Source: Betaproteobacteria bacterium (lineage in GTDB: Bacteria > Pseudomonadota > Gammaproteobacteria > Burkholderiales > JACQAP01). From it: DNA of 64,000 nucleotides. The stretch spans positions 2,939-66,938 of the forward strand of contig JANLTJ010000054.1 of NCBI GenBank assembly GCA_031362885.1. The letters run 5' to 3'. Below, one piece after another: positions 1-64,000 of this stretch. The position numbers and the translations under genes were made by a program. Below the pieces are notes generated by a model that was given only the letters and a program-made list of their open reading frames with translations, was not told the DNA's origin and did no database searches. The stretch's first letter is position 1; every line of letters begins with the position of its first letter.

Positions 1-1
1 G

Positions 2-76
2 CTCGTACATGGCGCAACGGTGGTGAGCAAGGACGAGAAGATTCGCGCGTACCGGCACGTGCGCTCGATTTGGTAG
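2..76 (+). CDS. 3' end of an upstream CDS cut by the window edge (product not identifiable)
   Basis: Open frame from the window edge (..LVHGATVVSKDEKIRAYRHVRSIW*) ending at TAG 74-76, 7 nt before the next gene. Co-directional with the polysaccharide cluster. Only 24 codons are visible. Confidence 0.3.
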   Translation, partial: LVHGATVVSKDEKIRAYRHVRSIW

Positions 77-83
77 CCGTATC

Positions 84-1997
84 GTGCTTGTTCCGAAACA
101 AATGAACTTCAATCCGCGATCCGCGCTGGCCTACCTGCACGATTTCGTCGCAGCCGGTCTGGCTTGGTTTGCAGCCTTCTCGCTGCGCTTCAATTTTGAG
201 ACGCCCCCTGAGTTCGGGGTGGTCATGTGGAAAACCGTTGCTGGCGTCATGATGCTGTACGCATTGGGTTTCTGGCTTTTTGGGCTGTACCGGGGGTTGT
301 GGCGCTACGCGAGCATCCACGACTTGCGCCTGATGGTGATCGCGATCGGCATCGGGGCGCTCGCTTTTCCGGCGCTGATGACGCTGATTCAGCCAGGCTT
401 TGTCGTACCGCGCTCTGTGTATGTACTGCATCCGATGTTGCTTCTGTTTTTCATGGGTGGGAGTCGCCTGCTGTATCGAGCTTGGAAAGAACGAAAGATC
501 GGGAAACTCGGCGCGCTTTACGGCAAACCGGTCGTAATTCTTGGAGCCGGTGCTGCCGCCGTTGCGCTGCTCAAGGATCTTGCCAGCAGTACCGAGTGGC
601 GTGTGATCGGGATGCTGGACGACGATGACACGACCCATCGCCGCCAGATCCTCGGCGCCACGGTATTCGGTCGAATTGCCCACTTGCCCACGATAGCGGC
701 GCGATTCGGTGTCGAGCACGCGATTATCGCCATGCCATCCGTGTCCCATGACGTGAGGCGACGGGTAGTGGGAATTTGCCAGGAGGCTGGCCTCAAAATA
801 CTTACCGTGCCGTCGTTCGAAGATTTGATGAGTGGAAAGGTAACGGTCTCGCAGATACGCAAGGTTGAACTCGACGATCTGCTGGGGCGGGATCCGGTCA
901 CGCTCGATGGTGCCGGATTGGCGGAGTTACTGGAAGGCAAGACCGTAATGGTGACGGGCGCCGGTGGTTCAATCGGGGCCGAGTTGTGCCGCCAGATCGT
1001 GCGCTACAAGCCTTCGCGGCTGCTGTTGTATGAAATGTCGGAATTTGCCTTGTATCAGATCGAGCAGGAGTTTAACGATGCGTTCCGGGGCGTTTCGATG
1101 ATTGGCATGATCGGCGATGCCAAGAATCCGCAACGCGTGGCACAGGCAATGGAAAAATACCGGCCACAGGTTGTTTTTCATGCAGCGGCTTACAAGCACG
1201 TGCCGCTGATGGAAGAGGAGAACGCATGGGAAGCAGTGCGCAACAACGTCTACGGCACTTATGTTGTTGCATCCGAGGCGATGCGCCATAACGTCGACAA
1301 GTTTGTCTTGATTTCCACCGACAAAGCGGTCAACCCAGCCAATGTCATGGGCGCGAGCAAGCGGTTGGCGGAAATGGTGTGCCAGTCGTTGCAGCGCCCG
1401 CAGGGCACGCGCTTTGTGATGGTGCGTTTTGGCAATGTTCTCGGCAGCGCCGGCAGCGTCATTCCAAAGTTCCGCGAACAAATCGCCACCGGCGGCCCGG
1501 TGACGGTGACCCATCCCGAGATCACCCGCTTTTTCATGTCCATTCCGGAAGCCGCGCAACTGGTTCTGCAGGCCGGCACCATGGGCCGTGGCGGTGAGAT
1601 TTTCGTGCTCGACATGGGCGAGCCGGTACGCATCGTCGATCTGGCGCGCGACATGATCCGGCTGTCGGGCCTGGCGGAGGATGAAATAAAAATCGTGTTT
1701 ACAGGGTTACGACCTGGCGAGAAACTTTTTGAAGAACTTCTCGCTGCCGGAGAACATACCTTGGCGACGCCGCATCCAAAACTGAGAATTGCAAGGGCAC
1801 GCAATGTGGAGTCTGCTTGGCTTGAAGACCTTCTGGCATGGCTGTCACAGCCGCCGTGCGATGATCGCCAGGTGCGCGCGGAATTGCGAAATTGGGTGCC
1901 GGATTACTTGATTTCCTTGTCGCAGGACGCACCATTCACGGAGTCGCGGGTCGGTCCTGCACGTGGCAGCGCAGCGCTGAATTCTGAGCTGTCGTGA
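84..1997 (+). CDS. Membrane-anchored nucleoside-diphosphate-sugar 4,6-dehydratase/epimerase, CapD/WbpM/PglF family
   Basis: 637 aa. N-terminal TM helices, then two Rossmann motifs (VVILGAGAAAV; VTGAGGSIGAELCRQI) and the CapD-type YKH..STDKAVNP..GASKR core. The GTG at 84 may be replaced by the ATG at 102. Confidence 0.9.
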   Translation: MLVPKQMNFNPRSALAYLHDFVAAGLAWFAAFSLRFNFETPPEFGVVMWKTVAGVMMLYALGFWLFGLYRGLWRYASIHDLRLMVIAIGIGALAFPALMTLIQPGFVVPRSVYVLHPMLLLFFMGGSRLLYRAWKERKIGKLGALYGKPVVILGAGAAAVALLKDLASSTEWRVIGMLDDDDTTHRRQILGATVFGRIAHLPTIAARFGVEHAIIAMPSVSHDVRRRVVGICQEAGLKILTVPSFEDLMSGKVTVSQIRKVELDDLLGRDPVTLDGAGLAELLEGKTVMVTGAGGSIGAELCRQIVRYKPSRLLLYEMSEFALYQIEQEFNDAFRGVSMIGMIGDAKNPQRVAQAMEKYRPQVVFHAAAYKHVPLMEEENAWEAVRNNVYGTYVVASEAMRHNVDKFVLISTDKAVNPANVMGASKRLAEMVCQSLQRPQGTRFVMVRFGNVLGSAGSVIPKFREQIATGGPVTVTHPEITRFFMSIPEAAQLVLQAGTMGRGGEIFVLDMGEPVRIVDLARDMIRLSGLAEDEIKIVFTGLRPGEKLFEELLAAGEHTLATPHPKLRIARARNVESAWLEDLLAWLSQPPCDDRQVRAELRNWVPDYLISLSQDAPFTESRVGPARGSAALNSELS

Positions 1998-2036
1998 GCA
2001 GGTTATTCTTTCCCCAATTCATGCAACAGTGCAAGC

Positions 2037-3419
2037 ATGCGCTGTGAACAGGATGCGATTGCCATGACTCAGGATTCTTTTCCCCGGGTTGGTCGGCCGC
2101 TTCTACTCGGGTTGACTGGCGGCCTGTTGTTTGTCTATTCATTGCCGCATGTCATCGCCCTGCGTTACCTGCTTTTGCTCGCTGCGTTTCTCATGTCGGC
2201 GAAGGCTTCGTGGGGGGTGTTGAGAAGCGGCAATCGTTATTGCGCGCTTACCATCGCCCTCGCGACACTTGCCGTCTTACAGCTATGGATGCTGGTTGTG
2301 GTGATCGGGTTTGCCGAGAACGCAGTCGCGTCAATCGGCGAGTGGAAAGGCCAATGGTTGACGGCGATGATGGCGCTATCGACGGGGATCGGAACTGCGG
2401 CGGTCATTTGTCGGATGCAAACGCTAAACGCTCGTTCGGTTTGTGCATTGACGATTGCGGTACCTGTGACCGCGCTAATAATTTTGCACGATGCCGTTGT
2501 TCTTGGAGACATGCTGAAGCAAGGATCACTGCTTACGCAACACGCGGGGATTACCGATCACAAGGCCAACATAAGCTTTGCTTTTGCGCTTCTTGAGCCA
2601 ATTCTGGTCGCTGATATGCTCAGCCGGCTGGTGCACCGGCGAGGATTGTTGCCGTTTCCCTCCTGGGTGGGGTTGCTGATTCTGGCGTTGTCAGTGTTTG
2701 CGTTGTTGACCGCAGGCGCTCGCAATGGACTGATCACGATCTTTTTTGCTTTCCTCTTGGGCGGGGCGGCAATGCTGCCGCAGCTAAAAGCTGTTTACTC
2801 GCGTCGGCGTCTCGTGGTGAGTTCCATTGCCGGGTTGACACTTATCATCACCTATGCCGTGGTGGCATTAAAAACTGACCCGCGCTGGCAGAATTTTTTG
2901 GAGACCTTGCCGATCGCGTGGGATATTGAAGGCGATACGCGCTGGTTGAACGGAGACGGATCGGATTTGCCGATCGCCCCGAGCGGTAAGCCGGTGGAGG
3001 CCTCGGCCTATTACCGTATCGCGTGGGCACATGAAGGCGCGCGCATGCTGATCGAGCATCCCTTGGGAACCGAGATCAATCGCGGTACGTTCAACCGCCT
3101 GCTGCTTGAAAAATATGGCCATACTGGCGCATCGCATACCCATAACGGCTGGCTCGACATGGGCCTCAACGTCGGATTTCCCGGGCTGATACTCTGGGCC
3201 GGGTTTCTCCTGCTGCTCGCACGCATGGGCTGGCGCATGCACCGGGAGCACGCTGACCCCTTGGGCTTTGCGCTATTTCTCCTGGTCGCGACGTTTGCCT
3301 TCCGCGCATTACTTGACACAACCTTTCGGGAGCACCCTCTGGCCCAGTTCATGCTGGTGGCTGGTCTGCTGGCCGGAACCTTGACCAAGATACAAAGAAG
3401 CGAAAGCGTAAGAGCATGA
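2037..3419 (+). CDS. O-antigen ligase family (Wzy_C domain) polytopic membrane protein
   Basis: 460 aa with many TM segments. The periplasmic loop carries the ligase-type motif HTHNGWLDMGLNVGFPGL. The start could instead be the ATG at 2064. Confidence 0.8.
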   Translation: MRCEQDAIAMTQDSFPRVGRPLLLGLTGGLLFVYSLPHVIALRYLLLLAAFLMSAKASWGVLRSGNRYCALTIALATLAVLQLWMLVVVIGFAENAVASIGEWKGQWLTAMMALSTGIGTAAVICRMQTLNARSVCALTIAVPVTALIILHDAVVLGDMLKQGSLLTQHAGITDHKANISFAFALLEPILVADMLSRLVHRRGLLPFPSWVGLLILALSVFALLTAGARNGLITIFFAFLLGGAAMLPQLKAVYSRRRLVVSSIAGLTLIITYAVVALKTDPRWQNFLETLPIAWDIEGDTRWLNGDGSDLPIAPSGKPVEASAYYRIAWAHEGARMLIEHPLGTEINRGTFNRLLLEKYGHTGASHTHNGWLDMGLNVGFPGLILWAGFLLLLARMGWRMHREHADPLGFALFLLVATFAFRALLDTTFREHPLAQFMLVAGLLAGTLTKIQRSESVRA

Positions 3420-4726
3420 AGGATGATTGGCTGATACTTGCGCACGGTTTTAACATGGACGGCCGTGCGGCGAGTCAGACGATTACCGACAAGATTCCGC
3501 ATCTACGCTCACGAGGTATCACGCCGATTGTCCTGAGTGCCGTTACCGGAAGGCGCGATGAGGTCGTAGAGCACCACCAGTTGCTTCCGGTATCGCCTGC
3601 TGGCCTGCGCTTTGATTTGCGTTACATTCTGCGGCGGCATCTCACCAGCAAGCTCGCGTACAAACTGGCCGTGGGACTGATGACCTTGCTGATGCTGCCC
3701 TTCTACGTGCTCGAAAAGCTTTTCATTCGCCTGGAGCCGCAGTGGTCGTGGTTTATCACCGCCTATTTCTTCGGCGCGCGCATTATCCGCAAACGCCAGC
3801 CCGAAGTGATCTATTCCACTGGCGGCGCCAACTCCGCGCACCTGGCGGGCTATCTGCTTGCCAAGCGCTTCTCGCTGCCCTGGGTGGCGGAAATTCACGA
3901 CCCGATGATTTATGAGAACTGGGAGCGCCGACGCATGGCATACCGGTTTGCGGCCTGGCTCGAAGGCAAAATCTGCCAACGCGCGGACGTCGCCATCTGG
4001 TTTGTCGAACCCGCGCTCGAGCGGGCGCGCAAGCGCCATCCTGTTCTGGGCAATCGCGGCAAGGTGATGATCCCGGGGGCGGATCAGCCGGCCTTTGGAA
4101 AGATTTCCTACCAGCGTGGGGCCGAACTGGTGATCGGGCATTTCGGATCCCTTTCCGTCACGCGCAATCTGGCAACCTTCATGCAGGGTCTCACTGCACT
4201 GCTCCAGAAGCGGCCGGATTTGAGCAGAGTTTTGCGGCTGGAGATGTACGGCAGCGGGCTTGACGGCGTGTCCGAGCGCGCCATCGACAGCTTTGCATAC
4301 CCGCAAGTCGTGCGCCGATTCGGGCGACTCGAACGCGATCCGCTCACCGGCGATAGCGGCCGCGACCGCGTGCTCAAGCGGATGCAGACGGTCGATGCGT
4401 TGCTGCTGCTGCACGGTATGGAAAATTTCTGTGAGGAGTACATCCCTTCGAAGCTCTACGAGTATCTGTGGACGCAGCGCCCGATCATTGGATTGACTTG
4501 GCGCAATGCGCATCTCGACCGGATCTTGAAAGAGAGTGGGCACTGGGCGGTGCAGGCAAACGACCTGCCGGGAATCGCGGCGGTGATCGAGGATCTGGTG
4601 GCGCGCTGGGAAAGTGGCCGACTGGGGGACTCCGGCAAGCCTTCCGTGTATACCTCGGCCGCTGCGGTGGACCAGCTTTGCGCCTGGGCGCAGGAGGCGG
4701 TAGATGCTCGCACCACGAAGAGGTGA
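3416..4726 (+). CDS. Glycosyltransferase (GT-B / GT4-like)
   Basis: 436 aa. The start overlaps the previous stop (ATGA). GT-B-like signatures are STGGANSAHLAGYLLAKRFSLPWVAEIHDP and the C-terminal EEYIPSKLYEYL (E-x7-E-like). Family assignment is from motif recall only. Confidence 0.65.
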   Translation: MKDDWLILAHGFNMDGRAASQTITDKIPHLRSRGITPIVLSAVTGRRDEVVEHHQLLPVSPAGLRFDLRYILRRHLTSKLAYKLAVGLMTLLMLPFYVLEKLFIRLEPQWSWFITAYFFGARIIRKRQPEVIYSTGGANSAHLAGYLLAKRFSLPWVAEIHDPMIYENWERRRMAYRFAAWLEGKICQRADVAIWFVEPALERARKRHPVLGNRGKVMIPGADQPAFGKISYQRGAELVIGHFGSLSVTRNLATFMQGLTALLQKRPDLSRVLRLEMYGSGLDGVSERAIDSFAYPQVVRRFGRLERDPLTGDSGRDRVLKRMQTVDALLLLHGMENFCEEYIPSKLYEYLWTQRPIIGLTWRNAHLDRILKESGHWAVQANDLPGIAAVIEDLVARWESGRLGDSGKPSVYTSAAAVDQLCAWAQEAVDARTTKR

Positions 4727-4729
4727 ACG

Positions 4730-5494
4730 TTGAGTTTTCCAGTCGTTGTAAAAACGAAATATGCTTTTCACGCGCTGCTTTGGTTGTTGGAACCGGAGGT
4801 CGTGCTTGATGTTGGCAGCATGGATGGCTCTGATTCCAGGCGATTCCGAAAGCTAGTACCGCGAGCCGACATTGTCGCGTTCGAGGGCAATCCCTACAAC
4901 TATCGCGCGATGCTTGAAGACCCGGAAATCGGACGCGAGCGAATCAAGGTTGTGCATAGTCTGGTTTCGGACATCGAGGGCGTGCGCAGCTTCTTCGTGC
5001 AACGGCCAGTGGCGGGCGCGGGGCATTACAATCGCGGCACCAGTTCGCTTACCCGGCGCGAGGAAGAAGGATTGACCACCGAAGAAGTCCATCTCAATGC
5101 CGTGCGCATCGATTCCTTTCTGGTGCGAGACTATCCCAGGGCCTCGAGCGTGGCACTTTGGGTTGACGTGGAGGGACATGCCTTTTCAGTGCTCGAAGGC
5201 ATGAGTGGCGCCAGGGATCGGGTGAAGCTGATGCATGTCGAAGTCGAAACCGTGGAAGTCTGGCCAGGACAGAAAGTCGAGGCCGACACCCTGCGCCTGG
5301 CCGCGGGTATGGACTTCATTGCCGTGGCCTGCGGCGCGAACGCACTGCAGCGTGACGTGATCTTAGCCAATCGCGTCTGGTACACGGCAAATCGGGGCCG
5401 GATTGACACTTTGCTTCGGCTTTCGACTTTGTCCGGACCGGCGCTTTCCCGGATTCTCGAGTGGTCGAATTTCGGCCGTGCGAGACCTGAATGA
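4730..5494 (+). CDS. FkbM-family SAM-dependent methyltransferase
   Basis: 254 aa with a TTG start. It has LDVGSMDGSDSRRF..FEGNPYNY and the VDVEGHAFSVLEG motif typical of FkbM-type methyltransferases. Confidence 0.8.
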   Translation: MSFPVVVKTKYAFHALLWLLEPEVVLDVGSMDGSDSRRFRKLVPRADIVAFEGNPYNYRAMLEDPEIGRERIKVVHSLVSDIEGVRSFFVQRPVAGAGHYNRGTSSLTRREEEGLTTEEVHLNAVRIDSFLVRDYPRASSVALWVDVEGHAFSVLEGMSGARDRVKLMHVEVETVEVWPGQKVEADTLRLAAGMDFIAVACGANALQRDVILANRVWYTANRGRIDTLLRLSTLSGPALSRILEWSNFGRARPE

Positions 5495-7542
5495 TGCAAG
5501 ACAAAACACCGCCGTTACGCGCCAGCGCGATTACGCATGGAGCGACTTCGCCGGCCGCCCTTACCACCATCATTGTTCTTAGCTACAACAAGTTTTCGGA
5601 AACAACCGGGCCGTGCATACGTAGTCTGGCTGACGATCCTGACTTCACTCGATGGGAGGTAGTCGTAGTCGATAATGCCTCGGACCCGGCAACGCGCTCA
5701 TCGCTGACGGATTTAGCCAGAATTTATCCGCGTCTGCGACTCATCCTCAATGATGCCAATCTGGGTTTTGCCGGCGGCATGAATCTCGGGATGCGGCAGG
5801 CGCGCGGCGACGTTTTTATTCTGCTCAATAGCGATACCATCGTGCCGCCAGGTATGGTCGGTCGCATTGCCAGTGCAGTTCGCCGCAATGCGCAAGTCGG
5901 TCTCCTGGGCCCCGTCACGAACGCGGCCGGAAACGAGCAAGGTATCTTCACCAGCGCAATGGACTACCAGGTCAAAATATCGGAGGGCTTAAAGTTTTCA
6001 AATGCGGGAAGTGACTCTTCGCCTATCCGCGCGTATCGCCTGGACTTTTGTTGTGTTGCTCTGCGCAGAGATGTCTACCAGGAAGTCGGGGATCTCGACG
6101 AAGATTTCGGCCGCGGATATTACGAAGACTTCGACTATTCTCTTCGGGTCGCAAACGCGGGCTTTGATCTCGCTATACTCGAAGATGCCTTCATCTATCA
6201 CCAGGGAAGCGCAAGTTTCAATGATCTCGGCGAGAAAACCAGAAATCTTATCGCGCGCAACAAGGCCATATTGATGGCCAAGCACGGCACAGATATCTGT
6301 TTTCCGCACAGCCGGGACGCCAATCTATCGGTTCTCGATTCGTACTTGCGCATGGCGCAAGCCGGTCAGCCGCCGCCACCATACCGGTTGTCGAACCGCT
6401 TGGCTCTGGCGAAAAGCAACCGACCGAGGAGTTTGTGGAAACGCTGGCGATACGACAAACGGGTGACGCAAGTCGAGCGCTCTCTGCTGGAACTCCATCC
6501 TGGTTCTGCCGCGCTGGCGATGGTTGTGAGTCAGGCGCAATGCATCGATGGTCAAGGTTCAAAAAATCATCACGGGCCTGCGGGCGTTTGCAGAATTTGC
6601 GGCGGTGCGCTCAAGCGTGGTCTGCGCGTGCGGGAGATGATGTTCGGAACCCGCGAAGAATTTTCCTACCACCAATGCGCGAACTGCGCCTGTTTGCAGA
6701 TCGACGTTTTTCCGGAAGATATCGCACGTTACTACCCCGCCGATTACTACAGCTACGATCTGACGCAACACAATGCGATAAAGAGGCTTCGCCGTGGGAG
6801 CAGGCGCAGGCTGATACTGACGGCGCCTGCATTTGTCAGCAGGTCAATGCACCTGTTCTCCGGCTCCGACGACTTGTTTCACCTTTACCGCAACAGGTTG
6901 GGAGTTGGTCCGGCGTCGCGCCTGCTCGATGTCGGGTCGGGTTCCGGCGCGCATGTTTTTGAACTGCGGGAGGCAGGTGTAACAAGGGCATTTGGCGTAG
7001 ATCCCTACGTGCCTCGCACCGTCGAGGCAGATGGGATGCCGGTCGTTTACAAGGCGCGCCTGGACGATCTGACTGGCAGCTATGACTTTATCACCTTCCA
7101 CCATTCACTGGAACATATGCCCGACCAGAAATCGGCACTGAGGGCGGCGGCCCGCCTTCTTGCCCCTGGCGGCAAAATTTTGATACGCGTACCCACGGTC
7201 TCCTCGGAGGCGTATGCCAGATACGGTGCGGACTGGGTTAGTCTTGATGCCCCGCGACACTTTTTCCTGCATTCACATCGCAGCCTCAGGCTCCTGGCGA
7301 GCTCAGCGAATCTGGTCGTCAACGAGTTATGGTGTGATTCGGACGCGATGCAGTTTATGGCGAGTGAACAGTACCGGGAAAATATTCCATTGCTCGACCC
7401 GCAAAGTGCGGCACGGGACGGGGGGAAGCGACTGTTTTCTTTGACGGAAAGAACTTCATTCAAGCTGCGCGCGGTACGGCTGAATCGCCAATTGCGAGGC
7501 GATTCAATCTGCGCAGTTCTTTGCGCGATCCAAGCGCCGTGA
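5491..7542 (+). CDS. Fusion protein: GT2 glycosyltransferase + Cys4 zinc-ribbon + class I SAM methyltransferase
   Basis: 683 aa with an ATGA overlap to the previous gene. The N-terminus is GT-A (IIVLSYNK..VVVDNASDP..LNSD). The middle has CRICGG..x..CANCACLQ. The C-terminus has LLDVGSGSGAHVFEL..FHHSLEHMPD. Confidence 0.8.
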   Translation: MMQDKTPPLRASAITHGATSPAALTTIIVLSYNKFSETTGPCIRSLADDPDFTRWEVVVVDNASDPATRSSLTDLARIYPRLRLILNDANLGFAGGMNLGMRQARGDVFILLNSDTIVPPGMVGRIASAVRRNAQVGLLGPVTNAAGNEQGIFTSAMDYQVKISEGLKFSNAGSDSSPIRAYRLDFCCVALRRDVYQEVGDLDEDFGRGYYEDFDYSLRVANAGFDLAILEDAFIYHQGSASFNDLGEKTRNLIARNKAILMAKHGTDICFPHSRDANLSVLDSYLRMAQAGQPPPPYRLSNRLALAKSNRPRSLWKRWRYDKRVTQVERSLLELHPGSAALAMVVSQAQCIDGQGSKNHHGPAGVCRICGGALKRGLRVREMMFGTREEFSYHQCANCACLQIDVFPEDIARYYPADYYSYDLTQHNAIKRLRRGSRRRLILTAPAFVSRSMHLFSGSDDLFHLYRNRLGVGPASRLLDVGSGSGAHVFELREAGVTRAFGVDPYVPRTVEADGMPVVYKARLDDLTGSYDFITFHHSLEHMPDQKSALRAAARLLAPGGKILIRVPTVSSEAYARYGADWVSLDAPRHFFLHSHRSLRLLASSANLVVNELWCDSDAMQFMASEQYRENIPLLDPQSAARDGGKRLFSLTERTSFKLRAVRLNRQLRGDSICAVLCAIQAP

Positions 7543-7602
7543 TCCAGGCGCCATGCTGCTGATTAATTTTAACGAAGATCTCGAACGACGTATCTGGACC
7601 GC

Positions 7603-8022
7603 ATGACGCCTATCGTCCTTTTCTGCAAGTCTTACCGCGAGGATATTCTGCGCTTGCGGCGCTTGATCCGGATTTTTGAAGATGCATACGTTTTCCATCA
7701 AAGTAGCGGCAGCTTCAAGGCACTGGAGAAAGAAGCCAAGCAACTTATTGTGCGCAACAATCTGCTGCTATTGGAAAGGCCTGGCGATGGCGTCCGGTTT
7801 CCTCATGGCCGGGACGCCAAGCTCGCCGTTATAAACCAGTCCGCCGAGATTTCAGGTGCCGATCCTCGTCCGCCGATTTGCCGGATAAGGAATCGCCTGA
7901 CGCTGGCAAAAATTAATCGCCCCAGGAGTTGGTGGAAGCGCTGGCGATACCTGAGGAGAGTCGCGGCGATCCAGAAACAACTGGCTCCTTGCCACTTGAG
8001 TTCGGCAGGAGCCATCGAGTAA
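7603..8022 (+). pseudogene. Chimeric gene remnant: 5' end like the 8030 gene fused to a copy of the GT2 tail segment
   Basis: 139-aa ORF. Residues 1-25 match the N-terminus of the 8030-8923 product (11/25 identical, core CKSYRxDxLRxRxL). Residues 26-127 align gap-free with residues 231-332 of the 5491-7542 product (47/102 identical by hand count). It has no catalytic GT-A core. Confidence 0.55.
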
Positions 8023-8029
8023 TTCAGCG

Positions 8030-8923
8030 ATGCAGAAACTCGCGATCTATTGCAAGTCGTACCGAAGTGACGTGCTTCGCGCGCGAAAACTCGCGGAGAG
8101 CATTCAGGCGTTTAACCTGGAGCAACTGCCCTTCTATGTATCGGTCCCGTCCGCAGATCTGCAACTCTTCCGAGAGCAGCTTGCTGGATGTCCTGTCGAA
8201 TTTGTAGCTGACGAAGAGATCATTCGCACCAACCCCCGACTCGACTTGAACAAAATTCTCGGACTGCCGGGTGGCATTTCGCAGCAGATCGTCAAGTCAG
8301 AATTCTGGAGACTGGGACTGTTTGAGGCGTACTTGTGCGTTGATTCCGACTGCCAGTTTATCCGCCCTTTTGGTCTGTCCGATTTTTTTGCACCAGAAGG
8401 TTATCCGTATACGGTAATGCACGAGGCGAAGGAGTTGCTCCAATTCGCCGTGAACAATAATTTGGCCAAGATCCACGAGCTTTACCATGCAGAGCACTTG
8501 CGGCTGATGGAAATCTTTGGCCGCAGTGGGCGGCCGTTTGATTTTGGTCCGCCTCCGATGATCTGGAGTTCCCATGTCTGGGGTATGCTCGATGAGCATT
8601 TTCTGCAACCCCGGGGTATGAGTTTTTGTGATGCTATTCTGATGTTCCCGGCCGAGATTCAGTGGTATGGCGAAGCAATGCTCAAGTTCCGGCCGTTTCC
8701 ACTAATGCCCGTGGAACCGCTGTTCAAGTTCTATCATTACGAACACCAATATATCCTTGGTCGGCGGGGCGGAGATTCAATCGAGACACTGAAAAAGAAT
8801 TTCCTCGGTGTTTGCTACCAGTCCAACTGGAATAAGGAAGTCGATTTCTCCGCAACATCCAGGTCGTTGCCGTCGCGAATTTGGCGAACCATTCGCCGAA
8901 CAGCCCTGGGCAGACGCACCTAA
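8030..8923 (+). CDS. Conserved hypothetical protein of the polysaccharide cluster (possible transferase-like protein)
   Basis: 297 aa with no TM segments and no motif I recognise with certainty. It is embedded in the operon and its stop overlaps the next start (TAATG). It looks AT-richer than its neighbours. Confidence 0.5.
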   Translation: MQKLAIYCKSYRSDVLRARKLAESIQAFNLEQLPFYVSVPSADLQLFREQLAGCPVEFVADEEIIRTNPRLDLNKILGLPGGISQQIVKSEFWRLGLFEAYLCVDSDCQFIRPFGLSDFFAPEGYPYTVMHEAKELLQFAVNNNLAKIHELYHAEHLRLMEIFGRSGRPFDFGPPPMIWSSHVWGMLDEHFLQPRGMSFCDAILMFPAEIQWYGEAMLKFRPFPLMPVEPLFKFYHYEHQYILGRRGGDSIETLKKNFLGVCYQSNWNKEVDFSATSRSLPSRIWRTIRRTALGRRT

Positions 8924-9666
8924 TGACTCTTTCTGTTGTCATCATCACCAAAAACGAATCAGCCGCCATCGAGCGCTGTCTGGACTCCGTGAAATGGGCG
9001 GATGAGCTCATCGTGCTGGACTCCGGCAGCACGGACGATACGGTCAGCATTTGCCGCCGGTTTACCCGGCACGTCGTTCAAACCGACTGGCCCGGCTTTG
9101 GCCCGCAGAAGAATCGCGCGCTGGATTACGCTACCGGCGACTGGGTGCTGTCGCTCGACGCGGACGAATGGGTGACGCCGGAGCTGCGTGATGAAATTCT
9201 GAATACCATTTCACGACCAAATGAAATCACAGCATTTCGCATCCCCCGTCTGTCGAGTTTCAGCGGCCGTTTCATGCGTCATTCCGGTTGGTGGCCGGAT
9301 TACGTTGTCCGTCTGTTCCGGCGCGGCACCGCGCGCTTCAGCGACGACGTGGTGCATGAACACGTGATCGCCGATGGCAAGACCGGAACTTTGCAAAATC
9401 CGATCATGCATGAGACGTTTGTCGATCTCGAAGAGCTGCTGTCGAAAATGAACAGTTATTCTTCCCTTGCGGCGCAGGACATGCATCGTGGCGGCAGAAA
9501 GGTCAGCCTCATTGGCGCCGTATTGAGGGGAGGGTGGGCATTCATTCGCACTTATTTTTTCCGTGGTGGATTTCTCGACGGCCGCGAGGGATTCATGCTG
9601 GCAGTGGCCACGGCAGAAGGAACCTATTATCGGTACGCGAAACTGATGTTGCTGGACAGGCAGTGA
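8923..9666 (+). CDS. GT2 glycosyltransferase (LPS core type, WaaE/KdtX-like)
   Basis: MTLSVVIITKNESAAIERCLDSVKWADELIVLDSGSTDDT..SLDADE. I chose the ATG at 8923 (TAATG coupling) over the TTG at 8881 in the ORF track. Confidence 0.85.
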   Translation: MTLSVVIITKNESAAIERCLDSVKWADELIVLDSGSTDDTVSICRRFTRHVVQTDWPGFGPQKNRALDYATGDWVLSLDADEWVTPELRDEILNTISRPNEITAFRIPRLSSFSGRFMRHSGWWPDYVVRLFRRGTARFSDDVVHEHVIADGKTGTLQNPIMHETFVDLEELLSKMNSYSSLAAQDMHRGGRKVSLIGAVLRGGWAFIRTYFFRGGFLDGREGFMLAVATAEGTYYRYAKLMLLDRQ

Positions 9667-10820
9667 CGCAGCACTCGACAGTGGCGGGTTCCGGGCCGGT
9701 GTTTGATCAGAGGTGGTCATTGCCGCAGGGCGAGCCAGGCCGGATCCTGGTCATTGTCACCCGACGCATTGGCGATGTGCTTCTGGCCCTGCCATTGGTC
9801 AGTTCGCTGAAGTCCGCATGGCCGGCCGCGCGTATCGATATGCTCGTGTTCAAAGGCACCGATGGTGTGCTGGCCGGCAATCCGCTGCTCAATGAAGTGA
9901 TCGCTGTCCCGCCATCTCAATCAGCGATACAGACACTTCGTTTTGCACGGGGTTTGTGGCGGCGCTACGACCTCGCGATCTGCACCTCCCCAAGTGATCG
10001 TCCCACGCTGTACGCCTGGCTGGCCGGCAGAAATCGCATCGGCATCATGGCTTCTGGCGCCAAGCACGCGTGGAAGCGCGCACTGCTGCACGCGATCGTT
10101 CCCTTCGACGATAACAACACGCATACCGTAGTGCAGAATCTCCGGCTGGCCGATTTGCTGGACGTGCCACGCCGCTTCGACATGCCCATTGGCCGCACGG
10201 GTGACGATGAGCGGCAACTGGAAGCCTTGTTTCCGGATTTCCGGAATACGCGATTTGCCGTGCTGCACCTGTACCCAAAATTCGCCTACAAGATGTGGGA
10301 CCCGATACAGTGGCAGGAGTTGGCCTCGTGGCTTAAGGAGCAGGGAATTGCGGTCGTTCTCAGCGGCAGCGGCGATCCGCAGGAACTGGCCTATGTAAGC
10401 GAGTTTGCGGACTCGCACTCCCGCGCCGGGGAATCGCCGCCGCTGAACCTGGCGGGTAAATTGAGCTTTGCGCAACTGGCGCTGTTGCTGGAGCGCGCAG
10501 CTGTCTATATTGGCCCCGATACCGTTACCACGCATCTTGCGGCGGCGCTTGGAGCGCCCACGCTCGCCTTATTCGGGCCCTCGAATCCGGTCAAATGGGG
10601 GCCCTGGCCAAAGGGACACGAAGCCCTGACTTCGCCTTATCGGCGGCAAGGTACGCAGTTCGTCGGCAACGTCGCGCTGGTGCAGGGGACAGGTCATTGC
10701 GTTCCCTGCCTGCTGGAGGGCTGTGCTCGCCATCAGGGCAGCGGCAGTGCCTGCCTGCAGATGCTGCAGGCTGCTGTGGTGATCTCGGCGATCGAGAAAC
10801 TGCTGAACCCGGTGAGCTGA
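9663..10820 (+). CDS. GT9 family glycosyltransferase (LPS heptosyltransferase-like)
   Basis: ILVIVTRRIGDVLLALPLV.. N-terminus and a C-terminal GPDTVTTHLAAALGAPTLALFGP motif typical of GT9. The GTG at 9663 overlaps the previous TGA (GTGA). The upstream part of the ORF (9534-9662) lies inside the previous gene. Confidence 0.85.
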   Translation: MTQHSTVAGSGPVFDQRWSLPQGEPGRILVIVTRRIGDVLLALPLVSSLKSAWPAARIDMLVFKGTDGVLAGNPLLNEVIAVPPSQSAIQTLRFARGLWRRYDLAICTSPSDRPTLYAWLAGRNRIGIMASGAKHAWKRALLHAIVPFDDNNTHTVVQNLRLADLLDVPRRFDMPIGRTGDDERQLEALFPDFRNTRFAVLHLYPKFAYKMWDPIQWQELASWLKEQGIAVVLSGSGDPQELAYVSEFADSHSRAGESPPLNLAGKLSFAQLALLLERAAVYIGPDTVTTHLAAALGAPTLALFGPSNPVKWGPWPKGHEALTSPYRRQGTQFVGNVALVQGTGHCVPCLLEGCARHQGSGSACLQMLQAAVVISAIEKLLNPVS

Positions 10821-10821
10821 C

Positions 10822-11898
10822 GTGCAATCGATTCAAGTCGTGGAGCCGACGCTGGATGGCTACTCAGGGCATTGTCACAGTCTGGTAACCAGTTTGTTTC
10901 AGGCCTTGGGCGGCAGGCGCATCGATTTGTGGAGTGCAACCGGCTCGCAAGGCCTCGAGTTCGCTTCCCAAGTGGTGAATCATCCGGTTTTTCGCCGACG
11001 CATTCGCCTGTTGCAAACCCTGGTGTTGTATCGGCGGCTGTTGCGAGAAGGCGCGCCGGTCATCGTAACCACGGCACGCCGCAGTGACCTGATATTGCTT
11101 GATCTGGTTGCCGGCGGCCGGTTGCCGGCCAACCGCATTTTCCTTTATTTCCATTGGTTGCACGAGACGCCCGCCAAATTGCGTTCGCTGCGCAGACTTG
11201 CATTGCGACAGCCGCAGATCAATATTTTCGGTACGACCGCGAGCGTTGTTGATGCATTCAAACGCTGCGGATTCAGTCAAGTCTTTCTGCTTCCCTATCC
11301 GTCCCCGCCAGCCTCGGCCCACGACGCGCGCGCGCCATTCCGGCAATTGCTTTACGCCGGGGCCGCACGGCGGGACAAGGGGTTTGCGCTGATCGTGGAC
11401 TTGGTTGAATTGCTTGTACGCGAAGCAGCCCGGAGGCGAATCACGGTTCAGGTATCCGCCGATCACTACGGAAAAATCGATGCGCAGATTAAGTCTGACA
11501 TCGCACGCCTGCATGCCACGGGGTATGCCGGATTGTCGATCGTGCCGCAAACTCTGACACCGCGGGAGTATGCGGCCTTGTTTCCCGGCAGCATCTGCCT
11601 GCAACCCTACGATCAAGCCGATTTTCGCGATCGCGTCAGCGGCGTGACATTGGATGCACTGACGCATGCCTGCCCGGTCGTGGCCACGGCCGGTACCTGG
11701 AGCGCGGCTCTGGTCAAATCTTTTGGCGCCGGAGTTGAACTGACTGCATTGAGCGCGGAGGGCCTATTGCAGGCCGTCACATCAATTGAGAGTGAATATG
11801 CGAGGTTTCAGGCTGGTGCGCTCGCGGCGGGGCAGGCGCAAAATCGCCAATCCTGGACACCGCTGCTGGAGCGATTGGCGCTTGCACGCGTCGAATGA
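10822..11898 (+). CDS. Putative glycosyltransferase (GT-B-like), last gene of the cluster
   Basis: 358 aa. The GTG start lies 1 nt after the previous TGA. It has a two-lobed Rossmann-like pattern and a C-terminal SGVTLDALTHACPVVAT segment resembling GT1/GT4 donor-binding lobes. The assignment is weak. Confidence 0.45.
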   Translation: MQSIQVVEPTLDGYSGHCHSLVTSLFQALGGRRIDLWSATGSQGLEFASQVVNHPVFRRRIRLLQTLVLYRRLLREGAPVIVTTARRSDLILLDLVAGGRLPANRIFLYFHWLHETPAKLRSLRRLALRQPQINIFGTTASVVDAFKRCGFSQVFLLPYPSPPASAHDARAPFRQLLYAGAARRDKGFALIVDLVELLVREAARRRITVQVSADHYGKIDAQIKSDIARLHATGYAGLSIVPQTLTPREYAALFPGSICLQPYDQADFRDRVSGVTLDALTHACPVVATAGTWSAALVKSFGAGVELTALSAEGLLQAVTSIESEYARFQAGALAAGQAQNRQSWTPLLERLALARVE

Positions 11899-11962
11899 AA
11901 TCTGGCGGGATCGAATCGCGCAGAGTTGATAGAGTTACGCCTTCCATCGGAACCCTGTACGA

Positions 11963-12478
11963 ATGATGATGAATGAAAAGAAGTTCACGGTGCCGGCCAT
12001 TCTGCTCGCGATAGCGGCGCTTGCGGCCGGTATCTATGCCGGCTGGAGCCGTCCAGTGGCACCGGCCGATGTTAACTTTATCGGCGTGTACGGAGACCGC
12101 TTCACGATGTCTTCGCTCAAAGGCAAGGTCGTGCTGGTCAATTTCTGGGCGACATCGTGTGCGGTGTGCGTCAGCGAGATGCCGAAGATGGTTCAGACCT
12201 ACGACAAGTATCGCGAGCGCGGGTTTGACTTTGTGGCCGTGGCCATGGCTTACGATCCGCCGGATCGGGTTTTTGCCTACGCGCAGCAGAACAAGCTGCC
12301 ATTCCGGGTGGCGCTGGATCTTGCAGGACAGGCCATGCAGGCCTTCGGCGGCATACGCGGCACACCGACGACTTTCCTGGTCGACCGGCACGGGAAAATC
12401 GTCAGGCGCATCGAGGGAGAGCCCGACTTTGAGGCGCTTGGCGGGTTGATCGAGAAAGAGCTGTCGAAAAGCGGCTGA
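11963..12478 (+). CDS. tlpA: TlpA-family periplasmic thiol:disulfide oxidoreductase
   Basis: 171 aa with an N-terminal TM anchor and the thioredoxin-fold motif VLVNFWATSCAVCVSEMP (CxxC). Confidence 0.85.
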   Translation: MMMNEKKFTVPAILLAIAALAAGIYAGWSRPVAPADVNFIGVYGDRFTMSSLKGKVVLVNFWATSCAVCVSEMPKMVQTYDKYRERGFDFVAVAMAYDPPDRVFAYAQQNKLPFRVALDLAGQAMQAFGGIRGTPTTFLVDRHGKIVRRIEGEPDFEALGGLIEKELSKSG

Positions 12479-12490
12479 GTGGCCGCGAAT

Positions 12491-13432
12491 TCAACTTACT
12501 CCCGCCTGATGCGCCTGCTGGTCGGCGTGATAGCTGGAGCGAACCAGCGGTCCGCAGGCGGCGTGACGAAAACCCATGGCAAGCGCTTCCTGCTCGAATT
12601 GGCTGAAGCGAGCCGGCTCGACGTAACGCAGCACCGGAAGGTGGCCTTGCGTTGGCTGCAGATACTGGCCCAGCGTGAGCATTTCCACGTCGTGGGCGCG
12701 CAAATCGCGCATCACTTGCAGAATCTCGTCATCGGCCTCGCCCAGCCCGAGCATCAGGCCAGACTTTGTAGCAATGTCCGGAAACCTTTCCTTGAAGTCC
12801 TTCAGCAGTTTCAGTGAATTGAAGTAGTCGGCACCCGGACGCGCCTGCTTGTAGAGTCGGGGGACGGTTTCCAGATTGTGGTTCATCACGTCCGGCGGAT
12901 TGGCGGACAATTTTTCCAGCGCGATTTCCAGCCGGCCGCGAAAATCCGGAACCAGCACTTCGATCCGGGTCTGCGGCGAGCGGGAGCGTATCGCGGCAAT
13001 GCAATCGGCGAAATGCTGCGCGCCACCATCGCGCAAATCGTCGCGATCGACACTGGTGATGACCACGTATTTGAGCTTCATCGCGGCGATGGTCTGCGCC
13101 AGATTGGCCGGTTCTTGCGCATCCGGTGCGAGCGGCCGGCCGTGGGCCACGGCACAGAACGGGCAGCGGCGCGTGCACAAATCGCCCAGGATCATGAAGG
13201 TCGCCGTGCCCTTGCCGAAACATTCGCCGATGTTGGGGCAGGAAGCCTCTTCGCACACGGTATGAAGATTGTGCTCGCGCAAGGCCTGTTTGATCTCGAA
13301 AAAACGCGGGCTGCCGGCGGCCTTCACGCGAATCCAGTCCGGCTTTTTCAGCGGCACGATCGGAATGATTTTGACCGGATTGCGGGCGGTTTTTTCCTGA
13401 CCGGTCTGGCGTTCGATTTTTGTGGTGGTCAT
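12491..13432 (-). CDS. lipA: Lipoyl synthase
   Basis: 313 aa. Radical-SAM CTRRCPFC plus the auxiliary-cluster [12 protein letters not shown] motif. Full-length collinear with LipA. Confidence 0.97.
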
Positions 13433-13441
13433 GGCGATGCT

Positions 13442-14125
13442 TCAAATTCCCTTTGAAAGTTTTTGCAGCAGCTTCCCGGCCATAACATCCACCGGATCAC
13501 TGACGCCATGATCGCGCAATTGTGTCACTGCCAGACCGGGGTGTCCGCAAGGGTCAATCGCCTGGAACGGCGTCAAGTCCATGTCCACGTTCAGGCTCAG
13601 TCCGTGATAGCAACCCTGCGCCCGCACGCGCAAACCGAGTGCGGCTATCTTGGCGGCGGCGATGTAAACGCCTGGCGCATCCTCACGCCCGCGTGCTTCA
13701 ACGCCAACATCACGCAGCAAGTCTATCACTGCTTGTTCGAGCTTTCGCACCAGCGTGCGCACGCGGAGATTGCGCCGGCGCAGATCGAGCAGCGTGTAAA
13801 CGACGATCTGGCCCGGACCGTGATAAGTAATCTGACCACCCCGATCCGTTTTGACCACCGGAATGCCGTTGTCCGATCGAGGCAGATGCTCAGGCCTCGC
13901 CGCTACGCCCAGCGTATACACCGGCGGATGCTCGACGTACCAGAGTTCATCCGGAGTATCAGCATTGCGCGCAACGGTGAAGGCCTGCATCCCGCGCCAT
14001 GTTTCCCCGTAATCCGCGCGACCCAGCCGGCGAATAACCAGCGCGTCGGCGCCATCCGCGCGAACTTCCTCGCCCCTCGGCCCTCGGCCCTCGCCCCTCA
14101 CTTGCCCCTCGCCCCCGTCTCTCAC
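13442..14125 (-). CDS. lipB: Lipoyl(octanoyl) transferase
   Basis: Core RGGQITYHGPGQIVVY..KIAALGLRV..HG motifs. I placed the start at GTG 14125, which overlaps the ybeD stop (GTGA). The track ORF extends to 14155 and GTG 14101 is also possible. The N-terminal 30 aa are a Gly/Glu/Arg low-complexity tract. Confidence 0.88.
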   Translation of the reverse strand: MRDGGEGQVRGEGRGPRGEEVRADGADALVIRRLGRADYGETWRGMQAFTVARNADTPDELWYVEHPPVYTLGVAARPEHLPRSDNGIPVVKTDRGGQITYHGPGQIVVYTLLDLRRRNLRVRTLVRKLEQAVIDLLRDVGVEARGREDAPGVYIAAAKIAALGLRVRAQGCYHGLSLNVDMDLTPFQAIDPCGHPGLAVTQLRDHGVSDPVDVMAGKLLQKLSKGI

Positions 14126-14385
14126 AAAACCATCACCACCGCCGGGTGGTCGCACAGATCGCGATACAAGGCATCGAGCTGCTCACGTGAAGTGGCGCGC
14201 ACGGTGCAGGTTACGCTCAGATAGCTGTTCTTCTTACTGGTTCGCATCTCTAGCGTGGCGGCGTCAAAATCCGGTGCGTGACGCTGCACGATGTCTACGA
14301 TCATTTGCACCAGCCGGGGCTCGCGCCGGCCCATGATCTTGATCGGGAAGTCGGTCGGGTACGCAATGAGGGATTCTTGCGCCAT
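14122..14385 (-). CDS. ybeD: YbeD-family protein (DUF493)
   Basis: 87 aa (MAQESLIAYPTDFPIKIMGR..), the conserved small gene upstream of lipB. Only the C-terminal part of track ORF 14122-14751 is coding. The rest overlaps dat in another frame. Confidence 0.85.
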   Translation of the reverse strand: MAQESLIAYPTDFPIKIMGRREPRLVQMIVDIVQRHAPDFDAATLEMRTSKKNSYLSVTCTVRATSREQLDALYRDLCDHPAVVMVL

Positions 14386-14387
14386 GT

Positions 14388-15236
14388 TCAGCCCGAGCGC
14401 ATGACCCGGTTCTTGTAATCCTGATAAAGCGCGTACATGCGGGCGAACATCGGGCCCGGAATTCCCGTGCCGACCGGCGCGCCGTCGAGGTGCGTGATCG
14501 CCAGTACTTCCTTGGTGGATGAGGTCATCCAGATCTCCTGTGCACCACGCAGTTGCGCTTCGGATACTTTTCGGACTTCGTGCGGGATCCCATCGGCCTG
14601 CGCGAGTTCCAGCACAACATCGTAGGTGATGCCCGGCAACATCAGATGGTCCTTGGGCGGCGCAAGCATGACGCCATCCGTGACCACGAAAATGTTGCTG
14701 GCCGCGCCTTCGGTCATGAACCCGTCGCGCAGCAAAATGGACTCCACGCATCCGGCGTCGACCGCCTGCTGGCGCAACAAAACGTTTGGCAGCAGCGCGA
14801 TGGCCTTGATGTCACAGCGCAGCCAGCGATTGTCCGTCGCGGTAATCGCGCCAACGCCGGTGCTGATCTGTTCCGGTGACGGAGTGGTCAGCGGGTTGCT
14901 CATCATGAATACGGTCGGTGTGACGATTTTGGGAAACGCATGATCGCGTTTCGCCGGTCCGCGCGTGATATGCATGTAGAGCGACTGGTCCTCGGGCGCG
15001 TTCAATTCCACCAGACGTTCAATCAAACTCGTCCAGCTTGCGTCATCATGCGGATTGGCGAGTTTGATGCTGTCCAGACTGGCTTGCAGCCGCCGCAGGT
15101 GCTCGGCGAGTCGAAACGGATGGCGCGAATAAACCGGGATGACCTCGTATACACCATCGCCGAAAATGAAGCCGCGATCGAGCACTGGAATGCGTGCCTG
15201 TTCGATGGGCATGAACTCACCGTTCAGATAAATCAT
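14388..15236 (-). CDS. dat: D-amino-acid transaminase (class IV aminotransferase)
   Basis: 282 aa with MIYLNGEFMPIEQARIPVLDRGFIFGDGVYEVI.. and a class IV PLP fold pattern. It sits in the conserved dacC-dat-ybeD-lipB context. Confidence 0.85.
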   Translation of the reverse strand: MIYLNGEFMPIEQARIPVLDRGFIFGDGVYEVIPVYSRHPFRLAEHLRRLQASLDSIKLANPHDDASWTSLIERLVELNAPEDQSLYMHITRGPAKRDHAFPKIVTPTVFMMSNPLTTPSPEQISTGVGAITATDNRWLRCDIKAIALLPNVLLRQQAVDAGCVESILLRDGFMTEGAASNIFVVTDGVMLAPPKDHLMLPGITYDVVLELAQADGIPHEVRKVSEAQLRGAQEIWMTSSTKEVLAITHLDGAPVGTGIPGPMFARMYALYQDYKNRVMRSG

Positions 15237-16390
15237 GGCACTGCCGCTGAAAAATCCCGATACAACAGGCGCAGACCGTGCCAGGCGCGTACCAGCAGGC
15301 CTGCCATGCCCACACTTTCGAGCGCGATAAGCTGCTTTTCATCAAACGGCTTGCCATCGAAAGACAGTTGCAGCGTGCCGACACGGTCCCCGACGCGGAT
15401 TGGCGCCATCAGCGGTTGCATGCTTGCAACGGTTGGTTTGAGCCGTTGAAAGAATCCTTTGGGCAAAGTGACGAAGTAATCGGCGGGCAGGCCGGCCGGC
15501 AAGGTCTCGCTGTTACCTTTCCATACCGGCAGCGCATGGATGGGCTGACTGGCGGAGTAGAGCTTTACGGTATCGAAGGCTTCGAAACCGTAGTTCAACA
15601 GCTTTTGCGCGTCAATGGCGCGAGTGCTCTCGGAAACGGCGTCGAGAACCACCGCGATCACGCGCCGGTCCTTACGCAGAGCGGTGGCAACCATGCAGAA
15701 ACCGGCGCTTTCCGTGTGGCCGGTTTTCAGTCCATCGACGAAGGGGTCGCGTCCCAACAGCCGGTTGCGGTTGTACTGCGTGATGCCGTTATGCTGAAAC
15801 TCACGCATTTTGTACATTGGCAGATATTGCGGAAACTCCTCGACAAGTGCGCGTGACAGTGCCGCCAGATCGGTTGCGGTGGAATAGTGCCGCGGGTGCG
15901 CCAGACCGGTTGCGTTGACGAAATTCGAATCCTTCAACCCAAGCCGTACGGCCTCGCGGTTCATGGTATCGACAAAGGCGTCCTCGCTCCCAGCCACGCC
16001 TTCGGCCAGAGTGACGGCCGCGTCGTTGCCCGATTGCACGATCAGGCCACCAAGCAGGGTTTCGACGGAGACAGATTCGCCTTCGGTCAGGAACATGCGC
16101 GCGCCAGGCGCACGCCCCGCCTTATCCGACGTAATGAACGGCTGCTCCAATGTGATGCGCTTCTGGCGCAGGGCATCAAAAACAACATACGCAGTCATCA
16201 GCTTGGTCAGCGATGCCGGCTCCGCCCGCATGTCGGGGTTGCGCGCCGCAAGGACTTGGCGGCTTTGATAATCAACCAGAAGATATGACTTTGCCGATAC
16301 GACCGGAGCAGGCGGGGTATCGGAGACCGGTGCCTGGGCCAGAGCCGGAGGGCCGGAGAGGGATGCGAGAAGGAGAAAAAATTTCATCAT
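15233..16390 (-). CDS. D-alanyl-D-alanine carboxypeptidase (PBP5/6 type, peptidase S11)
   Basis: 385 aa with a signal peptide, the active-site SLTKLMT (SxxK), SGN and KTGHT motifs, and a C-terminal PBP5_C-like domain. Confidence 0.92.
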   Translation of the reverse strand: MMKFFLLLASLSGPPALAQAPVSDTPPAPVVSAKSYLLVDYQSRQVLAARNPDMRAEPASLTKLMTAYVVFDALRQKRITLEQPFITSDKAGRAPGARMFLTEGESVSVETLLGGLIVQSGNDAAVTLAEGVAGSEDAFVDTMNREAVRLGLKDSNFVNATGLAHPRHYSTATDLAALSRALVEEFPQYLPMYKMREFQHNGITQYNRNRLLGRDPFVDGLKTGHTESAGFCMVATALRKDRRVIAVVLDAVSESTRAIDAQKLLNYGFEAFDTVKLYSASQPIHALPVWKGNSETLPAGLPADYFVTLPKGFFQRLKPTVASMQPLMAPIRVGDRVGTLQLSFDGKPFDEKQLIALESVGMAGLLVRAWHGLRLLYRDFSAAVP

Positions 16391-16506
16391 CGCGAAGGCG
16401 CGCGATTATACAGGACGCCTGTTGCATTTCCGGTGCCGCACTCTCGATTGCCGTGCAGCCGCGTGTCTGGAACAATACGCCCGGTCAACCATTTCACGTC
16501 ACCACA

Positions 16507-16986
16507 ATGAATCCGCCTGCCGGACAATCTAGCATCAGAGCGATTATGTTGGCCTGGCTGCTGACGGGAGCAGCGCAGGCCGCCGACCTGATCCAGGTGA
16601 AGGATCCATGGACGAGGGCCACGGTTCCGGGACAAAAGGTCGGTGGCGTCTATATGAAGCTGATCGCGCGCGAACCGCTGCGCCTTACGGGCGTGAAAAC
16701 GAAAATGGCGGAAACCGCCGAAGTCCATCAAATGAAAATGGAGGATGGCATGATGAGAATGCGGCCTTTGCCATTTCTCAATCTGCCCGCCCGCACGACC
16801 GTCACGCTCGCGCCGGGAGGCAATCACATTATGCTGTTCGACCTGAAGCAGTCGCTGGTGGCGGGGCAGAAGATCAAGCTGGAACTGGTCGTCGAAGATG
16901 CGTCCAAACGCGAGCGCCGCGTCGCGGTCGAAGCTGTTGTGCGCGATCGTGCGAGCGGTACCCAGACGGAGCACGACCAACGTTGA
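16507..16986 (+). CDS. Periplasmic copper chaperone PCu(A)C (DUF461)
   Basis: 159 aa with a signal sequence. It has the H(M)x10Mx21HxM-type copper motif region (AEVHQMKMEDGMMRMRP...GGNHIMLFDL). The ATG at 16507 was chosen because the upstream part of the track ORF overlaps dacC. Confidence 0.85.
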   Translation: MNPPAGQSSIRAIMLAWLLTGAAQAADLIQVKDPWTRATVPGQKVGGVYMKLIAREPLRLTGVKTKMAETAEVHQMKMEDGMMRMRPLPFLNLPARTTVTLAPGGNHIMLFDLKQSLVAGQKIKLELVVEDASKRERRVAVEAVVRDRASGTQTEHDQR

Positions 16987-16989
16987 CGG

Positions 16990-17784
16990 CTACCCTGCGA
17001 TTTCCAGCCCCGCGATCCAGCCGGCTTCAACCCAGGCGCGCAACATGCCGGCGGCTTTTGCGGCCGCCGCGTCCTCAGCCACCCATTCACACAACCCGGT
17101 GCAGATTTCGCCAAAACTGGCCTGAGACCTCATGGCGTGCAGTGCCCAGGCTTCGTCGGCTTCCAGTGATCGAAAGAATGGCGACAGTTGTTTGCGCCAT
17201 ACAACCCATGTCACCAGTTGGGGCGAAAGATCAACCGCGATCGCGCTGCTGTTTTCCTTGAGAGACTTCCAGATCGCGACCGCATTCGTGCGCAAAGCCA
17301 ATACACGCAAGGCGGGCTGAGCCTGAAAGCGAAGATCGGCCCAGTCCTCGGGCGCAACGGCGGCCATGTCCTCAAATTGCACGGCCTCGATGTCTGCCGC
17401 ATCAAAAGCCTCTCCAAGAGACCACTCGAATTGGGCCAGTTCGGCCATTTCCGGGCGCTCGATGTAGGGCGTTGTCACGCGCAGAAATTCCGCCAGCCTG
17501 CCGCCAAACCAGCGCACGTTTCGAAACGTCGATGGGTGCGCGCCAATGTAATCGCGGGCAAGAGAGTCAAAAGTTTCGTCGCCAAGGTAGGCACGCAGGA
17601 CTTCGTAATCGTTGCCCAGAACCTCGGTCAAACGCAGGCGATAGGCATCACGGTAAATGCCCAGCCGTGTAGAGCGGAATTCCGCGCTGTCGCCTTCGAT
17701 GTGCCGGTCTATGGCCGCCGCGCCTTGCAGCACATAGTCCTGAAAGTGAGTCTCAGTGAGTACAAGACGCGGCGCGTTGCTCAT
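16990..17784 (-). CDS. bufC: DUF2063-family protein, MNIO partner (BufC-like)
   Basis: 264 aa from ATG 17784, which overlaps the DUF692 stop (ATGA). It has the typical DUF2063 N-terminus (..[22 protein letters not shown]..). The gene is always paired with DUF692 in this type of operon. Confidence 0.85.
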
Positions 17785-18620
17785 GCTGCGACCCGGGTAG
17801 GCAGGTTCCGCGAAGCCACTTGGCGCGCGTGCCCGAGTTCGGTCACCAGATCGGCCAGCGGTGGGATATGATCGTCGCGCTCGATCATGGTGGCAACGTT
17901 GCCAAAACGGCGCACCGCGCCGGCGTACAGATCCCACACCGGATCGACAATATCCGCATCATGAGTGTCGATAATATGCGTGCCGCAGTTGCTGTGGCCG
18001 GCCAGGTGAATCTGGCGCACGCGATCGACCGGTATGCCGTTGAGGAACTCCAGAGCGTCGAAACCGTGATTGAAAGCGCTGACGTAAATGTTGTTCACAT
18101 CCAGCAGCACATGGCAGTCGGCGCGTTGCGCGATCTCCGACAGAAAATTCCATTCACTCATCTCGGAGGCACGGAAAGTCACGTAACTCGACACGTTCTC
18201 CAGCAGAATCTGCCGGCCGAGAAAATCCTGTACTTCGCGCACGCGCGCGGCGACATGTTCGACCGCCTCTTCGGTATAGGGAATCGGGAACAGATCGTGC
18301 AGATTCTTGCCGGCGACACCGGTCCAGCACAAATGATCCGACACCCAGGCCGGTTGCACGCGCTGCGCCAGTTGCTTCAGTGACTTCAGGTAATCCTGGT
18401 CAAGCGGGTCCGTGCTGCCGATGGAAAGCGACACCCCGTGCAGCACGATGGGATAGTCGGCACGGATGCGATCCAGGTAATACAGCGGCTTGCCGCCGGA
18501 GACCAGATAGTTTTCGCTGAGCGCCTCGAACCAGTCCACGCGCGGCTGATCCGCCAGGATGTCTTCGTAATGATCGGTGCGCAGGCCGAGGCCGAATCCC
18601 AGTCCCGAAGCTGCTGTCAT
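17781..18620 (-). CDS. bufB: DUF692-family multinuclear non-haem iron oxidase (MNIO; BufB/MbnB-like)
   Basis: 279 aa. [59 protein letters not shown] is full-length collinear with UPF0276/DUF692 TIM-barrel proteins. Confidence 0.9.
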
Positions 18621-18687
18621 GAAGAGACCATCGAGTTCACGCGAACGCGGGAGTCCGACTGGACGGACTCCCGCAACAGGCCTCCAG

Positions 18688-18939
18688 TTACGAGCGCTGG
18701 GTGGCTTTCTTGCATTCTTCCGCGGTCAGCGTAACGACGCCCTGGCCCTTGCAGGCGTTCTGGCCCTTGCAGGCGCTGTTCGCGCTCTTGCACTCACTCT
18801 GACCCTTGCAGGCGTTGCCGCCGTTGCAAGCTATCCGCGCCTCGGTCCCGCCCGAACCGCCCATGCTCGAACAACCCGCCATAAAAATTGCCGCGGCGGA
18901 GGCAGCTACCGCCAAGCCTACGATTTTTCTGCGTTCCAT
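18688..18939 (-). CDS. bufA: Cys-rich secreted RiPP precursor, bufferin BufA2-like (6-Cys class), with a possible lipobox
   Basis: 83 aa with a strong SD (AAGGAGAAGGAAC) before the ATG. The signal peptide ends in FMAGC. The core is [60 protein letters not shown], with 6 Cys. It lies 67 nt upstream of the DUF692 gene. Confidence 0.75.
18742..18814 (-). repeat. Three copies of a 16-nt unit CTGRCCCTTGCAGGCG inside the precursor gene (encode the A-C-K-G-Q motif)
   Basis: Copies at 18742-18757, 18760-18775 and 18799-18814, read directly from the sequence. Copies 1 and 2 are 18 nt apart, giving a 6-codon period. Confidence 0.9.
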
Positions 18940-18982
18940 GGTTCCTTCTCCTTACTAAGAGTTTGATTGACGATCTGCGTGG

Positions 18983-19252
18983 TTACGGCCGTCGTTGCCT
19001 GCCGCAATCCCAAGTACGCAGCAAGCAGGCAAACGGATGCGGGTTAGGGTCCCCTTGTTCTCGCTCCTGGCGATCTGCTTTGATAGCGGGATGATCGCGC
19101 AAGGCAGTGCGCAGAAAGGACATTGGTTTCTGAAGGTTACGGCAGCCGGCGCAGACCTTCAAGTGCACGGATAAACGCCAGCGCTCGACCCAGCCAAGGC
19201 GCCGGTCCCGCGATTGCGAGACCTGCGCCGAGACGTGCTTACAGGTATTCAT
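18983..19252 (-). CDS. zf-HC2 (zinc-binding anti-sigma-like) domain protein
   Basis: 89 aa from ATG 19252: MNTCKHVSAQVSQSRDRRLGWVERWRLSVHLKVCAGCRNL.. carries the H-x3-C-x2-C ZAS motif. No TM segment. Directly upstream of and co-directional with the precursor gene. Confidence 0.6.
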   Translation of the reverse strand: MNTCKHVSAQVSQSRDRRLGWVERWRLSVHLKVCAGCRNLQKPMSFLRTALRDHPAIKADRQEREQGDPNPHPFACLLRTWDCGRQRRP

Positions 19253-19539
19253 CGATTCTGGCTTGCGGCTGATCCGCATTGTGGCAGGCAGTCCTCAATT
19301 GGCAGCACCGATCGGCTGGTCTTCTGTGCCGAACCAGGCACTCGCCCAAGATCAAAGAATAACCCAGCAATTGAATGAGGAAATACCAAGTTCCTCATTG
19401 AGGCGACTGGTGACGCTGCACTTGCGGCAGCGTATAGCGGCAGAGATAGTCGCGGTGCTCCTGAAGCTCTTCGATCCCGGCGCCGCCGATTGCCGCCAAC
19501 GCCGTGGTCGGAACACGCCCTGGCAGGGACATGCATGCT

Positions 19540-19569
19540 CTTGAAATGGCCGGGATGGCGCTTATATAA
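19540..19569 (+). promoter_or_regulatory. Candidate sigma-32 (heat-shock) promoter of the hsp20 gene
   Basis: CTTGAAA (19540-19546), a 13-nt spacer, then gCttATaTA (19560-19568). Compare the consensus CTTGAAA-N13-17-CCCCATnTA. It lies about 50 nt upstream of ATG 19620, which has the SD AAGGAGA. Confidence 0.45.
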
Positions 19570-19619
19570 GCCGCAAGGGTAGCTACTGCACCCGCACTTT
19601 CATTCAAGGAGACCACATC

Positions 19620-20042
19620 ATGGCAAATCTGATGCGCTGCAATCCATTTGACGACGGCTTGGACGACTTTTTCAAGGGTTTTTTCGTGCGCCCGCTAACA
19701 CTCGACAATTCGGCGCCGGTGCAAGTGCGCATGGACGTAGCCGAGGATGCTGACGCCTATACTGTGCGCGCCGAGATTCCGGGCGTGAAAAAAGATGACA
19801 TCAACGTCACCATCGACGGCAATCAAATCGCCATCAGCGCCGAAGTCAAGCGCGAGAGCGAGGACAAGCGCGGTGAAGCGCTGCTGCGCTCCGAGCGTTA
19901 TTATGGAAAAGTCCATCGCGCCTTCAGTCTGGCGCAGGACGTGGACGAGGCCGCGGCGCAAGCGAAGTACCACGAGGGCGTTCTGGAGCTGCGTCTGCCA
20001 AAGAAGGCCGCTGCCAGCGCAAGGAAACTGACGATCCAGTGA
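19620..20042 (+). CDS. Small heat-shock protein, Hsp20/alpha-crystallin family
   Basis: 140 aa. The alpha-crystallin domain runs from DVAEDADAYTVRAEIPGVKKDDINVTIDGNQIAISAE.. to ..GVLELRLPK. Confidence 0.93.
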   Translation: MANLMRCNPFDDGLDDFFKGFFVRPLTLDNSAPVQVRMDVAEDADAYTVRAEIPGVKKDDINVTIDGNQIAISAEVKRESEDKRGEALLRSERYYGKVHRAFSLAQDVDEAAAQAKYHEGVLELRLPKKAAASARKLTIQ

Positions 20043-20214
20043 TCGACCATCCGGGGGTGGCCAGCCGCGTCGCCCTCGGCGCACCTTAATACGCATTGCG
20101 CTCTGTCAGCGCGCACGTCTGCTGCTCAAGATTCGGACGCAATGGAGACCGAGGATCATGTTTTCATTACGACTCTGGCAACTGTCGCGGTAGAATCCGC
20201 GCTGTCCCGGTTAA

Positions 20215-21114
<900 letters not shown>

Positions 21115-21156
21115 TGCCTTGCCGGCCAAGTCAGGGTAGGTTGTCCCGAACCTGAT

Positions 21157-21813
21157 ATGAGTGTGGCCGCAATGCGCAGGTCGAAGGTGTGGATCTTCGA
21201 TCTCGACAATACGCTGCACGACGCGCGCGCGCACATCTTTCCGCATATCAACCGCTCCATGACCGACTACGTCGCCGCGCTGCTCGGTGTCGGAACCGAG
21301 GAAGCCAGCATTCTGCGTGAGCGCTACTGGAAGACTTACGGAGCGACGCTGCTGGGTCTGATCCGGCACCACGATGTCGATCCGGAGCATTTTCTGCGCG
21401 AAACCCATCGCCTTCCGGCGCTGGAGCGCATGGTGGTCGCGCGTCGTGAACTGCGCTCCGTGCTGCACCGCCTGCCGGGTCGAAAGATCGTGTTTTCCAA
21501 CGCGCCCGGACACTATGCCGGAGCGGTGCTCAAGGTGCTCGGCGTGGACGATCTGTTCGACGATGTTTTTTGCATCGAGCACACCCGGTTTCGGCCCAAG
21601 CCGCAAGCGCATGGATTCCTGCGCCTGATGCATGCACACAGGCTGGTGGCTTCGCGCTGTGTGATGGTGGAGGACAGCCTGGAGAATCTGCGTACGGCCA
21701 GGCGCATGGGCATGAAAACCGTGCTGGTGGGCGAGCCGAACTGCGCGCCAGCCTGGGTGGATGCCAAAGTACGACACTTGTTCCGGTTGCCCAGATTGCT
21801 GCATCTGCTCTAA
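21157..21813 (+). CDS. HAD-superfamily pyrimidine 5'-nucleotidase
   Basis: 218 aa. HAD motif I WIFDLDNTLH, motif II FSNA, motif IV VEDS. The context (argB-HAD-slmA) is conserved. Confidence 0.8.
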   Translation: MSVAAMRRSKVWIFDLDNTLHDARAHIFPHINRSMTDYVAALLGVGTEEASILRERYWKTYGATLLGLIRHHDVDPEHFLRETHRLPALERMVVARRELRSVLHRLPGRKIVFSNAPGHYAGAVLKVLGVDDLFDDVFCIEHTRFRPKPQAHGFLRLMHAHRLVASRCVMVEDSLENLRTARRMGMKTVLVGEPNCAPAWVDAKVRHLFRLPRLLHLL

Positions 21814-21901
21814 TGCGCCGCGCATTCGCAATACGCTGGTTCGTGTTAAATTTCGCGCGGTCTTGCCAATTTTTTGCCCTCTACACTGTATCAGCGCCAC
21901 C

Positions 21902-22474
21902 ATGCCGACCAAGCCCGGAGAACGCAAGCTGCAGATCTTGCAGACCTTAGCGAGCATGCTCGAAATTCCCAAAGTGGAAAAAATCACCACGGCCGCGCTT
22001 GCCGCAAGACTCGACGTTTCCGAAGCCGCGCTCTACCGGCATTTCGCGAGCAAAGCGCAGATGTACGAAGGCCTGATCGAATTCATCGAGCAGACCCTGT
22101 TCGGCCTGATCAACAAGATTACCGCCGAGGAGTCGGGTGGCCTGAAGCAACTCGAGGCGATCATGACAACATTGCTCGGTTTCGCGAAAAAAAATCCCGG
22201 CATGACTCGGGTGCTGATCGGAGACGCGCTGGTGAACGAAAACGAGCGCTTGCAGGCACGCATCAACCAGTTGCACGACCGTCTGGAGGCGACCCTGAAA
22301 CAGGCGTTGCGCTTCGCCGCTTCGGAAAAGCAGCTTCCGGAGGGAACCGACGCGGCCGCGCAGGCTAATCTCATGATGGCCTTCGTGATCGGGCGCTGGC
22401 ATCAGTTTGCCAAGAGCGGCTTCAGACGCGACCCGACCGAACAATGGGCCATGCAATGGCCTTTGTTGGTATAG
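21902..22474 (+). CDS. slmA: Nucleoid occlusion factor SlmA (TetR family)
   Basis: 190 aa from ATG 21902. ERKLQILQTLASMLE..ITTAALAARLDVSEAALYRHFASKAQMYEGLIEFIE is the SlmA-type HTH. Confidence 0.85.
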   Translation: MPTKPGERKLQILQTLASMLEIPKVEKITTAALAARLDVSEAALYRHFASKAQMYEGLIEFIEQTLFGLINKITAEESGGLKQLEAIMTTLLGFAKKNPGMTRVLIGDALVNENERLQARINQLHDRLEATLKQALRFAASEKQLPEGTDAAAQANLMMAFVIGRWHQFAKSGFRRDPTEQWAMQWPLLV

Positions 22475-22480
22475 CAGCAA

Positions 22481-22951
22481 GTGCGTGGCGCGAAGAAAAA
22501 GCTCAGGCCAGTAGCGTGCGCGCTGGTGGCGGCACTGCTGGGCGCTTGCGCCGCATCGGACGACGAATTTGCCAAGGTCGTGGTCGGCACCTGGGGTTCG
22601 CGCGAAGTGGCGCCCGACGATGTCATTGTTGAAAACCGATTCACGCTATTGCCCGGTGGGCGTGTCAACTGGCAGGGCGAGCTGCGCATGCTGGTGCCGG
22701 CCGATTTTGACTTGCCCAATCGCCCCAACTTCGAAATCAGAAACGGCCGGTTGGTGTATTACTTTTCCGCCAGCGGCAACTGGTCGGTGCGCGATGGCTA
22801 TCTGCACACGAAGATCGAGACGTCCACTCTGCCGAGTCTGATGCCGTCGGGTTTCGCCGCCGCTTGGAAACTTAAGGAAGTGACCGGCAAGGAAATGATC
22901 TACACGTCGGCCGCCAGCGGGCGCACGCGCGTCGAATATCGAAAAGACTGA
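22481..22951 (+). CDS. Hypothetical lipoprotein
   Basis: 156 aa with a GTG start and a lipobox (ALLGAC). I recognise no family. Confidence 0.5.
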   Translation: MRGAKKKLRPVACALVAALLGACAASDDEFAKVVVGTWGSREVAPDDVIVENRFTLLPGGRVNWQGELRMLVPADFDLPNRPNFEIRNGRLVYYFSASGNWSVRDGYLHTKIETSTLPSLMPSGFAAAWKLKEVTGKEMIYTSAASGRTRVEYRKD

Positions 22952-22959
22952 GCCCCAGG

Positions 22960-23754
22960 CTAGGGGCCGGTAGTACAGACTTGCGCCAAGACGCGCTGAG
23001 CGGTGTCCCCGCCGCTGCAAACCGCGCACTGTGTATCTTTCTTCAGGCGCACGCTGCGCCATTCCATGCTCAGCGCGTCAAGCAGCAGCAGCCGGCCGCT
23101 CAGGTTTCTGCCTATGCCCATCAGCAATTTCAGCACTTCGGCGGCCTGAACGGAACCGACCATGCCGACCAGCGGCGCGAATACGCCCATCACGGCGCAG
23201 CGCATATCTTCGAGATCACCGCTTTCCGGGAAAAGACAGTGATAACAGGGGCTCTGCGCGGTACGCAAATCGAATACCGTAATCTGCCCGTCGAAGCGCA
23301 CACCGGCACCTGAAACCAGTGGCCTGGAAAAGCGCACGCAGGCGCGGTTAATGGCATGACGGGTGGCAAAATTATCCGTGCAATCGACCACCACATCTGC
23401 TTTCTGGACCAGTTGCTCAAGACGTTCACCGGCCACGCGCTCGGCGAGTGGTGTGACGACGGTCTCAGGATTGATGCGCGTCAGCGTTTCGCGCGCGGAA
23501 TCGACTTTCAGCTTCCCGATGGAATCGGTGAAATGCACGATCTGCCGCTGCAAGTTGGTCAGATCGACCGTGTCGTCGTCCGCAATCGTCAAGCGGCCAA
23601 CGCCGCTCGCCGCCAGATAGAGTGCAACCGGTGCACCGAGGCCGCCGGCGCCAATCATGAGAACGTGCGCGTCGAGCAGCCGCTGTTGCCCATCAATGCC
23701 GATTTCCGGCAGCAGGATATGGCGGCTGTAGCGTAGTAACTGGGTGTCGTCCAT
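22960..23754 (-). CDS. moeB: Molybdopterin-synthase adenylyltransferase / ThiF-MoeB-HesA family E1-like enzyme
   Basis: LLRYSRHILLPEIGIDGQQRL..VLMIGAGGLGAPVALYLAASGVG..DDDTVDLTNLQRQ plus CxxC pairs (CYHC, CAVC). Start assigned to ATG 23754. Confidence 0.85.
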   Translation of the reverse strand: MDDTQLLRYSRHILLPEIGIDGQQRLLDAHVLMIGAGGLGAPVALYLAASGVGRLTIADDDTVDLTNLQRQIVHFTDSIGKLKVDSARETLTRINPETVVTPLAERVAGERLEQLVQKADVVVDCTDNFATRHAINRACVRFSRPLVSGAGVRFDGQITVFDLRTAQSPCYHCLFPESGDLEDMRCAVMGVFAPLVGMVGSVQAAEVLKLLMGIGRNLSGRLLLLDALSMEWRSVRLKKDTQCAVCSGGDTAQRVLAQVCTTGP

Positions 23755-23804
23755 TGCAGTTCGATTACGGCGGGTCAAATGCTGGTTGCACAGACATCTT
23801 AACG

Positions 23805-23833
23805 CGGAAGGCCCGCACTGGGCGGGCCTTCCG
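23805..23833 (-). terminator. GC-rich hairpin downstream of ctpA (possible terminator, no clear U-tract)
   Basis: CGGAAGGCCCGC / GCGGGCCTTCCG forms a 12-bp perfect stem with a 5-nt loop, 53 nt after the ctpA stop. There is no T-run on either side. Confidence 0.35.
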
Positions 23834-23885
23834 GCAATACTGGGGTTGCCGCTGAGTTTCTGTTTGCGGCGGAACTCAACAGCGG

Positions 23886-25295
23886 CTATTGCCTGCCGAG
23901 AATCTGCAAGCCTTTCAGCAGATTCAAAGCCTGATTCAACTGATAGTCGTTCTTGGACACGATGTCCGGTGGCGTGCCATCGTCGGCAGGCTTGTCTTCG
24001 ACTTTCGGGGCTGACGCCGGGGGCGTCGCGGATTGCGGCTGCGGCACGGGAGCTTTGCTGCCACCCGCCTCGCCTTGGGGATTGCCGAGATGGCGGCTGA
24101 GATCGGCCTCCCGCACTCTGAGGGCAATGTCGCCATCGGTCACCGTCGCTTCTTCGACCACGATATCGGGTGTAATGCCCTTCGCCTGAATCGAGCGTCC
24201 ATTCGGCGTGAAGTAGCGCGCGGTGGTGAGCTTGATCGCGGTGCCATTGCCAAGCGGCAGAATGGTCTGCACCGAACCTTTGCCGAAAGTCTGCGTACCC
24301 ATGATGACCGCGCGCTTGTGATCCTGCAGGGCGCCAGCGACGATTTCCGATGCCGATGCCGAACCGCTGTTGACCAGTACCACCATCGGCAGAGTTTTGA
24401 TCTCTTTTGGCAATTTTTTCAGATAGTCGTCCCGGCTGCCGCGCAGGTAAAACTCTGGACGCGCATACAGCTTCATCTTGGCGTCATCGGTACGTCCCTC
24501 GGTGTAAACCACCAGCGCTTCGCCCGGCAGGAAGGCCGCCGATACGGCCACCGAGCTGTTGAGCAGGCCGCCGGGGTCATTGCGCAGATCGAGAATGATG
24601 CCCTTCATCGGGGCATTGTTTTCCTTGAACAGTTTTTCGATGAATTTGGCCAGCGTCTCGCCGGTGTGTTCTTGGAACTGCGTAACGCGGAAGTAGGCGT
24701 AACCGGGCTCAAGCAACTTAGACTTGACGCTCTGAACCTGAATGACGGCGCGCGTCAGCGTCACCACGCGGGGCTTGGTGTCGCCCTTGCGCACGACCGT
24801 CAGCGTGATCTGCGTATCAGGTCTGCCGCGCATGCGCTTCACGGCATCGTTGAGCGACATGCCCTTGACGCTGGTTTCGTCGAGCTTGATGATCAGGTCG
24901 CCCGATTTGAGTCCCGCGCGCCAGGCTGGCGAATCTTCGATGGGCGCGACAACCTTGACGAAACCGTCTTCCATCCCGACTTCAATTCCCAAACCGCCGA
25001 ACTCTCCCTGGGTGCCGACTTGCAGATCCTTGAACGCCTCGACATCCAGATAAGCGGAGTGCGGGTCCAGGCCGGACAACATGCCGTTGATGGCTTCGGA
25101 AATCAGCTTCTTGTCATCGACCGGCTCGACGTAGTCGTTCTTGATGCGCCCAAAGACCTCGGTAAACGCGCGCAAGTCCTCGATTGGCAGCGGCCCGGCA
25201 CTCTTTTGCGCCACGGCAGAAAAGTTAAGACTGATCAGCACGCCGAGGATCGTGCCGAAAACGATCAGACTAATCTGCCGAAATTTGCTTTGCAT
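23886..25295 (-). CDS. ctpA: Carboxy-terminal processing peptidase (S41 family)
   Basis: 469 aa with a signal anchor, a PDZ segment (GLKSGDLIIKLD) and an S41 core (LVNSGSASASEIVAGALQD..GTQTFGKGSVQ). Confidence 0.93.
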   Translation of the reverse strand: MQSKFRQISLIVFGTILGVLISLNFSAVAQKSAGPLPIEDLRAFTEVFGRIKNDYVEPVDDKKLISEAINGMLSGLDPHSAYLDVEAFKDLQVGTQGEFGGLGIEVGMEDGFVKVVAPIEDSPAWRAGLKSGDLIIKLDETSVKGMSLNDAVKRMRGRPDTQITLTVVRKGDTKPRVVTLTRAVIQVQSVKSKLLEPGYAYFRVTQFQEHTGETLAKFIEKLFKENNAPMKGIILDLRNDPGGLLNSSVAVSAAFLPGEALVVYTEGRTDDAKMKLYARPEFYLRGSRDDYLKKLPKEIKTLPMVVLVNSGSASASEIVAGALQDHKRAVIMGTQTFGKGSVQTILPLGNGTAIKLTTARYFTPNGRSIQAKGITPDIVVEEATVTDGDIALRVREADLSRHLGNPQGEAGGSKAPVPQPQSATPPASAPKVEDKPADDGTPPDIVSKNDYQLNQALNLLKGLQILGRQ

Positions 25296-25437
25296 CCTGT
25301 TGACTCCTTAATGTGCGCGCAAGCTGATGGCGCGCGATCTCATTTCAAAATTTGGCGGTCGCCCGTGTTACCAAAAAAAGCTATTCCCAAGCGGCGGGCT
25401 TTTCCCCAAGTGGCGGCGTTCAATGATGCCCGAGGGA

Positions 25438-26682
25438 TCACTTCAAAGATACCCAGGGGATAGGGTCGAAAGGTTTTCCCTGAAATCTAAGTTCAAAGTA
25501 TAAACCCGAATCGGGGTTGCCACCGCTGTTGCCGGCCGTCGCAATGGTATCGCCCGCCCGGACTTCTTCTCCGACCTGCTTGAGCAAGGACTCGTTGTTG
25601 CCGTACAAGCTCATATAACCATCGTCGTGGTCGAGAATCAACAAGTTGCCGAAGCCTCGCAGCCAATCCGAATACACTACGCGCCCGTTGGCGATGGTCT
25701 TGATCTCCCGGCCGGCTTTAGTGGCTATGAACAAGCCTTTCCAGAATGCGCCGCTGTCCTGTCTTCGTCCACCGAAGCTATTGATAAGTTCACCGATTAC
25801 CGGCAAACGCAGGCGACCCTTGAGCTGACGAAACGGCCCCGACCCGGTGTCGGCGTTCGGCAATGCTTGATTTGTCAGGCGTTTCTTGCCTTTCTTGCCG
25901 CCTTTGCGCGCCGCTTCGCTGGCCAGTTTTTCAAGCAATTTGGAAAGTCGTTCTTCGTCGCGCCGGAGCGTCGAAAGCTGCTCGCGGCTGTTGTCGATGT
26001 CTTTTGATACCTTTACATATACCAGTTGCCGCTGCGCTTTCTCCTTTTCCAGCTTGCGCATCTGCTGCGTTTCTTCACTTTGCAAAGCACGCAGCTCCGC
26101 GCTCTTGCGACTGGTTTCGTCATTCAGTTTCTGCAGGCTCGCGAGATTCTCCCTCAGGCGACCCAGAAGGTCAGAGCGGGCTTTCGAGACGTAAGCCAAA
26201 TAGTGCAACTGACGCGCGATTTCGTTCGGGTCTTCGCCGTTCAACACCAGCTTGATGGCGTCGGATTGTCCACCGACATACTGCTGATAGAGCAACCGGT
26301 CCAGTGTTGACTGTTCATTGTCTATGGTGTTGCGCAAGTCACGAATCCGCGATTGGAGCCGGGACAACGCGGTGTCGGCGGCGCGCCGCCGGCCGGCGAT
26401 CTGAAAAACCTTGCGGCTGGTTTCGCTGACAGCGCGCTCCGAATCCTTCAGTGCATCGGCGGCATCCGCCTTTGAATCTTCCGATTCGGTCAGCTTTTTC
26501 TTCAGGGAATTGATGCGGCTGCGAAGGTCCTTGAGCTCATCTTCTGGCCCGGCCAACGCGCCGTTCGCCGCGCACGCCAGCAACAGCGCTGCCAGAAGCG
26601 AGGAAACAGCTTTTCGGCCTGTGCTGAAGACCGAAACCCTCCTCAAGATCTGAACGATGCCCAAGACCCGAAAAATGCTCAA
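25438..26682 (-). CDS. envC: Murein hydrolase activator EnvC-like (coiled-coil + M23/LytM domain)
   Basis: 414 aa with a long coiled-coil N-half and a C-terminal M23 domain (..[33 protein letters not shown]). The TTG start overlaps the gpmA stop. A downstream start is possible. Confidence 0.85.
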
Positions 26683-27428
26683 GACCTGGCGCGCGCTTGT
26701 GCCGCCACGGCCGCCGCCGCCTGCCTTGCCTTTTCCGCATCGCCCAGATAGTAATTACGCAGAGGCCGCAATGTATCGTCCAATTCGTAGACCAGCGGAA
26801 TTCCGGTCGGAATGTTCAACCCCACGATGTCTTCTTCGGATACGTTGTCGAGAAACTTCACCAGCGCGCGTATGGTATTTCCATGCGCCACCACGATGAC
26901 GCGCTGACCGGCTTTGACCTGCGGTGCGATCACATCGTTCCAGTGGGGCAGAAAGCGCGCAACCGTGTCTTTAAGGCACTCGGTCAGGGGCAGCTCGCGT
27001 CGATCCATGTGCGCGTAGCGTCGATCATTTCCGGGAAAGCGGGCATCGTCCGGGTCGAGCGCGGGCGGCGGCGTATCGTAGCTGCGGCGCCAAACCAGAA
27101 TCTGTTCCTCCCCATAGCGCTCGGCTGTGTCGGCCTTGTTCAGGCCCTGCAATGCGCCATAGTGGCGTTCATTGAGCCGCCAGGAAAGCTGCTGAGGTAT
27201 CCAGGTCAAGTCCAGCTCCTCGAGCGCGATCCACAAAGTCCGAATTGCCCGCTTGAGCACCGAACAATGCGCGAGATCGAAATCGAATCTTTCCTGTTTG
27301 AGCAGCAGCCCGGCCTGATGGGCTTCCTCAATTCCTTTCGTGGAAAGATCGACATCGGTCCACCCGGTAAACCGGTTTTCCCGGTTCCAGATACTTTCGC
27401 CATGACGCAGAAGTACTATTTTCTTCAT
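26679..27428 (-). CDS. gpmA: 2,3-bisphosphoglycerate-dependent phosphoglycerate mutase
   Basis: 249 aa. The [24 protein letters not shown].. catalytic RHGE motif. Full-length GpmA. Confidence 0.95.
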
Positions 27429-27584
27429 GGAAGCATGTAATGATTGCCAGGTTAATGAAATGCGGGCGCGCCAGCCTCCGTCATCAGTTTTGCAGACAGG
27501 CTTTGATCTGCGCGCGATCGCCCAGAGGACGGAATTGTATTACCCGCATCAACCAGTGTCGCGCCGATTTCAGGACTGCCGGAA

Positions 27585-29432
27585 TTGTCTTCAATGCCAT
27601 CCTTGTTGAGTTTTACCGCAGCAAATCGCCCGCATCTGGCGGCGCGGCTGGCTTTGTTTCTGCTGGGTTTGGCCTGCGTGTTGCCGTTCTTGAGTTCGGT
27701 ATTTCGTCCGCCGATATCGAGTTTTTACGGCGAAGTGGTCGCTTTCGCGCTCGGACTGTTGGCGATTGCCCTGATGGCTTCGCGAGCGTTGTGGACCGAT
27801 ATGCGCCTGCCGCGAGTAAGTATCCTGTTTCTCGGCTTCGCGATGCTCATGGCGCTGCAGATTGCCCTGGGCAAAGTGGTCTATGGGCAGTTAAATTTGC
27901 TCGGCGCGGTTTATGTGCTGTGGGCAGCCGCATTGGCAATGCTGGCCAACCGGCTGGCCGGGATACTCGGCGCGGCCGCGTTCGCCACCGGACTCTCGTG
28001 GTTTCTGACTGCCGGTGCTCTGATCAGTGCGCTGATCGGGTTGATGCAACTCTTTGGTGTGGCCTCGCCGCTGGCGCCACTCATGTTGCCGCAACTGCAT
28101 GGACGCATCTATGCCAATACCGGGCAGCCGAATCATCTGGCGAATTATCTTTTCCTGGGACTTGCCTCGACCGGGTATCTGTGGAGTACGCGACGTCTAA
28201 GTTTTGTTCCGGCCTTGATCCTGTGCCTGATTCTGCTTGCCGTGCTGGCGGTATCGGGCTCGCGGACCGTGTGGCTGTATGCCGTGGCATTCGTGGTGAT
28301 CTCGGTCGCGATGGGCGTGTCCCGGCCATCCGTCGAGCTGAGGCGCCTGCTGGTTTACAGTATTTTTGTTTTCGCCGGTCTGGTGCTTGTGCAGTGGGCC
28401 TTGGCGGGACTGCCGCCGCAACGATCGATAGCCGTCGAAACCATGGGCGCGCGCGTCCAGTCGCTTGGACTATCTTCGCCGACGCGGCTGCGCTTCTGGA
28501 ATGAAGCACAGATGATGTTCCGGGATGCGCCAGTTCTCGGAGTCGGGTTCAGGCAATTCTCCTGGAATCGTTTTCTGCTCGCGGAAAAACTGCCGGCTTC
28601 TGGTTTTGACGAAGGCATCGTTGACCATGCCCACAATCTGGTGTTCCAGATAGCCGCGGAATTTGGCACTGTCGGGCTGGTTATCCTGTTTGGGGGCTTG
28701 GCCTGGTGGGGGTGGTCCATGCGCGGCGCGAAAATCGACGCTTCGAGGTGGTGGATGGCGGCGGTTCTCGGGGTGCTCGGGCTGCACAGTATGCTAGAGT
28801 ATCCCCTGTGGTACGCGTATTTTCTGGGCATTGCGGCGATTGTCATGGGCGCCGCTGAGTGCGATGCACCGAAGACAAATGACGGACCCGGCGGCCGGTT
28901 GATCCTGATTGCGGCGGTGTTACTCGGGGCGGTTTCGAGTGTGAACGTCTATCGGGATTATCGCGTCATGCAGTCATTGCAGCGAAACGCGATCAGTCAA
29001 GCCAGCTCCGTGGCTGAATCGGGTGAAGATCGCGAATTGGCGCGGACGCTTGGATTGACCCGGACACCCGGCGCGGTATTGATCGATTTGCAGCGCAATT
29101 CGTTGTTCGCGCCGTTCGTTGAATATGCCCTGGCCCGGCAGATGCCGCTGAATCGGGAACGCTTGGCAGACAAGATCGAACTCAATCGACGCGCCATGCA
29201 ATTCCAGCCGTCCAATGATTTTGTTTATCGTCAGGCGTTGCTGCTGGCAATGACGACGGACGTCGCAGGCATGCGGGCGCAATGGGATTTGGCGGTTGCG
29301 AATTACCCCGGCTACCGCGAGGAGGCGATCCGGATTGCGCGAGCGATGGAAAATTCCGGCGAGAGCGGGATGAATGAGTTGCTGCGCCATGCATTGGCGC
29401 AGCAAGCGGAAAAGGACAGGGCGGAAAAGTGA
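27585..29432 (+). CDS. PglL/PilO-type O-oligosaccharyltransferase or O-antigen-ligase-like protein (Wzy_C + C-terminal extension)
   Basis: 615 aa with about 12 TM segments. The Wzy_C loop motif is DHAHNLVFQIAAEFG. A soluble, helical C-terminal domain of about 170 aa matches that seen in pilin-glycosylation ligases. The start is TTG 27585 or ATG 27594. Confidence 0.72.
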   Translation: MSSMPSLLSFTAANRPHLAARLALFLLGLACVLPFLSSVFRPPISSFYGEVVAFALGLLAIALMASRALWTDMRLPRVSILFLGFAMLMALQIALGKVVYGQLNLLGAVYVLWAAALAMLANRLAGILGAAAFATGLSWFLTAGALISALIGLMQLFGVASPLAPLMLPQLHGRIYANTGQPNHLANYLFLGLASTGYLWSTRRLSFVPALILCLILLAVLAVSGSRTVWLYAVAFVVISVAMGVSRPSVELRRLLVYSIFVFAGLVLVQWALAGLPPQRSIAVETMGARVQSLGLSSPTRLRFWNEAQMMFRDAPVLGVGFRQFSWNRFLLAEKLPASGFDEGIVDHAHNLVFQIAAEFGTVGLVILFGGLAWWGWSMRGAKIDASRWWMAAVLGVLGLHSMLEYPLWYAYFLGIAAIVMGAAECDAPKTNDGPGGRLILIAAVLLGAVSSVNVYRDYRVMQSLQRNAISQASSVAESGEDRELARTLGLTRTPGAVLIDLQRNSLFAPFVEYALARQMPLNRERLADKIELNRRAMQFQPSNDFVYRQALLLAMTTDVAGMRAQWDLAVANYPGYREEAIRIARAMENSGESGMNELLRHALAQQAEKDRAEK

Positions 29433-29839
29433 ATTTTGTACTCAATAATATCTGGCTTGTGATGGCGGCTGCGGTCAGCGCTGCGGTCTTGATCTGGCCA
29501 TTGGTCAATCGACGTCTGAGCGGCGCGCCCGAACAGGGGGCGATGCAGGTCGTTCAACTGCTCAATCGCAAGGATGCAGTCATGATCGACGTGCGAGAGC
29601 CGGCGGAATTCAGCGCCGGCCATGCCCCCAACTCGAAGAATATTCCGCTCGGGCAATTCGAGAAGCGCATCGGGGAGCTGGAAAAATTCAAGAATCGTCC
29701 CGCCATCCTCGTCTGCCAGACCGGCAGCCGGTCGCACTCGGCAACCGCTTTGCTCAAAAAGGCGGGATTTGCGGAAATCGTGGTTTTGGCGGGCGGCATG
29801 AACGCCTGGCAGCAGGCAAACATGCCGGTGGAGAAATAA
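29429..29839 (+). CDS. Rhodanese-like domain protein with N-terminal TM anchor
   Basis: 136 aa. The active-site loop is VCQTGSRS (CxxGxR). The GTG start overlaps the previous stop. Confidence 0.85.
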   Translation: MNFVLNNIWLVMAAAVSAAVLIWPLVNRRLSGAPEQGAMQVVQLLNRKDAVMIDVREPAEFSAGHAPNSKNIPLGQFEKRIGELEKFKNRPAILVCQTGSRSHSATALLKKAGFAEIVVLAGGMNAWQQANMPVEK

Positions 29840-30156
29840 TGCCGCGCGTGAGCATGTATTGCACCGCCGTGTGCCCATATTGCGTGGCAGCCGAACGGCT
29901 ATTGAAAAGCAAAGGCGTCGCGGACATCCAGAAAATTCGGGTTGATCAGCAGCCGGCGCTGCGTATCGAAATGATGGAACGCACCGGCGGACGCACCGTT
30001 CCGCAAATCTATATTGGCGACAGACATGTCGGCGGGTTCGATGATCTTTCCGAACTGGACGCGGCCGGCGGTCTCGATCTCCTGCTGCGTGACGAACCGG
30101 GGCTGCATGGTGATTCCAGTTCGCATGGTGGCGAGAAAAAATCCACGGCCGTCTGA
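29839..30156 (+). CDS. grxC: Glutaredoxin 3
   Basis: MYCTAVCPYCVAAERLLKSKGV..TVPQIYIGDRHVGGFDDL (CPYC). It has a C-terminal tail of about 20 aa beyond the canonical Grx fold. Confidence 0.9.
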   Translation: MPRVSMYCTAVCPYCVAAERLLKSKGVADIQKIRVDQQPALRIEMMERTGGRTVPQIYIGDRHVGGFDDLSELDAAGGLDLLLRDEPGLHGDSSSHGGEKKSTAV

Positions 30157-30191
30157 CCCTCTCAAAATTTACCAACTACAGGCCAGTCACC

Positions 30192-30656
30192 ATGAGCGAG
30201 CAACCCAACCAACCGGTATTCACGATCGAGAAGCTTTTCGTCAAGGATCTTTCGGTGGAAGTGCCCAATGCGCCGAGAATTTACCTTGAACGCAATACGC
30301 CGCAGATCGAAATACAGTTGAACACCAGTGCCAGCCCGATCGATGAAGGCTACTACGAAGTACTGGTGAGCGTTACGGTAACGGCCAAGTTTGCCGACAA
30401 AACCGTATTTTTGGTCGAGGCGAGCCAGGGCGGCGTGTTCCAGATCCGTAACCTGCCGCAGAGCGAGCTGGAACCGGTGCTCGGGATCACCTGCCCTAAT
30501 ATCTTGTATCCCTATGCGCGCGAGGTGATTTCCGATGCGGTGGTGCGTGCCGGTTTTGCGCCGGTACTGCTCAATCCGGTCAACTTCGAGGCGATATTCC
30601 AGGCACAGCGCTTGGCGAGTGCGCAGAACAATGTCCCGGCGGGGGCGACACATTAG
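30192..30656 (+). CDS. secB: Protein-export chaperone SecB
   Basis: 154 aa. FTIEKLFVKDLSVEVPNAP..CPNILYPYAREVISD is canonical SecB. Confidence 0.93.
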   Translation: MSEQPNQPVFTIEKLFVKDLSVEVPNAPRIYLERNTPQIEIQLNTSASPIDEGYYEVLVSVTVTAKFADKTVFLVEASQGGVFQIRNLPQSELEPVLGITCPNILYPYAREVISDAVVRAGFAPVLLNPVNFEAIFQAQRLASAQNNVPAGATH

Positions 30657-30663
30657 TCGCGGC

Positions 30664-31107
30664 ATGCTGCGCAGACCGCTCTCGTTGCCGTTTGTCGCAC
30701 TCTTGCTTTTTAGTGCGGACGTGGTTGCGCTGGATTTTCGATCCGTTGCCGAACCGGCCGCTATTCTCTACGACGCGCCGACCCTCAGCGCGCAGAAGTT
30801 GTTCATACTCTCCCCGGGCTATCCGGTGGAAGTCGTCGTGAAGCTGGGCACCTGGTCCAAGGTTCGTGACGATGCAGGGCAGTTTGCCTGGGTAGAGAAC
30901 GCCAATCTGTCGGATCGTCATACGGTCATGGTGCAAGTGCAAACTGCCGAGGCACGGCAGGCAGCGAATGAAGCTTCCCCGGTCGTATTCGTCGCGCAGA
31001 AGAACGTTTTTCTCGATCTGCTCGAAGCGACTGCCGGCTGGGTCAAGGTCCGCCATAAGGACGGTGCCACGGGTTTCATTAAAGCAAGCCAGCTTTGGGG
31101 GCTATGA
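30664..31107 (+). CDS. Secreted bacterial SH3-domain protein
   Basis: 147 aa from ATG 30664 with a signal peptide. Two SH3_3-like segments (YPVEVVVKLGTWSKVRDDAGQFAWV; GWVKVRHKDGATGFI). Conserved position between secB and gpsA. Confidence 0.6.
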   Translation: MLRRPLSLPFVALLLFSADVVALDFRSVAEPAAILYDAPTLSAQKLFILSPGYPVEVVVKLGTWSKVRDDAGQFAWVENANLSDRHTVMVQVQTAEARQAANEASPVVFVAQKNVFLDLLEATAGWVKVRHKDGATGFIKASQLWGL

Positions 31108-32096
31108 AACTCGCCATTCTCGGCGCCGGAGCATGGGGCACCGCACTGGGTGTCGCGCTCGCATCCCGTCACTCAATTGCGCTCTGGGCGCGCGATGCCC
31201 ACCAGTGCCGGGCGATGTCTGCCGACCGGTTAAATACGCGCTATCTGGCAGAAGTCGCGATACCAGCGGGCGTACTGATTACCCCGGACGTGCGACAGGC
31301 GCTCATTGACGCCGATCTGATCGTCATTGCGGTTCCCACCGGCGCGTTGCGCGAGACCCTGAAGCTGATCGTGTCGGCCCGATCAGAAGCAGGCGTTGTC
31401 TGGCTGTGCAAAGGTTTTGAATCCGGCAGCGCGAAATTCCCGCACCAGATCGCCGAAGAAGAGCTTCCATCGTCACAACCGCGCGCCGCGTTTTCCGGGC
31501 CCAGCTTTGCCGCCGAGGTTGCGCGCGGACTTCCGGCAGCGGTGACGCTGGCCTCGCGGGACCCCGAGTTTGCCGCCCTGGCCGCGGGCCTGATGCATAC
31601 CGGACGTTTGCGCGTCTACTCCAGTGATGACCTGATCGGGGTGGAAATTGGCGGCGCGGTGAAGAATGTCATCGCTATCGCCGCGGGTGTCTGCGACGGT
31701 TTGAAGCTCGGCGCGTCGGCACGAGCGGCGTTGATTACGCGTGGGTTGGCCGAAGTGACCCGGCTGGGCGTACGCTTGGGCGGGCGCGCCGAGACCTTCA
31801 TGGGACTGGCTGGTGCTGGCGACCTGATGCTGACCGCCACATCGGATTTATCGAGAAATCGCCGTGTAGGGCTGCAACTTGCGCTCGGACGCCCGCTTGC
31901 GAGCATTCTGGCGGAGCTCGGTCACGTCGCGGAAGGGGTCAAGACCGCGCCCGAAATACAACGGCTTGCAAGACAACTGGGGATCGAAATGCCCATATCC
32001 TCGGCCGTCTCGCATTTGCTGGGCGGATTGACTTCGGCCCAGGAGCTGGTCGATGGTTTGCTGCAGCGTGAGCCAAAGTCGGAGAGTGTGCGCTAG
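31104..32096 (+). CDS. gpsA: NAD(P)H-dependent glycerol-3-phosphate dehydrogenase
   Basis: [16 protein letters not shown].. and ..[21 protein letters not shown] 31104 overlaps the previous stop (ATGA). Confidence 0.95.
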
Positions 32097-32569
32097 CTGC
32101 GCATTCCCGCGAAGCCGAGCTGTCGCCAGGCTTCGTATACCGCAACTGCCACCGCGTTCGACAAGTTAAGGCTGCGGCTGGCCGCTACCATGGGCAGGCG
32201 CAGAAGCTGTGCGTCCGCAAAACTGGCGAGCAACGCGTCCGGAAGTCCGCGCGTTTCTGGCCCGAAGATCAGCACGTCGCCAGCTCGATATCGGACGCTG
32301 TCGTAACGGGTGGTCGCCTTAGTACTGAAGCCGAAACGCCGGCCCGGCAAGGCGTGCAACAGAGCAGGCCAGTCCGCATGTACCTGAACCCGGGCATATT
32401 CGTGATAGTCCAGCCCGGCGCGCTTCAACTGACGATCACTCAACTGAAATCCCAGTGGCTGAACGAGATGTAGCCGGCACCCAGTATTGGCACAAAGCCG
32501 GATGACGTTTCCGGTATTGGGTGGAATCTCGGGTTCAAACAGGACAATATCGAACATGTTGGGTTGCAA
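32093..32569 (-). CDS. trmL: tRNA (cytidine/uridine-2'-O)-methyltransferase TrmL (SpoU/TrmH family)
   Basis: 158 aa with a TTG start. [44 protein letters not shown]. Confidence 0.9.
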
Positions 32570-32614
32570 TTCATTGAGTTCCGGAGTTTAATCTTGAAAT
32601 TCAATGAACTGCAA
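32564..32614. repeat. Imperfect inverted repeat in the trmL / mshE divergent region
   Basis: TTGCAATTCATTGAG (32564-32578) and TTCAATGAACTGCAA (32600-32614) match at 13/15 positions as a reverse complement, with a 21-nt spacer. The left arm overlaps the trmL start codon. Confidence 0.6.
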
Positions 32615-32720
32615 TGCATACTTCAACAAAATTAGCTGCTAAAGGAAACCCTTGGTGTGGTCGCTAACTCAAGTCTAGGTGTACCTCGCGCATTCGTGCG
32701 CCAGGACGAAATCGGGGTAG

Positions 32721-34421
32721 ATGGGTAGACCGGAAAAAATTCGACTCGGCGAAATCCTGCTTCAGCAAAATCTGCTGACGCAGGACCAGCTCAAATCCGC
32801 GCTTGAGGAACAAAAGCGCAGTGGCCGAAAACTTGGCCGCATCTTCATCGATTCGGGGAACGTGACCGAAGAGCAAATCGGCGAAGCGCTCGCGCGGCAG
32901 TTGCACGTCCCCTTCATCGATCTCAAGCACTTTAATATTCGCGCCGATGTTGCGACGCGCCTGCCGGAAACGCTGGCGCGCCGCTTTCGTGCCATCGTGC
33001 TGGATGAGACGGGCGCATCTTATCGGGTCGGCATGGCCGACCCTACCGACTTGTTCGCTTATGACGAGATCAACCGGGTATTGAAACGCGACATTGAGCT
33101 CGCGGTGGTCGGCGAAACATTGTTGTTGCAGACCATTGACAGGGTGTACCGCCGTACCGAGGAAATCAGCGGACTCGCGCTGGAGTTGCAGCAGGAACTT
33201 GGCGAATCCACCGATTTCAACACGCTCGGACTGACGCCGGGCGCCGAGGACGCGCCGGTGGTCAAACTGCTTCAGTCGGTATTCGAGGACGCGGTACAGG
33301 TGCGCGCTTCGGATATTCATATCGAGCCACAGGAACACAAGGTGCTGATCCGCTTTCGCATCGACGGCGTGTTACACGTGCAGACTGAATCAGATTCCAG
33401 GATCGCTTCCGCCCTGACCCTGCGCTTGAAACTCATGTCGGGGCTGGATATTTCGGAAAAACGTCTACCCCAGGACGGTCGCTTCAACGTCAAGGTCCGG
33501 GGCAAGCAGATTGACGTGCGCATTTCCACCATGCCGACGCAGTTCGGCGAATCGGTGGTCATGCGTCTGCTCAACCAGAGCGGTGGCGTTCTCGGGCTGG
33601 ATCGTCTCGGCCTGCCGGCCGACATGCTCAAGCGCCTGCGCGAAATCATCCACCGCCCAAGCGGCATGGTGCTGGTCACCGGCCCGACTGGCAGCGGCAA
33701 GACGACAACGCTCTATGCCGCGCTTGATGAACTCAACACTGCGGAGCGCAAGATCATCACCGTGGAAGACCCGGTTGAATACCGACTTCCCGGCATCAAC
33801 CAGGTGCAAATCCACGAGAAGATCGATCTCACCTTCAGCCGGGTGCTGCGCAGCGGGTTGCGCCAGGATCCGGATGTGATTCTGGTAGGGGAAATGCGCG
33901 ACCAGGACACCGTCGAGACCGGTTTGCGTGCTGCGATGACTGGTCACATGGTGTTTTCCACGCTGCATACCAATGACGCCATCAGCACGCCGATCCGGTT
34001 GATCGACATGGGTGCCCCGCGCTATATGGTGGCCATGTCGTTGCAGGTGGTTCTGGCACAACGCCTGATGCGGCTGATCTGCGAAAGCTGCGGCGAGGCC
34101 GCGCAACTGACCCCACAGCAGCAGGAGTGGATGCATCACGCGTTGGGGAACTCCACGGCTTTTGCATCCTGCCGGATCGGGCGCGGATGCACACAATGCA
34201 ATGGCACCGGATACCTTGGACGTACCGGTGTATACGAAATGCTGGAAATGACCCGCCCGGTGGTCGAGGCCGCAAACCAGTCTGATCCGGCGACGTTCAT
34301 GCAGGTGGCGCGCAAGCAGATGCAGGGGCAGATGCTCAAGGATCATGCGGTGGAACGGGTTGTGCAAGGCCGAACCACGGTCGAGGAAGCGATGCGCATC
34401 CATTCCCAGGTGGACGACTGA
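32721..34421 (+). CDS. mshE: MSHA-type type IV pilus extension ATPase (GspE/PilB family with N-terminal MshEN c-di-GMP-binding domain)
   Basis: 566 aa. The tandem MshEN motifs span residues 8-60. Walker A is GPTGSGKTTT. Asp/His boxes and a C-terminal Cys4 motif (CESC..CTQCNGTGY) are present. Confidence 0.9.
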   Translation: MGRPEKIRLGEILLQQNLLTQDQLKSALEEQKRSGRKLGRIFIDSGNVTEEQIGEALARQLHVPFIDLKHFNIRADVATRLPETLARRFRAIVLDETGASYRVGMADPTDLFAYDEINRVLKRDIELAVVGETLLLQTIDRVYRRTEEISGLALELQQELGESTDFNTLGLTPGAEDAPVVKLLQSVFEDAVQVRASDIHIEPQEHKVLIRFRIDGVLHVQTESDSRIASALTLRLKLMSGLDISEKRLPQDGRFNVKVRGKQIDVRISTMPTQFGESVVMRLLNQSGGVLGLDRLGLPADMLKRLREIIHRPSGMVLVTGPTGSGKTTTLYAALDELNTAERKIITVEDPVEYRLPGINQVQIHEKIDLTFSRVLRSGLRQDPDVILVGEMRDQDTVETGLRAAMTGHMVFSTLHTNDAISTPIRLIDMGAPRYMVAMSLQVVLAQRLMRLICESCGEAAQLTPQQQEWMHHALGNSTAFASCRIGRGCTQCNGTGYLGRTGVYEMLEMTRPVVEAANQSDPATFMQVARKQMQGQMLKDHAVERVVQGRTTVEEAMRIHSQVDD

Positions 34422-35647
34422 TGGGCCATTTTGCCTACACGGGAAGAAACGCAACCGGACAACTGGTCAAGGGCATGCTGGAGGGTGCCGACAGCGGGGC
34501 GGTTGCAACCCAACTATTTGGTTCGGGCATTACGCCGGTCGAAATCGGCGCGGCCGGCAATCCCGGAGAATCCGGCATCAGCGCCCTGCTGGCGGGGCTC
34601 ACCAGGCAACGCGTCGAGCAGGTGGAGCTGCTGCTGTTCAGCCGCCAGATGCACGCCCTGCTCAAAGCCGGCGTACCGATCATGCGCGCCCTGGCTTCGC
34701 TTCAGGAATCGGCCAGCAATCCTGCTTTCAGGGACGTGCTGCTGCTGATCCGGGAAAGCCTGGACAGCGGACGTCCCTTGTCCGCCGCGATGCAAAGAAC
34801 CGGAGTGTTTTCCCCGTTTTACATCGCCATGGTCTATGTCGGCGAGACCACCGGCATGCTTGAGGAAATCTTCCTGCGCCTCTACAGCCATCTCGAATTC
34901 CAGGAATTCATGCGCAATCAGGTCAAGTCCGCGTTGCGCTATCCGATATTCGTTCTGGCGGCGATGATTGTCGCCATTGTCGTCATTAACTTGCTGGTGA
35001 TTCCCGAATTTGCCAAGGTCTATGCCGGTTTCAAGACCGAGTTGCCGTTGCTCACCCGCATGCTGATCGGATTTTCCGATTTCATGGTTGCCACCTGGTG
35101 GCTGCAAGGGCTTGCGCTGTTTGCCGCCCTTGCCGGATTTCGCTCGTACATTGCCACCGTACATGGCCGCCACGAGTGGGACCGGATAAAACTGCGCATT
35201 CCGATCGCAGGGAAAATCGTGCTCAAGGCCACGCTGGCGCGCTTTGCGCGCAGTTTCTCGCTCGCCATGCGCAGCGGCGTGCCCATTGTCCAGGGACTGA
35301 CACTGGTCGCACAGACGGTGGACAACGCTTTTGTTGCGCGGCAGATCGAGAAAATGCGCGAAGGCGTCGAGCGCGGAGAAAGCGTGTTGCGAACCGCATC
35401 GAATTCCGCGATTTTCACTCCGGTCGTGCTGCAAATGGTCATGGTGGGCGAAGAATCCGGGGCACTCGACGACATGATGCACGAGATCGCGGAAATCTAT
35501 CAGCGTGAGGTCGAATACGAACTCAAGACCCTGGGCGCGCAAATCGAGCCGATTCTGATTCTGTGCCTGGGCGTGCTGGTGCTGATCCTGGCGCTGGGCG
35601 TGTTCCTGCCGATCTGGGACCTCGGCCAGGCGGCGCTGAAGAGATGA
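34421..35647 (+). CDS. mshG: Type IV pilus platform protein (GspF/PilC family)
   Basis: 408 aa with two GspF repeats and 3 TM segments. The start overlaps the mshE stop. Confidence 0.9.
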   Translation: MGHFAYTGRNATGQLVKGMLEGADSGAVATQLFGSGITPVEIGAAGNPGESGISALLAGLTRQRVEQVELLLFSRQMHALLKAGVPIMRALASLQESASNPAFRDVLLLIRESLDSGRPLSAAMQRTGVFSPFYIAMVYVGETTGMLEEIFLRLYSHLEFQEFMRNQVKSALRYPIFVLAAMIVAIVVINLLVIPEFAKVYAGFKTELPLLTRMLIGFSDFMVATWWLQGLALFAALAGFRSYIATVHGRHEWDRIKLRIPIAGKIVLKATLARFARSFSLAMRSGVPIVQGLTLVAQTVDNAFVARQIEKMREGVERGESVLRTASNSAIFTPVVLQMVMVGEESGALDDMMHEIAEIYQREVEYELKTLGAQIEPILILCLGVLVLILALGVFLPIWDLGQAALKR

Positions 35648-35650
35648 ACC

Positions 35651-36166
35651 ATGCGACTGCACCTTCCTCGCCGGCGCGGCGCAACCTGGCTGGAACGCAT
35701 GGTGGCGCTCATTCTTTTCGGGGTGTTTCTGGCCGCTTTCCTCGACCGGGTTTCCTACTATCAGGAGTACGCGGAAAAAATGGAGATGGAACTGACGGTG
35801 CGCAATATGCGCACCGGTCTCAGATACAAAATCGCCGACCTGATCATGAACAACCGTTTGCCGGAAATGGCGACACTCGCCGATGAGAATCCGATCAATT
35901 GGCTGGAGCAAAAGCCGGCGAACTATCTGGGTGAATTCGACGGGGCGCCGGCCGACGCCAACTCCGGCAGTTGGTATTTTGATCGGCGAAACCGGCAACT
36001 GGTCTATACCATCAACCATCGGCGGCACTTTGAGCCGACTGACGGCCAGGATTTTTCGGTGCGCTATCAGACAGTACGACGTATTTCCCCGGTGCAGACC
36101 AGCAATACTGCGCAGGAAGCATGGGTTTCACTGGCTCCGGTGCGAGATTTTCGCTGGCAACCCTGA
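35651..36166 (+). CDS. MshF-like pilus biogenesis protein (single N-terminal TM)
   Basis: 171 aa. The position after mshG and the pseudopilin-like hydrophobic N-terminus (LERMVALILFGVFLAAF) match MshF. The assignment is from context. Confidence 0.5.
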   Translation: MRLHLPRRRGATWLERMVALILFGVFLAAFLDRVSYYQEYAEKMEMELTVRNMRTGLRYKIADLIMNNRLPEMATLADENPINWLEQKPANYLGEFDGAPADANSGSWYFDRRNRQLVYTINHRRHFEPTDGQDFSVRYQTVRRISPVQTSNTAQEAWVSLAPVRDFRWQP

Positions 36167-36267
36167 TCCGGGCACAGATTCTGCATCATCAGCCTTGTTG
36201 AATGTTTAATGCCCTGATCGATCACCGATTTTATTTTCACAAACCACTTGAGTGCCGAAAGGTCGTC

Positions 36268-36762
36268 ATGAATCAAACGCAAAGCAGACATCTTCAACCA
36301 GCCAAAGGTTTCACCCTGATCGAGCTGGTCATCACGATCAGCGTCATCGGCATCCTGGCAGCGGTTGCCTTGCCACGCTATATCACCCTGCAAACCCAGG
36401 CGCGCGCAGCCAAAATGCAGGCGATCTTTGGTGGGGTTCGATCGGCCGCCGCGCTCGCGCATGCCCAGGCGCTGGCCACCGGTGCTTTGCCGGGTGCCTC
36501 CATTTCCATGGAAGGCCAGCCCGTGACCCAAGTCAACGGCTACCCCACCGCGAATGCGGCCGGCATCATCACGGCCTTGCAGCTCAGCGCCACGAGCGAC
36601 CAGGTGGTCATTTCCGCGGGCGGTCCGGGCGCTGGCCAGTTGATCACCATCGATATCGTCGGCGCTGCCGTGGCGGCAAGCTGCCGGGTGTCCTACACGT
36701 CCGCGGCGGCGCTCAATGCCTCGCCCACTATTGCAGTACCGGTTGCGCCCGATTGTTCGTGA
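36268..36762 (+). CDS. Type IV pilin (MshB/MshA-like), class III signal peptide
   Basis: Leader MNQTQSRHLQPAKG followed by FTLIELVITISVIGILAAVALPRY. C-terminal Cys pair. ATG 36268 chosen. Confidence 0.75.
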   Translation: MNQTQSRHLQPAKGFTLIELVITISVIGILAAVALPRYITLQTQARAAKMQAIFGGVRSAAALAHAQALATGALPGASISMEGQPVTQVNGYPTANAAGIITALQLSATSDQVVISAGGPGAGQLITIDIVGAAVAASCRVSYTSAAALNASPTIAVPVAPDCS

Positions 36763-36824
36763 GTGTGCGAATCGCGCCGCAGGACAATTGAACTTTGTGT
36801 TTTTCGTAGTTTTTTAATAGGAGA

Positions 36825-37214
36825 ATGAAAATGCAAGCCAAGCAAAACGGTTTTACCCTGATCGAACTGGTGGTCGTGATCGTGATTCTCGGCATTCTTG
36901 CCGCCACCGCGCTGCCACGATTCGTCAACTTGTCCAATGAGGCCGGTGCCGCCGCTGCGCAAGGCGTTGCTGCCGCGTTATCGTCTGCTTCGAGCATCAA
37001 CTATGCGGCCCGTAAGGCCGGCAACGCCAGCGCAGTCGTGGTGGGGTCCTGTGCGACCGTGCCGCCCTTGTTGGTGGGAGGCGCCATGCCATCGGGCTTT
37101 ACGCTGGGCGCCGGCACTGCCTGCACGGCGGCCGATGGCGGCACCGCGACTTGCCCGGTGACCAATACCCAGTCGTCGCAAATCGCCAGCGCGACCATCA
37201 TTTGCGCTAACTGA
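36825..37214 (+). CDS. mshA: Major MSHA-type pilin
   Basis: 129 aa. Leader MKMQAKQNG followed by FTLIELVVVIVILGILAATALPRF. 4 Cys in the C-terminal half. Strong SD (AGGAGA) and an AT-rich upstream region. Confidence 0.8.
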   Translation: MKMQAKQNGFTLIELVVVIVILGILAATALPRFVNLSNEAGAAAAQGVAAALSSASSINYAARKAGNASAVVVGSCATVPPLLVGGAMPSGFTLGAGTACTAADGGTATCPVTNTQSSQIASATIICAN

Positions 37215-37285
37215 CCATTTCAGGCAGGTCGGGCGCCACGGTGCGGGACGAACGCTCTCACACCCGCCTGGCAATCGGCGCTGCA

Positions 37286-37795
37286 ATGGCCCAAGAAAGA
37301 GCGAGATCCCGTCTGAAAAGCCGGCGCAATTGCGCCGGCTTTACTCTGATCGAGCTGGTGGTCGTGATCATTATTTTGGCGATACTGGCGGTGGTCGCCT
37401 ATCCCAGACTCAATACCAGGACCTTCGATACGGTCGGATTTCACCAGGAAGCGCTGTCGGTCGTGCGCTATGCGCAGAAGGAAGCGATTGCCAAGCGACG
37501 AGTCGTGTGTGTGACGCTGGCTGCAAACTCGGTCACGGTCCGCGTCGCCAGCACCCCTGGCGTGTTTGTCTGCGATACCGATCTGATCAGCCCTCGCGGG
37601 GTCAGCCCGTTTACGGTTACGGCGGCGGCGGGAGTCAGCCTTGCCAGTGCGCCAGCAATAGCCGCTTTCTTGTTTGATCCGCTCGGCCGTCCGTTGAATG
37701 CGGCGAATTCCCCCAGCCCGCAGCGTACGATTACCATCACCGGTGATGGCACGCGAAGTATCGTCATCGAGGCCGAAACCGGCTATGTGCACTAG
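37286..37795 (+). CDS. Minor pilin, GspH/FimT-like (MshC-like)
   Basis: ..RRNCAG followed by FTLIELVVVIIILAILAVVAYPR, then a GspH-like ..ALSVVRYAQKEAIAKRRVVCVTL. The start is uncertain (37241 or 37286). Confidence 0.65.
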   Translation: MAQERARSRLKSRRNCAGFTLIELVVVIIILAILAVVAYPRLNTRTFDTVGFHQEALSVVRYAQKEAIAKRRVVCVTLAANSVTVRVASTPGVFVCDTDLISPRGVSPFTVTAAAGVSLASAPAIAAFLFDPLGRPLNAANSPSPQRTITITGDGTRSIVIEAETGYVH

Positions 37796-38381
37796 TGACT
37801 GCCCGGCAAACCGGGCGCGTGTTCGATCCATCACGCAGGCCGGATTGTCGCTGGTCGAACTCATCATGTTCATCGTCATCGTCAGTGTTGGCGTAGCCGG
37901 GATTCTGGCGGTATTTAACGTCACGACGCGGTCCAGCGCCGATCCTCAAATCCGCAAGCAAATGACGGCAATTGCGGAGTCGTTGCTGGAAGAAGTTAGT
38001 CTCAAGCCTTTCTCGTTCTGCGATCCGGACGATCCGAGCGCCGCTCTCCCGGCGACAACCAGTTCCGCGGGCTGTACCGGTGGCAGCAACGGCGCGAATG
38101 ACGAAAGCAGACTGCCGCTCGGACCCGAGGCCGGCGAAGCAGGGCGTGCGGATTTCGACAACGTAAGCGACTATAACGGCCTAAGCGTTTCGCCTTACTC
38201 GGATGTCAGCGGCACCAGCTTCCCTGGATACGCCGCAACGGTGGCTGTAGCCCAGCAACAACTCGAAACCACCATTCCTCTGGCTGATTCCTTGCGCATC
38301 ACGATCACGGTGGCCCAGGGAAATGAAGCGTTGTCGCTCAGTGCTTACCGGTTACGCTATGCGCCTCGATCGCTGCCATGA
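37785..38381 (+). CDS. Minor pilin (MshD-like)
   Basis: ..ITQAG followed by LSLVELIMFIVIVSVGVAGILAVF. Position after the mshC-like gene. ATG 37785. Confidence 0.6.
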   Translation: MCTSDCPANRARVRSITQAGLSLVELIMFIVIVSVGVAGILAVFNVTTRSSADPQIRKQMTAIAESLLEEVSLKPFSFCDPDDPSAALPATTSSAGCTGGSNGANDESRLPLGPEAGEAGRADFDNVSDYNGLSVSPYSDVSGTSFPGYAATVAVAQQQLETTIPLADSLRITITVAQGNEALSLSAYRLRYAPRSLP

Positions 38382-39205
38382 TCGGCCCGGCAAAATGCAA
38401 GCTCCGGACGGTCGCAAACTCGCACACCGTGCGCGGCTTTACCTTGACCGAGGCCGTCATGGTTATCGTTATTACCGGGATTCTGGCCAGTATGGCGGCG
38501 GTCTTCATCCGCCAGCCGGTTGAAGGATTCTTCGACACCGCCCGGCGTGCCGGTCTCGCGGACGCGGCGGACACGGCATTGCGCCGCATCGGACGCGATT
38601 TGCGGGCTGCGTTGCCCAATAGTGTGCGGATCAGCGGCGGCAATGCCCTGGAATTCCTGCACGTGCGTTCCGGCGGGCGTTACCGCGAACAAGGCCCCGG
38701 AGATGTACTCGACTTCACCGGCGCCGATACCACTTTCGAGGTTCTCGGACCAGCCGTAAGCGTCCAACCCGGAGATTCTGTGGTGGTCTATAACCTCGGC
38801 ATACCGGGCGCCACCGCGTATAGCGGCGCGAGCGCCAATACGGACGTCAGGCGGGTGGTTTCGGGAGCCGGTGGATTGCTCACGAACCTGGCAATCACCT
38901 CGGCAGCACGCTTTCCCTTTGCCTCGCCTGCCAGACGCTTTCAGGTGGTCGATACGCCGGTTAGTTACGTATGTGCCGGCGGTGTGTTGAGACGCTACTG
39001 GGGCTACACTATCGTCGCTACTCAGCCTGTGCCGCCGGTCGGGGCATCGAATGCCTTGATCGCAGACCGTCTTACGGGGTGCAATTTCACCTATGCATCG
39101 GGAACGACCCAGGCCCAGGCACTGGTCACGCTGAGTCTGGCGCTGACCGACGGTGGCGAAACGATCAATCTTCTTTACCAGGTTCACGTCAACAATGTGC
39201 CGTGA
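38378..39205 (+). CDS. Minor pilin-like protein (MshO-like)
   Basis: ..HTVRG followed by FTLTEAVMVIVITGILASMAAVFI. 275 aa. ATGA overlap with the previous gene. Confidence 0.6.
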   Translation: MIGPAKCKLRTVANSHTVRGFTLTEAVMVIVITGILASMAAVFIRQPVEGFFDTARRAGLADAADTALRRIGRDLRAALPNSVRISGGNALEFLHVRSGGRYREQGPGDVLDFTGADTTFEVLGPAVSVQPGDSVVVYNLGIPGATAYSGASANTDVRRVVSGAGGLLTNLAITSAARFPFASPARRFQVVDTPVSYVCAGGVLRRYWGYTIVATQPVPPVGASNALIADRLTGCNFTYASGTTQAQALVTLSLALTDGGETINLLYQVHVNNVP

Positions 39206-39653
39206 CCACCAGACCGGTATCGCCCTGGTCAGCGCCATATTCCTGATCGTTGTGCTGGCCGGGTTGGGCGCGATTGTACTCACGGTGTCGGGGTTGCAAC
39301 ACACCTCGTCGGCGCGCGATGTCATGGGCACGAAGGCCTACCAGGCCGCGCGCGCGGGCATCGAGTGGGGTGCATACCGGGTGTTGCGTCAGGCCGCAGC
39401 GCCGGGGGCGGGCGACTGTCCGGCCCTTTCTACATCGATTCCGTTGCCCGCCGGATCGGATCTGACGGGTTTGACGGTGACGGTTCAATGCGCGCGAACA
39501 AACGCCGACGAAGGCAGCCGGACAACAGCTTTATTGACGGCGTTGGAGTTCTATCTCATCACCGCCACGGCTTGTAACCAGGCGCCGTGCCCGAACGCGA
39601 CTCCCGGCCCGGGATATGTGGAACGGCAGTTGCAGGCGACGCTTGCCCGATAA
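39195..39653 (+). CDS. PilX/MshP-like pilus protein (prepilin-like N-terminus lacking Glu5)
   Basis: MCRDHQTG followed by IALVSAIFLIVVLAGLGAIVL.. 152 aa from ATG 39195. Confidence 0.55.
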   Translation: MCRDHQTGIALVSAIFLIVVLAGLGAIVLTVSGLQHTSSARDVMGTKAYQAARAGIEWGAYRVLRQAAAPGAGDCPALSTSIPLPAGSDLTGLTVTVQCARTNADEGSRTTALLTALEFYLITATACNQAPCPNATPGPGYVERQLQATLAR

Positions 39654-39662
39654 CGAGAAATC

Positions 39663-42600
39663 ATGGCCACTACGATTCAGGTGAATGACGCAGCAATGAA
39701 CGGGTTGCAAAAAACTGTGCTGGCTGCGCTGCTGATCGTAAGCGCAAGCATGGCCGCAACGGCGCACGCGCAGATCGCCTTTCGCGCCGCCTCCTCCGGA
39801 GCGCTTGCGGCGGCAACGATCACCCTTCGCGGCGCAGGTGCCGCGGCGGAAGTGAACCCCGCGGCGACCGGAGCCTGCGCCGGTACGCAGTTCATCACCC
39901 CCGCCATTCCCGCTGGTAGCAACGGCGACTTGCTGGTCGCCGTAGTGCACAACCGGGACGGCGCCACGCTGACGCCCTCCGGCGCCGCCTGGAACACCCT
40001 GCACAGCGACGACCAGGCGAATCACCGCACGCGAGTGTACTGGCGGCTGGCCACTGGGGCGGACACGCTTACCGTAACCAAAACCGGCACCTGTACGGTC
40101 AATGGCGTGATGATCGGACAGGTCGCGCGCTACAACGGGGTGGATATCACCCAGCCGTTTGAGTCAACTGTGAGGTTCGGATTTCAGAATACTGCCGCAG
40201 TGGTGAACCATGCAGGCGGTACCACCAACGCCACGGTCGCAAACTCGCTGTCGCTGTTTGCGGCCTTGGTTTCCGACGACAACACCGTCAATGCGCCGAC
40301 GCCAGCGACGTTCACTGCGGCATTCAACTCGCAGACCAGCACGGGCACCGATGCGACTATCGCGCTATTCCACAAGCTGGAGACGACCTCCGGCAACAAG
40401 GGCCCTTACGCGGCCACGATGAGCGCCACCGATCCCAGCACCGGGTTGTTCGCCATTGTGCGCCCGGCCCTCGGACTTGCCATGCCCGTGCCCGCCGGCA
40501 CCGTCGTCGGGGACGTGATGATCGCGAGCATCGCGGTGCGCCCTTGCAGCAATGCCGGGCTGCCTTGCACGGTGAGCGCCACGGCGCACGCGGACTGGAC
40601 GCTGGTCAGTTCGCAGCTGCAACCTGCCGGCGGTGGAACGGGCGGTAACGGAAATCAGTTATTTGTCTACCGGCGTGTGGTTACCGGCACAGAGCCGGCC
40701 GCCTATACCTGGACCTTCGGCGGCACCCCAGTTGTGGCGGGAGCCTCCGGCGGCGTTCTGAGCTTCTCCGGCGTGGATACCGCGAGTCCGATCGTGGCTC
40801 AGGCCGGCGCCCTGACGGTATCTGCCAGCAGCCATACGGCGCCGCAGATCGATACCGGCGCAGTCGCCAATACCATGCTTGTGAGTACCCACGCATCCAA
40901 TTCCTCGACCACCTGGACAGTTCCGGGGGGGATGATCGAGCGCGTTGACACCTCTTCGGTCGTCGCGCCCGACGATCTCGGAATCGCCGTCGAAATCAAC
41001 ACGGAGCTACGGGCCGCGGCGGGTCTGACCGGGACGCGCACGGCTGTTTATACAACGCCTGGCACCCCGGCGAACGATACGGGTGCCACTCACATGCTGG
41101 CGCTTCGCCCGGGCACCCCCGTGCACCACTACGCCATCGGTGTGTTGAGCACTTCGGTGGCCAACTGCGATCTTGCCGAAGTGACGATCACCGCGCACAA
41201 CGCTGCGCATGCCGCGGTAAATCCGCCCGCCGGCCGTATCGTCACGCTCTCGGTGTCATCTGGTGCAGCGACCGCCGTCTGGCAGCCGACACCGGTGTCG
41301 GGTACCGGCGGATGGACGCCGGCTGCTGGGACCGCAACTTATGTGTGGCCGGGCAGCGAATCCACATTCACGGTGCGGCTGCGCCAGAGTGCGGTGATCA
41401 GCCTCACAGTGAACACCAATGACACCTTTGTCACCGAGGCCGTGGCCGAGGATCCGACGATCAATTTCGTCAACTCGGCGTTCCGCATTTCAAACGGTGC
41501 GAATGCTGCCCTGTCTGTCGGCACGCAGATTGCCAGCAAGCCCTCGAACACCGGGGTGGGCGCGCAATCGCTGTTCCTGCAGGCGATCCGTACCGACACC
41601 GTGACCGGCGCCTGCACGAGCTTGTTCCCGAACGGCGCGGAGGTCGATATTACGGTCGGCGCGCAGTGCAATAATCCAGCCGCTTGCACGCAGAACGTAA
41701 CGCTCACGACGACTTCGATTACAGGTTCACCGACCGGCAGCTTCGTGCCGGCAGGTGCGGGGATTTATCCGTCGACAATCCGCTTTCGTTTCGACACTGC
41801 GAATGCGGAAGCGCCGTTCTTCTTCACATACGCAGACGCCGGTCTGACCACATTGCAGTTTCGCCATATCACTTCGGTGCCTGCGGTTACGATCGCCGGT
41901 ACGAGCAACGCATTCGTGACGCGACCCTTCGGATTCGCGTTTCGCGGAGCGAACGCGGCTACCCCCGTCCAGCACGGCACACTACCATCGAGCGCCCTGC
42001 TCGCGGCGGCAGGCGACAACTTCACCATGACGCTCGCGGCCTACCGGTGGGCCGCCGTGGAGGACGACGGCACCGGCAACCCCCTTCCAGGCGCGAACAT
42101 TGCCGATAACGGACTGACGCCCAATTTCGCGTCGACAACCACCGTCGACGTGAGCCCGACTGGTGGCAACCTGCCGGGGGTTGTGCCGGGCGTGGTGTCG
42201 CGCGGCCCGACCTGCGTGAGTGCAGCAAACATTGCTGCGGGAAGTTTCGCTGGCGGATCAGCGACCGTTAACGACTGGTGCTACAGCGAAGCTGGCAACG
42301 CATTTCTCAGGGCGACTTCCAACGATTACATTTCGGCAGGCGTCAATATCACCGGCAACAGTGGCTTGGACGGAACCGGAGTTGCGGGCGGCTACATCGG
42401 CCGCTTCCGGCCCAAGAGTTTTGCCTTGAGCGGCGTACAGACGCGCACCAATCGCGTGGCAGCGGCGTGCACACCCGTATCGACCTTTACCTACATGGAC
42501 GAGGGTTTGGGATTGGCCTTCAGTCTGGAAGCACGCAACACTCAGGGAGCGATCACGCAAAACTACAACGGTGTCTATGCCAAGCTGGGCATTGGCACGT

Positions 42601-43355
42601 TCACAAACTTCAGCTTCGGAGCCAGAAGCGGATCAACCGACCTGATAGCACGCGTCGATTCCACCGTGAACCCGACCGGCGGCTGGTTGAACGGCGTTGC
42701 CGCCGTCACGGCCACGACCGGCATCCGGCGCGCGGCCAGCCCGGATGGCCCTTATCCGGCGGTGCAATTTGGCATTGCACCGGTCGATTCGGATGGCGTC
42801 GCGATGAACATCCTGAATTTCGATGCAGATGGCAACAGCGTCAATGAACGGGCCAATCTCAATGTGACGACCGAGGTACGCTTCGGGAGGCTGTTCTTGG
42901 GCAATGCCTTTGGCAGCGCCTTGCTGGATCTGCCTATTCCAATAAGGACCGAATACTTTAGCAGCGGTTTTTTCGCGACCAATACGCTCGACGGCTGCAC
43001 AACCGTCCCGGCAAGCGCAATCACCTTCACCTTTACCGGCACAAACCTCGTGGCCTGCGAAACGCAGTCCAATCCATCCGGGGTCATTTCTTTCGCATCG
43101 GGCCAGGGCTCCCTCCGGCTCGCCAGACCCGGTGCCGGCAACGACGGCTCCGTTGATCTCAGAGTGAATCTGGGCGCTACCCCTGCCGATAACACATGCA
43201 CCAGCGCGGTGTCAACGCTGGCCACCACGGCAAATTTGCCGTGGCTTCAGGGCAACTGGGGCAGTGGAGGCTACGCCGACAATCCCGGGGCACGAGCCAC
43301 GTTTGGCCTATTCAAGAATGCGGATGAGTTCATTTATCTGCGTGAAAACTACTGA
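39663..43355 (+). CDS. mshQ: MshQ-like giant secreted pilus-associated protein (putative adhesin)
   Basis: 1230 aa with a signal peptide (..ASMAATAHA-Q). Ala/Thr/Gly/Asn-rich and beta-rich composition with internal repeated modules. The position after the mshP-like gene matches MshQ of MSHA loci. Confidence 0.65.
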   Translation: MATTIQVNDAAMNGLQKTVLAALLIVSASMAATAHAQIAFRAASSGALAAATITLRGAGAAAEVNPAATGACAGTQFITPAIPAGSNGDLLVAVVHNRDGATLTPSGAAWNTLHSDDQANHRTRVYWRLATGADTLTVTKTGTCTVNGVMIGQVARYNGVDITQPFESTVRFGFQNTAAVVNHAGGTTNATVANSLSLFAALVSDDNTVNAPTPATFTAAFNSQTSTGTDATIALFHKLETTSGNKGPYAATMSATDPSTGLFAIVRPALGLAMPVPAGTVVGDVMIASIAVRPCSNAGLPCTVSATAHADWTLVSSQLQPAGGGTGGNGNQLFVYRRVVTGTEPAAYTWTFGGTPVVAGASGGVLSFSGVDTASPIVAQAGALTVSASSHTAPQIDTGAVANTMLVSTHASNSSTTWTVPGGMIERVDTSSVVAPDDLGIAVEINTELRAAAGLTGTRTAVYTTPGTPANDTGATHMLALRPGTPVHHYAIGVLSTSVANCDLAEVTITAHNAAHAAVNPPAGRIVTLSVSSGAATAVWQPTPVSGTGGWTPAAGTATYVWPGSESTFTVRLRQSAVISLTVNTNDTFVTEAVAEDPTINFVNSAFRISNGANAALSVGTQIASKPSNTGVGAQSLFLQAIRTDTVTGACTSLFPNGAEVDITVGAQCNNPAACTQNVTLTTTSITGSPTGSFVPAGAGIYPSTIRFRFDTANAEAPFFFTYADAGLTTLQFRHITSVPAVTIAGTSNAFVTRPFGFAFRGANAATPVQHGTLPSSALLAAAGDNFTMTLAAYRWAAVEDDGTGNPLPGANIADNGLTPNFASTTTVDVSPTGGNLPGVVPGVVSRGPTCVSAANIAAGSFAGGSATVNDWCYSEAGNAFLRATSNDYISAGVNITGNSGLDGTGVAGGYIGRFRPKSFALSGVQTRTNRVAAACTPVSTFTYMDEGLGLAFSLEARNTQGAITQNYNGVYAKLGIGTFTNFSFGARSGSTDLIARVDSTVNPTGGWLNGVAAVTATTGIRRAASPDGPYPAVQFGIAPVDSDGVAMNILNFDADGNSVNERANLNVTTEVRFGRLFLGNAFGSALLDLPIPIRTEYFSSGFFATNTLDGCTTVPASAITFTFTGTNLVACETQSNPSGVISFASGQGSLRLARPGAGNDGSVDLRVNLGATPADNTCTSAVSTLATTANLPWLQGNWGSGGYADNPGARATFGLFKNADEFIYLRENY

Positions 43356-43402
43356 CCTGTCTGGCGTCAGAAATCTTATTGACGACAATGGGTTATTGAT
43401 AT

Positions 43403-44374
43403 ATGTTCGTGCACAAACTTAAGATGATCTCACTTCGCACATGGTTTGCCGCAAAAAAAGAGGCCACGGATTTCGCGGCGGTGAACCTCTATGGCGACCG
43501 CATTGAGGTGGCACGTGTTCGCCGCGATATGGGCGCGCGACCCGTTGTGGAGGTCTGCGCACAAGTCGAATCGAGCGGTGATCAGGCGGATGCTTTGCAA
43601 CGGCTGCGGCGTGAATGCCATCTTGAGCGTTACCGCTGCTCAACCACGCTCAATGGCGGCCAGTATCAGATGCAGATGGTCGATGCCCCCAATGTTCCAG
43701 AAGCGGAAATGAAGTCGGCGGTGCGCTGGAAGTTAAAGGAGTTTCTGGACTATCCGCTTGAGTCGGCCACGGTCGATGTGGTTCAGGTTCCGGCCGATGC
43801 CGGGCCGCCGACCCGGGGCCGGTCGGTCTATGCGGTTGCGGCGCGCAACGCGGACGTCGAGTCGCGCATGAAACTTTTTACCGAGGCGAAAATTCCGTTG
43901 CGGGTCATCGAGATTCCGGAAATGGCCCAGCGCAATATCGCCGCTCTGATGGAGACCGATCATCGCGCGCTGGCGCTGCTGAGTTTTGGCGAAGACGGCG
44001 GCTTGCTGACGTTCAGCGCGCGCGGCGAACTCTATCTCGCGCGCAGAATTGACGTTGGCCGCGAGCAACTGACCCGCCCCGCCGCCGATGCCCGCAAACA
44101 ATTGTTTGAGCGCATCGCACTGGAATTGCAGCGCTCGCTTGACCACTTCGACCGGCAGTACAGCAATCTTCCGGTGGCGCGGTTGCTGATCGGGCCATTG
44201 CCTGAAGATATCGGCCTGCGCCAATTCCTCGCGGACAATCTTTCCGTGCAGGTCGATTCGGTCAATCTGGGCGAGGTCCTGGATTTTCACAAAGTTCCGC
44301 AACTGCGTGAACCCGCCGAGCAAATGCAGCGATGGCAGACGCTGGGCGCAGCGTTGCGCAGCGAACTGCCGTAA
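43403..44374 (+). CDS. mshI: PilM-like pilus assembly protein (MshI, N-terminal part)
   Basis: 323 aa, cytoplasmic and actin-like. It precedes PilN/PilO-like genes. The assignment is from context plus weak motif recall. Confidence 0.65.
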   Translation: MFVHKLKMISLRTWFAAKKEATDFAAVNLYGDRIEVARVRRDMGARPVVEVCAQVESSGDQADALQRLRRECHLERYRCSTTLNGGQYQMQMVDAPNVPEAEMKSAVRWKLKEFLDYPLESATVDVVQVPADAGPPTRGRSVYAVAARNADVESRMKLFTEAKIPLRVIEIPEMAQRNIAALMETDHRALALLSFGEDGGLLTFSARGELYLARRIDVGREQLTRPAADARKQLFERIALELQRSLDHFDRQYSNLPVARLLIGPLPEDIGLRQFLADNLSVQVDSVNLGEVLDFHKVPQLREPAEQMQRWQTLGAALRSELP

Positions 44375-44390
44375 TCGCCAGGGATAGCGT

Positions 44391-45038
44391 GTGCCGCAAC
44401 AGATAAATCTTATCAACCCGGCCCTGTTGCACCAGCGTGATCGGCTGTCTCTGAAGACGGCCCTGATCGGGTGGTTGGCGGTGGCGCTGATGACGGGCGC
44501 CATGGCCGGCTATTCCAGTGTGCGCAATCATCAATTGGTAAAGGAATTGAGCGCGGTGACAGCCGCTGTGACGCAGGCGCAGGTGCAGATGCAGCAGCTG
44601 GCAGGGCAGGTTTCGAGTCAAAAGATGGATCCCGGTATCGCCACCGAAATTGCGCGCCTGCAGTCCGACGTTGCCGGACGCGATGCGGCGATCGCGGTGC
44701 TCAAAAGCGGCTCGCTTGGCGACACCAGAGGTTTCTCGGAACACTTGAGCGCGTTTTCCCGCCAGTCTTTCGAGGGTGTGTGGCTGACCGGACTGCAAAT
44801 TGCTGCGAGCGGTCAGGATATTGCGCTGGAGGGGCGGGCATTGAGCGCGGAGCACGTGCCGGATTATCTGCGGCGGCTCAATACCGAAAGCGCAATGCAG
44901 GGACATCCATTCTCCGAACTGATGATGCAGGTTCCGGCAGTCGATGCAAAGGACAAGAGCGGCGCACAAGCGCCGTATATCGAGTTCAGACTGGCAACCA
45001 GGACCGAGGCCGCGACCGTGAAAGCGGCGGACCAATGA
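44391..45038 (+). CDS. PilN-like fimbrial assembly protein (MshI C-terminal-part equivalent)
   Basis: 215 aa with a GTG start. MPQQINLINPALL.. followed by one TM and a coiled coil, the typical PilN layout. Confidence 0.6.
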   Translation: MPQQINLINPALLHQRDRLSLKTALIGWLAVALMTGAMAGYSSVRNHQLVKELSAVTAAVTQAQVQMQQLAGQVSSQKMDPGIATEIARLQSDVAGRDAAIAVLKSGSLGDTRGFSEHLSAFSRQSFEGVWLTGLQIAASGQDIALEGRALSAEHVPDYLRRLNTESAMQGHPFSELMMQVPAVDAKDKSGAQAPYIEFRLATRTEAATVKAADQ

Positions 45039-45700
45039 ACCAAACCTGGCTCAAGGCCGTGACCCGATTCGACGCGCTCAAGCCGCGCGAGCGAGTGATG
45101 GTTTGGGCGGCCGGCGCTGTTGTGATCGTCTGGATTGGATTTAACGTTTTCATCGACCAGGGGCTCACCCGCCACAAGCGACTGAGCACGGATCTGCTCG
45201 GCCAGAAGACAGCGCTTGCGCAATTGCAGCTTCAGACCAGCGAGTTGATGCGCGCTGCCGGACAGGACCCGAACGCGGCCGGCCGCGCACACATCGAGGC
45301 GCTGACGGCCAAACGCGCACAATTCGATGCCGACCTGCGCGGCATTCAGGACGGACTGGTGCCTCCCGATCGCATGGCCAGGGTTCTGGAACAGATGCTA
45401 AGCCGGCATGCGGGTGTGCGTTTGCTTAAGTTGCGCACGCTCCCGGTCTCCGCGCTCGCGCAACCCGCCGGCAGCGCTGGCGGCAATCCGGCGACGAAGA
45501 ATCCGGTGTACAAACACGGCATTGAGGTGACCGTGGAAGGTGGTTTTCTCGATTTGCTGCGCTATCAGACGCGGCTGGAGAAATTGCCCTGGCGCATGTT
45601 TTTCGCGCGGGCCAGTGTGAATGCCATCGACTATCCGCGCGTGACCATGACCGTCACCTTGTACACCCTCAGCCTGGAGGAAGCATGGCTGGTGGTCTGA
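45035..45700 (+). CDS. PilO-like protein (MshJ-like)
   Basis: 221 aa from ATG 45035 (ATGA overlap) with one TM plus a coiled coil. Only this part of track ORF 44471-45700 is judged coding. Confidence 0.6.
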   Translation: MNQTWLKAVTRFDALKPRERVMVWAAGAVVIVWIGFNVFIDQGLTRHKRLSTDLLGQKTALAQLQLQTSELMRAAGQDPNAAGRAHIEALTAKRAQFDADLRGIQDGLVPPDRMARVLEQMLSRHAGVRLLKLRTLPVSALAQPAGSAGGNPATKNPVYKHGIEVTVEGGFLDLLRYQTRLEKLPWRMFFARASVNAIDYPRVTMTVTLYTLSLEEAWLVV

Positions 45701-46128
45701 TGCACCTCGTGCCCTTGCTGGCGGCTTTGGCCGGCGTTGGCGCGCAACCGCTCTCGGCCGCGCAGGATCTGCGCGATCCGACCCGCCCACCGGCGATCGC
45801 GCGCACGGCGGGCGCTGCGGGAAGCATTGAGCGCTCGGGCTGGAATTTGCAGTCTGTGTTGATTTCGCCCGAACGCCGGTATGCGATCATCAATGGCACG
45901 GTGGTTCAATTGGGCGGTGCAATCTCGGGAGCTGAGCTGGTCGCGGTTGCCGAGGCAAGCGTGACGCTGCGTACGCGCGAGGGCTTGCGCGTTGTCCATC
46001 TGTTTCCCCGAGTGAGCAAGTTGGATGCATTCCGGGCAGTTGCGGCTCCGGAGAACGTCACGTCGTCCGTCGGACGCATATCCAAAACTCCGCGAGCCGC
46101 GGCTGTCAGTATCGAAGAATCAAAATGA
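45685..46128 (+). CDS. MshK-like periplasmic protein
   Basis: 147 aa with a signal peptide. LRDPTRPP motif and ..AIINGTVVQLGGAISGAELVAV.. as in MshK/PilP-like proteins. Confidence 0.6.
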   Translation: MAGGLMHLVPLLAALAGVGAQPLSAAQDLRDPTRPPAIARTAGAAGSIERSGWNLQSVLISPERRYAIINGTVVQLGGAISGAELVAVAEASVTLRTREGLRVVHLFPRVSKLDAFRAVAAPENVTSSVGRISKTPRAAAVSIEESK

Positions 46129-47897
46129 CTTCAATTCCTGTGAAAATAGTATTTTCCGTGTTTGGGCTGGGACTGCTGAGTGCTTGCGCGACCAACATGC
46201 CCTCGAACTCAACCAACGACAGCGCGCGTCAGGAAATGTCCAACGCCTCGCGTCCGCGCCCGCTCGGCGCCGAGTCCGAAGAAGTGGGCCGGGCGCTGCT
46301 GCCGCCGCTGTCGGTGGAAATGCCGCAGGTCGACGGCCGTCCGATTGAGCCGCGGTTCGATCTGGCGGTCAATAACGCGCCGGCCAGCCAAGTATTTATG
46401 GCGATCGTGACCGGCACCCGCTACAGCATGATCGTGCATCCGGACGTCAAGGATAACTTGTCGGTCAACTTGCGCGATGTGACCGTCTTCGAAGCGCTGG
46501 ACACGATTCGCGAAGTTTATGGTTACGAATACAGGCTGCGGGGCAATCGGATACTGGTCGAACCGGTCGGACTGCAGACGCGCGTGTATCAGGTGAACTA
46601 CCTGATGAGCCAGCGCAAAGGCAAGACCGATGTCCGGGTCACCTCCGGGGCGATATCCGACTCCTCCACAAATAACTCATCCGGCACTCAGCCCGCCACA
46701 ACCGGGACCTCGACCACCGCGCTCGAGAGCAGCCGCGTGAGCACCACGTCGGACAATGATTTCTGGAAGGAGATCGGCGCGGCACTAAGCGTGATCGTTG
46801 GCAAGGAAGATGGGCGCAGCGTCGTCCTGAGCCCGCAATCCGGGGTGATCGTGGTGCGCGCCATGCCGGCGCAGTTGCGCGGAGTCGCCGAGTTTCTGAA
46901 GACCATGCAAGTGGTCATTGAGCGCCAGGTGATGCTGGAGGCCAAGATCATCGAGGTGCAGCTCTACGACAGCAATCAGACCGGGGTCAATTGGGCGGCA
47001 TTCAGACAGGGCCCCAACAGCCGTTTCGCAGGCGGGATGCTCAATCCCGGCACCAGTCTGTCGCCTAACGGAGCCATCAATGGGTTTACCGGCCGCAACG
47101 CGGATGGAACCGTATCGGCCAATTCGCTGTTGTCCGCCAACCCGGCTTCACCGGGCGCCATTGCCGCCGGAGTCGGATCTCCGGGCAGCTTGTTCGGACT
47201 TGCCTTCCAGACCAGTAATTTCGCCGCCCTGGTGTCGTTTCTCGAAACCCAGGGTAATTTGCAGGTGTTATCGAGCCCGCGCATTGCCACGTTGAACAAC
47301 CAGAAGGCGGTGCTCAAAGTCGGCACCGACGAGTTTTTCGTGACCAATATCACGACCAATACCACAACCACCGGAACCACCAGCACGCAGTCGCCAACCA
47401 TCACCGTAGCGCCGTTTTTCTCCGGCGTGGCTCTGGATGTGACGCCGCAGATTGATGAGAACAATCAGATCATCCTGCATATTCACCCGTCGGTATCCAA
47501 TGTTATCGAGAAGACGAAGAACATTGATCTGGGCACCGCCGGCAATTTCCGCTTGCCACTGGCTTCCAGCACCATCAGCGAGAGCGACACCATCGTGCGG
47601 GTGTCAAACGCAAACATCGTCGCGATTGGTGGCTTGATGAAGGAAACGTCCACGCGCGACCGCAGCGGTCTGCCGGGGCTGGGACGGGTGCCGGTGGTCG
47701 GCAATGTTTTCAGCAGCAAGGGACGCTCGGTCATGAAAAGCGAGTTGGTCATTCTGCTCAAGCCGACCGTTATCGAGAACGATGCGACCTGGCGTCAGGA
47801 TTTACTGGACACCAAAGAACGCATTGATGCCTACGAACGCAGTGATCGCGAGACCTATCGACCAAAGCCCGCGGATGCCGCTGCGCCCGCGCGGTAG
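46125..47897 (+). CDS. mshL: Secretin (GspD/PilQ family) lipoprotein, MshL
   Basis: 590 aa with a lipobox (LLSAC). The C-terminal secretin domain is ..SSPRIATLNNQKAVLKVGTDEFF..GLPGLGRVPVVGNVF..ELVILLKPTVI. Confidence 0.9.
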   Translation: MTSIPVKIVFSVFGLGLLSACATNMPSNSTNDSARQEMSNASRPRPLGAESEEVGRALLPPLSVEMPQVDGRPIEPRFDLAVNNAPASQVFMAIVTGTRYSMIVHPDVKDNLSVNLRDVTVFEALDTIREVYGYEYRLRGNRILVEPVGLQTRVYQVNYLMSQRKGKTDVRVTSGAISDSSTNNSSGTQPATTGTSTTALESSRVSTTSDNDFWKEIGAALSVIVGKEDGRSVVLSPQSGVIVVRAMPAQLRGVAEFLKTMQVVIERQVMLEAKIIEVQLYDSNQTGVNWAAFRQGPNSRFAGGMLNPGTSLSPNGAINGFTGRNADGTVSANSLLSANPASPGAIAAGVGSPGSLFGLAFQTSNFAALVSFLETQGNLQVLSSPRIATLNNQKAVLKVGTDEFFVTNITTNTTTTGTTSTQSPTITVAPFFSGVALDVTPQIDENNQIILHIHPSVSNVIEKTKNIDLGTAGNFRLPLASSTISESDTIVRVSNANIVAIGGLMKETSTRDRSGLPGLGRVPVVGNVFSSKGRSVMKSELVILLKPTVIENDATWRQDLLDTKERIDAYERSDRETYRPKPADAAAPAR

Positions 47898-47954
47898 TTG
47901 CGCCCTGCGCACGGAGAAAAAATTGGTTGCCGCGACAAGTCGGCGACGGTATTT

Positions 47955-48851
47955 ATGATGTACCTCGCCCACTTTTCCCTGCGTGAACCCCCGTTCGGAC
48001 TGGCGCCCGATACGAGCTTCGCGTTTGCCTGCACTCCGCATCAGGAGGCGCTCAACACTTTGCTGGTCGCAGTGGCCAACGGCGAAGGCTTCATGAAAGT
48101 GACCGGGGAAGTCGGTACCGGAAAAACCCTGCTATGCCGGCGCTTCCTGTCCCAGCTCGACGAAAATTACGTTACCGCCTATATTCCGAACCCGCAACTT
48201 GATCCTCATGGGCTGCTGCTTGCGCTGCTCGAAGAACTGCGCGTTGATTTTGACCGCAATGGCGACCAGCATCTGCATCTGAAGGCGCTGTATCGCGCGC
48301 TGCTGGATTACGCGCGGGCCGGCAAGCGTGTCGTGGTTTGTCTGGATGAAGCGCAGGCCATGTCGCTGGAAACGCTGGAATCCCTGCGCTTGCTGTCCAA
48401 TCTCGAGACGGAGAAGCGCAAGCTGTTTCAGGTGGTGTTGTTCGGACAGCCGGAACTTGGTGAGAAACTCGCCCACGGATCGGTGCGGCAACTGCGGCAA
48501 CGCATAACGTTTCAGTATCACTTGTCGCCACTGTCGCGCCGCGAACTCGATTACTACGTTACCCACCGTCTGCGGGTTGCCGGCTACACCGGAGATCGGC
48601 TGTTTCATGCCGGCGCCCTGAATGCATTGCACCGTGCCAGCGCCGGCGTACCACGCTTGATCAACGTGGTGGCGCACAAGGCCTTGCTGGCCGCTTTCGG
48701 CGAGGGACGGCACCACGTGTCTGCTTCTAACGTGCGCATGGCTGCCGCGGATACGCCATCCGCGCGGAATGTTTCTTATCCGCTGGTCTGGGCCTGGATC
48801 ATCGTGACGGTATTCGCCGTCGCGGCGATTTACTGGTATCTGATCCGATGA
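47955..48851 (+). CDS. mshM: ExeA-like AAA ATPase (MshM)
   Basis: FGLAPDTSFAF..HQEALNTL.. with Walker A GEVGTGKT and Walker B VVCLDEAQ. ATG 47955 chosen. Confidence 0.85.
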   Translation: MMYLAHFSLREPPFGLAPDTSFAFACTPHQEALNTLLVAVANGEGFMKVTGEVGTGKTLLCRRFLSQLDENYVTAYIPNPQLDPHGLLLALLEELRVDFDRNGDQHLHLKALYRALLDYARAGKRVVVCLDEAQAMSLETLESLRLLSNLETEKRKLFQVVLFGQPELGEKLAHGSVRQLRQRITFQYHLSPLSRRELDYYVTHRLRVAGYTGDRLFHAGALNALHRASAGVPRLINVVAHKALLAAFGEGRHHVSASNVRMAAADTPSARNVSYPLVWAWIIVTVFAVAAIYWYLIR

Positions 48852-50050
48852 GTCTGATCAACAAAGTCCTTCAAGATCTTGACAAGCGTCATGCATCGGC
48901 AGCGGAACTGAAAACTTTGCCGCCCAACGTGCGCGTTGTTCCCGTCCGAGTGCAATCGCACGCGCGTGCATACGGGGTTGCCGTCGTATTGTTGCTCGCC
49001 ATCGCCGCGGTGATTTTTTACCTTTACAGCGGTCGTCGGGATGCACCAAACGACGCCGCGCCGCTCGCTTCCGCGCCTGCCGTGACTCAGGCGCCCGCAG
49101 CCTCTTCCATGCCCCCGGAAGCGGCAACATCGGTGGTAGCGCCGCCGCCGGAGCCGGTGGCGGTATTCAATCCCGTTTCCCGGCTATCGGATGAATTGCG
49201 ACTGGTCGCGCCAATCCCGTCGTCCGGGGAAAGGCGTCCCGTCCCGGGAAAATCCGCCGGTTCCGGCGTAGCGAGGACGCCCGCAGATGATCGTGTCGCG
49301 GCATTAACCAGGAAGGAAAACTCATCGCTGCCCGTGCCGGCACCCGGAACTGAGACGGCGGCAAAATCCGCCGCACCGGACAATCGACCGATCAGTGCCG
49401 CTGCGGCGGCGCTGTCCGCCGACTCAAGCGGACCGACAACGATCGACAAGAAAATGCGCGAAGTGGCGTCAGCGGAACGCGCCGAGATTGCTTTTCGCAA
49501 AGGCGTTGCGCAGCTCCAGGAGGGCCGGGCGAATGCGGCGGAGGCGGATTTTCGGGAGGCTTTGAAGCTCGATCCGTCGCACGCGGGCGCAAATCAGGCC
49601 TTGCTTGGCCTGCTCCTCGACAGTGGGCGCAACAACGAGGCAGAAAAGCTCACGCGCATGGTGCTCGAAATCAATCCGCGGCAGCCGCGTCACGCCATGG
49701 TGCTCGCGCGACTGGAGGTGGAGCGTGGCGAAGTCACTGGTGCGATCAACACCATGGTGGGAGCCCTGCCTTATGTGCAGTCCGATCCGGAGTTCCACGC
49801 TTTTCTGGCGGCGTTGTTGCAGCGTGAAGGGCGGCATCGGGAGGCGGCGGACTATTATCGCGTCGCCTTGCGAGGTGTGCCCGGTCATGGCATCTGGATG
49901 ATGGGCCTGGGGATTTCCCTGCGTGCGGAGAATCAGGCCGCGGAAGCGCGCGATGCATTTCAACGCGCCATCGACTCCCAGCAACTGACCCCCGACCTTC
50001 AGGAGTTCGTCGGGCGGCAGTTGCGCGACCTTGCCGTCCTGAAGAAGTAA
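48848..50050 (+). CDS. mshN: TPR-repeat pilus biogenesis protein (MshN-like)
   Basis: 400 aa with one TM, an Ala/Pro-rich linker and C-terminal TPR repeats. ATGA overlap with mshM. Confidence 0.7.
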   Translation: MSLINKVLQDLDKRHASAAELKTLPPNVRVVPVRVQSHARAYGVAVVLLLAIAAVIFYLYSGRRDAPNDAAPLASAPAVTQAPAASSMPPEAATSVVAPPPEPVAVFNPVSRLSDELRLVAPIPSSGERRPVPGKSAGSGVARTPADDRVAALTRKENSSLPVPAPGTETAAKSAAPDNRPISAAAAALSADSSGPTTIDKKMREVASAERAEIAFRKGVAQLQEGRANAAEADFREALKLDPSHAGANQALLGLLLDSGRNNEAEKLTRMVLEINPRQPRHAMVLARLEVERGEVTGAINTMVGALPYVQSDPEFHAFLAALLQREGRHREAADYYRVALRGVPGHGIWMMGLGISLRAENQAAEARDAFQRAIDSQQLTPDLQEFVGRQLRDLAVLKK

Positions 50051-50053
50051 CGG

Positions 50054-50776
50054 TCAGCCAGTTCCTGGCGCCGGCGTTCGCGCCGCAATCCAGCCAACCA
50101 CTTCGCGCGCTCCGCGCCGCTTCAGAGTCAGCGCCAGTTCGTTGAGCGTTGCGCCCGTGGTCAGCACGTCGTCGACAACAGCCACCGATTTTCCGTGGAG
50201 ATCGGCGTCGCATGCAAATGCATTGCGCACGTTCTTCGCGCGCTGTTTCCACGGCAGTGAAGCCTGCGGTGCGCTCTCGCGCACCCGGCGGCAGACACCG
50301 ATCGAGATCGTCAGGCCGAAGTCCGCGGCCAGGCCGCGCGCCAGTTCCACGGATTGATTAAATCCGCGCTCCGCCGTGCGGGCGGGCGCGAGCGGCATCG
50401 GAACAATCAGATCCGGATAGGGTTCCGGTTCCAGCACCTGGGTGAGTCCGGCGCTTAAAGGCCTTGCGCAGGCCAGATTGCCCCGGTACTTCAATCCCTG
50501 GATCAACACGGTGGCGGGGAAGTCATACAGGAACGGCGCGACCACGCGGTCGAAATACGGTCGTTGGCCGAGGCAGCGTCCACAGGTTTCACCCGCCGGA
50601 CTGGGGATCGCGCAGACCGGACAACGCAAGATTGTTAGTCCGGGCAGGCTCCCGCGACATCCCGAGCACAGGCCATCGTCCCCGGCATTGCCGGAGCACA
50701 ACAGGCACACCGGGGCCATCAGCCTGTGGGTAAATGCGAGACAGTTGTCAAAAATTCCGGAAAATGAATTTGACAC
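50054..50776 (-). CDS. comF: ComF-family protein (phosphoribosyltransferase domain + N-terminal Zn finger)
   Basis: 240 aa. N-terminal CxxC pairs (CLLCSG..CSGC; CPVC..CGRC) and the PRTase motif [14 protein letters not shown]. Confidence 0.85.
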
Positions 50777-50834
50777 GGATTCGTCCTTCCCCGACTATCT
50801 TGTTGCCCAAACTTCCAACGGTCTTACCTGCATC

Positions 50835-51860
50835 ATGCCCGACATTGCGCAGACTCTCAGCCGGAAAAGACCGGCCACCGAACCAGTAGTGTGGACCGCT
50901 GCACAAGTTGAGGTGCTGTTGTCCGCGCCATTCAATGACCTGATGTTTCAGGCGCAGCAGGTTCACAGGCAGCACTTCGCACCCAACGAAGTTCAGTTTT
51001 CCACCCTGCTGTCGATTAAGACCGGCGGCTGCCCGGAAGATTGCGGCTACTGTCCGCAGGCTGCGCGCTATCACACCGGGGTCGGGAACGAGGCGCTGAT
51101 GCCGGTCGCGGCCGTCGTCGAGGCGGCGCGCGCCGCAAAACATAACGGTGCTTCGCGATTCTGCATGGGGGCGGCCTGGCGCGGACCGAAGCAGCGCGAC
51201 TTGGAAAAAGTAGCCGAGATGGTGCGCGAGGTCAAGGCACTGGGACTGGAGACCTGCGCCACGCTCGGCATGCTGAAGGAGGGGCAGGCGGAACAGCTCA
51301 AGGATGCGGGCCTCGACTACTACAATCACAATCTCGATACCGACCCCGCGCTGTACGGAGAAATCATCACCACGCGCGAGCAGAGCGAGCGCCTGGACAC
51401 ACTGCAGAAAGTGCGCGGCGCCGGCATGCATGTGTGCTGCGGCGGAATTGTCGGGATGGGCGAAACGCGAGCCAATCGCGCCGCCCTGATCGCCCAGCTG
51501 GCGAGCCTGGATCCGTATCCGGAAAGCGTGCCCATCAACAATCTGGTGCAGGTGAAAGGCACCCCCTTGCACGGCACGCCGGAGCTCGATCCGTTTGAAT
51601 TCGTGCGCACCATCGCTGCGGCGCGCATCACGATGCCGCGAGCGATGGTGCGGCTGTCGGCCGGACGTGAGGATATGTCCGACGAAATGCAATCGCTGTG
51701 CTTTCTGGCCGGTGCCAATTCAATCTTCTATGGCGAGAAGCTGCTGACCACGCCGAATCCGGCGGCGAATCGCGATCGGTTGCTGTTTGACCGGCTGGGC
51801 ATAAGGCCGATGCTCAGTGCCCATACGCCAGCCGTTAAGCCGGCGATCGACAGCCCCTGA
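50835..51860 (+). CDS. bioB: Biotin synthase
   Basis: Radical-SAM [12 protein letters not shown], ..YNHNLDT.., ..[13 protein letters not shown] 50835. The upstream part of the track ORF is antisense to comF. Confidence 0.95.
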
Positions 51861-51869
51861 AAGAATTGC

Positions 51870-53066
51870 GTGTCCGGCTTGTTGATGGAAACGCGGTCCG
51901 CTGCGCCAGTGCGTGACCTTGCGGTGGAGTTGGCCGCACTGGATCGACAGGGTCTGCGGCGGCAGCGCCGCCTGCTCGACTCGGCGCAAGGCGCGCGGGT
52001 TCGCGTCGATGGCAGGGACTATCTCTCATTTTGCAGCAATGATTATCTGGGCCTGGCGGCTGATTCGCGTATTGCCGAAGCCGCGGTTGCATCGATTCGC
52101 GCCCATGGTCTGGGGGCCGGCGCGTCGCATTTGCTGAGCGGACATCATCGCGCCCACGACGATCTGGAACGCGTGCTGGAGTCCTTCACCGGGTTGCCCC
52201 GCGCACTTTTGTTTTCTTCCGGTTACATGGCCAACCTTGCCCTGATCAGCGTCCTCGCCGGCAGGTCCAGCCACATTTTCGCCGATCGCCTCAATCATGC
52301 GTCGCTCAATGACGCCATGCTGCTGTCCCGGGCGCGCTGCCAACGGTATGCCCATTGCGATCTGAGTGCGCTCGAAATCCTCTTGGCGCGCTCGGACGCA
52401 GCAGACAAGGTCGTCGTCACCGATGCCGTTTTCAGTATGGACGGCGACATTGCGCCGTTAGCGGACCTGGCGCGCCTGTGTGAGCGCTTCGGTGCCTGGC
52501 TGGTGGTCGATGACGCGCACGGTTTCGGAGTGCTCGGCAAGGATGGCGCTGGCGCGCTGAGCCATTTCGGTCTGACCGGCGGGCAGATTGCCTATATGGG
52601 CACACTGGGAAAGGCCGCCGGCGTCTGCGGCGCGTTTGTTGCGGGCAGCGAACCGTTGATCAATCTGCTCATTCAGCGCGCACGACCGTACATTTATACG
52701 ACGGCAGCCCCGCCGCCAATGGCCGCGGCGCTGATCAGGAGCGTCGAACTCATGCAGTCCGAGGGCTGGCGGCGGCAGCGGCTGGTCGAGTTGTCGGCGC
52801 GAATTGCCCAGAAGCTCGTAACGAGCCGGTGGCGCTTGTTGCCGTCCCGGACGGCGATCCATGCATTGATCGTCGGGGAGAATGACGAAACCATGGCCCT
52901 GAGCGCGGCATTGGCCGGTGAAGGCATTTTGGTTCCGGCGATCCGCCCGCCAACGGTGCCGAAGGGCAGCGCTCGGCTGCGTATTTCGTTGTCCGCCGCG
53001 CATACGCTGACTGATGTGGATTTGTTGATCGACGCGCTGGATCGCGCCGAGGCGATGTGGTCGTGA
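51870..53066 (+). CDS. bioF: 8-amino-7-oxononanoate synthase
   Basis: 398 aa. FCSNDYLGLA.. with the PLP-lysine region GTLGKAAG. Confidence 0.92.
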   Translation: MSGLLMETRSAAPVRDLAVELAALDRQGLRRQRRLLDSAQGARVRVDGRDYLSFCSNDYLGLAADSRIAEAAVASIRAHGLGAGASHLLSGHHRAHDDLERVLESFTGLPRALLFSSGYMANLALISVLAGRSSHIFADRLNHASLNDAMLLSRARCQRYAHCDLSALEILLARSDAADKVVVTDAVFSMDGDIAPLADLARLCERFGAWLVVDDAHGFGVLGKDGAGALSHFGLTGGQIAYMGTLGKAAGVCGAFVAGSEPLINLLIQRARPYIYTTAAPPPMAAALIRSVELMQSEGWRRQRLVELSARIAQKLVTSRWRLLPSRTAIHALIVGENDETMALSAALAGEGILVPAIRPPTVPKGSARLRISLSAAHTLTDVDLLIDALDRAEAMWS

Positions 53067-53929
53067 ACGATCAGTCTGCTCTCGACAAGCAGCAGATCCG
53101 GCACTCCTTCGACCGGGCGGCAGCGACTTATGATCAGGCCGCGGTCCTGCAGCGGGAGATCTGCGCGCGCGCCCTGGAACGGCTGGAACTGGTCAATCTC
53201 GATCCCACAGCCATTATCGATGCCGGTTGCGGCACCGGCTTTGCGGCGCAGGCGCTGCTCAAGCGCTATCCACGGGCAACCCTGCTCGAACTCGACCTTG
53301 CCCCGGCGATGCTGCGTGCGTCGCGATCGCGTATTCCGATGTGGAAACAATGGTTCGGATCGAATCGCGCACTTTTCGTTTGCGGCGACAACGAAAAGCT
53401 GCCGATTCGGTCCGCCAGCATGGATCTGTTCTGGTCCAATCTTGCCTACCAGTGGGCGGGCAATCTGGGTGATGTTTTCGCGGAGTGCCTGCGCAGTTTG
53501 CGGCCCGGCGGTCTGCTGATGTTCACGACGTTTGGTCCGGATACGTTGAAGGAACTGCGCATGGCGAGTTCCGGTGATGGCAGGATCCACGTCAACCGCT
53601 TCATCGACATGCATGATATTGGCGACATGATGATCGGTGCCGGTTTCACGGACCCGGTCATGGATATGGAGTATCTGACCCTGACGTACGCGGACGTGCG
53701 CACGCTGATGCGCGAGCTTAAGGCGATCGGTGCGCACAACGTTGCCGCCGGCCGCAATCGCGCATTGACCGGGAAAAACGTGCTGGCGCAGATCGAACAG
53801 CGCTACGAGGCATTTCGGCGCGACGCGCGCCTGCCGGCAACGTTCGAAGTCATCTATGGCCATGCCTGGAAGCCGATGCCGCGTCTGGGCCCCGGCGGAC
53901 GCGCCGTTATTGACATCAAGTCACGCTAA
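53057..53929 (+). CDS. bioC: Malonyl-ACP O-methyltransferase
   Basis: 290 aa. IRHSFDRAAATYDQAAVLQREI.. and the SAM motif IIDAGCGTG. ..NLAYQW. Confidence 0.85.
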   Translation: MVVNDQSALDKQQIRHSFDRAAATYDQAAVLQREICARALERLELVNLDPTAIIDAGCGTGFAAQALLKRYPRATLLELDLAPAMLRASRSRIPMWKQWFGSNRALFVCGDNEKLPIRSASMDLFWSNLAYQWAGNLGDVFAECLRSLRPGGLLMFTTFGPDTLKELRMASSGDGRIHVNRFIDMHDIGDMMIGAGFTDPVMDMEYLTLTYADVRTLMRELKAIGAHNVAAGRNRALTGKNVLAQIEQRYEAFRRDARLPATFEVIYGHAWKPMPRLGPGGRAVIDIKSR

Positions 53930-53939
53930 AGGAATTCGA

Positions 53940-54683
53940 CTGCTTACTCTCTCCTCATCGCCGAAGGCCGGTATTCCGGGGACGCGCCCGGCTCCGCGCG
54001 GCATCTTCGTTACCGGAACCGATACTGGCGTCGGCAAGACCCTGATCGCGTGCGCCTTGTTGCGCGCATTGGCGCGAACCGGCTTGCGCGCCGTCGGCAT
54101 GAAGCCGGTCGCGACCGGTTGTACGGGCGGCGCGTCCGATCGCGCCAACGAAGATGTTACGGCGCTGGTTGCCGCGTCGAATGTACGTGCGCCGATCGAC
54201 CTCGTTAATCCTTATTGTTTCGAACCCGCCATCGCACCCCACATCGCCGCCCGGCGGGCGGGTACGTCAGTGTCCCTGGAGCACATTCGCGAGTGCTATT
54301 TCGCGCTCGCCGGTCGGGCCGATCGCGTGATCGTCGAGGGCGCGGGAGGCCTGCTGGTTCCTCTGGGTGTGCGGGAGGATTTCCGAGATCTGATTGAAAG
54401 CCTTCAGCTACCCGTCGTGCTGGTTGTGGGCATGCGACTGGGTTGTCTGAACCACGCCCGTTTGACGGCGGAAGCCCTGCGCGCGCGCGGATTGCCGTTC
54501 GCGGGATGGGTAGCGAATCGGATCGATTCCGACATGACCTGTTTCGATGAAAATCTGGATACGCTGCGCACGATGCTGCCCGCGCCGTTGATCGCAGTCA
54601 TGCCATTTTCGCCCGATGATGCGAGCGCCAGTGGGGCGATCAATCTGGGTCTGCTGCCGGAGATGGCGCTCCCATCAGCTTAG
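53940..54683 (+). CDS. bioD: Dethiobiotin synthase
   Basis: GIFVTGTDTGVGKT P-loop and ..VIVEGAGGLLVP. There is no in-frame ATG/GTG/TTG between the bioC stop and the P-loop. CTG 53940, 6 nt after AAAGGA, is my best guess and ATT 53934 is an alternative. Confidence 0.82.
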   Translation: MLTLSSSPKAGIPGTRPAPRGIFVTGTDTGVGKTLIACALLRALARTGLRAVGMKPVATGCTGGASDRANEDVTALVAASNVRAPIDLVNPYCFEPAIAPHIAARRAGTSVSLEHIRECYFALAGRADRVIVEGAGGLLVPLGVREDFRDLIESLQLPVVLVVGMRLGCLNHARLTAEALRARGLPFAGWVANRIDSDMTCFDENLDTLRTMLPAPLIAVMPFSPDDASASGAINLGLLPEMALPSA

Positions 54684-54728
54684 CAAGACACGCGCGACAC
54701 CGGTCTGGCGTCACTTTCTTGCCATGGT

Positions 54729-55130
54729 ATGGGCCTTGTGCCACAATTCGGCGCGCCAAAAAAGGACGAGTTTGTGGTTTGTAGCCCTTCGCGGAGGCAA
54801 GCAAATACGGGATTCGGAGTGGACCGCAGCGTGATGGAGGGGACAGCGGAATTTGCGTTCGTTGCAAGACGCAACAATTCCCTCACGGTGCATGGGCGGT
54901 TCATCGTTCTTGCCTCCCTGTCTGCGTTAGTCTTCTCGATTGCGATTGGATTCGCATTTCTCGGCGCATGGCTGGTGTTTCCTTTTGCGGGTTTGGACGT
55001 TCTGGCGGTGTACCTGGCGTTTCGGTATGTGGAAAAGCGTGCCGGTGATTTCGAGTGCATCGGCGTGTACGACGACAAGATCGTCATTGAGCGCGAGCAC
55101 GAGAAGGATCTGCAGAAAGATATGAAATGA
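54729..55130 (+). CDS. DUF2244-family membrane protein, N-terminal (2-TM) part of a split gene
   Basis: ..RRNNSLTVHGRFIVLASLSALVFSIAIGFAFLGAWLVFPFAGLDVLAVYLAFRYV..GDFECI.. matches the N-half of DUF2244 proteins found upstream of coxB. It stops at ..QKDMK*. Confidence 0.6.
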   Translation: MGLVPQFGAPKKDEFVVCSPSRRQANTGFGVDRSVMEGTAEFAFVARRNNSLTVHGRFIVLASLSALVFSIAIGFAFLGAWLVFPFAGLDVLAVYLAFRYVEKRAGDFECIGVYDDKIVIEREHEKDLQKDMK

Positions 55131-55321
55131 ACCGCTATTGGGTTCAGATATCGTTCATTGAAGGTCTGGGCGGGAAACGGAGCAGGATTCTGCTGCGCTC
55201 CCACGGCAGGGAAGCGGTGTTTGGCGAATACCTGGGTAGTGAGCAGTGTGCCGCATTGGCGCATCGGCTTAGGGAACACCTGGATACACGATCACAAAGC
55301 ATTCGTTTGGGGGAAGCATGA
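55127..55321 (+). CDS. DUF2244-family protein, C-terminal part of a split gene
   Basis: 64 aa. MNRYWVQISF..ILLRSHGREAVFGEYLGSEQCAALAHRL matches the C-half of DUF2244. It has ATGA overlaps with both the upstream half and coxB. Confidence 0.55.
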   Translation: MNRYWVQISFIEGLGGKRSRILLRSHGREAVFGEYLGSEQCAALAHRLREHLDTRSQSIRLGEA

Positions 55322-56409
55322 TCAAGACGTTGTTTCGAAATATTGGCGCGGTCGCGTTGACGATGCTGGTCCCGGCTCTGGTCTGGGCGCAGGACAAAGC
55401 CAAATGGAATCTGCAGGAGCCGCAAACGTCGGTAGCGCAAGAGATGTACGACCTGCACACCATCGTGCTCGTTATCTGTCTGGTCATCTTCGTCGCCGTG
55501 TTCGGAGCGATGTTCTACTCGGTGATTTACCACCGCAAATCGGTGGGTCACAAGGCGGCAAACTTCCACGAAAACACAACCGTGGAACTGGCCTGGACCA
55601 TCATCCCGTTCTTCATTCTGATTGGCATGGCTTTCCCGGCTACCAAGGGCGTACTGGCGATGCGCGACACCTCATCGCCCGATATGACCATCAAGGTCAC
55701 AGGCTATCAGTGGAAATGGGGGTACGAATATCTGAAAGGCGAGGGCGATCTCGCTGGCGTAGCCGACGGCGTTCAGCTCTACAGTGTTCTTTCCACCCCG
55801 CAAGACCAGATTTACGGCAATGCGCCGAAAGGCGAACACTATCTGCTGGAAGTCGACGATCCGCTGGTCGTGCCGGTGGGCAAGAAAGTTCGCGTGCTGA
55901 TTACCGCGGGCGATGTTCTGCATGCCTGGTGGGTTCCGGCCTTCGGCGTCAAGCAGGACGCGGTGCCGGGCTTTATTCGCGACGCATGGTTCAAGGTGGA
56001 CAAGGCCGGTACCTATCGCGGCCAGTGCGCGGAGCTTTGCGGCAAGGAACATGGTTTCATGCCCATTGTTGTCAAGGCGGTCAGCGCTGAAGAGTTTGCC
56101 GCATGGGCTGGAGAGCGCAAGACTGCCGCCGCACCGGCTGGCTCGACGGCGATGGCCGCCGTCGCCGGAGGCAATGGCAAAGCAACCTACGACGGCAATT
56201 GCTCCGTATGCCATATGGCCGGGGTCGCGGGTGCGCCGAAATTGGGCGACAAGGCCGCGTGGGTGCCGCGAATCGCCACTGGCGCAAAGGCCTTACACGC
56301 AAGCGCCCTCAAGGGCAAGAACGCCATGCCTCCGAAGGGCGGCATGGTATCGCTGTCCGACGGCGACGTCATGGCGGCAGTGGACTACATGGTCAAGGCG
56401 GCCAAATAA
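55318..56409 (+). CDS. coxB: Cytochrome c oxidase subunit II with C-terminal cytochrome c domain
   Basis: 363 aa. The CuA site is H..CAELCGKEHGFM. The C-terminal haem motif is CSVCH. Confidence 0.95.
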   Translation: MIKTLFRNIGAVALTMLVPALVWAQDKAKWNLQEPQTSVAQEMYDLHTIVLVICLVIFVAVFGAMFYSVIYHRKSVGHKAANFHENTTVELAWTIIPFFILIGMAFPATKGVLAMRDTSSPDMTIKVTGYQWKWGYEYLKGEGDLAGVADGVQLYSVLSTPQDQIYGNAPKGEHYLLEVDDPLVVPVGKKVRVLITAGDVLHAWWVPAFGVKQDAVPGFIRDAWFKVDKAGTYRGQCAELCGKEHGFMPIVVKAVSAEEFAAWAGERKTAAAPAGSTAMAAVAGGNGKATYDGNCSVCHMAGVAGAPKLGDKAAWVPRIATGAKALHASALKGKNAMPPKGGMVSLSDGDVMAAVDYMVKAAK

Positions 56410-56467
56410 TGACTTTCAGGCTCGCAACGGCGCAGGGAAATTCGCAGTACATTGAGGAGAAGCAATC

Positions 56468-58057
56468 ATGAGCGCAGTCATTGACCACCATCACGACCAC
56501 GCGCACGGGCATGACTACCACGCCGGTGGCATCATGCGCTGGGTCAAGACCACGAATCACAAGGACATCGGCACCATGTACCTGTGGTTCAGTTTCATCA
56601 TGTTTCTCACCGGTGGCGCGATGGCAATGGTCATACGCGCCGAATTGTTCATGCCGGGCATGCAGGTGGTGCATCCCGAAGTATTCAATCAGATGACCAC
56701 ACTGCATGGTCTGATCATGGTGTTCGGCGCCATCATGCCGGCCTTCGTCGGCTTCGCGAACTGGCTGATTCCGATGCAGATCGGCGCGCCCGACATGGCA
56801 TTTCCGCGCATGAACAACTGGAGCTTCTGGCTGCTGCCGCCGGCCGCCCTGTTGCTCATGCTCTCGCTGGTGGTTCCCGGTGGAGCACCGGGCGTGGGTT
56901 GGACCTTGTATGCGCCTCTGACCATCCAGCAAGGTATGGGTATGGATCTGACGATTTTCGCGATCCACATCCTTGGTATGTCCTCGATCATGGGCTCGAT
57001 CAACATCGTCACCACCATCCTCAACCTGAGGGCACCGGGAATGACCTTGATGAAAATGCCGATGTTCGTGTGGACCTGGTTGATCACCGCTTATCTGTTG
57101 ATTGCGGTGATGCCGGTGCTGGCAGGCGCGGTGACCATGATCCTGACCGACCGGCATTTCGGCACGCATTTTTTTAACGCGGCCGGTGGCGGCGATCCGG
57201 TCTTGTTCCAGCACATATTCTGGTTCTTCGGCCACCCCGAGGTTTACATCATTGCGATTCCCGCATTCGGAGTCGTGTCCCAGGTCATTCCGGCTTTTTC
57301 ACGCAAGCCGTTGTTCGGCTATACCTCGATGGTTTATGCCGTGGCTTCGATTGCAATTCTGTCTTTCCTGGTGTGGGCTCACCACATGTACACCACAGGC
57401 CTGCCGGTAACCGGGCAGCTCTACTATATGTATGCGACCATGCTCATCGCGGTCCCGACCGGGGTGAAAGTGTTCAACTGGGTCGCGACCATGTGGAAGG
57501 GGTCGCTGAGTTTTGAAACACCGATGCTGTTCTCGGTCGGCTTCCTGTTTCTGTTCACTCTGGGCGGGTTCAGCGGATTGGTGCTTGCCATTGTCCCGGT
57601 TGATATTCAGCTCCACGATACTTATTACGTCGTCGCTCACTTTCACTATGTGATGGTGGCCGGTGCCTTGTTTTCCGCTTTCGCCGGAGTGTATTTCTGG
57701 CTGCCGAAATGGACTGGGCACATGTATGACGAAACTCTTGGAAAATGGCATTTCTGGCTTTCGATGATCTTCTTCAACATGATCTTCTTTGTGCAGCACT
57801 TTCTCGGATTGGCCGGAATGCCGCGCCGCATCCCGGACTATGCTCCGCAGTTCACCGATTTCAACATGATTTCGTCGATCGGCGCATTCGGATTCGGACT
57901 GTCGCAGTTGCTGTTCCTCTATGTGGTACTGAAATGCATTCGCAGTGGGGAGAAAGCGCCGCAGAAACCATGGGAGGGCGCCGATTCTCTGGAATGGACG
58001 CACCTGCCGACGCCGGCGCCGTATCACAGTTTTGAGACACCACCGACGATCAAGTAA
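56468..58057 (+). CDS. ctaD: Cytochrome c oxidase subunit I
   Basis: 529 aa with canonical haem-copper oxidase motifs (WFFGHPEVY, ..HHMY.., ..HFHYV..). Confidence 0.97.
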   Translation: MSAVIDHHHDHAHGHDYHAGGIMRWVKTTNHKDIGTMYLWFSFIMFLTGGAMAMVIRAELFMPGMQVVHPEVFNQMTTLHGLIMVFGAIMPAFVGFANWLIPMQIGAPDMAFPRMNNWSFWLLPPAALLLMLSLVVPGGAPGVGWTLYAPLTIQQGMGMDLTIFAIHILGMSSIMGSINIVTTILNLRAPGMTLMKMPMFVWTWLITAYLLIAVMPVLAGAVTMILTDRHFGTHFFNAAGGGDPVLFQHIFWFFGHPEVYIIAIPAFGVVSQVIPAFSRKPLFGYTSMVYAVASIAILSFLVWAHHMYTTGLPVTGQLYYMYATMLIAVPTGVKVFNWVATMWKGSLSFETPMLFSVGFLFLFTLGGFSGLVLAIVPVDIQLHDTYYVVAHFHYVMVAGALFSAFAGVYFWLPKWTGHMYDETLGKWHFWLSMIFFNMIFFVQHFLGLAGMPRRIPDYAPQFTDFNMISSIGAFGFGLSQLLFLYVVLKCIRSGEKAPQKPWEGADSLEWTHLPTPAPYHSFETPPTIK

Positions 58058-58084
58058 TCCAGAGCCGGCAAAGAATTTTCAGTC

Positions 58085-58198
58085 ATGGATGAGCAGCAGG
58101 CAAGCCGGCTCAAAGCCAGAAACATCAGAACGGGTTTGATTCTGATCTCTCTGGCATTGGCCTTTTTTGCAGGGATGATTTTGCGGCGCATGCCATGA
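58085..58198 (+). CDS. Small single-TM protein (cytochrome oxidase small assembly protein-like), below the ORF-track size cutoff
   Basis: Hand-translated as MDEQQASRLKARNIRTGLILISLALAFFAGMILRRMP* (37 aa). Its TGA overlaps the ctaG ATG (ATGA). Small genes of this kind occupy this position in related cox operons. Confidence 0.6.
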   Translation: MDEQQASRLKARNIRTGLILISLALAFFAGMILRRMP

Positions 58199-58758
58199 AT
58201 CTAAAGGCGGCAAATCGCGAAGTCCTGATCAAGCTGTTGATCGTGACCGTGGGAATGTTCGGTTTCGGCTACGCACTGGTGCCGCTGTACAAGAAGATAT
58301 GCGAAGTTACTGGTATCAACGAAGTAGAAAAAGCGGACGCCCCGCTGGCTAATACCCAGATCGACGCCAGCCGGCTGGTGTCGCTGGAGTTTGACGCCAA
58401 CGTGCGCAGCAATCTGCCCTGGAAGTTTCGTCCAATGCAGGTGAGTTTGAAGGTGCATCCCGGACAACTGGTGCAGGTCATGTACGAGGTGCGCAATGAT
58501 TCGGATCGCTCGATTACCGGACAGGCGATTCCGAGTTACGGACCGCAGATTGCGGGGCAGTATTTCCGGAAAATGGATTGCTTCTGTTTTGCGAAGCAGA
58601 ATTTTGCACCCGGAGAGGTGAGGCAGATGCCGGTCGTGTTCGTAATAGAGCCCGGTCTGCCGAAGGATGTGACCACGGTTACGCTTTCATACACTTTCTT
58701 TAATGTGGAAGCCGCGGCACCAACGGCGGCTAATGTCGTGTCTGACGGGGCCGGTTGA
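58195..58758 (+). CDS. ctaG: Cytochrome c oxidase assembly protein CtaG/Cox11
   Basis: 187 aa with an N-terminal TM and the copper-binding CFCF motif (MDCFCFAKQ). Confidence 0.92.
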   Translation: MNLKAANREVLIKLLIVTVGMFGFGYALVPLYKKICEVTGINEVEKADAPLANTQIDASRLVSLEFDANVRSNLPWKFRPMQVSLKVHPGQLVQVMYEVRNDSDRSITGQAIPSYGPQIAGQYFRKMDCFCFAKQNFAPGEVRQMPVVFVIEPGLPKDVTTVTLSYTFFNVEAAAPTAANVVSDGAG

Positions 58759-58774
58759 TCCGGCGCGGAAGATA

Positions 58775-58960
58775 GTGAAAGCATCACCGTTGCGCGTGTA
58801 CAAAACTGTGTTCTGGTCGTTCCTCGGGGTGCGCAAGGGCGCGGACAATCAGGATGATCTAGCCGGCATCACGCCGGTGCAGATAGTGGTTGCAGGAGTA
58901 ATCGGCGCGATTATTTTCGTCACCTCATTGATTACGCTGGTCAGCTTCATCGCCAGGTGA
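58775..58960 (+). CDS. DUF2970-family small membrane protein
   Basis: ..YKTVFWSFLGVRKGADNQDDLAGITPVQIVVAGVIGAIIFV.. GTG 58775 is preceded by GGAAGA. The longer track ORF (58703) overlaps ctaG. Confidence 0.6.
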   Translation: MKASPLRVYKTVFWSFLGVRKGADNQDDLAGITPVQIVVAGVIGAIIFVTSLITLVSFIAR

Positions 58961-59028
58961 GTTAAAGATGGAAACGATCTTTGGAGCCAACATACCGGAA
59001 CAATTGCGATAAATAGGGAGACTCACAA

Positions 59029-59880
59029 ATGCTTAGCCAATCTACCAGTTACTACCTGCCGCAACCGTCGCACTGGCCGGTCGTTGGATCGTGTGCGCTG
59101 TTCCTGATGACATTCGGTGGCGTGCTGTGGATGAACGGAATCGGATCAGGGCCATGGGTGACTCTGGCCGGGATGGCGACCATTGTCTACATGATGTTCG
59201 GTTGGTTCGGGACCGTCATTCGCGAAAGCGAGGGTGGAAAATACAACAAGCAAGTGGACCTCTCGTTCCGATGGAGCATGAGTTGGTTCATTTTCTCGGA
59301 AGTCATGTTTTTCGCTGTTTTTTTTGGCACGTTGTTTTATATGCGCGTACTGTCGGTGCCCGATCTCGCCAGCAGCGATACCATGGAGCAGCTTTGGCCC
59401 AGTTTCGCCGCCCAATGGCCGGTTTCCGGCCCGGGAATCGAAGAGACCTTCACCCATATGGGTGCGTGGGGAATACCGGCAATCAATACGCTGATTCTGC
59501 TGACGTCCGGAGCGACCGTGACCTGGGCACACTGGGCACTGAAGAAGAACAATCGCACACAGTTGATCGCGGGACTCTTCGCAACCGTGGCGCTGGGTAT
59601 CGTGTTTCTGTCGCTTCAGGCCTATGAGTACGTTCACGCCTATCGCGATTTGAATCTGACACTCGCCATGGGTGCATACGGCGCCACGTTTTTCATGCTG
59701 ACCGGGTTCCACGGATTTCACGTCACCGTCGGAACCATCATGCTGATCGTCATTCTGGGGCGGTCAATGGCCGGTCATTTCACCGCCGATCATCACTTCG
59801 CGTTTGAAGGGGTGTCGTGGTACTGGCACTTCGTTGATGTGGTCTGGTTACTGTTGTTCGTGCTCGTGTACTGGCTCTGA
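59029..59880 (+). CDS. coxC: Cytochrome c oxidase subunit III
   Basis: 283 aa with 7 TM segments. ..FFMLTGFHGFHVTVG.. and ..WYWHFVDVVWL. Confidence 0.95.
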   Translation: MLSQSTSYYLPQPSHWPVVGSCALFLMTFGGVLWMNGIGSGPWVTLAGMATIVYMMFGWFGTVIRESEGGKYNKQVDLSFRWSMSWFIFSEVMFFAVFFGTLFYMRVLSVPDLASSDTMEQLWPSFAAQWPVSGPGIEETFTHMGAWGIPAINTLILLTSGATVTWAHWALKKNNRTQLIAGLFATVALGIVFLSLQAYEYVHAYRDLNLTLAMGAYGATFFMLTGFHGFHVTVGTIMLIVILGRSMAGHFTADHHFAFEGVSWYWHFVDVVWLLLFVLVYWL

Positions 59881-59948
59881 AATCCGCTTTAACGAGCAGA
59901 AGAATAATAATTTGGAGAAGTCCCCCGTAGTGTTTGCTGGGACTATAG

Positions 59949-59976
59949 AGCCGCACCCGGGTGCGGCTGTTTTTTT
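59949..59976 (+). terminator. Rho-independent terminator after coxC
   Basis: AGCCGCAC-CCGG-GTGCGGCT forms an 8-bp stem with a 4-nt loop, followed by GTTTTTTTC. Confidence 0.7.
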
Positions 59977-60174
59977 CTAAAGCCCGGTTTTTGGAATGAT
60001 GCCGAAGTAATGTCCGAGCATCAACAGCAGGAACAGCGAGATGGAAAGTCCGACCCGTATCGTCAATGCCTTGACGGTGCGATCCGATTGTCCCTTGTCG
60101 CGAATCAAGTAGAACATCGCGGACCCCAAGCTGAGGATTATGAGGACCAGGAAGGCGATAATGATGATTCGCAT
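59977..60174 (-). CDS. Twin-TM small protein (DUF2909-like)
   Basis: 65 aa (MRIIIIAFLVLIILSLGSAMFYLIRDKGQSDRTVKALTIRVGLSISLFLLLMLGHYFGIIP..) with two TM helices. It is the only minus-strand gene inside the cox cluster. Confidence 0.6.
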   Translation of the reverse strand: MRIIIIAFLVLIILSLGSAMFYLIRDKGQSDRTVKALTIRVGLSISLFLLLMLGHYFGIIPKTGL

Positions 60175-60232
60175 TGCGGAAGATAGCGGGTTTTGTGTCA
60201 TGCAGTCTAAAGGATAAGCAGGACACTTCCAA

Positions 60233-60994
60233 ATGCGAGCGGATCCGATGCCGGCGACCTTGCAACGACGGCCACGCTGGTTGCCGCCACTGGCCGCCAT
60301 ACTCGGTGCCCTGCTGACGGCGGCGGCGGGAATCTGGCAACTGGATCGGGCTCACCAGAAGGAGCTTTTGCAGCAGGCGTATGAGCGCGCAGTGTCCGAT
60401 GCGCCGGTTCGTTTGACGCCGGCGCGTGTCGGCGTGGAGGATATACGTCTGAGGCGGGTCGAGGTCGAAGGCGAGTTCGTCCCGGATGCCATGGTGTTGC
60501 TCGACAACCGGATTCGCGCGGGCGTGGCGGGCTATGAGGTATTGATGCCGGTGAAAATTTGCGGATCTTCCATGCATGTGCTGGTCAATCGCGGTTGGGT
60601 CGCGGCAGGGGCACAGCGCTCCATTTTGCCTGACGTCATTACGCCCGGATCTGCCATCAAGGTGACCGGCATGGCGATAGTCCCCGGGCGCTTTATCGAG
60701 CTTGCGACAGTCGACGACGGCGGCCGGGTTTGGCAGAACCTGACTATTGAGCGCTTTGTTGCGCGCAGCGGTCTTGCGATTCAGCCGCTGGTGGTGCAGC
60801 AGGACAACGATCTGGGGGACGGACTGTTGCGCGCGTGGCCGCGCCTGGACTTTGGTATCGACAAGCATTACGGCTACGCCGGGCAATGGTTCCTGTTTTG
60901 TGCGTTAATTGTTTTTCTATCCCTATTTTTTCATGTCAAACGTTCCCGATCGGAAACACGCCAGGAGAATGCTTCTGCTCCTGGGAGCAATTAG
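60233..60994 (+). CDS. SURF1-family cytochrome oxidase biogenesis protein
   Basis: 253 aa with N- and C-terminal TM segments. ..GIWQLDRAHQKE.. and ..LVNRGWV.. are SURF1 motifs. Confidence 0.85.
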   Translation: MRADPMPATLQRRPRWLPPLAAILGALLTAAAGIWQLDRAHQKELLQQAYERAVSDAPVRLTPARVGVEDIRLRRVEVEGEFVPDAMVLLDNRIRAGVAGYEVLMPVKICGSSMHVLVNRGWVAAGAQRSILPDVITPGSAIKVTGMAIVPGRFIELATVDDGGRVWQNLTIERFVARSGLAIQPLVVQQDNDLGDGLLRAWPRLDFGIDKHYGYAGQWFLFCALIVFLSLFFHVKRSRSETRQENASAPGSN

Positions 60995-61544
60995 TCTGGC
61001 GCCCTTTGTCGGTTCGGCGCTGCTTTATTTTTTCTGGAAGCCACAAGGGTTTACCAACTATGGCGAACTGATCGCCGTGGTTCCGCTGGCCGAAATGAGT
61101 GCGCGCACGAGGGGCGGCAAGCTATTTCGCTTCGATGAACTGCGCGGCAGTTGGACGTTTCTGATGGTCGACGCGGGTGGCTGCAACGAGTACTGCCGGT
61201 CGAAGTTATACCTCATGCGCCAGATACGCCTGACTCAGGGCAAGGATCAAAAGCGCATTGAGCGCGTCTGGCTGATAGACGACGCAGTGCCGGCGGCGGC
61301 GGAAACTGAAACAGAATATCGAGGCACACGTACCATTGTGCTGGACGCGCAGGATTTTCTCGCCCGTTTGCCTGCCGTGCGCTCGCCGCGTGACCACATC
61401 TACGTGATCGATCCATTCGGGAATCTGATGATGCGGTTTCCCCGGGATGTTGATCCGCAGAAAATGAAAAGAGATGTCAGCAAGTTGATGAAGATATCCG
61501 GCGGATGGGTTCAGACGGGTGAAAAGGTGCAGGATGGAAAATGA
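60933..61544 (+). CDS. Membrane-anchored thioredoxin/SCO-like protein of the cox cluster (CxxxC)
   Basis: 203 aa from ATG 60933 with one TM. WTFLMVDAGGCNEYC resembles the SCO motif FGFTHCPDVC seen in the SCO gene at 63582. The 5' end overlaps the SURF1 3' end, so the start is uncertain. Confidence 0.5.
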   Translation: MSNVPDRKHARRMLLLLGAISLAPFVGSALLYFFWKPQGFTNYGELIAVVPLAEMSARTRGGKLFRFDELRGSWTFLMVDAGGCNEYCRSKLYLMRQIRLTQGKDQKRIERVWLIDDAVPAAAETETEYRGTRTIVLDAQDFLARLPAVRSPRDHIYVIDPFGNLMMRFPRDVDPQKMKRDVSKLMKISGGWVQTGEKVQDGK

Positions 61545-62662
61545 GTAATCCGGAAGTCTGGCAATTTTCTCTCGAAGGCCTGCATGCGCTGGTATGGGCG
61601 GTCGTGCTGCTGCTTGCGCTCTTTGTGTTTTCCCGCGGGTTAACGCTGCGCAAGCTGACAGTGGTTACATTGCTGGCGACTTTGGTGCTGGTGATGCTCG
61701 GGGCGTATGTGCGTCTGACCAACGCCGGACTGGGATGTCCGGATTGGCCGGGGTGCTACGGAAAGCTGTCGCCCTCCCACGCCACGGAACAAATCCAGGC
61801 GGCGCGCAGTGTGGCCCCGGACGGGCCGGTATCGCTGCCGAAAGCCTGGCGCGAAATGGCTCATCGATATCTGGCGTCACTGGTGGGCGTCATGGTTCTG
61901 GCCATCGCGATCCAGACACTGATCATGCGCCGCAAGAGATTTGCCGACCCGAGTGATCCCGCCGTAAAGATTGGCCTTCCGCTGCTGCTTGTTGTGGTCG
62001 TTGCATTGCAGGGATTGCTCGGAAAATGGACCGTGACTCTTCTGCTCCAACCGGCAATCGTTACGCTGCACTTGCTGGGCGGCATGACGCTGGTGGCCCT
62101 GTTGGCTTGGCTCTGCGCACGCCATCTGCGACTGTCGGGCGGCCCAACGTCGGTCCTGCGAGAAATCCGGTGGTGCGCTACGTTCGGTTTGATCGTGCTA
62201 GGCATTCAGATCGCGCTCGGCGGATGGGTCAGCACGAATTATGCCGCGCTGGCTTGTGTGGACTTTCCTACCTGCCACGGAAGCTGGAAGCCCGCCATGG
62301 ATTTCGGTCATGGATTCCAGTTCCTGCGTGATCTGGGTCTGACCGCCGATGGCCAGCCGCTATCCAATGAAGCGTTGAATGCGATCCATTGGACGCATCG
62401 CTTCGGTGCCCTGGTGACCTTTGTGACCTTGATCTATGTCGCCCATCGCACCCGTCAGGCGCGCAATTTGCGCGGGATCAGCGCTCTGATGCTGGCGCTC
62501 TTGATGGTTCAGGTAACCCTGGGGATCGTCAATGTCCTGGGCAGCCTGCCGTTGCCGGTGGCAGTTGCGCACAACGGCGTCGCCGGGCTGTTACTCGTCG
62601 TACTGGTGATGCTACACTTTGCCACCCGCTCACCCTCCCGCTCGTCTCTATTCGGCAACTGA
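61541..62662 (+). CDS. ctaA: Haem A synthase (COX15/CtaA)
   Basis: 373 aa with 8 TM segments. Conserved His residues (..MAHRYLA.., ..TLHLLGG.., ..IHWTHRFGA.., ..VAHNGVAG..) and the CPDWPGC motif. Confidence 0.9.
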   Translation: MSNPEVWQFSLEGLHALVWAVVLLLALFVFSRGLTLRKLTVVTLLATLVLVMLGAYVRLTNAGLGCPDWPGCYGKLSPSHATEQIQAARSVAPDGPVSLPKAWREMAHRYLASLVGVMVLAIAIQTLIMRRKRFADPSDPAVKIGLPLLLVVVVALQGLLGKWTVTLLLQPAIVTLHLLGGMTLVALLAWLCARHLRLSGGPTSVLREIRWCATFGLIVLGIQIALGGWVSTNYAALACVDFPTCHGSWKPAMDFGHGFQFLRDLGLTADGQPLSNEALNAIHWTHRFGALVTFVTLIYVAHRTRQARNLRGISALMLALLMVQVTLGIVNVLGSLPLPVAVAHNGVAGLLLVVLVMLHFATRSPSRSSLFGN

Positions 62663-63571
62663 ATGTCGGTTTCCCTTCTATCCGGAAATAACAACGCGCG
62701 CCTGCACCAATTTCTGCAGCTCGCCAAACCGCGCGTTGTATCCCTGATTGTTTTTACGGCGGTCATCGGCATGTTTCTCGCAGTGCCAGGTGCACAATTG
62801 TTGTCTCCGCATTTCTGGACGGCGGCCGTGTTTGCAACCTTGGGCATCGCGCTGGTGGCCGGCTCCGCAGCGGCGATAAATTGCCTGGTGGAACAGAAAA
62901 TCGATGCCGTGATGGCCCGTACCCGCGCCAGACCACTGCCGATGGGCACCATTACATCCCGTGAAACAGCGCTCTTCTCCTGCGCGGTTGGCGGCACCGG
63001 ATTGTTCCTTCTCTATTTTCTGGTCAATCCCCTGACCATGTGGCTGACGCTGGCGACCTTCGTCGGATATGCGGTAATTTACACCGTGGTGCTCAAGCCG
63101 CTTACTCCCCAAAATATCGTCATTGGCGGTGCCTCTGGTGCCATGCCACCGGTGCTGGGCTGGGCCGCCGTAACCGGTGGCGTGGCGCCCGATGCGTTAT
63201 TGCTTTTCCTCATCATCTTTGCCTGGACACCGCCGCATTTCTGGGCGCTGGCTCTATACCGCAAGAAGGAGTATGCAAGTGCCGGAATCCCGATGCTGCC
63301 GGTGACGCACGGTGATCGATTTACGCGCCTGCATGTCCTCTTGTATACCGTGGTTCTGGTCGCGGTATCCATGCTGCCTTTCTCCACGCGCATGAGCGGT
63401 CTGATCTACGTCGCGGCCGCCGCAGGCTTGGGGGCGGTGTTTATGGTCTACGCCATTCGCATCTGTTTTTCCTATAGCGATGAGTTGGCCAGGAAGACAT
63501 TTCGCTATTCGATCTTTTACCTTTCAGCGCTCTTTGCAGCACTTCTGGTCGATCACTACCTGCCGTTCTGA
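62663..63571 (+). CDS. cyoE: Protohaem IX farnesyltransferase (haem O synthase)
   Basis: 302 aa. UbiA-family motifs (..[20 protein letters not shown].., ..[13 protein letters not shown]..). Confidence 0.95.
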
Positions 63572-63581
63572 CCCGAGCGGA

Positions 63582-64000
63582 ATGCGGGCCATCGTCGGGC
63601 TGACCCTTGTCGTGATCGGTTTCCTACGCATCGCCGTGCTGGGTATCGCGGGCATCCTTGCCGGCTGCCAGACGCAACAAGAGGGCTTTCAATCCACGGA
63701 TATTACGGGTGCAGATTTCGGCAGGGGATTTTCCCTGCCCGACCACAACGGCAAGCAGCGAACGCTGGAAGATTTTCGCGGTCAGGTGGTGGTTGTGTTT
63801 TTCGGCTTCACCCACTGTCCGGATGTTTGTCCAACCACGCTGGCGGAACTGGCTGGTGCAGTCCGGAAACTGGGGCCCACAGGTGAAAAAGTGCAGGTAT
63901 TGCTGGTGACCGTCGATCCCGCGCGCGATACACCTGAGTTGCTGGCGAAGTATGTCACCGCTTTCAATCCGGGATTCCTTGCACTGCGCGGCAGCACTGA
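63582..64000 (+). CDS. SCO1/SenC-family copper chaperone (3' end beyond the window)
   Basis: Hand-translated as MRAIVGLTLVVIGFLRIAVLGIAGILAGCQ.. (lipobox) then ..DFRGQVVVVFFGFTHCPDVCPTTLAEL... The frame is open to the window end, and it is absent from the ORF track because no stop is reached. Confidence 0.9.
   Translation, partial: MRAIVGLTLVVIGFLRIAVLGIAGILAGCQTQQEGFQSTDITGADFGRGFSLPDHNGKQRTLEDFRGQVVVVFFGFTHCPDVCPTTLAELAGAVRKLGPTGEKVQVLLVTVDPARDTPELLAKYVTAFNPGFLALRGST

Follow-up and report, generated by a model that had tools for sequence, protein, structure and literature searches.

A bufA2-bufB-bufC operon in a betaproteobacterium predicted to encode a lipid-anchored Buf2-type bufferin

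The three genes bufA2, bufB, and bufC (Table 1) are best read as an operon for a lipid-anchored bufferin of the Buf2 type, also called a Cys-Lys captophorin, whose thiooxazoles would chelate periplasmic copper; we assign this reading a probability of about 0.85. The operon lies in the window, i.e., the entire stretch of 64,000 nucleotides (64 kb) that was analyzed, and its surroundings are housekeeping genes that are uninformative on function either way. An earlier interpretation made from the sequence alone (the sequence-only reading) had proposed an MNIO RiPP operon of the bufferin type, belonging to the 6-Cys (BufA2) branch, and this proposal was confirmed by curated models for precursor and enzyme, which scored above their cut-offs, by conserved active-site residues, and by the match of the modeled partner to known MNIO partners. 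Its description of the locus as the best candidate for a novel system had to be abandoned: the bufferin family has been characterized (PMC11626156), surveyed (PMC12452194, PMC13097082), and named by NCBI, and therefore the operon is not a novel system. As a bufferin operon, it adds little to a family that is covered by curated annotation models and very widespread, with more than 24,000 MNIO-PME1 loci and about half of the Pseudomonadota reference genomes represented (PMC13097082).

The value of the locus lies in its details. It cleanly exemplifies the predicted lipoprotein-type Buf2 subclass, and since the literature consulted offers only predictions for this subclass, the locus could be used to test the existence of lipidated thiooxazole metallophores. 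The lineage shows genes for an extracytoplasmic function (ECF) sigma factor and a small zinc-binding anti-sigma factor (ZAS) attached to Buf2 operons, whereas in a survey such genes were recorded with Buf1 and not with Buf2 clusters. A candidate promoter motif common to buf1 and buf2 operons could define a regulon. Finally, the locus is a natural example of biosynthetic genes that are still under constraint after loss of the local sigma gene.

Table 1. Positions of the features in the window
Feature	Position	Strand	Description
bufC	16990..17784	-	264-aa MNIO partner protein (PME1)
bufB	17781..18620	-	279-aa multinuclear non-haem iron oxidase (MNIO, formerly DUF692)
Stem-loop	18647..18674	-	Perfect 11-bp GC-rich stem, 6-nt loop, no T-run; in bufA2-bufB spacer
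bufA2	18688..18939	-	83-aa bufferin precursor, ATG start
Shine-Dalgarno sequence AAGGAG	18948..18953	-	8 nt before bufA2 ATG; read from sequence
ZAS (zf-HC2) gene	18983..19279	-	98-aa ORF; small stand-alone zinc-binding anti-sigma
Promoter-like motif (G)CATCC-N16-CGTA	19015..19039	-	ECF-type; 76 nt upstream of bufA2 ATG
ECF sigma remnant (pseudogene)	19298..19499	-	TIGR02943 family in relatives; tblastn with L088 sigma
PCu(A)C periplasmic copper chaperone gene	16546..16986	+	146 aa as called on identical contigs; convergent neighbor

Gene organization and family assignment

The analysis shows the gene structure, the family membership, the fold of the partner protein, and the conservation of the catalytic residues, the lipobox, the promoter-like motif, and the hairpin. 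As the sequence-only reading had noted, the 83-aa ORF carries a strong Shine-Dalgarno sequence, and GGAGAA is conserved at this site in relatives. The spacer between bufA2 and bufB measures 67 nt, and the ATG of bufC overlaps the TGA of bufB as ATGA (positions 17784 to 17781), through which bufC is translationally coupled to bufB. A mechanically called ORF of 315 aa with a GTG start at 17937 is an upstream extension of bufC, which is called as a 264-aa gene by independent gene calls on identical metagenome contigs. The gene order A-B-C is kept in approximately 65 of 80 related genome loci. The matches to the DUF692 and DUF2063 models that the sequence-only reading called for were obtained, as was a match to a BufA2 model; those of the three ORFs are far beyond chance, with HMM E-values of 2e-19, 1e-118, and 6e-20.

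BufB, correctly recognized beforehand as a DUF692-type protein, matched the model NF050167 (MNIO_BufB) with 395.3 bits (cut-off, 310) and Pfam family PF05114 with 385 bits. The closest solved MNIO structure is 3BWW (E 9e-55). Predicted metal ligands are H61, H96, E141, D174, N177, H205, D218, H220, and E248. H61, H96, E141, and D174 align with H54, H90, E133, and D163 of MbnB (7tcr), and N177, H205, D218, and H220 with its residues N166, H192, D208, and H210, the identities of the MNIO ligands being taken from the literature (PMC9060507); E248 and D250 correspond to residues of the ERD motif in 3BWW. All nine metal ligands of MbnB have identical counterparts in BufB. D250 is predicted to be the catalytic base and D251 the residue specifying Cys-Lys substrates. 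According to a published rule, which also identifies the catalytic base, the catalytic Asp is followed by Asp in Cys-Lys MNIOs and by Phe in Lys-Cys MNIOs (PMC13097082); BufB reads ...IERDDHIPP..., whereas 3BWW reads ...LERDFNFPP....

The assignment of BufC as a DUF2063-type protein was likewise upheld, with a match of 71.8 bits to PF09836. It scored 41.7 bits against the HvfC equivalog, i.e., below the cut-off of 142, and no BufC-specific model was found in the library searched; one homologue bears the name "HvfC/BufC family peptide modification chaperone." Since a sequence search of the PDB with BufC gave no match even at an E-value of ≤1, a fold search was performed. The AlphaFold2 model (pLDDT, 90.5; pTM, 0.84) was matched by Foldseek to known MNIO partner proteins, namely 3dee (E 2e-6) and TglI (8hi7_A and 8hci_A; 4e-6 to 1e-5), and to the RiPP recognition element (RRE) of TbiB1 with a probability of 0.93 to 0.96. 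BufC carries a DUF2063 domain at its N terminus and an RRE-like domain at its C terminus.

The precursor and its signal peptide

BufA2 matched the curated equivalog NF050166 (Cu_RiPP_BufA2) with 69.5 bits (cut-off, 60), the match spanning residues 9 to 79 of the protein and positions 2 to 74 of the 79 profile positions. BufA2 gave no Pfam match and hence none to DUF2282, and it has no EGKCG motif. Its homologues bear the NCBI name "BufA2 family periplasmic bufferin-type metallophore." The core is rich in Gly, Cys, and Lys, as stated before, and the earlier count of six cysteines is correct for this part (C38, C44, C50, C57, C63, and C76); the complete ORF, however, has seven, the additional one being C23, which occupies the +1 position of a lipobox. 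All six core cysteines are invariant across 46 homologues. Among the lysines following them, K45 is invariant and K64 nearly so, while K51 and K58 are present in BufA2 here and variable among homologues. With roles transferred from the Caulobacter Buf2 system (PMC11626156) and a group definition of six core cysteines with Cys-Lys dyads (PMC12452194, PMC13097082), C38 and C76 are predicted to form a disulfide, and thiooxazoles are predicted at C44, C50, C57, and C63, each of which belongs to a Cys-Lys dyad. An AlphaFold2 model of BufA2 calculated from the 46-sequence alignment was unreliable (pLDDT, 51; pTM, 0.22) and was discarded.

The signal peptide, identified as Sec type by rule and by conservation, comprises residues 1 to 22, in which a positively charged n-region (RRK at residues 3 to 5) precedes a hydrophobic stretch that is free of charges as far as residue 22. 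It ends in the lipobox F19-M20-A21-G22/C23, the Cys23 codon being located at 18873 to 18871. This sequence fits the classical pattern, [LIVMFWSTAG](2)-[LIVMFYSTAGCQ]-[AGS]-C preceded by six uncharged residues (PROSITE PS51257). Specifically, residues 13 to 23 satisfy the lipobox rule, with positions -10 to -5 uncharged and the cysteine at residue 23, and R/K occurs among residues 1 to 7. The lipobox is conserved: nearly all close homologues keep its cysteine, followed by a variable Gly/Ser linker, which corresponds to residues 24 to 35 here. Distant BufA2 homologues have AxA sites and no seventh cysteine. In view of the lipobox rule and this conservation, BufA2 probably belongs to a lipoprotein subclass of Buf2, and its maturation should consequently use Lgt, signal peptidase II, and Lnt. 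The expectation that export would rely on Sec and signal peptidase was thus right with respect to Sec, whereas the lipobox predicts signal peptidase II and a lipid anchor in place of a free peptide liberated by signal peptidase I. SignalP 6 predicted lipoproteins for about 16% of the Buf2 precursors (PMC12452194), and a subset of bufferins has been listed as such (PMC13056109); in the literature consulted, lipidation of bufferins is so far a prediction (PMC12452194, PMC13056109).

Regulatory signals and remnants around bufA2

The sequence GCATCC-N16-CGTA upstream of bufA2 is the sole match to this motif in the window. It is conserved in both boxes with a variable spacer, occurs at equal distance in L007 to L011 and L087 to L091 of the related loci, and also precedes Buf2 genes in loci that are less closely related. 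In relaxed form, it was present in 23 of 83 upstream regions, compared with a background of 0.042 per 300 nt, and in one locus (L054) both a buf1 and a buf2 operon carry it. Most likely, this motif is the candidate ECF-type promoter of the bufA2 operon. GTAACC is also conserved about 50 nt upstream of bufA2, and because the aligned upstream regions lack CGAA at the right spacing, the Caulobacter sigmaF motif GTAACC-N16-CGAA was rejected as the bufA2 promoter. A scan for generic sigma-70 promoters and intrinsic terminators gave counts no higher than those of shuffled sequences.

The bufA2-bufB spacer contains a stem-loop and folds at -37.6 kcal/mol (z = -3.5), a value reached by none of 200 shuffled sequences. 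A further 24 loci have hairpins at this site that differ in sequence; in 17 of the 25 loci, none of 20 shuffles folded as well. The hairpin region was aligned for the five closest loci. No match to Rfam was obtained for positions 16800 to 19800 at an E-value of ≤1, and thus neither the conserved 5' region nor the hairpin represents an RNA family already known. We propose that the stem-loop acts as a partial terminator or mRNA stabilizer that sets the ratio of precursor to enzyme.

The region described in the sequence-only reading extended to 19279 and therefore also covered a 98-aa zf-HC2 ORF that was not mentioned there. This ORF matched NF052368 with 54.7 bits (cut-off, 50) and also PF13490. 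The conserved ZAS product comprises only about 61 to 66 residues, with an ATG start at 19252 and a C..HxxxCxxC motif; here, the ancestral stop codon has been lost, resulting in a read-through of 24 to 28 codons across the promoter-like motif. Only seven ZAS homologues were found, all of 63 to 70 aa, and the 98-aa ORF was accordingly rejected as a full-length anti-sigma factor, its tail being read-through. Population variants of the gene show stop-codon and missense polymorphism.

Upstream of the ZAS gene, the sigma remnant joins codons ~1 to 26 to codons ~153 to 197, with a frameshift and an in-frame stop; approximately 375 nt, from region 2 to region 4, are deleted. In blastn alignments, nt 211 to 276 of the relatives' sequence correspond to window positions 19469 to 19403, and nt 652 to 702 to positions 19395 to 19354. 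The deletion is identical in five independent assemblies. Intact sigma genes of 195 to 203 aa are present at the matching position in L087, L088, L089, L090, and L091, and L008 shows a full-length sigma match there by tblastn. A tblastn search of the window with the relatives' sigma factor detected the remnant only, and none of ten ORFs of 129 to 333 aa scanned against Pfam, a set that included ORFs as long as a sigma factor should be, encodes a sigma factor. With only a deletion remnant left of the neighboring cognate sigma gene, expression of bufA2-bufB-bufC is uncertain. The close relatives L007, L009, L010, and L011 keep the motif and the operon without a local sigma or ZAS gene, which implies a sigma factor acting in trans.

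Proposed pathway, alternatives, and relation to known systems

Based on the features described above and on published chemistry and function (PMC11626156, PMC13097082, 10.64898/2025.12.15.693703), we infer the following modification chemistry, lipidation, localization, copper function, and regulation for bufA2-bufB-bufC. Transcription would most likely start from the conserved ECF-type promoter GCATCC-N16-CGTA; with the local sigma gene destroyed, an ECF sigma factor encoded elsewhere would have to drive it, and the stem-loop after bufA2 would yield more precursor than enzyme message. The precursor would be made in the cytoplasm, where its core would be recognized by a BufB-BufC complex and the iron- and O2-dependent BufB would convert C44, C50, C57, and C63, each preceding a Lys, to 5-thiooxazoles. 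After export of the modified peptide by Sec, Cys23 would be diacylglycerylated by Lgt, signal peptidase II would cut, and Lnt would acylate the new N terminus. By the +2 rule of E. coli, the Ser at this position would direct Lol sorting to the inner face of the outer membrane, leaving the metal-binding domain suspended on the Gly/Ser tether, with a C38-C76 disulfide and with the thiooxazoles chelating excess periplasmic copper.

Several points of this pathway admit other explanations. BufA2 might be an ordinary soluble periplasmic bufferin that is cut by signal peptidase I and not lipidated at Cys23, which would then just be a residue of the mature peptide or of the signal peptide; solubility is the rule among the characterized bufferins, and AxA sites together with no more than six cysteines are common in the family. 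This is unlikely in view of the classical lipobox, the position of the cysteine, which is the same in essentially every close homologue and precedes a variable linker, and the share of Buf2 precursors predicted to be lipoproteins. That BufA2 stays unmodified, as a Cys-rich periplasmic protein stabilized by three disulfides, with BufB and BufC acting on another substrate, we regard as highly improbable: bufA2 directly precedes bufB in a conserved A-B-C unit, BufB has the Asp known to pair with the Lys that follows every substrate Cys, and no other candidate substrate gene is found nearby. Nevertheless, a sizeable share of bufferin precursor genes lies away from MNIO genes (PMC12452194), so that a precursor-like gene alone is no proof of modification.

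The regulatory region raises the question of whether the operon is a silent or decaying relic, in which the promoter is no longer read, the ECF sigma factor next to it having been lost, and no peptide is produced. The sigma remnant next to an orphan, polymorphic ZAS gene does suggest a decaying regulatory module, and the window offers no other homologue of the sigma factor. Yet bufA2, bufB, bufC, and the promoter motif are intact, the four relatives named above retain motif and operon with neither a local sigma nor a ZAS gene, and among population variants that all already carry the sigma deletion, bufB and bufC show six synonymous versus one or two nonsynonymous SNPs, while bufA2 shows no SNP (L003 to L005 were compared, with L001 and L002 left out owing to an indel). 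A relic therefore seems rather unlikely. The PCu(A)C gene (117 bits against PF04314) is context and not part of the operon. Still, its convergent position, retained in close relatives (synteny in L010, L011, and L087), the aa3 oxidase cluster with Cox11 in the window, and bufferin fusions to MerC, which suggest other metals for some members (PMC12452194), would fit a BufA2 that is modified as proposed and, instead of detoxifying copper, mainly serves copper buffering or hand-over for cuproenzyme assembly with PCu(A)C, or binds another soft metal. We consider such a role quite improbable, as the pairing with PCu(A)C is lineage confined and absent from distant Buf2 loci, the housekeeping genes around the operon say nothing either way, and both Caulobacter bufferins are copper induced and protect against copper excess (PMC11626156). 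Decidedly speculative, and more doubtful still, is a combination of these elements, in which a bufferin lipid-anchored at the inner face of the outer membrane and PCu(A)C would form a copper reservoir or hand-over system serving cuproenzyme assembly and not purely detoxification, with a sigma factor acting in trans on the shared buf1/buf2 "bufferin regulon" promoter GCATCC-N16-CGTA after decay of the sigma and ZAS genes.

Judged by model scores and precursor features, the preferred lipid-anchored Buf2 operon is distinct from Buf1, from HvfABC/oxazolin, and from methanobactin systems. Methanobactin MbnABC shares with it the MNIO fold, identical iron ligands, and, by prediction, copper-binding heterocycles derived from Cys; the differences are a partner, MbnC, that is not a DUF2063 protein, an oxazolone-thioamide product, a leader-peptide precursor, a dedicated export route, and a role in copper acquisition, and BufB reached only 74.2 bits against the MbnB equivalog TIGR04159 (cut-off, 325). 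The lipidated MNIO RiPPs of the DybA or chryseobasin-like type (PMC13056109) also combine an MNIO-modified precursor with a lipobox signal peptide and the Lgt/signal peptidase II/Lnt route. They differ in MNIO subfamily, ChrH scoring only 51 bits on BufB, and in chemistry, with a macrocycle and hydantoin versus the thiooxazoles predicted here. The EGKCG or Lys-Cys captophorins (oxazolin HvfABC, fontiphorin, and gonophorin; PMC11252979, PMC13097082) have in common with the locus an MNIO plus PME1 and the predicted 5-thiooxazole product, and they include 3BWW, the nearest solved MNIO, with 3DEE being the nearest partner structure to BufC. In contrast to that group, the precursor here has no EGKCG repeats, the specificity residue of BufB is Asp (ERDD) instead of Phe (ERDF), and the HvfB model scored 283.8 on BufB, below its cut-off of 360. 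Buf1/gig operons (DUF2282 precursor, MNIO, DUF2063 protein, and DoxX) resemble it in the enzyme pair and in the thiooxazole chemistry and copper role predicted for it; however, the precursor here is not a DUF2282 protein and has six instead of four core cysteines.

The closest counterpart is the Buf2 system of Caulobacter vibrioides (bufA2B2C2, CCNA_02999-03001; PMC11626156), with the same order of precursor, MNIO, and DUF2063 partner. As the sequence-only reading had pointed out, no DoxX gene accompanies the operon, none being found among the called neighbors within 6 kb on either side; this is not peculiar, as the founding buf2 operon of Caulobacter lacks DoxX as well (PMC11626156). Both systems have a Sec-type signal peptide, six conserved core cysteines in a Cys-Lys context, and an Asp after the catalytic Asp, which is D251 in BufB2. 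Caulobacter BufA2 has been described with a predicted Sec signal peptide, whereas the locus studied here is distinguished by a lipoprotein-type signal peptide, a seventh cysteine, and a Gly/Ser tether. The regulators differ too, with a TIGR02943-type ECF sigma remnant and a small ZAS here and SigF/NrsF from the buf1 locus in Caulobacter, as do the motifs, the candidate promoter GCATCC-N16-CGTA standing against GTAACC-N16-CGAA in Caulobacter.

Operon structure, family assignment and enzymes

The coordinates and the overlap of the three minus-strand ORFs at 16990-18939 were read from the sequence exactly as the sequence-only reading had given them. The range to 19279 that had been proposed for this three-gene operon does contain it, but it also contains an overlooked 98-aa zf-HC2 ORF. 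A 315-aa version of bufC from a mechanical ORF list was rejected: it extends the gene upstream, and on identical metagenome contigs bufC is called at 264 aa. The A-B-C gene order recurs in approximately 65 of 80 related genome loci (tblastn). In four loci (L045, L048, L079, and L082; ~3700-5500), which come from MAGs of Reyranella, Rhodospirillales, and Alphaproteobacteria, a single bufB-bufC pair is preceded by three or four bufA2-like precursor genes in tandem.

Features of the bufferin locus and of other parts of the window
Feature	Position	Strand	Details
bufA2	18688-18939	-	83 aa; AAGGAG 8 nt before ATG
bufA2-bufB spacer		-	67 nt, between bufA2 and bufB
Hairpin in the spacer	18647-18674	-	perfect 11-bp GC stem
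bufB	17781-18620	-	279 aa
bufC	16990-17784	-	264 aa; ATG overlaps bufB stop as ATGA
PCu(A)C copper chaperone	16546-16986	+	convergent with bufC, 3 nt past its stop
Anti-sigma ORF (ZAS)	18983-19279	-	orphan
ECF sigma remnant	19298-19499	-	TIGR02943-type; adjoins ZAS
Sigma-32-like promoter	19540-19568	+	CTTGAAA-N14-CTTATATA; ~50 nt upstream of hsp20
hsp20	19620-20042		divergent
Polysaccharide/LPS-type gene run	84-11898	+	Polysacc_synt_2, Wzy_C O-antigen ligase-like, several glycosyltransferases, FkbM methyltransferase, heptosyltransferase
TlpA/ResA-like periplasmic thiol-disulfide oxidoreductase	11963-12478	+	beside lipA; under NCBIfam cut-offs
Two adjoining small proteins	36202-37214	+	prokaryotic N-terminal methylation motif (type IV pilin/pseudopilin-like)
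aa3-type cytochrome c oxidase cluster	55318-63571	+	CoxB, CoxA, CtaG/Cox11 (58195-58758), CoxC, haem O synthase

Curated NCBIfam equivalogs identified the precursor as a "BufA2 family periplasmic bufferin-type metallophore" (69.5 bits; cut-off, 60) and the bufB product as an "MNIO family bufferin maturase" (395.3 bits; cut-off, 310). All sister models scored below their cut-offs for bufB (HvfB, 283.8 versus 360; MbnB, 74 versus 325), those for ApyH and ChrH far below. The bufferin precursor and the DUF692/DUF2063 pair that had been recognized by eye were thus borne out by the models, the Pfam scores being 385 bits for MbnB_TglH_ChrH (bufB) and 71.8 bits for DUF2063 (bufC). Some NCBI homologues of the precursor already bear the BufA2 name, and a BufC homologue is annotated as "HvfC/BufC family peptide modification chaperone."

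Residues H61, H96, E141, D174, N177, H205, D218, H220, and E248 of BufB align with the three-iron ligands of MbnB, whose roles have been described (PMC9060507), in a comparison with 7tcr and with 3BWW, the closest solved relative (E = 9e-55). Specifically, the alignment places the catalytic Asp within an E248-R249-D250-D251 motif, in which a second Asp replaces the Phe of other MNIOs; this replacement is described for MNIOs acting on Cys-Lys substrates (PMC13097082), whereas 3BWW, of the Lys-Cys group, has ERDF. For BufC, a sequence search of the PDB returned no relative. Its model, built from a 40-sequence alignment, was confident (pLDDT, 90.5; pTM, 0.84) and in a fold search matched the N. 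gonorrhoeae DUF2063 protein 3DEE (E = 2e-6) and the TglH partner TglI (E = 4e-6 to 1e-5); its C-terminal part matched RRE domains, e.g., that of TbiB1, with a probability of 0.93 to 0.96.

Precursor anatomy and proposed maturation

Residues 1 to 22 of BufA2 form a signal peptide ending in F-M-A-G, followed by C23 in a classical lipobox, and a linker rich in Gly and Ser (residues 24 to 35) leads to a core with Cys residues at positions 38, 44, 50, 57, 63, and 76. The description as a 6-Cys precursor therefore applies to the core, but the ORF overall contains seven Cys residues. In a 46-sequence alignment of precursor homologues the six core Cys residues were invariant, whereas C23 was not. Among 120 homologues, the lipobox Cys was kept in nearly all close relatives, and the distant ones displayed Ala-X-Ala sites and six Cys residues only. 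By its sequence, BufA2 is thus a predicted member of the lipoprotein subclass of Buf2, which comprises approximately 16% of Buf2 precursors by published prediction (PMC12452194) and has since been mined again (PMC13056109). An AlphaFold2 model of the precursor was unreliable and was set aside.

In Caulobacter Buf2, each central Cys carries a mass shift of -4.03 Da, and the first and last Cys residues are unmodified and probably form a disulfide (PMC11626156). Since their positions correspond to those central residues, C44, C50, C57, and C63 are the predicted thiooxazole sites here. Beyond family membership, we infer the pathway by homology. BufB and BufC would modify the precursor in the cytoplasm; modification of BufA1 proceeds without the signal peptide, so that recognition would involve the core. 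Export of the modified peptide by Sec would be followed by lipidation and cleavage at C23. With Ser as residue +2, the peptide's probable destination is the outer membrane, where four thiooxazoles may bind copper. The thiooxazole assignment for the clade of BufB has recently been reinforced (PMC13097082; 10.64898/2025.12.15.693703).

A decayed sigma/anti-sigma module, a promoter-like motif, and a spacer hairpin

The 98-aa ORF encodes a small zinc-binding anti-sigma protein (NF052368, 54.7 bits; cut-off, 50) with only seven detectable homologues, each of 63 to 70 aa. In five related loci (L087 to L091), an intact TIGR02943-family ECF sigma gene of 195 to 203 aa precedes the anti-sigma gene, which in turn precedes bufA2 in L087, L088, and L091; by tblastn, L008 has the same order of sigma, anti-sigma, and bufA2. 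In the window, approximately the first 26 and last 45 codons of the sigma gene are recognizable, in different frames and with an in-frame stop, and approximately 375 nt are missing between them. The identical deletion occurs in five independent assemblies and is therefore not an assembly artefact. None of ten window ORFs tested was an intact sigma gene. The anti-sigma ORF is polymorphic, with a stop codon variable in the population and three alleles at one codon. Among contigs that all carry the sigma deletion, bufB and bufC differ by six synonymous versus one or two nonsynonymous changes, which, in this small sample, suggests that the biosynthetic genes are still under constraint. ECF sigma homologues with 23 to 45% identity to the sigma factors of the relatives also adjoin Buf2 loci in several distant lineages (L014, L015, L021, L026, L029, L032, L037, L056, L061, L062, and L073). 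A published survey found sigma/anti-sigma genes with Buf1 clusters, not with Buf2 clusters (PMC12452194).

Upstream of bufA2, at a distance of 76 nt, is the promoter-like motif GCATCC-N16-CGTA, whose CGTA box is at 19015 and which has no second match in the 64-kb window. All close relatives have it at the same distance, also those that lack a local sigma or anti-sigma gene, and it precedes Buf2 genes in loci further removed; a relaxed form was found in 23 of 83 upstream regions versus 0.042 times per 300 nt elsewhere. In an Alcaligenaceae MAG (L054), the motif stands ahead of both the DUF2282-type buf1 and the buf2 operon (1644-1668 and 4806-4830), which suggests that the two bufferin types share a regulon. 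It differs from the sigmaF site of Caulobacter, GTAACC-N16-CGAA. The bufA2-bufB spacer has a folding energy of -37.6 kcal/mol (z = -3.5), and 24 other loci carry strong hairpins of differing sequence at the corresponding position; the five closest loci were aligned over the hairpin. For 17 of the 25 loci, all 20 shuffles folded less stably. A scan for generic promoters and terminators gave no more hits than shuffled sequences, an Rfam scan of the locus (16800-19800, E ≤ 1) gave no match, and the bufferin papers searched for the motif and the hairpin contained no mention of either.

Genomic neighborhood and relation to described bufferin systems

Several samples yielded metagenome contigs that encode the exact operon proteins, which an NCBI record contains as well; the closest genome matches are MAGs of uncultured Betaproteobacteria or Burkholderiales. 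The operon is flanked by the divergent hsp20 and the convergent PCu(A)C gene, which among 80 related loci (tblastn) are kept only by the closest relatives; the PCu(A)C-bufC pairing persists in L010, L011, and L087 and is absent from distant Buf2 loci. Both boxes of the sigma-32-like promoter ahead of hsp20 are conserved in relatives. Other neighbors are housekeeping genes (argB, HAD hydrolase, TetR/SlmA-like regulator, ThiF, S41 peptidase, dacA, D-amino-acid aminotransferase, lipB, and lipA). Elsewhere, the haem A synthase match of the aa3 cluster is weak (54.4 bits; cut-off, 550); this oxidase requires copper, and the window also holds the bufferin and PCu(A)C genes. Four ORFs of 156 to 234 aa, at 22481-22951 (+), 37220-37924 (-), 54680-55279 (-), and 60909-61544 (+), were without a Pfam match (E ≤ 0.001); that of 156 aa is gene-called on identical contigs and has a lipoprotein-like N terminus (...LLGAC).

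No DoxX gene was found among the called neighbors of the operon, in agreement with the sequence-only reading, but this is no peculiarity, the founding buf2 operon likewise lacking one. The proposal of a novel system was not supported, the bufferin family being already characterized (PMC11626156) and surveyed (PMC12452194). MNIO-PME1 clusters number >24,000 and occur in approximately half of Pseudomonadota reference genomes, and the Cys-Lys group is among the three recognized precursor groups (PMC13097082); the locus is therefore a further member of an already described kind. Its lipobox, promoter-like motif, hairpin, and decayed sigma/anti-sigma module refine the known picture without amounting to a new system.

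Follow-up and report, generated by a model that had tools for sequence, protein, structure and literature searches.

The gene bufA2 in the stretch of DNA that we analyzed (the window, 64 kb in length) encodes a BufA2 bufferin precursor whose signal peptide appears to end in a lipobox, with C23 as the predicted lipidated +1 residue. The mature product would be a triacylated bufferin, probably held at the outer membrane. On the strength of sequence comparisons, we give this reading a probability of roughly 0.75. Bufferins protect bacteria against copper stress and, among the RiPPs made by MNIO enzymes, form the largest group known to us. Where copper is sequestered depends on whether a sizeable minority of bufferins is lipid-anchored, and in which membrane; this also bears on whether anchored bufferins may be shed in vesicles.

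The 83-residue open reading frame translates exactly as described in the initial annotation, which had taken it for a bufferin-type RiPP precursor. This assignment is borne out by both the precursor and its neighbors. The precursor scores 69.5 bits (cutoff 60; E = 2.1e-19) over residues 9–79 against NCBIfam NF050166, an equivalog model named "BufA2 family periplasmic bufferin-type metallophore". It passes this curated cutoff, contains six core Cys residues and a Sec-type signal, and is associated with genes for BufB and BufC (DUF2063). A homologue search returned 1149 homologues at E ≤ 1e-3, while a Pfam profile search gave no match for the precursor. The lack of a Pfam match and the six core Cys set the precursor apart from the BufA1/DUF2282 group (PF10048), which has four conserved Cys. 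The EGKCG motif that marks the oxazolins (Buf_EGKCG/HvfA) is likewise absent from all 83 residues. The identical peptide is present on metagenomic contigs 97.5–99.8% identical to the window, and the closest relatives with a name are MAGs of Betaproteobacteria and Burkholderiales.

The features of the locus and their positions are collected in Table 1. Seven Cys residues are present in the precursor: C23, within F-M-A-G-C, and the six of the core, which are spaced by 6, 6, 7, 6, and 13 residues and are invariant in both alignments that we made (A1, 30 sequences; A2, 71 sequences). The call of a Sec-type signal is heuristic and draws on the MERRK n-region and on the mean Kyte-Doolittle hydropathy of residues 6–22, which is 2.17. 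This h-region is Ala-rich (ASAAA) and contains formal AxA motifs upstream of the Cys. Across family members, the median distance from the lipobox Cys to the first core Cys is 16 residues. A PDB profile search with the precursor found no solved relative (best E-value 0.19, spurious). AlphaFold2 returned pLDDT values of 48.0 with the 30-sequence alignment and 47.7 with the 71-sequence alignment, which are too low to lend structural support to a folded core on a disordered tether.

Table 1. Features of the bufA2 locus, with positions numbered along the window.
Feature	Position	Strand	Basis
PCu(A)C periplasmic copper chaperone gene, convergent with bufC	16546..16986	+	PF04314, 117 bits
bufC, DUF2063 partner protein, 264 aa; ATG overlaps bufB stop (ATGA)	16990..17784	-	PF09836, 71.3 bits
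bufB, MNIO-family bufferin maturase without signal peptide	17781..18620	-	NF050167, 395.3 bits (cutoff 310); PF05114, E = 2e-115
Perfect 11-bp stem-loop between bufA2 and bufB, without U tract	18647..18674	-	RNA folding
bufA2, 83-aa BufA2 (Buf2, BUF_6/12Cys) bufferin precursor	18688..18939	-	ORF translation and NF050166
Core, residues 35–83, with C38, C44, C50, C57, C63, C76	18691..18837	-	Alignments A1, A2
16-nt repeat encoding A-C63-K-G-Q	18742..18757	-	Exact pattern search
16-nt repeat encoding A-C57-K-G-Q	18760..18775	-	Exact pattern search
16-nt repeat encoding A-C44-K-G-Q, GGT for GGC	18799..18814	-	Exact pattern search
Gly/Ser-rich linker, residues 24–34, predicted tether from lipid anchor to core	18838..18870	-	Sequence read
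Lipobox M20-A21-G22-C23; C23 = predicted diacylglyceryl-modified +1 residue	18871..18882	-	Pattern matches
Signal peptide, residues 1–22, n-region MERRK and 17-residue h-region	18874..18939	-	Three K/R within first 7 residues
Shine-Dalgarno AAGGAG, 8 nt 5' of bufA2 ATG	18948..18953	-	Read from sequence
Small zf-HC2 anti-sigma-like ORF, 98 aa	18983..19279	-	NF052368, 54.7 bits (cutoff 50); PF13490, 24.7 bits
ECF-type promoter-like motif GCATCC-N16-CGTA, 76 nt 5' of bufA2 ATG	19015..19040	-	Sole exact match in window

Judged by its gene content, the locus is a three-gene buf2-type operon of an uncultured Burkholderiales-like betaproteobacterium, in the order bufA2-bufB-bufC with the maturase genes directly downstream of bufA2. 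The length of bufC agrees with the gene call in near-identical contigs. Among the NCBIfam maturase models, BufB falls below the cutoffs for HvfB, ApyH, MbnB, and ChrH. The pair does not classify as an HvfB-type maturase, scoring 283.8 bits with the HvfB model (cutoff 360) and 40.8 bits with the HvfC model (cutoff 142). No hydrophobic signal segment is evident on reading the N-terminus of BufB. A DoxX gene was not detected within the stretch from bufA2 through bufB and bufC to the PCuAC gene.

We assessed the signal peptide with two lipoprotein patterns. The initial annotation had described its end, F-M-A-G-C, as a relaxed lipobox with Met at -3, and this description holds under both. The PROSITE PS51257-type pattern, {DERK}(6)-[LIVMFWSTAG](2)-[LIVMFYSTAGCQ]-[AGS]-C, calls for the Cys at position 15–35 and a K or R in residues 1–7; C23 satisfies it, the n-region contributing R3, R4, and K5 and the ten residues that precede the Cys all being uncharged. 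The G+LPPv2 pattern is satisfied too. The hydrophobic core abuts G22-C23 without a polar c-region, and a Gly/Ser-rich segment follows. Met at -3 is rarer than Leu, Ile, or Val in canonical lipoboxes.

Comparison with homologues supports the assignment of the seventh Cys as a lipidated +1 residue. The initial annotation had made this claim and had named absence of the Cys from homologues as an observation that would count against it. Instead, the close homologues all retain [FL][IVML][ATS]G-C, and a lipobox is present in 92 of the 120 best homologues; 88 of these lipobox sequences, counted at full length, contain 7 Cys, whereas the non-lipobox homologues mostly contain 6. At species level (one genome per species), the lipobox and the extra Cys occur together in 6 of 79 BufA2 genes. 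The remaining 73 have exactly 6 Cys and AxA-type signal ends, for example ...APAFA/AD. We also ran a HMMER search of 1.84 billion representatives of clusters at 50% identity, using only the core (residues 32–83) as the query, which kept the signal peptide from influencing the order of the matches. This search gave 834 matches. The core pattern was found in 141 of the best 150, and 27 of these 141 (19%) carried a lipobox. Cys counts in the 141 representatives again follow the signal type, lipobox forms mostly having 7 or 13 and the others mostly 6 or 12; the lipobox occurs in 6-Cys and 12-Cys architectures alike. Across the homologues, then, the extra Cys tracks the type of signal peptide: orthologues retain it, and forms with an SPase I-type signal lack it.

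The residues around the Cys are also constrained. Among 117 lipobox-bearing members, position -1 is Gly (109) or Ala (8), position -2 is Ala, Thr, or Ser, and position -3 is Ile, Val, Met, or Leu, with Met in 20; position -4 is mostly Phe and position +2 is Ala or Ser. Non-lipobox homologues in alignment A1 have their SPase I-type ends in the columns at and just after the lipobox Cys, and the Ala-rich stretch upstream of this column is common to both types; homologue P0072, for instance, has ...FVAGTPAIAAEGG where the lipobox clade has ...FVAGC. Because the SPase I ends align with the place of the lipobox Cys, cleavage would fall at equivalent positions in both types, with a switch in the kind of site alone. 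In a neighbor-joining tree of the short core, the lipobox state changes 21 times compared to about 49 times when shuffled, which indicates a clustered distribution with several switches, although the tree is too weakly resolved for a dependable count.

The foremost alternative is that the product is an ordinary soluble periplasmic Buf2. SPase I would then cut in or just after the Ala-rich stretch or a few residues past C23, and C23 would either be lost along with the signal peptide or be retained at the mature N-terminus as a free seventh thiol or extra metal ligand. The bufferins characterized to date are indeed Sec/SPase I substrates (PMC11626156). SPase I-type ends also prevail in the family (73 of 79 genome loci and about 81% of the representatives), and the h-region offers A-S-A and A-A-A triplets. 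Several observations nevertheless make this alternative unlikely. The hydrophobic core reaches G22-C23 and leaves no polar c-region, and the cleavage of SPase I-type homologues aligns downstream of the Cys column rather than in the Ala-rich stretch that both types share. Moreover, strict conservation of Gly or Ala at -1, of a small residue at -2, and of hydrophobicity at -3 and -4 is predicted by recognition by Lgt and LspA but not by a role as metal ligand. Finally, among the 120 homologues, 79 loci, and 141 representatives, the extra Cys is never seen outside a lipobox context. We therefore retain the lipobox reading, in which C23 would carry the lipid.

The steps that would lead from precursor to lipopeptide can be proposed by analogy with characterized relatives. 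BufB lacks a signal peptide, and the modification step would be cytoplasmic: there, BufB and BufC may convert the four central residues C44, C50, C57, and C63, three of which lie in ACKGQ units, to 5-thiooxazoles, as family membership suggests. Conversion to 5-thiooxazoles and copper binding are known for both Buf1 and Buf2 of C. vibrioides; in the latter, -4 Da shifts are seen at the central four Cys, while the outermost two are unmodified and probably joined in a disulfide (PMC11626156). By analogy, C38 and C76 would probably form a disulfide later. The modified precursor would be exported by Sec, after which Lgt would add diacylglycerol to C23, LspA (signal peptidase II) would cut before it, and Lnt would N-acylate it, yielding a triacylated bufferin tethered by a Gly/Ser-rich segment of about 11 residues. 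This order, MNIO modification followed by the lipoprotein pathway, has been shown experimentally for DybA and NedA (PMC13056109). The precursor in the window combines a lipobox and a BufA2 core on one polypeptide, and its MNIO lacks a secretion signal, as expected of a RiPP-lipoprotein hybrid. As in the characterized family, the product would presumably chelate copper in the cell envelope.

Residue +2 is Ser (Ser24) and not Asp, so Lol would probably send the lipopeptide to the outer membrane, on its periplasmic face; the rule in E. coli is that lipoproteins without Asp at +2 undergo Lol-dependent transfer to the outer membrane (PMC13056109). It is improbable that the lipidated product instead resides in the inner membrane, is exposed at the surface, or is shed in outer-membrane vesicles. 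Such a location would draw on the variation in sorting rules among bacteria, on the Asp at +3 of some close homologues (GCADM), and on the precedent of lipo-DybAH, which was found in outer-membrane vesicles in a heterologous host (PMC13056109). Against it stands Ser24 under the E. coli rule. In addition, we know of no surface-export signal for betaproteobacteria of such kind.

The near-identical repeats within the core were a further subject of the initial annotation, and their presence was confirmed. The 64-kb window contains exactly three copies of CTGRCCCTTGCAGGCG, at the positions listed in Table 1, compared to 0.01 expected from dinucleotide-preserving shuffles. Read on the coding strand, each repeat is GCC TGC AAG GG(C/T) CAG, and the copies are identical at 15–16 of 16 nucleotides. 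The annotation had taken them to show that the core grew by intragenic duplication of a 6-codon Cys module, and this part of it does not hold for a recent duplication. Across the whole family, the hexad spacing of the Cys and all three xCKGx units are invariant in alignments A1 and A2. Both alignments also show no variation at K45, G46, N61, and G67; G65 is strictly kept in A1 and nearly so in A2, and K64 is nearly invariant. The 6-Cys homologues, which span Legionella to Burkholderiales, all have the same number and spacing of units, so no unit has been gained in the window gene. Incomplete entries aside, none of the 120 homologues has fewer ACKGQ units. The only change in copy number that we saw is a whole-domain duplication from 6 to 12 Cys, which has been described for Buf2 (PMC12452194).

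A recent intragenic duplication or gene conversion expanding the Cys modules of this gene is accordingly very improbable, for all that the three copies are far more alike than shuffling predicts and that the general codon usage of the window gives a chance of only about 0.026 for five matching codons in two ACKGQ units. Such identity is common in the family: in 80 BufA2 genes, 25% of within-gene unit pairs that encode identical pentapeptides are also identical at 15 of 15 nucleotides (32% in high-GC genes), and so are 8% of such pairs between unrelated genes (17% in high-GC genes). The DNA identity of the repeats is explained by five codons that are all preferred ones, laid over a conserved peptide motif. 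Modular duplication, if there was any, dates to the origin of the family.

We also inspected the regions that flank bufA2 for regulatory elements. The motif GCATCC-N16-CGTA upstream of the gene has the architecture of an ECF promoter and is best termed promoter-like. Of 83 loci searched over the 350 nt that precede bufA2, 14 contain a relaxed form, ATCC-N15-17-CGTA, and these 14 include all members of the clade to which the window belongs; two controls gave a single locus of 83 each. In Caulobacter, the buf operons are controlled by SigF through the motif GTAACC-N16-CGAA (PMC3511200), whereas the window motif is GCATCC-N16-CGTA. We rejected a candidate SigF site upstream of bufA2: a GTAACC hexamer is present at about 18981–18986, but the sequence 16 nt downstream of it is AAAC in place of CGAA, and loci L006, L007, and L085 do not retain the hexamer.

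The small zf-HC2 anti-sigma-like ORF is only 70 aa long in a 97.5%-identical strain, compared to 98 aa in the window, and the syntenic loci L006, L007, L085, and L086 lack it. The promoter-like motif lies in the portion of this ORF that the 70-aa version lacks. Sigma and anti-sigma genes have been reported in Buf1 clusters and not in Buf2 clusters (PMC12452194). The 70-nt intergenic region between bufA2 and bufB folds with -36.2 kcal/mol (z = -5.07), and the same stem is found in L005; this hairpin is possibly a partial attenuator or an mRNA-stabilizing element. Scanning positions 16900–19700 for sigma-70 and terminator consensus sites gave no more sites than in shuffled sequences and none that was usefully positioned. 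Neither Rfam at gathering thresholds nor a tRNA scan gave matches in the entire 64-kb window.

The PCuAC gene is a consistent companion of bufA2 in this clade. It occupies the matching position in L006, L007, L066, L085, and L086 and is kept there in all seven clade loci with sequence across this position, over a range of BufA2 identity from 100% to about 50%; none of the 73 SPase I-type loci examined has it. The wider context argB-hsp20-[bufA2BC]-PCuAC-dacC-dat is kept in L006, L007, and L085. Synteny from bufA2 through dat is retained in L086, where BufA2 identity is about 51%, and in L066 the PCuAC gene adjoins bufA2. It is conceivable, if doubtful, that a lipid-tethered Buf2 goes beyond soaking up copper and partners with the convergently encoded PCuAC, such that copper captured at the outer membrane would be passed to this chaperone for cuproenzyme assembly, with the operon under an ECF sigma factor acting through GCATCC-N16-CGTA.

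Lipidation of Buf2 bufferins has been anticipated in the literature. A lipoprotein signal peptide is predicted for about 16% of Buf2 bufferins (Microb Genom 2025, PMC12452194), a prediction cited in later work in which SignalP-based mining of MNIO neighborhoods recovered bufferin and oxazolin precursors with SPII signals and in which MNIO-modified lipo-DybAH and lipo-NedABC were isolated as triacylated lipoproteins (PNAS 2026, PMC13056109). The initial annotation knew of no demonstration of a membrane-tethered bufferin processed by signal peptidase II. The prediction is not new; for lipidation of a Buf2 itself, we found no demonstration in the full-text literature searched. Nor did that literature describe the Burkholderiales-like MAG clade individually or mention its conserved PCuAC neighbor. 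Since the prediction has been published and the sequence of MNIO, then Lgt, LspA, and Lnt has been shown for two related RiPP families, the locus introduces no new concept.

Among characterized systems, Buf2 of C. vibrioides (CCNA_02999-03001) resembles the window locus in its small Sec-exported precursor with six conserved Cys, in its operon of bufA2, bufB (MNIO), and bufC (DUF2063) with no DoxX gene, and in its copper-related context (PMC11626156). It differs in that it is described as a Sec substrate giving a soluble periplasmic product, whereas the precursor in the window has a lipobox and a seventh Cys. Lipo-NedABC of Neisseria dentiae, a lipidated oxazolin-type (EGKCG) copper peptide, likewise combines an SPase II signal and a Cys-rich core with an MNIO and a DUF2063-type partner (PMC13056109). 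Of the experimental precedents for our proposed mechanism, NedA is the best, having been shown in E. coli to be both modified and triacylated; no maturase pair is more closely related to BufBC than that of NedA (PMC13056109). However, NedA has EGKCG repeats and an HvfB-type maturase, whereas the window precursor lacks EGKCG and its maturase passes the BufB model. The chryseobasin-like macrocyclic lipo-DybAH is also a RiPP-lipoprotein processed by Lgt, LspA, and Lnt with an extra invariant lipobox Cys, but it has a ChrH-type macrocycle and a hydantoin, comes from Bacteroidota, and contains no copper-binding heterocycles (PMC13056109). The locus belongs exactly within the subset of about 16% of Buf2 with lipoprotein signals (PMC12452194) and does not differ from it in kind. 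It is an additional member of the known lipobox Buf2 group, and the lipobox idea is correct but already published as a prediction. With its strong comparative support and a lipobox kept across the clade, it is a clean added candidate and a reasonable test case for a first lipidated Buf2.

Throughout the lipobox clade to which the window belongs, even at approximately 51% BufA2 identity, each member carries a gene for a PCu(A)C copper chaperone that converges on the buf2 operon. No such gene was found at the 73 loci examined that encode SPase I-type BufA2 precursors. This adjacency could simply be synteny inherited within the lineage, or it could have functional significance.

Lipoboxes seem to be enriched among two-domain BufA2 forms. 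Among the best 150 of 834 cluster representatives (within P0121-P0268), nine had 13 cysteines with a lipobox compared to six with 12 cysteines and no lipobox; the corresponding numbers for single-domain forms were roughly 13 and 84. Many BufA2 precursors are stand-alone: of the 72 loci (among L005-L084) where 1.5 kb or more of sequence was available downstream, only 44 had bufB within the retrieved flank, in agreement with a previous report that these precursors are often stand-alone (PMC12452194). Two lipobox loci, L053 and L060, belong to the set lacking a nearby MNIO gene. In the relative L066, a DUF2063-like gene lies upstream of the lipobox bufA2, an order unlike that of the window, and the PCu(A)C gene comes directly after bufA2 without an intervening bufB; a bufB further upstream could escape view because the contig ends there. 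At locus L086, a divergent BufA1 precursor gene (PF10048/DUF2282) adjoins the lipobox bufA2-bufB-bufC operon, so that at this locus the two types of bufferin may share a single MNIO pair.

Coordinates of features at the window's buf2 operon and at other bufA2 loci (L handles)
Feature	Locus	Position	Strand	Remark
GCATCC-N16-CGTA	window	19015-19040	-	76 nt 5' of bufA2
GCATCC-N16-CGTA type	L005	1152-1176
	L006	4902-4926
	L066	802-826
	L085	3909-3933
	L086	3879-3903
PCu(A)C gene	window	16546-16986	+	convergent with buf2 operon
	L006	7018-7425
	L007	7207-7551
	L066	1383-1712
	L085	5958-6470
	L086	6181-6639
Stem-loop	window	18647-18674	-	bufA2-bufB gap; perfect 11-bp GC-rich stem, no U tract
Same stem	L005	about 1515-1545
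zf-HC2 anti-sigma-like small ORF	window	18983-19279	-	immediately upstream of bufA2
BufA1 gene	L086	3418-3711	-
DUF2063-like gene	L066	10-780	+
Lipobox bufA2	L066	959-1222	+

The bufA2-bufB intergenic region (z = -5.07) contains a stem-loop that may act as an attenuator or stabiliser, raising the ratio of precursor to enzyme. No comparable structure was seen in L006 or L007. Neither tRNA genes nor Rfam families at the gathering threshold were detected anywhere in the 64-kb window (1-64000).

Upstream of bufA2 lies a conserved bipartite motif with the architecture of an ECF promoter; a relaxed form occurred upstream of bufA2 at 14 of 83 loci, while the two controls each gave one hit in 83. No sigma factor gene adjoins the zf-HC2 ORF in the window. 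This ORF encodes 98 amino acids in the window compared to 70 in a 97.5%-identical strain (stop at codon 71), and it is missing from the syntenic loci L006, L007, L085, and L086. Sigma and anti-sigma genes have been reported for Buf1 clusters but not for Buf2 clusters (PMC12452194). The motif itself differs from the SigF site of Caulobacter, which reads GTAACC-N16-CGAA.
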